In this document: positions 1 through 39,456 of the stretch, one piece after another | How positions within the stretch are numbered: position 1 is the stretch's first letter | Layout: every line of letters begins with the position of its first letter | Assembly (NCBI GenBank): GCA_032718475.1 | Contig: JAUCBJ010000623.1 | Coordinates: forward strand, 1-39,456 | Origin: Nemertoderma westbladi | Lineage: Eukaryota; Animalia; Xenacoelomorpha | Length of the DNA stretch: 39,456 nt | Reading direction: 5' to 3' | Translations under genes and position numbers: made by a program | Notes under the pieces: model-generated | Told to the model about the DNA's origin: nothing | Database searches by the model: none | The model's input: only the letters and a program-made list of their open reading frames with translations

Positions 1-843
1 AGCAACGTGCTTTAAATGGGCGCAATGCATATGCAGTGGTCGGAGAGTCATCGGATCAGAGTCTACCACCAATATATCAAGTCTAGTAAACAAAATGCAC
101 AATGAACTACTTTCTTAATTGCAGTTGCCATGGCAACGGGTAACATTCACTAGAAACGAGCTATATATTAGCCGTAGGCGTAGCGCCACCCAGAACCACA
201 CTACAGTATATCGATTATAAGGAAAAATATGCAATGTTTTTGTTTCTAGATGCCAATGGCAACCCGTCAGAATTGTTTATAAAGAGTTTTTCATAACACT
301 TAACTGTTTTTTCTTTATAAAAGTGAGCATTCGAATTCGAGCATATACCCTATGCCAAGCCAAAATGTAGCTAAACGGTTTAGGTCGAATTGGGGAAGCT
401 TTTCATTTTCCAATATCTCGCCCTCTACCGGCAGACTGGAGAACTGCAGATCGATTACCGTAACCACAAACACAACCTTTTAATTTTAACCGTACTGTAC
501 ACGCGTACATTGAGTTGGCGCTGGTCTTACGCCGGGTTGCCCTTCAAGCCATTGCCCCCTCCACCAACTAATCGTCTCCCAAAGACAGAAAGAAAGATCA
601 CGCGTAGAACGAACCGGCGTGCACTGAAGTCGGAAGTTATCCCTACCAGCACACAGCCAGTCTGCAAAGCTGCCAGGATGACTTCAAACCGTAATAATTC
701 ATTACCGGATGCTTTACCGGATAAATCCAGACGCGGTAGTGGTATGTCGGGTTCGGGTTCCGGTTCAAGAGGTGGAACCTCACGGCTGAGCGTCTCGGGA
801 GGAAAACAGAACCCGGGTGATTCGAGTACCGGAAATACCCGCA

Positions 844-2380
844 TATGGGGCGCCGTTTGGGCCAAAAATAAAAAAAACATATTATATTAAAAAGTTATAA
901 TGGTATGTTTTTTTATCTTGCCGTTTGGGCCAAAAGTTGTAATGGTATGTTTTTTTATCTTGCCGTTTGGGCCAAAAATAGCTGAGAGGGAAATTTGAAT
1001 TATCACTTTCTATATACTGTATTTATAGCAATTGCAATTATCATCATACCTGTGAGCCTGTCTGCCTATACATGATTGTGGATTGTATTTACACACGGCA
1101 GCACGGTACCGTATCGCTGTAGGAGTGGACTTTAGGCTTACCTCCCGCTGTATGGGCCTTGGCCTACCGGTACTCATATACTGTCACTGGGTAATGCTGT
1201 AATGTAGCGTTAGGCTGTTAGGTACAAATGACATTCTGACATTAATGCCTCAGTATTGCAGTATTGTGGACCACAAGATGTAGGCCTATCACAAGCACAA
1301 GGTGTAATGCTACAGGGCCTAAAGTATACTGATTTGTACCTAACGCATTACAGCATTACCCAGTGACAGTATATGAGTACTGGTAGCCAGACTGGAATCC
1401 ATACACTTTGCGCCGGATTAATCCGGCGCACTTTGCAATAAAAGCGCGCCAATGTGGCGCGTGGCGCGCTTGAAAATCGTAAAGCGCGCCGGCTTTGGCG
1501 CTTGGCGCTCCCAAAAATAAAAACCGGCGCCGATTTTTAACAATTACGGAAGTGCCTTAAAAATTGCATGCATTAGTTGTTTAAAAATTTCAGCTCGCTT
1601 CGCTCGCCTTTCTTTTTAGCATTAGGCCTATAGCTTGTTTCTGTCAGTCTGTTGTATGGTTCAGCAGTTCAGGGGTTAGCCTAGGCTACTGCCTGACTGC
1701 TGTACAGGCTGACAGGGCAGCAGGGGACAGGTACAGCCTGACAGCAGTACAGCATTACCCAGTCTGCCAGTCTGCCAGTGACCGTCGTAATGCAGTACCG
1801 TCGTACTGCATACTGACATTGACTTACTGACTTAAGACAGACTATGGTTACATTCCTTCAAAATTGAAATTGCATTGGCGTGGCCCCTGCTGGTGGCCGT
1901 GGCGCTCTTCAAAATGTTTTAATGCGCGGCGCGCTTAAAAATTTCGTTGGCGCGGGCAGGCGGGGTTTGATTCGAAATTGCATTGGCGCGCGGCGCGCAT
2001 AACAATTGGTCGGCGCGCTATCCGGCGCACTTTTTGGATGGATTCCATACAGGACTGGTAGGGCAAGGCCCATACAGCCATACAGCGGGAGGTAAGCCTA
2101 AAGTCCACTCCTACAGCGATACGGTACACCGTGTGTAAATACAATCCACAATCATGTATAGGCAGACAGGCTCACAGGTATGATGATAAGTGCAATTGCT
2201 AAATACAGTATATAGAAAGTGATAATTCAAATTTCCCTCTCAGCTATTTTTGGCCCAAACGGCAAGATAAAAAAACATACCATTACAACTTTTGGCCCAA
2301 ACGGCAAGATAAAAAACATACCATTATAACTTTTTAATATAATATGTTTTGTTTATTTTTGGCCCAAACGGCGCCCCATA
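844..2380. mobile_element. Non-autonomous foldback DNA transposon, IS3EU-like
   Basis: Termini TATGGGGCGCC...GGCGCCCCATA with inverted arms of ~390 bp (844-~1230 vs 1333-1386 plus 2062-2380). 6-bp TSD CCCGCA at 838-843 and 2381-2386. TAY..RTA ends with a 6-bp TSD match my recollection of the IS3EU superfamily. Confidence 0.75.
1387..2053. mobile_element. hAT-like MITE nested in the foldback element
   Basis: 8-bp TSD ACTGGTAG (1379-1386, 2054-2061). Imperfect 16-bp TIR CCAGACTGGAATCCAT / ATGGATTCCATACAGG. GGCGCG-rich subterminal repeats. Confidence 0.7.
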
Positions 2381-3381
2381 CCCGCACCGACGGTCGGAAA
2401 GAGTTCGAAGTTGGTTGCTCGGGCTCGAACTGTACCGTATCGGTTATATGTATCGCTAAATCGGGAACTCAATGGGGCCGCTTAGATTTCTACTGTGGAA
2501 GTTGCGCGGCACGCCACTTTACCAGGTTCACCAAGGAACTACACGATATAGAAACGAAACTTGAAGACAAGCTATCACGCTTAGAGAAAACGACTGCTGG
2601 CGAGATACTATCGCTGGAACAAAAAGTCGAGCAACTCGAACTCTCCTGTACTGCGAATGAAGTAAAAATCAGTGACACTGAATACAAACTAGAAACAATG
2701 AAAAGCAGCTCAGCAGATGAAGAATCGCCCCAAATATGGTCGGACGTCGTTGCGGACGGTGATTGGCAGAAGGTTAAGCCACAACGTCGTAACAAACGAA
2801 ATGACATCGCTTCAATTTCGCCAAATCTAGCTCTTCTCTCTAAACAAATAAAAAATGAAGAGGCGGAACAGAGCAGACGAAAAACTAACATCGTTCTCAA
2901 AGGTTCCAAGCCAAGCACCAACGACAAACAAGTAGTGTTAGATATAGCTGACGAACTGGGAGTCGAACTAGATGAATCAGAGATTAAAACTAAACGAGTC
3001 GGGCAGCTGCGAGACAATCAAAATTCACATCCAATCATTGTCACTCTTTCTAAAGAAAAGCGCGAGATATTGTTGAAGAGGGCTCGCAATCTCCGCAAGT
3101 CGTCATGTTACAGAGATATATACATATCGCCTGACTACACACCAGCGGAAAGCAAACTTCAATATTCTCTCCGGCAGGAACGGCGCGCCATGGCTGCAGC
3201 GGATCCGAATATAGACTGGATTATCCACAACGGTGCTGTAGTAGACTCGGTGACTGTCAACCGCCCCAACACGCGTGGCACCCGTCAACGTCAGTCGACA
3301 AGTGCCAACACTCAGAACGAGATCCAAGGGTTGCCTGAAAAAACTTTAATTGTAATTGATGAGTCAAGGCGGGTGGACTGA

Positions 3382-4415
3382 CTATTGCCTAAATGCCCTG
3401 AACCGACGTGCTCCAATCTTATTCAAACTCCGAGGGTTGCGGGTCAGTCTCCTCCGGTTCCGAGGGTTGCGGACCGGTCTCCTCTAGCTCCGGGGGTTGC
3501 GGGTCTGTCTCCTCCAACTCTGAGGGTTGCGGGTCGGTCTCCTCCAGCTCCGAGGGTTGCGGGTCGGTCTCCTCCAGGTCTGAGGGTTGCGGGCCGGTTT
3601 CCTCTGGCTCCGAGGGTTGTGGGCCGGTCTCCTCCAGTTCCGAGGGTTGCGGGTCGGTCTCCTCCGGGTCTGAGGGTTGTGGGTCGGACTCCTCTGGCTC
3701 CAAGGGTTGCGGGTCGGTCTCCTCCGGGTCTGGGGGTTGCGGGCCGGTCTCCTCCGGCTCCGAGGGTTGCGGGTTGGTCTCCTCCGGGTCTGGGTGTTGC
3801 GGGTCAGTCTCCTCCGGCTCCTGGGGTTGCGGGTTGGTCTCCTCTAGCTCCGGGTGTTGCGGGTCGGTCTCCTCCAGCTCCGAGGGTTGCTGGTCGGTCT
3901 CCTCCGGGTCTGAGGGTTGCGGGCCGGTCTCCTCCGGCTCCGAAGGTTGCGGGCCGGTCTCCTCCAGTTCTGAGGGTTGCGGGTCGGTCTCCTCCGGGTC
4001 TGAGGGTTGCGGGTCGGACTCCTCTGGCTCCAAGGGTTGCGGGTCGGTCTCCTCCGGGTCTGGGGGTTGCGGGCCGGTCTCCTCCGGCTCCGAGGGTTGC
4101 GGGTTGGTCTCCTCCGGGTCTGGGTGTTGCGGGTCGGTCTCCTCCGGCTCTGGGGGTTGCGGGTCGGTCTCCTCCGGCTCCGGGGGTTGCGGGTTGGTCT
4201 CCTCCGGCTCTGGGGGTTGCGGGTCGGTTTCCTCCAGCTCCGAGGGTTGCGGGTCGGTCTCCTCTGGGTCTGAGGGTTGCGGGCCAGTCTCCTCCAGCTC
4301 CGAGGGTTGCGGGAAGCAAACAGAAGTTTTGCATTGGACTATTCAATGCGCGATCGATAAATAATAAGGCTGCAATAATTAAGGATTATATAGTCGACTT
4401 GAATATTGACATACT
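3382..4415 (+). pseudogene. LINE ORF2, 5' part: Pro/Arg/Gly repeat region plus the start of the APE endonuclease (GLFNARSINNK...DIL)
   Basis: GAC ATA CT|T GCT CTT ACA GAG joins across the LTR insertion to give DILALTETWL, the conserved endonuclease motif. Confidence 0.9.
3428..4313 (+). repeat. 30-bp coding minisatellite, ~29 copies (RVAGRSPPAP-like)
   Basis: Unit ~CTCCGAGGGTTGCGGGTCGGTCTCCTCCGG is directly visible. Confidence 0.95.
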
Positions 4416-4555
4416 TATAGAATTATATTCCCTAAATGCCGTGGATTTTCAAAATTTTATTTTATTCGAATTAACTTTGTAAAGATTGCTTTGAGTTCTC
4501 ATTAGTATTGGTTCTATCTATTGTGCACCCATCGGTCAAGTGGTTCAGTAGCTCA

Positions 4556-6333
4556 TGCTGTCATGAGTAGGAATGCCTAAGGTGCGTGGTAAAAGCTAAG
4601 GTCGGTGGTAGCGTGCTAAGGTCGGTGGTAGCTTGTTAAGGTGCGTGGTAGGGAGCTGCTAAGGTAAGTGTAAAATCCAGTGAGAATATTGAGTTCTCTG
4701 GTAGTAGAGGGAAATTTAAATTCTATAAATTGTACTTTCAGTGACGCTGCCTATCTATACGCTATACCTGCCTTAGGCTGTTAGGGGTCTATTATCAGCC
4801 TATTATTATAGCAATAGGCAGAGGTGTTTAAAGGCAGAGGCCGTTTAATATACCTACCGGTACTGTAGGGTTAGGGGTTCAATAGCTTCTCTATTTAGCC
4901 CAATTCAGAATTCAGCCCAAGGCATCATATATCATGACATCTGATGTAGGCTAGGCCCTATTCTTTATTATTACTGTATTACTGTATTATCACTGCATTA
5001 TTATGCGATTATTATTATACCCGATTATTATTCACGGATTAAAACAGCAATATCTCAAATAGATGTTCTAAATGTTCTAAACAATTGATATGGATATTAC
5101 ACACGCAATTGTATTAGGAATTTTCAACGGGGGGATTTAATTGGCAAAGTTAATACATATGAAGTAAAATATGGTGGTGGTGAATATTATAGAGCTGAAA
5201 TTATAATACATGGTAATATGATTGACAATAACTTCTATACCTTCCTTACTAAGGCTCGGGACATGAAAGCTAATGGTTATTCATTTAAACAACTCCGGAA
5301 GGAAATTCAAACCCAGGATATCCGGAGTAATCGACGACCTCATTTCAGGAGCTATCAGTTGAATGGTCCACCCTTGCTGTTATCGTGTGAAGAGAACCAT
5401 CAACTGATTTTATGACATAAAGGTGTTTTTTAGGATGCTAGATCACATATATGCCACTCAATATCATATTATCCGACCAAATTAGATTTTTGTCATTTGA
5501 AATTAATTTTATGCTACTTGTATTTTTCGTCCCAGAGCAGACAAGCACCGACGATCATAGTTGCATTCATATTCCCACGAATGATTTTAACGAGTTGTAT
5601 CATGATCAGCGACCTTGAAAACCAGTATAGCTTTAGACTTATCAAACCAAAGGCAACATTTAACAGTTTGAAATTTTTGCTACTTTGTACTTTTCATTCT
5701 GGAGCACCAGATGGCACTAAAAATGACGGTTGCATTGCCCGAATATTTTTTTAACAAGTTTTATCGTAAACAGCGACCTCGAAAACCTTTAAACCATCTA
5801 AATTATAATTTTTGAGCCAAGATATAAACAAATGTCTAAAATGACCCCCCTCTGCCCCTCCCCCCCCCCTGGGCCAATTGAGTAGTAAAATAGACTGGAC
5901 CAGATAGGGTTAATTTATTTGGTCATATATGGCCATTGGTTTATTCTACACTAAAGAGAATCGCATGCTAGACACGTGCGATACGCATGGGTACTTCGCA
6001 TGATATCCGCATGCGTATCGCTTCTAAAGGTCCGGACACTTTCTCATGCGATTCGCATGCGAATTAGATGCGTGACCCACATGCGATACGCATGAACATT
6101 TTTGACTGGGGTTTCAATGGAAGTAGTTAAAATAATGTCCTATTTAAAAATGAAAACCATACTTTTTTATCTACTTATAAAATAAACCATTTCAGCAATA
6201 TGTCTAATGTTTTCACATTTTTTTCTTTTTTTGTTCCCTTTTCCCTCTTTTCCCCTTTCTGTTTATCCTTGTTTTCCTGCTGGTTTTCTTATTTTTTTTT
6301 CCCCCCTCCCAGCAGTCTGTTTCACCCCAAGCC
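4556..6333. mobile_element. TIR-less 1.78-kb insertion in the tRNA-like A box of the 5' LTR, possibly a non-autonomous Dada element
   Basis: Absent from the 3' LTR. 7-bp TSD TAGCTCA (4549-4555, 6334-6340). No terminal inverted repeats, but CTAAGGT..GTGGTA repeats at 4578-4655. The insertion itself is certain; the family assignment is inference. Confidence 0.6.
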
Positions 6334-6469
6334 TAGCTCAGTCGGTAGAGCGTTGGAAATTATATGTGTAGTAGGTATCGAGTTCGAATCCTAGTAAGTG
6401 CGAATTATTTTTTGTGCAGAATTTCAACTCATTTAAATTAACCGCTACAAATTAATTGCATTTGTCTGT

Positions 6470-6640
6470 ACCAATGAGACTGTAGTTATTTGATTGTAAC
6501 CAATGTCGTGCAAGTTATATATTAGCTGGACCAATAGCTATCTTTAAAACCTTGTTAGAACCCATAGAACAATCGAGAATTTTCTCGATTGATTGCGGCA
6601 CAAATTGGCTATATAAAGGTGCGATTTCGTTCATTAGTTT
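6470..6640 (+). promoter_or_regulatory. Putative Pol II promoter in the LTR (CCAAT boxes, TATA, Inr-like); copy at ~20555-20725
   Basis: CCAAT at ~6471, ~6500 and ~6531; TATATAAA at 6610-6617; TCATTAGT at 6631-6638. AATAAA occurs at 6749 and 7329. Confidence 0.55.
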
Positions 6641-8106
6641 ACTCTACTTCTTCAATCTTATTCTCTCAGTTATTCAGTTATCTGATATTTGTTTATTCCG
6701 TGCTTAGTTTATTTTCAGATTACATTGTATTATAATTGTATCTTCTGTAATAAAGTCAGAATCTCTCAGCTTATCTATCTGTTTTACTATGGATTCACTA
6801 CGGTGAACAAACTCAGGGACAGGATGGCCGGCTAGAGATCGGGCCGCAGCAATGAACGGGAACATCACGGGAATGTAGACGAGAGACAACCCGCAATACC
6901 ATTTAGAGTTATTCGCCCATCGCCTGAAAGGTTAGACAGCGTTCGATCCTTGCTACCTAAGTGTAAGACCAAAAGATCAAAAGGTAGAAGTAGTGACACG
7001 CTGCAAGCCTAAAATTACATCATAGGGACTGTACTGTCTTGATTCAGGAAAACCCACAGTAGACCTTCACATTCCTACGGGGGAGAGGGAGAGCGCAGGC
7101 AGATACTAGTACGCAGATAGGACGTAGGCACACCGGTACAAGGCATACACATTGGTTAGGGTGCAGCAAACTGTACGCTTAACTCTTGCTAAGTACAGGT
7201 GCGTGTGCGACTATTTGCAGTACGACAGTGTCAAGTGCATCAGAACTTGTAGGCTAGGGGGGTTGCTGTGTTTTCACCTGAATTAGGATTGTACCGTTCA
7301 GGCGGTAGGGCAGTTTACGCTAGGCGCAAATAAATTGAGGCTATCAGGGATATACTAACATCTACCGTGTCCCCGCCAAAGCCCTAATAGGAAGTTACCC
7401 GGACTACCTGGGTGACTAAAATTCTAGATAAGAGCCAGGATAGCTATTAGTACCCGTACGCCTACAGTAGTAAACTAACACATCTCTTCTTAGTATCAGG
7501 GACCTGGTACCTAAAATTGCCGAATTCTGGGCGTAGTATTAACCTTATGCCTGAATTTGAGTCCTGGAAATACGCAAGAGGGGAAGGAACCTTATCATTC
7601 GTGAGTATTGGACCTACAAGTTACAAAATTAGAATATTCGTAAAATGCACACCGTACCCAGTAATTATATATGTGAAGGAGCAAAACTGTTTTGACCGTT
7701 CAGAATTAATACGCGCGCGTTAGAAATTATTTACACCTCGAAATATATAAAATTAACTTTTGTCCTTACTGTGCTTTGCCCGCTAGTTAGACATCTCCAA
7801 ATATCTGCCTGTGTACCTAGCTAGCGTCCCTTTGCCCAACCATATAAATCACACCGCGGCAAGGTATGCGAGCCCCTTAGTCCGTCAGTGAGTCAGCCTG
7901 ATTTTAGGATTCGCTGCGCGGGATTTTGTTTTATCGAAGTTGGTCTGCTCGTAGACTGTTTTCTGCCTCACCGGTTATAAGAGATCGATACTGCAATATA
8001 TTCACTTACTTAGAGTTTACTGTTTTGGTGAGAAGGTCGGATTTATGATTTGATTTACAAACTTTACAGTAGGATATTGCAGGTATTGTTACCGTCTCTT
8101 CCAATA

Positions 8107-8117
8107 GTAGGAATGTG
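8107..8117 (+). promoter_or_regulatory. Non-tRNA primer-binding site GTAGGAATGTG, complementary to LTR 7068-7078
   Basis: Directly abuts the LTR end and lacks the TGG of a tRNA PBS. Its reverse complement CACATTCCTAC is at 7068-7078 and 21153-21163. Confidence 0.7.
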
Positions 8118-8915
8118 TTTTACTGAACTACGGTTCGGTAGGACTAAAGTTATTTGAAAATTTTGTATTTTGAGGTAAAAATTTGTATTTGATTAGCTAA
8201 GTGCTAATTTTTTGAAATAAAAAATTTGATTTGAACCGCGTGTAAAATATTTTGGAATTGAATACCGGTGTTTAAAAGGGTTTAAATACCATATTATACC
8301 GGTACAAAATTTTTCGTAAAGTAAAACCTAACTCTTTTGTTTTTCAGGATTCAGAACTCATTTCTAGACTGTAACGGGAGCAAGACCGTGTTTAGCAAGT
8401 TTGGGAGATAGATAACTCAACAACTTTGGTTGGGAAAATCGCGTTTCGTCCGCAACGTTAAAAACGGAAAGGTTCACGTCTGGTTTGTATCTGAGAATCT
8501 GTTTTTCTGGAGAATTATTGGAGTGGGTGAGTTCGAAAAGTTGCATAAATAAGTTAGGCATTACCGTATTAGTTAAAATTATTGTGGGTTCCACTGTCTC
8601 AAGTATTTATGCATTCCGTATGAGTTCTTTGTTCATTGCTGAATTAGTCCGTATTATTGTATTTAATTTACCTTTTGATAACGCATATCGTTATCTGATT
8701 TATTTGTTATAAAATTGGCCGCTAGGCTAATTTTATTATATACTTATTCCGTGACATTTATTTGCTGTAAAATTGGCCGTTTAGGCTAATTTTATCCATC
8801 TGCTATAAAATCGGCCGGTAGGCTAATTTTATAAGACTGTAATTAGTACCGTTTAGATAAAATACGGTAAGTTTGATACTTTGACACTCACTTTACTTGA
8901 CTTACAACTACCGAA

Positions 8916-11900
8916 ATGAGTGACAAACAAGACTATACGAAAAATACACAAACCGACTATGACTCATGTGACGCGGATAAGTCAGCAGCGGAAGAACAAC
9001 AGTGGAAGACTCGCGAGCCTACCGAACCTACACCGTGTGCGTCACCAGTACATCCAACGGGAGTACCGGATGCCGTAGTACGAGGCGACGGCAGGACCGA
9101 GGACTTTCTAACTGTTCCGCAACCTAGATATAGGGAAACGGACATGGTAAGTTCAGCAGGAAGCACAGAAAGTGTGGTTAGAAGCGTCGGAGGTTACATG
9201 GCGCATATAACCAGGAGTATTGGAGAAGGCCAACGCATATTAGACGGGTTGACCGCTCCGATGTCTCGATTCGAGTTCTACACCCTCCAGGTTAGAGTAC
9301 AGAGTAAAGTATATAAGTCCGTAGATAATCTAGTTGGCCTACAAGATCTAGCTAGACAGAGACAGGACATGGATACTCAGCTTAGAATCCTCGAGAAACT
9401 AATGATCACTAGAGAGAAACTGATTCAGTTTAAGTCGACGATTAGACAGATACAACAGGAACAAGCGGACCAGTTGTTAGGTGAGTCAGTTTCAGACGAA
9501 TTATTGCAACCCGAGGAAGAACAGGAACTGTACCGACTGGATGGACAATTGAAACATCTGACGGATCACTTACGTATGTGCGGCGAGGACGTCGGAGATT
9601 GGGAAACCGTGCCGGAAGCTACGAGGGAAACTTCACTCGCACAAATCAAACCGGTACCGGGAACACTAAATCAATCATTGGTGAGTATTCGCAGCGAAAT
9701 TGGCGAGGTGAGTATGGCTACGTCAGAAATTGCTCGACAACAGCAGCTCTACAGACAACAACGAGAAATCGAGGAACAAACTCAGTTATTGACGTTACAA
9801 GCAGCTGTAGAGGAAGAGAAACTACGCGTCGCAAATGTTGCGAGAATTTTTCATCTGCAAGAACAAGCTGAGTTGGAAGCAGCCGAAGTAGAAAGGTTGG
9901 AGTTGGACATTGCACAACAAGCGGCAGCGGCCGAGTTAGCGCAACGAACAGCTGCGGCCGAGTTAGAGCGACAAAGGCTAGCTTCAGAAGCGAGAACCGA
10001 AATGAAAACACGGCAAATAAAGGCTCAGTCAGCTATACGACAAGCAGAGTTCGAGGCGCAACAACAACAAACGGAACAACGCGAGAAAGAAGTTAAACTT
10101 CGTTTCGAACTCGAGAAGAAGGCGAGAGAATTAGCCAACGCCAAGGAAGATCTGGATCTACAAGCCCGCGATCGATCGATGAGATCTCGAGATGGACATG
10201 ATTTAGACCAGATGGAGGTAAGGCACCGCCAAATCCAGGAACGAATGAAGGAAGGTTCGATAGGAGCACCTGGACGGGAACGACAATTAGTTAAAGACTT
10301 ATGTCAACGATTCCCACAGGTAACTCATAGGTTTGCACCAGTTACGACAAAGGAACCTGTTTCGATTGCGGGTAGTAGTAACATTTCTCCTATCCATGGT
10401 GCGACGGAACACAGGTTTGTTATTCCGGACGAGTTTACACCGCCAAGAGCAACGTCGTCGCCTATTCCGAAGGTCAAGGTAAGTAACCCGCCGATTACAG
10501 ATCGTAGTAGTTTATTAGTCGAACCTGTATTACTGACGACTAAACAGGTGAGTCCACCTCTGACGCCAAAACCTGTTACACACTACGCTTACCCAATGAC
10601 GTTTAGGCCAACAAGGCCTTTGGATTCAAATGCTGTCATTCGCCCACCGGTTCAGTTTACATCGCAATCTACGACTTCGAGGAAGACTTGTGAGCCTACC
10701 GAACAACGGAGAACAGTGGATACGCGACCGTTCAACCAGTTTACATCGCAATCTACGACTTCGAGGAAGACTTGTGAGCCTACCGAGCAACGGAGACCAG
10801 TGGATACGCGACCGTTCAACCAGTTTACATCGCAATCTACGACTTCGAGGAAGACTTGTGAGCCTACCGAACAACGGAAACCAGTAGACGATGTTCCGAA
10901 ACGGAATGTTAGGATTCGAACGGTGCAACGGACTCGAGCACGTCGACCACCGTATCCAGGTGACAGTAGTACTTCGAGCGAGTCGGATTACCCGGAACGC
11001 GAGGTATTTAGAACAGGAGCGGCCGACAAATGTAAACGTGAGCGTTCGGATAATTCATTTATCGACAATCCTCCACAGAATACACCAACACAAAAGGCGT
11101 TACAACCAACAGACGCGATCAGTACACAACAATTCGCCGACATTGTCAACAAGTTGGCCCGGATTGAGGAGCGTCTGGAGGAAGTTCAAACCGATAGTTC
11201 GAGGAACACTGAGTTCGAACACAATAGACACCAGAAGGAACCACAAAGACCAGTACCTTCAAAACACCCATCGTATCAGGGAAAAGCGCCAAGAAGGGAG
11301 AACATCAACCAGATTACCAACCAAGGACGCGAAACTCTGAACGTTGCCGAGGAGATAGCGAAATTCGCAGCCAGACAAGGATTGCCGGTGCAACAACCAC
11401 CGAAGTTTTCTGGTAGCTCAAAACACTGGCATACTTTCGTAGACTATATCGAATCCCAGATCGCCGTGTGCGCCTTTACATCACGGGAGAAGTTCAATTA
11501 CCTGCTCCAAACGTTGTCAGGAGAACCTAAACGTTTGGCGGAGACTTTCGTCGGTGTACCGGACGCTTTCGAACTAGCGTACGATCGTTTAACTTCGATA
11601 TACGGAGGTACAGTGAGCATGGCCAGGTCAGTAATAGAGGAACTCTGTAAGGGAGGGGCTATCACTAAACCCGTCGACTTACTAAACTAGCTGACGAGAT
11701 CAAGAACGCTATCACTACCTTAAGATCAATTGGACAACTTGATTACGGGAATACCCCTACAGTCCTATTAAAGATAATAGGACGACTCCACCATCGACTT
11801 CGTCGGGAGTGGAGGAAGGTCGAATACCAGCGAGAGGAGCGGGGAGGATTCTTAAAATTAGAAGATGTGTACCTTTTAATATCCAGGGAGGCGGTAGTAG

Positions 11901-14112
11901 AAACTCGATCTAACTACACCGACCAGCACATCGTGGCAGAAGGAATCACACTGCCATCCTCCAACCGACAAAAACCCCAGACAACATCCACTAAGACGGC
12001 CACTTACGCCACACCGACGGAATCACGACAATTCTCAGACGGTAATAGAGTATCTGCGCCCATTGGGACGAAACAGACGAGACAGCAACTCAGCACCGAC
12101 TTCAACGGCTGCCAATACTGCGAGCATCTAGGTAAGCGGTATATTGGTCACAAGTTACGAGGTTGTCGACAATTTCGCGAGTTGAACTCGGAAGAACGAC
12201 GGCTGCAGATACGGCCACTGGACTCTTGTTGGCGGTGTACGCGACACGGACACGTCCGTAAAGATTGCCCAAATACCGACACTTGTCCATCCTGTGGACG
12301 CAACCATGACGGTCTGCTCCACACAGACAGCCACACGCCGACGAAACGCTTCGCCAGGGAACACCCGGAAGCAGCAGCGAGATGTGATGCGGCTTACCGA
12401 AAACGGGAATCGAAAACAACTCCGACCTTCGTGACACATATTGAGGATTGCTTCTCAGAACAATCCGGATCGTCGGACGAAGAATCAGAAGACGACGACG
12501 AATATTCCAATGGAGACGAACAACCGTCGATCGCGCTCCTGACCACTGATCAACTGAAGGGATTCAGTGTAATCCCGATTAAGGTTACTGGCACAAAGGG
12601 GAGCAAGAGGATCTATGCGATTCTAGATTCAGCCTCATCTCACAGCTACGTGGACGAAAAGATAGCTGACGTCGTGACGGATCTTAAACAAGGTAAGCGT
12701 GTCAGTTATACAGTAAGTAGTATGCACGGACAGCGTGCAATACCAGTGACACGAGTTAAGTTGGACTTAGACTCTCTTCTTCCAAAATCGCAACACAGCG
12801 AGAGGGAGAGGTCTTTGTTACCCTTTAGAGATCTGACCTTTGCGGCCACGAAGGACTTTAGTAACCTACTAGGTCCAGTGCCGGAACAATCTCTGGAGGA
12901 CCGTAAGTATTTCAGACACCTTGGTGTACCCGAATGTCCTGTCAATTATAGATCGGTAGCAATGCTGATCGGGACAGACCAATTCAACCTACATCAGGTG
13001 TGGGAAACCAGACCATCGGCAGTTGTAGCGGGAAACGCATACGCCTGCAGAACGCCGATAGGGTGGTATACTCGAGCGCCTGTGCGCACACTAGACGTAA
13101 GTGACGAGGAAGACGATGTACAGAGTACATGTAGTTTATTAACTACAAATTCAATTCATTCCTTTTCACACGACGTGAACCATACTACACTACAGTCGAC
13201 AAAACATGACAGACGTGTAACTAGTATGATAAGTCGCAAGAAGCAGCTAATCCACCAGCGGAGTTTAGAACTTGGGAAGAAGGCGAGTCAGCCAGAGATT
13301 CCATCGACGACAGATGATAACGCCGGAAGACTTGCGAGCCTTTCTACACCAGACATATCGCCAGACGGTCAACCAGACGCGTTACTAGACGGTCAACCAG
13401 ACATTCTACCAGACACTAGTGACATACTGACAAACAGTAAAGCCGCAGTTTCCCTATTGGAGCGGCCTTCTATTGACAAACTACCAATTTTGACACACTT
13501 GAGCAACCATAAGCAAGGTGAAACCTCATGTATTACAGATGTGGGTAGTACCTACGCTAATGTAAATACAGGTGTTACTTTGCGCTCAAGAGACATACCG
13601 AACTTACAACCTATGGTGAGACCTGGGATTAATGTCGGCAGAAAAATAAGTTTACCGAAACCTGCTGACCCCATAGAGTTCAAACCACCATTAACGATCG
13701 ACTTACAAAGTACTGACAATCAAGGTAAGAAGACAAAGAAGGACAAATTACTTGTAGACCCGGACGGATCAACAGTCAACAAGGGAATACTTACCGGCGG
13801 ACCCGTGGGCCCTTCTAGTAATTCAAAACCTTCCAAAATCTCCATTGACTTACCTGATGACGTCACAAATACTTACGTCGACCGTATTGTAAACTTAACA
13901 GATTCTTGGACAAACGCTTGCCGAAAATTAGCGTGGATTGTACGTTTTGTACAATACGTTAAAGGCAAACGTGACTTTACACGTCGACTTACATTGGCTG
14001 AGATTGACAGGTGTGAGATTAAATTAATTCGCCATTACCAACTGCGATATTTCGCACGCGAATTCACATCCATAAATCAAGGTCAACCAATCAAGTCGTC
14101 ACCAATACTGAG
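8916..14112 (+). pseudogene. BEL/Pao Gag-protease polyprotein, 5' part; -1 frameshift at ~11685; interrupted at 14113
   Basis: Long coiled-coil N-terminus; gag core PPKFSGS..W..F / EKFNYL..TLSGE; PVDLL continues as KLADEIKNAITTL in the -1 frame. Knuckles CQYC..H...C, CWRCTRHGHVRKDC and CPSCGRNHDGLLH. Protease AILDSASSHSYV, MLIGTD and TPIGW. Confidence 0.88.
10652..10887 (+). repeat. 84-bp coding tandem repeat, ~2.8 copies, in gag
   Basis: QFTSQSTTSRKTCEPTEQR occurs three times. Confidence 0.9.
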
Positions 14113-14917
14113 TAGGGATGTCCCGGAATCGATATTTGATTCCGGCCGGAACCGGAACCGGAATTCAACATGCCGGAATATTCCGGCCGGAATTCCGGCC
14201 GGAACCGGAATTTTCTATAATTAGTGAAATACACTAAATGACCCAGGAAATTTTATAATTTTTTATGAAACAAATGAATTTTTTTAATTTCTACAGTAAG
14301 TTTGTTAATGAGATGAATCAGAACCTTGGGGGGAATTAAGGTGGGTGGAGTGGAGAATGACCTGAGCTGTTTGTTACGGCCTATCGCGTCATTAGGTCCT
14401 TTGACGCAATATCTTGGTGTCTTTAAGGAGAAGGAGCATGTTACAGTGACATGTTATTCGAACCAAAACAATAAACGAGCCCAATAAATATTACATGTTA
14501 CAGTTTAATTATTGCTGGGAATAAATAGATTTATGGTAAGAGAAATGGATTTGCTGTAAATAGAAATTAAACTACTATATTATGCAGCACCTACGACGCA
14601 GAACTAAACTAACGACCACTCGCAGGACCTGTACGTGTTGTAATAACGTTTTATATTTATATTAGTTTTAGGTTAAAGTAGTAATTGTAATTGTGTTAAT
14701 CGTTAATCGAGTTTCATTGCTAACTTTAGAAGGTTAGCAATTTATTTAGCCTCCTGAAATTATCATATTATTTAATAATTAATTCAATGTAAAATAATAT
14801 AAAATCAATGTAAAATAATTTAAACTCAATGTAAAATATTGTAAGATCAATGTAAAATAATGTAAAATCAATCTAAAAAACGCCATTTTATAAGCAAATT
14901 GGAAAAACCACCCGCTA

Positions 14918-15238
14918 AGGCCCGTGCTCCACTGGTAAGTCTTATAAAGTCTTAGTCAGAATAAATTATGGAACACATTGGTTTCAATGGGAGCTTCTCC
15001 ACTGGTAAATCGTAAGTTACGACCTATGGGTCGAAAGTGATTATGTCCCATGTTCCATCTTTTGACATATGAATCATGTGTTATATCCGGCAAGATGCCT
15101 CTGATTGGTTACTTTGGGTATAATAAATATGCAGTAAATGTGAATCGCACCTTATTTTTTTATCAAATGACTTATGACTTATGTTACCAATGGAGCAATG
15201 AGGCATTCATTAATCTGAAAACAGTGAAGCGCGGGCCT
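14918..15238. mobile_element. PIF/Harbinger-like MITE nested in the hAT element
   Basis: TIR AGGCCCGTGCTCCACTG / CAGTGAAGCGCGGGCCT and 3-bp TSD CTA (14915-14917, 15239-15241). Confidence 0.7.
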
Positions 15239-15450
15239 CTAATGATGCATTTCATAAAATATCTTCAGAACGACAAAGGGTTTAATTAGTATGAAAATTA
15301 AAAGGGTTATTTTGAATTGTATATGAATACTACCTAAGTGGTGTAACAGATGGTGGGACCATTTTAGTTTGAGGTAAAAATTTTTCAAGACTGAATTCAC
15401 TGTAATAAACAGGGTGGCTGTGAATTTTCCCTCGTTACATAGGTTAGTTA

Positions 15451-15530
15451 GGTTCCACCTTGGTGTAGTGGTTGCATTGAATTCCAATCTATCTGGAGGT
15501 CGTGGGTTCGATCCCTGTATGTGGGCCAAG
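15451..15530 (+). other. tRNA-derived (SINE-head-like) sequence inside the hAT element
   Basis: A box TGGTGTAGTGG at 15461-15471 and B box GGTTCGATCCC at 15505-15515; no complete cloverleaf. Confidence 0.55.
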
Positions 15531-15878
15531 GCAGTTTTCGATTCGGCACGAATGGTTTGAAGGGGCTGACCAGGGGGCATCTATGCCTTGCATCCAAATG
15601 TTAGCTCTAACGGTCGAAGAAAATTTTATTTCTATACTTTTTTGCAAGTGTTGAAAAGTATCTTAATCGAATTGGTAATAATGTTTAAAAAATATATAAA
15701 TGTTGATAATAATTTAACAAACTAATTGCAGCTATTAAACTAGATATGAACCTTGCAATTCCGGTAAAATTCCGGCCGGAATTGACCCCATTCCGGCAAT
15801 TCCGGCCGGAACCGGAATCGGGCAAAAACCGCCGGAATTCCGGCCGGAACGGAATTCCGGGACATCCCTAATACTGAG

Positions 15879-17151
15879 TTGGAGTCCGATTATTTATAAT
15901 GGCTTAATTTGTCATAAATCTCGGCTTCAAAACATTGACCTTAACACAAACTTTAGGTACCCAATAATAATACCGCAACATCACGAACTACAACGTGCAA
16001 TGATACTGGACGCACATTTACATCTGAAACACGCTGGAAGACACCACTGTCTTTCCTACTTACGTACAAGATTTGTATTAATTAGACCCAGTAAAGCGTT
16101 AAGTTCAGTGACGCGTACGTGTATTATTTGTAAAAAGGTACATTCTAGAATAGGTACCCAAGAAATGAGTGAACTACCACAAGCACGACTTCAAGCATTC
16201 AGACCACCTTTTACAGAGACTGGAATTGATTGCTTTGGTCCCATACATACGAAACGTGGACGTATACTAGTAAAACGCTGGGGACTGATTTTCACATGTA
16301 TGTCCAGTAGGGCAGTTCACATTGAACGTGTGATGGATCTTTCCACCAACGCGTTTATACTAGCACTGCGGCGATTTATCGCTAGACGCGGACTAGTGAA
16401 ATGCTTGTACTCAGACCAAGGGACAAACTTTGTTGGTGCTCGGAATGAGATTGCTAGAGCCTTTAAGAAATTAGATCATGATCAAATCTCGAACGAACTA
16501 CAACCTCACAAGATTGTTTGGAAGTTCAATCCTCCAGATAGTCCTTGGAGAGGCGGAGTCTGGGAGAGATTGATTAGATCTATAAAGACAGCCATGGCAA
16601 AAGTCATTCCAGTAAACCACATACTGACAGACGACCAACTGACAACATTGTTTGTTGAAATCGAGGCAATACTAAATACTAGACCAATAGTATTAGTACC
16701 CGATGACAAACAATCTCAATTTGCTTTAACACCAGCACACCTGCTTATGCAGGCACCGACCACATTAATACCTATTTCTATTCCAATAGAAAGCGACAGC
16801 TACGGTAGAAAAGCGTGGAAAATCACGCAACTACTGGCTAACAAATTCTGGGAAATATGGCAAAACCATTATTTGCCCTCTATTTCTGCCAGAACAACTT
16901 GGTATAATAACACCCGCGCATTAAAGCCGGGAGATCACGTGCTGTTGGCAGAAGTGAATCTAAAAAGACGCTTCTGGATAACAGGTGTAATTTTAGCCAC
17001 ACATCCATCTATGGATGGAGTGACAAGAACTGTGACGGTACGGACAATTGACGGTCGTACAGTAGACAGACCGACTCAACGTCTCGTACTTCTTGAAGAG
17101 ACTCGTAATGAGTCTGGAGACTACAAATCTCCAACTAGTATTAGTAAATAA
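15879..17151 (+). CDS. BEL/Pao integrase (C-terminal part of the polyprotein)
   Basis: HHCC (HLHLKHAG...CIIC), DDE triad (GIDCFGP, SDQGTNF, GVWERLIR) and a BEL-type C-terminus (FWEIWQNHYL, DGVTRTVTVRT). Confidence 0.93.
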
Positions 17152-17814
17152 TTAGGAGTTTACAAATAGATTTCCACGTACCTGTACACCGTAGTAAGGA
17201 CAGCGGTAGAATTCCATTGTCTTTATATGTGAACATTGAGGGTAGTACCCTTATGTGTCACATAGGAGCGGGATTTGTAGGTATAAGAAATGGAATTCTA
17301 CTTGGAACTCACAATATTGAGACATTTTCGAAAATTTAGACAATCCATTTGGATTTGAAAAATTTTTAAAATTTTCTCCAGTGAATAGATTCCAGGGTAC
17401 AGTCGGGTGGAACTTAAAATTAGAGAAACAAGAGAGGAAGACTTGCGAGCCTTTCTTAAAATTTTAATTAAATTTTACACGGTCTTGTTTCAATAAGTTA
17501 CGCAAATAAATAGACTCCCCTATATTTATTACTAATTCTTGACTGCTTATTTTCTGATAATAGTTTGGGATCAAAAAGTGAGTATTTTAGACTCACAGCC
17601 AGTTTAGCCCAAATTCGTTTTTTATTTCGGCAAAAAATTTTAGATAAGAAGCAGCGTGTCATTAAAGAAACCTTAGATCTTAGGCTATGGGTAGGAGGTT
17701 AGAGCGTTGTCGAAGCCCAAAGGGCAGACGAAACTCTCACGTCTCCTCACAACTAACCACAAACTCTGTTGTATTCCCTCTAGTAGTAATGATTATGTAA
17801 CTACACCCCTAATT

Positions 17815-19517
17815 ATGGAGAAAGGGATACAAGGAGAGCCGAGATGGGGATATGATATCCAAGAGGAGGCAGCAGCGCCATTCGAAAGATTTGGAGCCAA
17901 GGACTACACTATATTTGGTATAAAGGAATTATCAGAAAGTACAGCGAAGCTCGCAAAGACAGCAATGCCTTTACTCGAGCAGGATTTAGTATATTTCGAG
18001 ACGTGTATCTTCGCTGTGCGGGATCTCTTATCGAAAGACCATCTATGTTTACACTGTTACCCTATGAAGGAGAACGTATCGTGGAAATTACGGATGAATC
18101 ACGGCAGACGCGCGCGCCTATCGGTCACCTTGGTGATGAATTCGAAGTAACTACTACGATCGCCGACGATCCTTTAGAGGAACTTCTTGAGATAGAAAGG
18201 AACCTCCCGAAGAAATCTCAGACGGAGATTCGACAACTTGAAGCAACAGATGCTATAGTTTGTATACAACCTTCAGAAACCTACCAACCCATAGACCCAG
18301 ATGATTACGATTATAGTATGGGAGGAAGCGCTCGACCGATTGGAGATCTTATATACGAACGAGTGTGGTACCCTGCCAATACGATGTGTAGTAAATGTGG
18401 CGTCGCTGGACATCATATGGCAAAGTGCAGTGGAAAGCACATTACTACGACTCAGCTAATCTGTGGATGGTGTGGGGATCAAGGGTCTCATACCTTTTAT
18501 ACTTGCTGGAGATTTATGGCTCAATGTACTTACTGCAATATAAAGGGACATCGAGCATCCGAATGCCAACTAAGAGACATACCTTATGAACACGAATCTG
18601 TAAAACTCGTGAGGAAGTTATTTGATGAGTGGGAAGATTTAGCCGACGAACATGTATCAGCACAAAGAAGACGGTTTCCGATGAGAGCGCATCTCGGATT
18701 TTGGGCGGTAAATCCTCAAACGATGATGTCGGAAGGATATATCTCCGCTATGCCCCAATATGACGAACTTATCGAGGTTGTCGATATTTTGCCCCACGAC
18801 AGCGGATTTCGAGTGGTGCGCGAGTATCTGTTACAGATTCACCCGGATAACAAAAACACGTGGAATTGTCAGAAAGTCGTTAATCGGATTACGTATGGTG
18901 AATTCGATCGTTTCCGAACTGAAAAGCGGAACAAGGGAGCTTGGTTAACCGTTGCATGGGCGTACCGAGCCGCGTTTTACCATAAACGTATACGAGCGAG
19001 CGTATTCGAGGAAGAAGAGGTCCTAGAGGCGACGAATATACCAGCCACTCCGGTTGCGCCGTCTGCACGTCACCCTCGGGAGGACGGGCAGGGTAGGATC
19101 ATACGGGTCCAGAAAGTGGGCCAACAGTTAAAGAAAATTATTAATGTAGAAGAACGCAAGGGAGTTGAGCCGACTATTCGAGTTACTCGGGATACGGTAT
19201 CACTTCCAAGAGAACCAGTAGGAGGATCGGGACATACACCAGCTGATCAACAGGGGGCGCAAGCTACTCTTGGGTCTGCGTCGTCCACTTCTCACGCGTT
19301 CCCAGACGTTCTACCAACTGTAGTGACGACTGATCGGTCACGAGGAATTGGTCGAGGTTTTGGGGTGCCAAATAGACGAATTTGCGAGGAAATAGTCGCA
19401 CCGTCTCTCAACGTCCCAGGTAAACCAGTGACTCGCCCCATTAGTCCCATATCGCGAGCAAAGTCACCTGTGCGCAGTTTTCGAGGACGCGGCAGGGCTC
19501 GATCCACTAAGCGATAA
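17815..19517 (+). CDS. Extra ORF3 of the LTR element: protein with three CCHC zinc knuckles and a basic tail; main frame open from 17856, start uncertain
   Basis: CSKCGVAGHHMAKC, CGWCGDQGSHTFYTC and CTYCNIKGHRASEC. No evident signal peptide or transmembrane segment. The ATG at 17815 is in another frame. Confidence 0.75.
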
Positions 19518-20285
19518 AAGGGAGGGCAAGGGTGGATGTAAGACTCGTGAGCCTTTCTTATGATTTTGTGATTTATTTTGAATTATATGTTTTATATTTA
19601 GAAAACTTATGCAATTTGTATTGTTCCGAATTTATGAAATTTTGAAATAAGAACTTATATTTAGTAAACTTATATTTAGCAAGATTTATATTTGTAAGAA
19701 TTTATATTTTATATTTGTAATTATTCCGAACTTATGCAATTTATATTATTCCGAACTTATGTAATGTATATTGTTCCGAATACTATGCAATTTATATTTT
19801 ATAAGCAGTATTTGTATTTACAGTGAAATAGAAAGTTTTATAGATAGAAAATTTGTGCTCAGAAAGACTCATATTTGTAATTATTCCAAACTTATGCAAT
19901 CTACATTTAGGTACGAAAGTATTTGTAATTACTTGAATTTATGCAATATTTGAGATGCAATAGTAGATGGAAGACTCGCGAGCCTTTCTTATTGTTTTCA
20001 TTTATTTGTATTTGTAATTGTTTGAATTTATGCAATATTGAGATGCAATAGATTTATATTGGTGAATTTAATTTAGATTTATATTGTACTTACTTAGTAA
20101 AGCCTTAAATACGTAAAGTTTGAATTTGTAATTATTTTTGTATCGAATCATTACGTAAAAAAGGAAGTATTGTTTGAAATTTAATTGTAAATATGTAAGT
20201 ACGCCCTAAGTATTCTATAGTTTGATTGATTATTGGTGAAAACCGTATATTTTATGCACGATAATATCCTGTTTTCATGGAGCGG

Positions 20286-22191
20286 TATAGAATTATATTC
20301 CCTAAATGCCGTGGATTTTCAAAATTTTATTTTATTCGAATTAACTTTGTAAAGATTGCTTTGAGTTCTCATTAGTATTGGTTCTATCTATTGTGCACCC
20401 ATCGGTCAAGTGGTTCAGTAGCTCAGTCGGTAGAGCGTTGGAAATTATATGTGTAGTAGGTATCGAGTTCGAATCCTAGTAAGTGCGAATTATTTTTTGT
20501 GCAGAATTTCAACTCATTTAAATTAACCGCTACAAATTAATTGCATTTGTCTGTACCAATGAGACTGTAGTTATTTGATTGTAACCAATGTCGTGCAAGT
20601 TATATATTAGCTGGACCAATAGCTATCTTTAAAACCTTGTTAGAACCCATAGAACAATCGAGAATTTTCTCGATTGATTGCGGCACAAATTGGCTATATA
20701 AAGGTGCGATTTCGTTCATTAGTTTACTCTACTTCTTCAATCTTATTCTCTCAGTTATTCAGTTATCTGATATTTGTTTATTCCGTGCTTAGTTTATTTT
20801 CAGATTACATTGTATTATAATTGTATCTTCTGTAATAAAGTCAGAATCTCTCAGCTTATCTATCTGTTTTACTATGGATTCACTACGGTGAACAAACTCA
20901 GGGACAGGATGGCCGGCTAGAGATCGGGCCGCAGCAATGAACGGGAACATCACGGGAATGTAGACGAGAGACAACCCGCAATACCATTTAGAGTTATTCG
21001 CCCATCGCCTGAAAGGTTAGACAGCGTTCGATCCTTGCTACCTAAGTGTAAGACCAAAAGATCAAAAGGTAGAAGTAGTGACACGCTGCAAGCCTAAAAT
21101 TACATCATAGGGACTGTACTGTCTTGATTCAGGAAAACCCACAGTAGACCTTCACATTCCTACGGGGGAGAGGGAGAGCGCAGGCAGATACTAGTACGCA
21201 GATAGGACGTAGGCACACCGGTACAAGGCATACACATTGGTTAGGGTGCAGCAAACTGTACGCTTAACTCTTGCTAAGTACAGGTGCGTGTGCGACTATT
21301 TGCAGTACGACAGTGTCAAGTGCATCAGAACTTGTAGGCTAGGGGGGTTGCTGTGTTTTCACCTGAATTAGGATTGTACCGTTCAGGCGGTAGGGCAGTT
21401 TACGCTAGGCGCAAATAAATTGAGGCTATCAGGGATATACTAACATCTACCGTGTCCCCGCCAAAGCCCTAATAGGAAGTTACCCGGACTACCTGGGTGA
21501 CTAAAATTCTAGATAAGAGCCAGGATAGCTATTAGTACCCGTACGCCTACAGTAGTAAACTAACACATCTCTTCTTAGTATCAGGGACCTGGTACCTAAA
21601 ATTGCCGAATTCTGGGCGTAGTATTAACCTTATGCCTGAATTTGAGTCCTGGAAATACGCAAGAGGGGAAGGAACCTTATCATTCGTGAGTATTGGACCT
21701 ACAAGTTACAAAATTAGAATATTCGTAAAATGCACACCGTACCCAGTAATTATATATGTGAAGGAGCAAAACTGTTTTGACCGTTCAGAATTAATACGCG
21801 CGCGTTAGAAATTATTTACACCTCGAAATATATAAAATTAACTTTTGTCCTTACTGTGCTTTGCCCGCTAGTTAGACATCTCCAAATATCTGCCTGTGTA
21901 CCTAGCTAGCGTCCCTTTGCCCAACCATATAAATCACACCGCGGCAAGGTATGCGAGCCCCTTAGTCCGTCAGTGAGTCAGCCTGATTTTAGGATTCGCT
22001 GCGCGGGATTTTGTTTTATCGAAGTTGGTCTGCTCGTAGACTGTTTTCTGCCTCACCGGTTATAAGAGATCGATACTGCAATATATTCACTTACTTAGAG
22101 TTTACTGTTTTGGTGAGAAGGTCGGATTTATGATTTGATTTACAAACTTTACAGTAGGATATTGCAGGTATTGTTACCGTCTCTTCCAATA
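20286..22191 (+). repeat. 3' LTR, 1906 bp, intact
   Basis: Direct repeat of the 5' LTR, preceded by a weak purine tract GGAGCGG and followed by the TSD ATACT. Confidence 0.95.
20412..20498 (+). ncRNA. tRNA-like Pol III unit within the LTR (not a functional tRNA)
   Basis: A box/D-arm TAGCTCAGTCGGTAGAGC at 20419-20436, B box GAGTTCGAATCC at 20465-20476 and T6 at 20493-20498. Acceptor and anticodon stems do not pair. Confidence 0.6.
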
Positions 22192-22196
22192 ATACT

Positions 22197-25100
22197 TGCT
22201 CTTACAGAGACATGGCTGACAGGCAAGGATGAGGATGACTCTGTCGTGGAGGAAACGTGCCCTGCTGGATTTAAATTCGCACACGAACCCAGAACATGGA
22301 CATCAGGTGGTGGAGTTGGCTGCGCTTACAAGGGCAGTTTGGATATGGAACCATTCAAGATCGTACGAGCTACATATCGATCTTTCGAATATATTGAATT
22401 GACACTAACGCACCTTGGTGCCTACTTCCGCCTGTTAATTCTGTACCGTACTTATCCCTCAACAGTAAACAAACTAAATACATCGATGTTCCTTGAGGAA
22501 TTTAGTGATCTACTGCAACAACTTATGGTGGCAACGGGGAAATTAATTATTATGGGAGATTTTAACTTCTGGGTGGATGATTCAACAAATAAGGAATCTG
22601 CAAGTTTCTTAGATGTTGTGAACTGTTTTGGCATGGAACAATTATTACATGAGGCAACACACCGCAAAGGACACACTTTAGATTTGGTGTTGATGCACAA
22701 AGACGATATCGATATAATTAAGGATATACGGGTGTGTGACATCGGTATCTCGGATCACTACTTAATATGTTTTGATATATCACTACCAAAACCTATTGCG
22801 GTAAAAAAGATTATTTCGCACAGGAAACTGAGCCGTATAAACATGGGCAACTTGATTTCAGATATCGAAACATCAGCATTATGTGTAAACCCACTACCAC
22901 ATGACGTTGACCAACTGGTAGAACTCTATGACAAAACACTATTATCACTACTGGATAGACATGCACCATTGGTAACGAAGACAGTAATTGAGCGTCCAAT
23001 GGCACCATGGTATACCGAGTCAATAGCCAATGAGAAGAGAACTAGACACCGATTGGAGCGCAAATATCGGACAACGAAACTGCATGTTGACCTCTTGGAA
23101 TACAGAAACCAATGTTACAAGGTAGCAGCGGCCATCTCAACGGCTAAGGAACAATATTATAGCGGGATAATCAAGAACAATTCAGAGGACCTAAAAACAC
23201 TATTTAAAGTCGTCAATAAAGTTTTACACAGAGGAAATAAGGTTATATTACCGAGACATAATTCTGAATTGGAATTAGCTAACAGATTTGTAAACTACTT
23301 CGATAATAAGATTAAATCTATTCGAGATGGTCTAAACCACAATGGGACGTCATCCGGGACGCCATCCGGGACGCCTCCCACGCCATCCGGGACGCCTCCC
23401 TCGCCGTCTGGGGTGCTGCCCGCGCCGTCCGGGGTGCCTCCACCCACGCCATGCGGGTCGCCTCCCAGGCCATCCGGGACGCCTCCCACGCCATCCGGGA
23501 CGCCTCCCTTGCCGTCTGGGGTGCTGCCCGCGCCGTCCGGGGTGCCTCCACCCACGCCATGCGGGTCGCCTCCCAGGCCATCCGGGACGCCTCCCACGCC
23601 ATCCGGGACGCCTCCCTCGCCGTCTGGGGTGCTGCCCGCACCGTCCGGGGTGCCTACACCCACGCCATGCGGGTCGCCTCCCAGTCCATCTGGTACGCCT
23701 CCCGCGCCGTCCGGGACGCCTCAAGGACCGTCAGGGATGCCTCCCACGTCATCCAGGGTGCCTCTCGCTCCGACCAGGGTACCTCCTGCGCCATCCGGGG
23801 CGCCGTCCGGGACGCCTCCCGCACCGTCCGGGAAGCCGTCCGGGGTGCCTCCCGCGCCGTCCGGGACGCCTCCAGCACCGGTCCTTCACAAATTTTGTGA
23901 CATAACGAGCGACGGCGTTGAAAAACTGATAAGCGACTCGAAGTCAAAATCAAGTCCACGTGACCCGATTCCAACCAGCATACTAAAGATGTCCTTAAAA
24001 CCACTATTGATGGTCATTACATTGATAATTAACTTATCTTTACAAACTGGAACTGTGGCTTCGCGTTTCAAAGAAGCAATTCTCACACCAATACTAAAGA
24101 AATTGCGATTAGACCCGGAAATACTCAATCACTTTAGACCGGTTTCGAACTTACTGTACATTTCCAAATTAACTGAGAAGGTGGTGGTAGAGCAGTTAAA
24201 GCACCACATGAATCTGAACGGTCTGCATGAACCCTACCAGAGTGCCTACCGCCCATTACACGGTACGGAAACTGCTTTGTTATCTGTTGCTGATACGGTA
24301 CTTCGTGGAATTGACGATGGTTCGGTGTGTTTGTTTATCACACTTGATTTAAGCGCGGCATTCGACACGGTTGAACATAGCAAACTATTGCAGATACTTA
24401 AACACGACATTGGCATTGATGGCGTCGCCCTTAAATGGTTCGTATCATATCTATCAGAGCGCTCGCAACAGGTGCGTATTGGGAATACATATTCCATCGC
24501 AAAGCACCTCCGCTATGGACTACCACAGGGTTCGGTATTGGGTCCGATTCTGTTTACGATATACACGCGTTCACTATCAGCTGTAATAAAGCGGCATGGT
24601 CTACATTGTCATTTCTACGCGGATGATACCCAATTATATTTGATTTTCAAGCCAATTGAATTAAACAGCGCTGTAAAAGTAACTGAGAGTTGCCTCGTGG
24701 ATGTGCTGGAGTGGATGGATAAAAACTACTTAAAAATGAATTCCGATAAAACTAAAGTCCTGTTATTGCAGTCCAGGTTCGGCATCCAGCAGGACCCCCC
24801 AGTACTGACCATTGGGAGCGACATAATATCGTGCAGCCCAAACGTTCGCAATATCGGGTTCGAATTAGACTCTCAGCTTACAATGTGCAAGCAAATAGGA
24901 ATCACCGTTCGTGAGGCATTCTTCCATTTAAGGAATCTTTCAGAGATAAAGCGATACGTCAACAAACAAAACATGGAAATACTTATACACGCACTTGTAA
25001 CATCAAAGCTTGACGCCAATAATTCTCTCTACTACGGTCTGCCAAAAAAATCCATTCAGAAACTACAGTACGTTCAAAACTCCGCGGCTCGACTTCTATG

Positions 25101-25464
25101 TGGTGTAAAGAAGAGGGACCATATAACTCCAACCCTAAAAGCATTGCACTGGTTACCTATAGTTCGCCGTATAGACTTTAAAATTGCCTTGCTAACTTGG
25201 AAATGCGTAAATAACTGTGCCCCGAAGTATCTAAGCGACTTACTAACTCCGTACCTACCCATCCGCGAGATGCGATCCAGCGGGCTGGGTTTACTCGTGG
25301 CCCCTCGCTACAATACGGAACATTATGGTAGGCGATCGTTCTCCATTGCTGCTCCAACTGTATGGAACGCATTGCCTCCGGCCATACGCGAATCATCGAA
25401 TGTGGGCATTTTTAAGAAACGTCTAAAAACTCACCTGTACAATCTGGAATACCACGTAAACTAG
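22197..25464 (+). CDS. LINE ORF2, 3' part: endonuclease remainder and reverse transcriptase
   Basis: TETWL, MGDFN, GHTLDLV, SDHYLI, DLSAAFDTV, GLPQGSVLGP and YADD. The first ~20 codons of the called ORF at 22135 are LTR-derived. Confidence 0.95.
23344..23881 (+). repeat. ~21-bp coding minisatellite (PSGTPPx) with a 108-bp higher-order period
   Basis: Lies in the endonuclease-RT linker and keeps the frame; a 36-aa block occurs ~3 times. Confidence 0.9.
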
Positions 25465-26292
25465 TGTCCTATATTACGCTGTGCATATGAAGTTAAATCT
25501 AAACTAAACATTATTTATTTGTTTTTATGGACGACTGACATTTTTTTTTTTTTTTTTTTTTTAATTAATTACTTTCAATTTTAAATTTAATTTTAACTTA
25601 AGTACTGGATGTATACACGATTGTTTTTAACATCAATATATTTTAAATCTTAAAAAGTCCACCATAACAGTTGTTTTTACGGTTTGTTTTTACTATTAAT
25701 TTTAATTCATTATCACTGCCATTATATTCTATTCTGCCATTAATTACATTTTAATTTAACCCGCACTGGAATGCTTGCGTTGATCGGTTTTTTTTATTGT
25801 TTGTTTTTTTACTATATGCTACAATATTCACGATGATCGTTTTTATTGTTTGTTTTTACTATATTTTTATGATGTTTTTATTGTTGGTTTTTAATTACTA
25901 TATTATTTTAGTTGATTTTTTATTTCATAACTATTGCTATTGCAGTCACGAACTATTATTACTGTGTACTATGTGTTGTCAGCGCCTTAGAGTACGTATA
26001 TTATGTAAATTTGGCGCTATATAAATAAATATATATTATTATTATTATTATTATTACAAAGACGCTGTGTTTTAGCACATACTGTATCTCACACGTTTAA
26101 ACTTGAAGGGATTATAAATAACTAAATGAGAGATATTCCACTCATTAGACTTTTCGCCCTTTATCGGAAGATTTGATAACTGCCAGACGGAATAGTCTCC
26201 CTTGAAATACACAGCTGATTGTCTAGTACACATCTGTCAAGTTTCATTTAGAGTAGATTAAAAGCAAAGAAATGGAAGGACATTGGACAAAG

Positions 26293-26422
26293 TATGGTGG
26301 CCCTGAGCGGCCAATTTTTGTAATATTTTTTTGTTCCCCCGACTTTTGCAAACTCTTTCGAACGACTTTACAAAACTCGGCGTAACAAACTTGATTGGAT
26401 GGAGTGGATTCTATACCAACTA
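26293..26422 (+). mobile_element. IS3EU-like left end with one internal repeat unit
   Basis: TATGGTGGCCCTGAGCGGCCAA resembles the end at 36938. 26339-26420 is the inverse of the repeat at 30630-30885. Confidence 0.5.
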
Positions 26423-26674
26423 AGGTATTTATGTATTCATGTAAATGTGTTCATGTTCAAGTCATCCTTAAAAACCTACATACTACTTTAAACTGGAGTA
26501 CGACCATCTTAATTTGATTAGCTGTTTTCAACATGCTGTGCATATATTTTAAACCTATTTTATTTATATTTTGAACAATAATGTTGATTTTAAACGTCTT
26601 TTATAAGTGTATATATTTTAAACATACTGAAACCGGTACTGGCGGTACTGTATTTTGTATGCATGTATACTATC

Positions 26675-26735
26675 CGCGCCTTGAAACAACCTGTAAAAGG
26701 CGCGTTAGAAATATATTATTATTATTTTTTATTAT
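26675..26735 (+). mobile_element. 3' tail remnant of a second L2-like LINE/SINE
   Basis: Stem CGCGCCTT...AAGGCGCG followed by (TAT)n, the same layout as 25981-26056. Confidence 0.45.
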
Positions 26736-27078
26736 AATATTTATATTAATATATGATTTAGGCAAATATTTCTTAAATCCTGATCGACATATTTTGTATC
26801 CTCCAATTAATATGCAGTTTTGCTGCAGGAAGGCCCCACTCTGTATTTGTGTCCTACTAAATTTAAGTTGGGATTTTTTAATGCATTATGTGAACTGGGG
26901 AATACCAGCAACCAGTAAATTCCCCTCCTATAATATCAATTATAACTTCTATAATAATGTAACTGTATTAGCGGCTTATAGTTTTCTCATGTGCTTTATA
27001 GCAATTTTTGAGACAAAACACAAAAAAATTTCCCTCCTGTACTGTAGGCCCCTACTGTTGTTGTACACTACAGGTACT

Positions 27079-27704
27079 GTGGGGCGAGACACGTAGTCGG
27101 CGAGCCTTTGCATACGGTTCATATAGGGCAAATGGGGCATGTCCGTCTGTCTGTCCGTCTGTCTGTCTGTCCGTCCGTCCGTCTGTCTGGTAAATGTTTG
27201 AACGCGAATTTCTCGGCATCGCTCGTTCGGAATTGAACCAAACTTAGTAGGTAAGTAGTAGAGAGAAAGTTTAGAAAGTTTGTAAAGTTTGGTGAAAAAT
27301 CATGCAGTCTGACGTCAGCTACGACAGATTATGTGGTTTTTAGAAAATGTTAAATTTCTCGGGAAGGCCTCATTTTCCTGAGCTGAAATTTTGATGGCCT
27401 GTAGAGAATCACGAAGTCTATCTTTTACGAAATTGAAAAGTTAAGACATTTAATTGGGGATCCGCTAGAGACTCAGAAGTAATGACATAGGCCTACCGGT
27501 ACGGTACTGCTGTACAGTGGTGCACTGGTAAGTACGAAATTGCAGAATAACAATTTGACACCACCTAGCGGATTAACATATGATTGTATATCGAATGAAT
27601 ACATTTATAGCATGGGATATGGGGTCCAAACTAGACATGCCCCATTTGCTCTATATGAACCGTATGCCAAGGCTTGCCGACTACGTGCTGCGCCAAGTCC
27701 CCAC
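27079..27704. mobile_element. Non-autonomous element with ~55-bp inverted repeats and a GTCY microsatellite (DINE-1/Helentron-associated-like)
   Basis: CACGTAGTCGG...GGGGCATGTC (27090-27143) is inverted at 27634-27687; (GTCY)n lies at 27141-27189. Confidence 0.6.
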
Positions 27705-27988
27705 GAACGTGTAATACACGTTCATTATTACAATACAGCAGTATAACAGCAATCTTGGCCTAAATAACAGCATAAAGAAACATTCTGACAGTTATTCCTC
27801 CTATTTGGTTTATTTATTGATATACTGTAAGATTATCCTGATTAACTTACGACACATTATATAAATTGAACAGCGAAATAAAATTATTACAATTCTCGAA
27901 ATTAACCGAAATCTTAAAAAGCATTTAATTTTAAACCAACAAATACAACAACTTTACTCTGTGTAATCCAATCAATCATTAACTAAAC

Positions 27989-29046
27989 ATGGCTCATGAT
28001 GGAATCTATAGCGACACAGAAATAAACATGGAGGAAATACCCTCAAGAACACCGGAAGGTGTCTATGACGTCATATCGGATAACGCGATTCCACAACATA
28101 CGTCTCAGAATGTTATAGGACGCAATGAAGCCGTTACTGAGAGACCGGTTGTATCAGTTAGAAGATGGTGGGTCGGGGTTGTTGGTGGGATCTTGGTAGT
28201 GTTTGTAGTGGCAGCGGCACTAGCAACATTGTTTGTTATGATGTCTAACAAGAACAATAAAGAAATAAAAGACCAGGTTGCAATTCAAATTAATCATGTC
28301 ATGGAAAGTATTGGTGATCTAACGGAAAGAAATAGTAAGTTAGATGAAAGTATTGGGGATTTAAAGCAAAATAATAACGAGTTAGGGGAAATGTTGTTGC
28401 AGCTTCGACCAGTTTTAGTTTGTTTAAAAACCGAAGTAGATTCTATCGCCTTCGTCAGCCATACTAATGGACTAAAAAATGGTGTCATTAGATGCGACAA
28501 CTCAGTCCCTAATCAGGTCCCTGGTTAGACATACAGAGGAGGGTAGATGGATCAGTAAACTTTTATCGAGATTGGGCCAGTTATACGACGGGCTTTGGTA
28601 ATGTGGAGAGCGAGTTTTTTCTAGGTTTGGAAAATATCCACAACCTTACCAAAGCCGGAGTCAAACTGAGGATCGATCTTTGGTACCATGGAGAACACCA
28701 GTACGCCGAGTATAATCATTTCAGTATCGGTGATTCTAATAGTAATTACACACTACAGATACCCGGATACAGCGGTACAGCTGGAGATTCGATACTTGTT
28801 GGGAGTCCCGGTGGGGGTTACTACCTAAATGGACAACCATTCACAACTAACGATCGCGCTAACAATGCTTATGCCAGAAACTGCGCCGTCGATCGCAATG
28901 GGGCTTGGTGTTATCGGGCGTGCAGCTACTCCAATCTAAACGGCGTCTACGGGAGGGAGGAGGGTAGGGAGGGACCTTATTGGTACACATTTTCCAACAG
29001 CTTCTTCATACCGATGGATAAAATCGAAATGAAGATCAGAGTTTAG
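27989..29046 (+). pseudogene. Intronless type II transmembrane fibrinogen-related (FReD, FIBCD1/ficolin-like) gene with a 1-bp frameshift at ~28519
   Basis: Cytoplasmic N-terminus, hydrophobic WWVGVVGGILVVFVVAAALATLFVMM and a coiled coil. The shifted frame reads WLDIQRRVDGSVNFYRDW, GFGN, FFLGLENIH, GYSGTAGDS, SNLNGVY and EMKIR. Confidence 0.85.
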
Positions 29047-29199
29047 CGAATCTATTATTGTTAACTATTTAACTAACTATTGTATATAATTCTGTTTGTT
29101 TACAATTTGATTGTAAGTTATATTATCTGTCCTTATAATTTCTAAACTTCTGATAGACGAAATGTGTAGATAACAAGTTTGGTACCATCACGGCCATTA

Positions 29200-29910
29200 A
29201 GCCATCCCCTCTGGAGAGTCTGGGCCTACACTTCCTGGACCAGGAATCCAGGCTCTCCCTGGACTACTGGCTTTGTGTTCGCATGGTCTCGGAACCAACT
29301 CCCTGCGGTCCCTTTCCAATCTGCTCCTCTGCCTCTGACCCATTTGGAGACCATCATGTTGGCTGTGGCGGCGAAGGAGACATGATATCACGCCATGACT
29401 CACTCTGGAATGCTATCTTCCAAGCAGCTCAATCAGCAGCTCTCAGCCTGATGTCAGTCCCCAGCCTGATCCCTGGGTCCTGCAGTCGCCCAGCCGACGT
29501 GTTCCCTTCTAACTGGAAAAGGGGCCAGCCCATGGCACTAGATGTCACAGTTATCTCCCCCCTCCAGTCACGAACCCTCTCCCAAGCCACCAGTACCCCT
29601 GGACATGCCCTCACCATCGCCCGTGAATGCAAACTCACCGCCCACCTTGAGGAGTGCCGCAATTCGGGTGAGATTTACCCCTCTTGTGTTGGAGGCCCTG
29701 GATGGATGGGATTCGGACTCCTGTGCAGTCCTCTGGGAAATCGCGCCTCTCCAGAGCCTCCGTCGAGGCATTCCTGCTCCTGATGCGGCCAGGCACCTAT
29801 TCCAACGCCTGTCCGTTACATTGTGGCGTGGGAATGCCATGATGTGGCTCTGTAGAGGTCCTGTCCCCCCGCCCCACCCCCTCCGTGGATGGAAACCAGT
29901 GATGCGAATT
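29200..29910 (+). mobile_element. 3' fragment of a CRE-like non-LTR retrotransposon (CCHC plus restriction-like endonuclease), frameshifted
   Basis: PIC..ASDPFGDHHVGC, ISRHD, RPADV and ALDVTV, then in another frame FTPLVLEALDGW and QRLSVTLWRGNA. Confidence 0.75.
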
Positions 29911-30629
29911 GCCTGGCCATTCGGGAACTCCCTGGGTTCCATAAAGACTTGTAAGAAGTTTTGTTTTGCACGTTTTTACTCTGTACGCACGAGTTTGTTG
30001 CAAGCTGCATGTTGTTCACAATATGTTTACTGGTCAGTTCTCCAGTTATCTACATTAAAAATGTATTTTGTTTTTGTAGTATAAAAAGTTTGGTTCTATT
30101 TCATCTAAAATTGACTAAGTACTGTAATAAGCGTTCAAACATTTCCAACTAGGACGACACGCTCACCTGGACTTACGTGGCTTGTCACACAATAGCGGTT
30201 ATTATATAAAATTGTGTGAGGAAGGGGCGATCATCTAAATAGAGAAGCCACATGGCGCGCCTTAGCTCTCTGGAGTGTTAAAGATCGGTAGCAAGATCAG
30301 ACCCAATGGGGCCAGATTGGGAGACTGGCCCCAGAGAAGATAGTCCCACCCCACATCTATTGCTAGATTGGATTCCCCAGAAAGGAGCGCACTTTACGGT
30401 TGATGCTATCTTCTCACCGGGAAGATAGCATGGGGGGTTGTATTAGCGGATCCATTCCACTATGCATTTCCAACCATAAAATGGGGGGAGCCAATTTACC
30501 AAGTTGGCCATTAAGATATATCCAATAAGTATACCAAGCAAAGAATGATGCAATAAGCCATCACAAAAGTCGTTGAAACGAATTTCCAAAAGATGGGCGA
30601 ACAAAAAAAAAGATTACAAAAAACGTTTT

Positions 30630-31012
30630 CCCGAGTTTTGTAAAGTCGTTCGAACGAGTTTGCAAAAGTCGGGAAAACAGACTTGATTGGGTGTTTATTG
30701 GTATAGAAACCACTCCAGTCAATTAGATTTGTTTCACCGAGTTTTATAAAGTCGTTCGAACGAGTTTGCAAAAGTCGGGGAAACAAACTTGATTCGATGC
30801 CCGTTGATATAGAAACCACTCAAGCCAATTCGATTTGTTTCCTCGAGTTTTGTAAAGTCGTTCGAACGATTTTGCAAAAGTCGGGAGACCAAAAAAAAAG
30901 AGTTTACAAAAGAAAAGAAAAAACAAGAAAAAAGATTACAAAACTTACAAATCTTTTCTTTTAATCCCCTTCAAAAAAAATAAATTAAATGTGGCATAAA
31001 TCAGCCACCGTA
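30630..31012 (-). mobile_element. ~106-bp tandem repeat (~2.5 copies) and an IS3EU-like right end
   Basis: Unit CCGAGTTTTGTAAAGTCGTTCGAACGAGTTTGCAAAAGTCGGG...; terminus GCCACCGTA at 31004-31012. Confidence 0.55.
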
Positions 31013-31411
31013 CTGTTCGCTTATCTGTGTACCAATCTTAAAATAGCGACTTCAAGTAAATCTGTAAGTATACAGTAAATGAATGGTCACGACAAGTAGC
31101 CAACAGTATCAGCTGATTTTATTTCATCTTTTTTGCCCTACTGGTAGTACACCATGACCCGTAATATAGTGTAATTTTCTGATGACACGGACCCCCCCCC
31201 CCCCCCCCCTCCCCCAGATTTTTCTACAAATCTTTATCATATTGCTAGAACTTTGAAACATAACTAGTTCAATTCACCATGGTTGACCCCATGAAGCCGG
31301 GATTTTCAATTTTGCTTTAAATTATTTTTATAGGCGTTTTAAAAAGTATATTTTGCGAAATTGTACCCTCCGCATTGTGGCCATTCTTCACATTAGTCGT
31401 AATATCATATC

Positions 31412-32006
31412 AGTAGTATGGGTATAGCCCTGTTTGGCCCAGTGTCTGCCATAGCCCATCATTGATGTCAATCATCGAATGCCTGCGTGTGTCTGCCATA
31501 GCCCATCATTGATGTCAATCATCTAATGCCTGCGTATTGACGACTATTAGCAACCAATAGGAACGCAGGAATAAATCACAGCTTAACCAATATGAATGTA
31601 GAAATATGATGGCAGCAAGATCCTACATTCCATTCCCAGGCATTGACCTCAACAGATTTAGCGCTTCCTTACTAGAATGCCTGTGTGTGTCTGCCATACC
31701 TTATCATATATGTCAATCATCGAATGCCTGCATATCGACGACTAGTAGTAACCAATAGGAAGACAGGAATAAATCACAATTTAACCAATAGGAATGTAGG
31801 AATATGATGGCAGTAAGATCCTACTTTGACCTCAACAGATTTAGCGCTTCCTTGCAGTGTTTTGGTCTTAACAGATTTAGCGTTTCCTTACAGTTATTAA
31901 CTAATGGGAACACAACATTATGGTGAAGCAAGATCTCTTATTCTATCCCCAATTATTACCCTCAATTGATTTACTGATTCCCAATAGTGGGCTATGGCAG
32001 ACACTG
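31412..32006. repeat. Repeat-rich block: ~190-bp and ~48-bp direct repeats bounded by a 19-bp inverted repeat; possible Polinton/Maverick terminus or MITE
   Basis: CAGTGTCTGCCATAGCCCA (31440-31458) is inverted at 31988-32006, with no TSD. AGTAGT at 31412; several CCAAT motifs. Confidence 0.5.
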
Positions 32007-32437
32007 TAATTGATATTTTATTCATTTTTAATTAACTTATCTTTTCTGCTAGGTGAGAAGTACAGAGCCTCGAATATAATATAATATAATTCATCAAGCA
32101 ATATATTAATTCCAACTATACTGACAATTATACAGTTTGTTTTTATTGTTAACATAAATAATTACAATACAGATAATTTACATATTAAAATATGTCACAC
32201 CACACAATAAATCAAGCAGTCCCATGCTTCTTCTTTCCTAGTTTGTTTTCTAGTTTGTCATTCTACAAATAACATCTTCTTAACCTGCAATAAATTCAAC
32301 AAAGTTTAAAGTTTTTACTTTGTGTGTCTTTTTCAGTCTATTTTAAATTAAATTACATTTATGTAACATTATTATATTATAAAACTGATATGGTGAGGGT
32401 TTGAACTTGTTGTTACTTGTTTTATTTACCGTGTTAA

Positions 32438-32722
32438 TCAGTTCCACGCTTCTTCTGGCCATTCCATTCTTTTTTCATCTTTCTTTTCGTCTTCTTTCAT
32501 TACACCTTTTTCATAAATCGATCTACCATTCCTATATTGGCAGTATTTCAGAAGATGGTCTTTTTCCGCCGCTTCAGCAAAGAAATGCCTGCTAATATTT
32601 GGGCATTGAATTGTCTTTTGGTTGGGATTATTTTTTCTACATTTTCTCAAATGTCTGACGAATCTGTCCACATGGATTCTATGGCTAGGTTCATATGGAC
32701 AGATGATGTAGTCATTATCCAT
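32438..32722 (-). CDS. GTSF1/Asterix-like protein with two U11-48K CHHC zinc fingers, 94 aa, intronless
   Basis: CPYEPSHRI...RF..HL.KCRKNNP parallels GTSF1 finger 1. Second finger CPNISRH...HLLKYC. Acidic Trp tail EWPEEAWN. Confidence 0.8.
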   Translation of the reverse strand: MDNDYIICPYEPSHRIHVDRFVRHLRKCRKNNPNQKTIQCPNISRHFFAEAAEKDHLLKYCQYRNGRSIYEKGVMKEDEKKDEKRMEWPEEAWN

Positions 32723-33037
32723 TATATTATTATTATTATTAAAATTTTAACTAATTAATTAATTAATCAATGTCTTAATGAATATAGAAGTGGCCTATTT
32801 TCGACAAATAAAATTTATAAGATATCAAAATTTAATGTATTTTTATTTTTATAATTATCATAATCACATTATAAAATCACACACCATAATAGAATAATAA
32901 TAATAATTAATTTATCCACCACCACCACCACAATAGAATAGACTAACGGCAGACAACTCGTTAATGGTGGTGGTGGCCCATTGCTCACTTCGCGCAGCAC
33001 GAAGACCCCACGAACGTTGCAGTTATTGTTTGAAGGT

Positions 33038-33440
33038 TTACCTACAATGTATTTTCTTTACAGGTTCACCCTCTTTAATATCCTCCCCACCAACCCCTTC
33101 GGGGTCGCTGACGTCTTCATATATCGACGTAATTTCTGGTTTTTTCGCCATAAGTTCTAGCTTTAGCTTGATAGCTTTTTCCTTCACTGCTCGTGGCGTT
33201 TTCTGCAGAGGTTCATTCTCTATTCCAACGGCGTCTTCCGGTTTTTTTTTTTCAAAAAGATCGATTCTTTTCTCGATCGCTTGCGGTATGCTCGCTGCTT
33301 TGAGTATCATCGTTCGGCATTTCTATTTTCAAGAGCTCCGAGTCCATCACCTCATCAATTGCGGCCTCAACAATCAACCGTTTTACTGGTAGAAAGTCAC
33401 ACTCCTCCGGGATAGGGTGTTCAATGTACATTTGTAATTT
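33038..33440 (-). pseudogene. Charged (Lys/Glu-rich) ORF remnant of unknown function, probably frameshifted and 5'-truncated by the CR1 insertion
   Basis: The called ORF 33038-33310 overlaps an upstream open frame MYIEHPIPEECDFLPVKRLIVEAAIDEVMD. Confidence 0.35.
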
Positions 33441-33446
33441 CTTTAA

Positions 33447-35000
33447 TTAGCTCGATGTTGGCCCGATATTGCGGAATAAAAATGACTTTAATTTGGTCCA
33501 AAATATGTCATCATCATCACTGGCAACGCCACTAAATGGAAAAATATTGTAATGGCAGAATATACAGTAAATCTCACTGTCATTACAATTACTGACAGTG
33601 GTTTGTATCTGGTCTGCCTGAAGACGCGTACCGCACTGATAATGAAATACACAATTACAAATTGCACATGATATAGTTAGATCTATATATATAGTTAGAT
33701 AGTTAGATGAACAATTGAGATTTCTTGGTAGGCAAGGATATGATGTCATGGGGATAGTGGGGGTGGGGGGGATAATAATACAATAAGACAAAAAATAAGG
33801 GTGAATATAAAGGCAAACATCGTAAGCAGCTCCTGCGTATTACTACACTTTCTTTTTATTCTAAAGGTTCATTAACCTAACTACAAAAAAGTAAAGAATT
33901 TTACTCATATGACATACTGTATATCTATCTAGATTGTTTATATAAAATATTATCGATTTCATGAAAAGAAAACTCCCATGAAATATATACGGCAATTGCC
34001 AAATTTCTTCCATTTACTGTATTTACTAGATCACATTATTGTTCTTCGAATATAAAAAAAGGAAAAAAAACTTCCATAAATTTTCTAAATAATCTAAACG
34101 TTCAGACTTTGCAATTCAGACCGTTGTATATATTACGGTCCCGAATCACGATAGAGAAATAGGCCTACTGGATTCCTCCGTTACATTTCCCAAAAAAACA
34201 AACCGAGAGTGGTTTATTATGGTTTAAGTTCTCGGACTGGAATTCGCTTGAGTAGAGCCACCATAAGTTAGCTCTACAACGTCCGCAAGTGTTGAAACTC
34301 GAATAGGACTTCGTTCAGAAGATACCTTTACAAAGGTAGATCCATTTCTTGTGTAGACAGAGGCGACTTTACCTGTTTACGGTCCTTATTGAGGGCGTTA
34401 GTCTTGCGAAAAATCTCAGCACGCTTAGATGTTCGGTAATATATACTCCAGAAGGAAGGCTCGATCGGTTATTAAAGCAGGTTATACTTTGGCTGTGCCC
34501 GTAGAAACGGACAACTAGAGGGCGAATTTTAGGGCTAATAGTGGGATGGTGTTTGCCTATCCGGTGATATACAGATATACATCGACCTGGGATGCTTCTA
34601 CGTGCATCGCAGACAACAGTTGGTCTAGTTTCTTAGGCTCAACGGTTGCATCAGTTGATTCCGCGACACCGTGTATTAACAAATTTGTACGTCGAGCGTA
34701 CTGCAGTGCTGATTTAACTCGTCGATCTCATCGCGAAGTTCTTTATTTTCCGCATCTACAGCCACTACCTGAGTCTCTAGATGCAGCAGTGATGGAGTGA
34801 TGTCTGTAGTGGGTGTATTAGTGCTGTATCTGTTTTTATTTGCTTGATGTCATCACGAATTTCATTCATCACATCGATAAGGGTTGGTCCGACATCCTTC
34901 CAAGAGCCATGGCGGATTGAAATTGTCTTTACAGCTTTACGGACTGACGGATGTGAGTTTCGATTGATAGAAGTTACAGAGTTAGGCAAAGAGTAGTGTA
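33447..35000 (-). mobile_element. Degenerate 5' portion of a CR1-group LINE (ORF1 remnants and PHD-like start of ORF2)
   Basis: The minus strand reads QYARRTNLLIHGVAES (~34658-34705) and CAICNCVFHYQC...IYCIFC..NIFPFS. Confidence 0.65.
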
Positions 35001-35542
35001 GTGTTTAATATTACCGGTATAGTACCGCACCGGTAGTCTCAGAGTATGTGCTGCTTACAGGAGTAGCCTACTGTACTGTAGTCTAGTCACATTCAGCAGT
35101 TTCATAACACAGTACAGTACCGTATCTCGGATGTGTCAAGGACTGTCAAAATATATAATTCCTTTACAGTAGGCCTACAGCAGTATACAGTATAATTCAT
35201 TAAACATAACAAAATTAATTACCAGTCACGCAGTCAGCCAGTTAAAATTAATTACCGGTATCAGTTTATAGGCCTACTTTACCAATCTTATACATTGACA
35301 AGAATTTTAGGCCTACAAAATTAATTATGAATTAATGTTGAATAATTATTATTAAGATCAAAAAAGCACAAAAAAGTCAAGAAAAGCACAAAAAAAGTAA
35401 AAAAAAGCACAAAAGAAGCACAAAAAAAGAAAAAAAATGCACAGAACACAAGCAACAGAGGAGGGACCCTGTACCGGTACCGCATGCGTACTGACCGGTA
35501 TTGCCTCTACAGCTCTATTGCCAGATTGCTGACTCAGGCTGT

Positions 35543-36902
35543 CAGGGATGCAGGATGGTTAAAACAAATAAAACCTAATTTTAAAAAAAACAAAATTAGG
35601 TTTTTTCTTTAATTAAATAAAACCTAATAAAACCTAAAAAAAACCTAATAAAACCTAAATTTTCCTACGAAAATTATGAAATTATTCGAGAACCAATGAC
35701 TTAATTGCTGTTTCGGTTTTGAAGGTTGTAAGTGCAGAAGTGTAACACCCACTAAATCGACCATTGCGCAGTTGCGGTTTCATTGCGCCTACTCTCAAGT
35801 CTGTGAAGCAATTGCAAGTATGACTTATTAACTTATATTAATCTCACCAAACTATGGCAAAACTATCGTACACGTACAGACGTACAGTACTGCGTACTGC
35901 TGCGTCTGACAGTAAGCCTAACCTATACATAGTTAACATTAAACATAGATTAAACACATTAACCATTTAGTGGGCCTTTCAGCCTTTGTGCAGCTCATCA
36001 TTGAGAAAATTTGTTACAGTGTTAAGTTTAAGTACGGTACCGGCAGACCGGTACCACTCGAAAGGATGATAAATTGATAAACAATTTAGGAGAATTTTGC
36101 CGGCCTTTGCCCCACCCCACTCCTGCAGCTGCACTCACTAGCCAGCCCAGCTAGTGGACTATTTCGCCTCCGAGCACCTAGCAGTCGGCAGGTCGGGGAG
36201 AAGTTCAAATTTCAACTGAGTTGAAATTTAAAACTTTTTTTAAAATTCATCTTTTAAGTTGTAAATTCAACTCTAAAATGGCAGGAGGCCCGCCCAGAAG
36301 GGCCCCAAGACGTCACAGAAGGGTGTTTTTATTGTTTTTATGGGTGTAACTCGAAAAATCAACCCTCATTACTGATGGAATAAAAACTTTCACCGTCGGG
36401 ATTACATTTTTTAAAAACATTTTAAGTGATTACATTTGCAAATTAGCTGAAATACCGGTACTACAGGAATTTATTAGATGTATTAAATTACCCTATAGGC
36501 ATATGTCATAATTATTATACAATGGAATACCAGTAGGCCTAATGGATTCCAATTATATATTTCAGTATTTCCAAAACTACTCCAAAAGTCTGAAAGTTGA
36601 ATTTTAATAAAAAGTTGAATTTTAAAAAATAAAGTTGAAATTTCAACTCAGTTGAAAATAGAACTCCCCGACTGGCTAATGTCTAATCGAACCGTCTTAT
36701 CTTATCAGATCTTATCGAACTTATCAGTATAAACAAACAACGAAATGTGAGGATTTTCCCCCATACCCAATAATTAGGCCAACGGATTGCACTCTCGTGG
36801 CAGACTGGAATAAAACCCAATAAAACCTAATAATTTTTACACTAGGTTTTTTATTAAAACCTAATAATAAAACCTAATATTAAAACCTAATTGCCATCCC
36901 CC
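35543..36902. mobile_element. hAT-like non-autonomous element
   Basis: CAGGGATG left end, TTGCCATCCC right end and AAAACCTAA subterminal repeats at both ends; no TSD found. Confidence 0.55.
36192..36672. mobile_element. MITE nested in the hAT-like element
   Basis: GTCGGGGAG..TTCAACTGAGTTGAAATTT is inverted as AAATTTCAACTCAGTTGAA..CTCCCCGAC. Confidence 0.65.
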
Positions 36903-36937
36903 GATCGATGGCGGCGGAGTCTATTACAGTATTACCT

Positions 36938-37303
36938 ACGGTGGCTGAAAGCGGCCAAACAATATTAATTAAGCGTTTTTTTTTTAAATTTCAACCCGGG
37001 TTGAAAATAATATCAACCCGGGTTGAAAATAATATCAACCCGGGTTGAAAATAATATCAACCCGGGTTGAAAATAATATCAATAATATCAACCCGGGTTG
37101 AAAATAATATCAACCCGGGTTGAAAATAATATCAACCCGGGTTGAAAATAATATCAACCCGGGTTGAAAATAATATCAACCCGGGTTGAAAATAATATCA
37201 ACCCGGGTTGAAAATAATATCAACCCGGGTTGAAAATAATATCAACCCGGGTTGAAAATAATATCAACCCGGGTTGAAAATAATATCAACCCGGGTTGAA
37301 AAT
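36938..37303 (+). repeat. IS3EU-like end followed by a 22-bp tandem array (14 copies plus a partial unit) with palindromic core TCAACCCGGGTTGA
   Basis: TACGGTGGCTGAAAGCGGCCAA at 36938; array 36991-37303 with unit TCAACCCGGGTTGAAAATAATA. Confidence 0.85.
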
Positions 37304-37613
37304 ACTTGCATGTGACCAATGACAATTCGTTCTATGAACTCTTTTGTTGATGAGGTGTGGCGGGAAATATAAATATAATATATATATGTAGGTATCACTC
37401 AGCCAATGCAGCAATGCAATGTCCGAAATTCCACATACAGAGTACAGATATACTGCAGTACTGCCAGACTGCTGTACTGGCATAGCAGCATAGGTTATAA
37501 TTACTGTAGTAATAGGTTATCCTTTCCTTATCCTTATCCGGTACCTGCTGATTTGCACTGCAGTACGGTAGGCCATAGGCAGGTAGGCCTTCTTTATTTT
37601 GAATTGAAATGAA

Positions 37614-39053
37614 ATGATATTATCAGGACCCTTATCTAGGCAGCGAAGGGAAGAACTATCCGATTTAAGGAGAGCCATCAACGACCGTGTAAACGAGATC
37701 GAGATGAATAATAGGCGTGAAAGCCGTGAACGAGAACCCGAAGCAGCTGTTACCGGTAATCCATTCGCAGAAGCGGATGGCGCCCCGCTTCAGGGAGCGG
37801 GAGGCTTATTTGTACCGGTAACTGCCGGTGCTGGTGACATTCATGACGACGACGATTTCGAATCGACCAGCACGTCTTCCCGCATGCATAGGCCCATCAT
37901 TGCTGGTCTGAGTTCCAGTCGTCGTAACTCACGCCTGGGCCAGGGCCGAGGCCGACCAACTACAACGACTAAAGTTGTTATAGTGAAGTTTAAAATTGGT
38001 CAAGGTCGAGGAGACATTTACAACCAAAGTAAAATTGAGAGCATGGTCATCAAAAAACCACTGGGCGAATCAAATGCTCTAAAAATGTCTTTACCGATGG
38101 ATCTGCCTTTGCTTGCTGTTAAAAACCTAATAATAAATAAACTTTTCGATGGCAATGGAAAAAACGAAGCTTTAAATGACCATGACCTACCGGACCACCA
38201 CAGTGCCTATCATTTTCAGCTAACAAACATGGATGGTAATGTGCTACAGTACGGTACACTGCGCCAGTATACTACTGAAAAATGTGTTATGGGGACACCA
38301 AAGATAGCAATTGTAGCGATTCAAGTTGGGGGTGTTATGGGCGGGCCTGGAGATGGTATGGTCGGAGCCGGGGGAGGGATGGTCGGAGACAGACGTGGCG
38401 ATGGTATGGTCGGAGCCGGGGGAGGGGTTGTCGGAGACAGACGTAGCGATGGTATGGTCGGAGCCGGGGGAGGGGTTGTCGGAGACAGACGTGGCGATGG
38501 TATGGTCGGAGCCGGGGGAGGGGTTGTCGGAGACAGACGTGGCGATGGTATGGTCGGAGCCGGGGGAGGGGTTGTCGGAGACAGACGTGGCGATGGTATG
38601 GTCGGAGCCGGGGGAGGGGTTGTCGGAGACAGACGTGGCGATGGTATGGTCGGAGCCGGGGGAGGGGTTGTCGGAGACAGACGTGGCGATGGTATGGTCG
38701 GAGCCGGGGGAGGGGTTGTCGGAGACAGACGTGGCGATGGTATGGTCGGAGCCGGGGGAGGGGTTGTCGGAGACAGACGTGGTGATGGTATGGTCGGAGC
38801 CGGAGATGGGATGGTTGGATCTTACTTTGACTTGGAGCCTCGCCGTCTTATGTGTCCGAATTGTTCAACATCTCGTCCACGTAGACAGGCAATATGCCTG
38901 AACTGTGAAGAAAGTAATTTAGAAAGTGCTGATACAAGTATAGAGGTGGACGGTGATATCATTGATATTACAGAGGAACCCACCGATGAACCCAAGCAGT
39001 TTAACAAGGCAAGGAACTGTTTGTATTCAACCCACGCACGCTTGACGCTGTGA
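37614..39053 (+). CDS. Uncharacterised 479-aa ORF with a 16-aa Gly-rich repeat and a CxxC...CxxC zinc ribbon; probably transposon-associated
   Basis: Long ATG-initiated ORF with non-repetitive flanks and CPNC...CLNC. It lies just inside a transposon-like end. Confidence 0.55.
   Translation: MILSGPLSRQRREELSDLRRAINDRVNEIEMNNRRESREREPEAAVTGNPFAEADGAPLQGAGGLFVPVTAGAGDIHDDDDFESTSTSSRMHRPIIAGLSSSRRNSRLGQGRGRPTTTTKVVIVKFKIGQGRGDIYNQSKIESMVIKKPLGESNALKMSLPMDLPLLAVKNLIINKLFDGNGKNEALNDHDLPDHHSAYHFQLTNMDGNVLQYGTLRQYTTEKCVMGTPKIAIVAIQVGGVMGGPGDGMVGAGGGMVGDRRGDGMVGAGGGVVGDRRSDGMVGAGGGVVGDRRGDGMVGAGGGVVGDRRGDGMVGAGGGVVGDRRGDGMVGAGGGVVGDRRGDGMVGAGGGVVGDRRGDGMVGAGGGVVGDRRGDGMVGAGGGVVGDRRGDGMVGAGDGMVGSYFDLEPRRLMCPNCSTSRPRRQAICLNCEESNLESADTSIEVDGDIIDITEEPTDEPKQFNKARNCLYSTHARLTL
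38352..38818 (+). repeat. 48-bp coding tandem repeat, ~10 copies (GDGMVGAGGGVVGDRR)
   Basis: Near-identical units are directly visible. Confidence 0.95.
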
Positions 39054-39214
39054 TGATGGATCACCTATTCCAAATTGAATGGACTGATGATGCTGACAGT
39101 AATCGACGTCGACGTGAACGACGGACGGTGATTTTCTGGAAAGATTTCCTCCAAGACCTACAGGGTTCGTCTAAAACCCAGATACCATAATTAATTAATA
39201 TACCATATCTACTA

Positions 39215-39456
39215 AGGGGTCATCCATAAAAGACGTCCGAGAAAATCCCGAATTTTTGGACCCCCCCCTCCCCCCTGTCCGCGAATGTCCGGTTTTTGAC
39301 CCCCCCTCCCCCCTATTCGGACGTCCGAATTTTAGAAAATAAAACAGAACTAGTAAAGAATAGGGGACCGCAGTACTGACCAGTACATTATCAAACTGAA
39401 ACTACTTATTAGCCAGTATAATATAGCGTTACGGTACGGGCTTAATACATTGTAAT
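39215..39456. mobile_element. Left end of a PIF/Harbinger-like MITE running off the window
   Basis: AGGGGTCATCCATAAAAGACGTCC followed by two GACCCCCCCTCCCCC motifs; other end not seen. Confidence 0.4.

Follow-up and report, generated by a model that had tools for sequence, protein, structure and literature searches.

A divergent BEL/Pao retroelement at positions 4416–22191 of the window, by which we mean the whole stretch of 39,456 nucleotides analysed here, likely starts its minus-strand DNA with its own RNA. The bases that adjoin its 5′ long terminal repeat (LTR) are the exact reverse complement of a segment inside that LTR. Judged from sequence, the reading in which the RNA of this element, which lacks a reverse transcriptase (RT), is cut and copied by an RT supplied in trans seems to us somewhat better than an even proposition, and priming by its own RNA in some form is highly probable.

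Self-priming is known from Tf1 and Tf2 of Schizosaccharomyces pombe, from Tj1 and from Tosmo1-3, where the RNA's own 5′ end serves as the primer, in a three-duplex pretzel (10.1101/2022.12.06.519325, PMC4600332, PMC5341516), and Tf2 transcripts without primer cannot be reverse transcribed (PMC5341516). It has also been predicted for Tcn1 and for the TAR lineage of plant Ty1/copia elements (Houba, Osr-1) from complementarity between PBS (primer-binding site) and LTR (PMC6317226). The present element shares with Tf1, Tf2, Tj1, Tosmo1-3 and the Tf1/sushi/Tcn1 chromoviruses the lack of a tRNA site and a PBS after the 5′ LTR that complements its own LTR RNA, and the spliced RNA that we propose here would resemble the primer-less transcripts of Tf2. 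With TAR it shares the basis of the prediction, although those are plant copia elements and this is an animal BEL/Pao element. It differs from Tf1 in several respects: Tf1 belongs to the Ty3/gypsy superfamily and its primer is the RNA 5′ end, whereas here the candidate primer is found some 430 nt downstream of the TATA start; its flanking helices do not reach significance, the primers of relatives are often made across a splice junction, and the element has no chromodomain match and no RT. It works like Tf1 in principle yet is not a Tf1/sushi element.

The priming mode is apparently undescribed in BEL/Pao elements. Cer7, a BEL/Pao element of C. elegans, supplies a primer RNA of its own, which is the product of a separate tRNA-like gene serving a TGG-type PBS and not a segment of the LTR. 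No confirmation of this own-primer RNA was found in the available part of PMC554778 or in a literature search, and no paper on BEL/Pao self-priming was found in the literature covered, which excludes subscription journals and Repbase reports; the available parts of PMC554778, PMC3601003 and PMC5443660 hold no mention of it, and the main text of a BEL/Pao survey (PMC3118150) has no occurrence of primer, PBS or tRNA. Own-RNA priming here, if true, would mean that the mode exists in all three LTR superfamilies and would call for a revised definition of the family; many animal elements would then be overlooked or misjudged by LTR finders that insist on a tRNA PBS.

Architecture and affinities of the element

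The element is non-autonomous and recently inserted, and is composed of the following parts, listed with the duplications that flank it and the later insertions that interrupt it:

4411–4415 (+): left target-site duplication, 5 bp, within a LINE ORF2 endonuclease frame (endonuclease/RT by Pfam); the same 5 bases stand at 22192–22196, and a 6-bp reading is also possible
4416–4555 (+): first part of the 5′ LTR, starting TA not TG; 140 nt, 100% identical to 20286–20425
4556–6333 (no strand): insertion of 1.78 kb that later split U3 of the 5′ LTR; its 7-bp duplication (4549–4555/6334–6340) falls in the A box of a stretch that resembles a tRNA
6334–8106 (+): main part of the 5′ LTR, ending TA not CA; 1,773 nt, 100% identical to 20419–22191
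8916–11690 (+): long gag-like ORF with DUF1759 near its end; the frame changes near 11670–11690
11669–14112 (+): ORF with three Cys/His knuckles, an aspartic protease motif (LDSAS) and a pre-integrase connection; RT and RNase H are absent
14113–15870 (no strand): hAT-like MITE inside pol, with terminal inverted repeats and an 8-bp duplication
15883–17151 (+): BEL/Pao-type integrase (H2C2 and DUF5641)
17856–19517 (+): extra ORF of 553 codons after the integrase, with three CCHC-like knuckles and no identified family
20279–20285 (+): short polypurine tract
20286–22191 (+): intact 3′ LTR, 1,906 bp
22192–22196 (+): right target-site duplication

Members of the Belpaoviridae have an 18-nt PBS for tRNA-Arg or tRNA-Gly, LTRs of 0.2–1.2 kb and genomes of 4.2–10 kb, and their replication is poorly understood (PMC8742986). 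The element resembles them in its DUF1759 gag (E 2e-08), triple Cys/His knuckles, protease and DUF5641 integrase (E 2e-21) in gypsy-like order, and also in its LTRs, polypurine tract and short target-site duplication, despite TA..TA ends and LTRs beyond the ICTV range. Homologues of the integrase, at 37–43% identity, have PF18701 and in many cases PF05380 as well; in a quick tree of 101 rows the window integrase stands on a branch 2.24 long, whose placement is unsure. It departs from the family in having no tRNA PBS, no RT or RNase H between protease and integrase, LTRs of 1.9 kb with TA..TA ends, a length of about 14 kb once the two insertions are subtracted and the additional zinc-knuckle ORF. 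The absence of RT and RNase H was seen in tblastn with the polyproteins of five relatives, which match before and after the YxDD region and not across it, and in a search of all six frames of the element for [YF][VIMA]DD, which gave none; cutting and copying must therefore come in trans. No chromodomain was matched at E up to 1 and the integrase ends in DUF5641, which sets the element apart from Tf1/sushi. We conclude that it is a non-autonomous BEL/Pao derivative without the tRNA PBS of the ICTV definition, and that its identical LTRs and 5-bp duplication show recent reverse transcription despite the missing tRNA site. In sequencing-run contigs the family is abundant (high-copy) in organism A. 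The product of the extra ORF, which had no family match and no usable match in the ESM Atlas, could, speculatively, be an RNA chaperone.

The insertion at 4556–6333 is Dada-like by its target site only: its 7-bp duplication lies in a tRNA-like A box, and the duplications of Dada transposons, of 6–7 bp, fall in the A box of tRNA genes (PMC3706591), it showed no terminal inverted repeats among the 25 longest inverted repeats listed, and it has no ORF of at least 150 aa. Its target, a tRNA-like stretch of the LTR U3 in which A and B boxes were recognised by eye, stands at 6334–6395 and 20419–20480; ARAGORN found no tRNA genes in the window, and Rfam over 4300–22300 gave two weak matches below cut-off. 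Ten bases from its start the insertion carries, at 4566–4575, the same 10-mer as 8106–8115, the only two occurrences in the window, possibly by chance. The host LINE is split by the element in its endonuclease frame into 2338–4410 and 22197–25464, which include an ORF1-like frame, a 30-nt tandem array, and endonuclease and RT. Elsewhere in the window, 844–2380 has terminal inverted repeats of about 310 nt at 96% and is likely a DNA transposon derivative, and a fragment of a gene with a fibrinogen C-terminal domain (27983–29046, E 2e-46) is consistent with an animal host.

The primer-binding site and its partner in the LTR

Self-alignment shows LTR identity stopping at 8106/22191, which fixes the first internal base, and the features that concern priming are these:

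7068–7078 (+): candidate 3′ segment of the self-primer, exact complement of 8107–8117
7079–7086 (+): purine run able to pair with 8095–8102, not significant alone
8107–8117 (+): primer-binding site, at offset 0 from the LTR end, without TGG

The 11 bases at 8107–8117 are the exact reverse complement of LTR bases 7068–7078, so that the Tf1-type arrangement, a PBS adjoining the LTR and complementary to it, is present, and no TGG of a tRNA site follows the 5′ LTR. The candidate primer lies 1,028 nt from the LTR end and some 430 nt downstream of the TATA start; it occurs a second time in the 3′ LTR at 21153–21163. Of all 12,169 internal 11-mers, only 14 find a complement in the LTR, the very first among them. 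An exact complement of the LTR-adjacent 11-mer arose in 9/20,000 dinucleotide shuffles of the LTR, and in 7/20,000 in a separate test of contiguous matches. The whole duplex, at −39.5 kcal/mol, was matched in 0/300 shuffles (mean −24.5, sd 2.4) and by none of 202 other internal windows (best −36.4 kcal/mol). The preliminary description had given both the 11-mer complement and the missing TGG correctly, in every coordinate. That the match arose by chance, or as a single inverted copy left behind by template switching and without function, is very improbable: when splice joints and offsets are allowed, 11 nt are reached in the 1.9-kb LTR in 7/1,000 to 53/2,000 (any GT donor) shuffles, but the match here is contiguous and at offset 0 (7/20,000 and 9/20,000), no other primer site is present, and the same geometry recurs in all eight relatives with fixed LTR ends.

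The pairing had also been said to continue from 7079–7086 to 8095–8102, with two G-U pairs and 8103–8106 looped out, and it does; this helix alone was equalled in 50/500 composition-keeping shuffles. Further pairing, absent from the preliminary description, is predicted upstream of the primer, between 7057–7063 and 8119–8125. The other flanking helix in the window was reached in 1,040/2,000 shuffles and is not significant. In the Tf1-type three-duplex pretzel both flanking helices draw on sequence downstream of the primer; here one downstream helix can form (50/500), and the other predicted helix uses sequence upstream of the primer. In the relatives described below the 3′-side flanking helix was significant in 0/8; the 5′-side helix gave a Fisher p of 0.013 over relatives that are not independent, with no diagonal excess in its swap matrix. 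On these grounds (0/8 on the 3′ side, no diagonal excess on the 5′ side) we rejected flanking helices as conserved features.

Own-LTR complements in distant relatives

By integrase alignment 79 BEL/Pao loci were collected, at 36–41% identity to the window integrase. Most of them lack a usable LTR end; two copies fixed the end in nine, and, L071 being identical to L073, eight non-identical relatives were left. Rows left out were L004 (identical to L003) and L014 and L020, whose ends are unclear. Each of the eight has an exact complement of its own PBS, 11–15 nt long and at offsets 0–4, in its own LTR, reached in at most 1/1,000 shuffles in every case. None keeps its PBS while having lost the complement, the pattern that the preliminary description had named as refuting self-priming. 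There are six distinct PBS types among the eight, three relatives sharing one, and in a swap matrix of seven relatives together with the window 7/8 rows gave their top score to their own PBS, the exception being a sister family.

In six relatives (L010, L013, L026, L027, L038 and L073, from their 3′ LTRs) the complement spans a GTAAG..AG splice junction and is complete only once an LTR intron of 76–164 nt is removed; when any GT donor was allowed, 5/6 of these still chose the GTAAG donor. In the other two, L067 and L043, the complement is contiguous as in the window, and both primers also end in AC. The LTRs of all eight relatives end in CA and begin with TGT or immediately beside it, and the element of the window has TA..TA at 4416–4420 and 22187–22191. 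A rule fixed beforehand (ACA end, GTRAG donor, offset 0–3) found the signature in 5/10 further loci at a null of at most 1/200, one of them, L033, being a near-copy of L013. Among the five misses, L035, L037 and L043 match at offset 4 after a post hoc widening of offsets to 0–5, made after L043, L069 and L035 had been seen, and L009 and L023 are without the signature. A blind scan for LTR ends over 11 loci was underpowered, and in it only L023, with a non-canonical donor, beat its null. An exact 24-base pattern of LTR end and PBS had no match in metagenome contigs, and 29 pattern matches in viral contigs yielded none that was confirmed.

These comparisons also bear on whether the primer at the PBS is a host RNA, such as a tRNA fragment or another small RNA, and the complement in the LTR has a structural or regulatory role (in splicing, packaging or masking of the PBS), which we think rather unlikely. 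Belpaoviridae are primed by tRNA-Arg or tRNA-Gly according to the ICTV (PMC8742986), and half-tRNA primers are described for copia groups (PMC6317226). Against this, TGG follows the LTR in neither the window nor any of the 15 relative loci tabulated (0/8 of those with fixed ends), all 189 metazoan tRNA 3′ ends listed in PMC13524379 end in CCA, and three 8-mers of the PBS and its complement had no match in seven supplements of that paper. The PBS, moreover, varies by family and tracks its own LTR, as would not be expected if the primers were a fixed set of host RNAs.

A poly(A) hexamer stands 12–129 nt downstream of the primer in 8/8 relatives, which is what cleavage and strand transfer require, and a TATA-like box lies 75–295 nt upstream of it in 4/8, that of a fifth falling inside the intron. 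The window has in addition an AATAAA upstream of its primer (6749), unlike all eight relatives.

Transcripts and the proposed route of priming

The signals that would govern the RNA of the element are the following:

6610–6617 (+): TATA box TATATAAA, with a putative start near 6636–6642
6749–6754 (+; 3′ copy 20834): AATAAA upstream of the primer, absent from the preliminary description, which genomic RNA must skip in the best model
6931–8347 (+): GT..AG intron, in one contig of run X4 with 26 letters on its short side
7067–7073 (+): Initiator-like YYANWYY, whose +1 would be 7069
7329–7334 (+; 3′ LTR copy 21414): AATAAA, 251 nt past the end of the primer, predicted end of R in genomic RNA; its position is as the preliminary description gave it

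The sequencing runs consist of contigs only, none on record as RNA, and contigs cannot show starts, ends, cuts or levels. Run X4 appears to be RNA, from its one GT..AG joint and from a single contig in which 97 changes, mostly A>G, were listed. The joint of 6930 to 8348, which is absent from runs X1, X3 and X5, implies that the RNA starts upstream of about 6903, and as removal of the intron deletes both primer site and PBS, its product is likely the mRNA for translation. The uneven depth of X4 along the LTR was set aside as evidence, since DNA runs dip at 6602–6775 too. A hypothetical intron at 6963–7047 was dropped, the duplex shifting by only 0.6 kcal/mol and no such joint being observed.

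We propose that an unspliced transcript of the TATA promoter, starting near 6640, would fold 7068–7078 onto 8107–8117, and that RNase H of a partner RT would cut it at 7078|7079, by analogy with Tf1. The cut would leave a capped 5′ fragment of about 440 nt with its 3′ C on the first base after the LTR. RT would then copy from 8106 back to 7079 and jump to the 3′ copy. That copy would have to continue beyond 21163, as far as about the AATAAA at 21414, and the 3′ LTR would make good the 5′ piece that was lost. The spliced RNA, having shed primer and PBS with its intron, would serve translation only, as the X4 joint in part shows. No precedent for a primer of 440 nt or a loop of 1 kb was found in the literature covered. 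We give about even chances to the wider proposal that much of BEL/Pao primes not with tRNA but with a long, capped RNA of its own leader, often assembled by splicing, and that the divergent RT-less TA..TA family has kept this mechanism over a loop of 1 kb, depends on another element for cutting and copying, and has a single intron by which its RNA is divided between messengers that lack the primer and genomes able to prime.

The preliminary description had held that the distance of the primer from the TATA box calls for a second start or a long primer. The primers of relatives also seem to lie far downstream of a TATA-like box, so the long primer is the likelier of the two and a second start seems unnecessary. 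A short, Tf1-like primer of 10–11 nt from a second start at the Initiator-like motif is unlikely in our estimate. In its favour, YYANWYY, which we take to be the Initiator consensus, has a match precisely where the primer starts, the core helix forms with probability 0.8–1.0 in folded RNAs that run from 7040 or 7068 to 8200, and Tf2 uses alternative starts (PMC5341516). But so short a motif is common, neither a TATA box nor a well-placed DPE lies near 7069, the boxes of four of the eight relatives stand 75–295 nt upstream, and the spliced primers of six relatives would give no bare 5′-terminal 11-mer unless exon 1 were tiny. In global folding, the helix is part of the minimum-energy structure for 2/14 leader fragments, forcing it costs 0.6–32 kcal/mol and its pairing probability is 0 for RNA starting at 6636, such long-range predictions being weak evidence in either direction.

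The primer might instead come from the 3′ LTR copy, as an RNA with its 3′ end at 21163, or from a second packaged RNA, the template remaining uncut, which we judge quite unlikely. The segment does occur twice (7068 and 21153), and a template leader that needs no cut would let R begin at the TATA start. A precise, non-polyadenylated 3′ end would however be required, and six relatives need the LTR intron spliced out, yet both LTRs retain it, where a spliced 3′ copy would presumably lose it. Priming by the cut leader of the element's own RNA stays our preferred reading. In all, the shuffle statistics and the family-specific complementarity in 8/8 distant relatives support the self-priming BEL/Pao element of the preliminary description; its Tf1-like flanking helix is not conserved, being significant in 0/8 relatives, and the element, lacking RT and RNase H (which that description had not noticed), cannot cut or copy itself. 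Mapping of RNA ends would bear directly on the primer end predicted at 7078|7079 and on the primers that relatives make by splicing. The proposal also raises the question whether an RNA duplex so distant from the 5′ cap, and belonging to the RNA of another element, can be cut by RNase H.

Among the variants listed from the runs there is no change in 7068–7078 or 8107–8117, where fewer than one is expected in the 22 bases by estimate, and run X5 (organism B) has zero cover at both. In some family copies (8095–8114; X1, X3 and X4) the LTR end is duplicated in tandem over 27 bases, which take in the first 8 of the PBS; this is possibly a trace of priming at a shifted site. In a low-depth variant (8043–8106; X1 and X3) the last 62 LTR bases are replaced by 26 others, without the 8095–8102 helix partner, and the same PBS follows. 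The 97 mostly A>G changes in the X4 contig lie at 7260–7963, as ADAR hyper-editing of double-stranded RNA would give.
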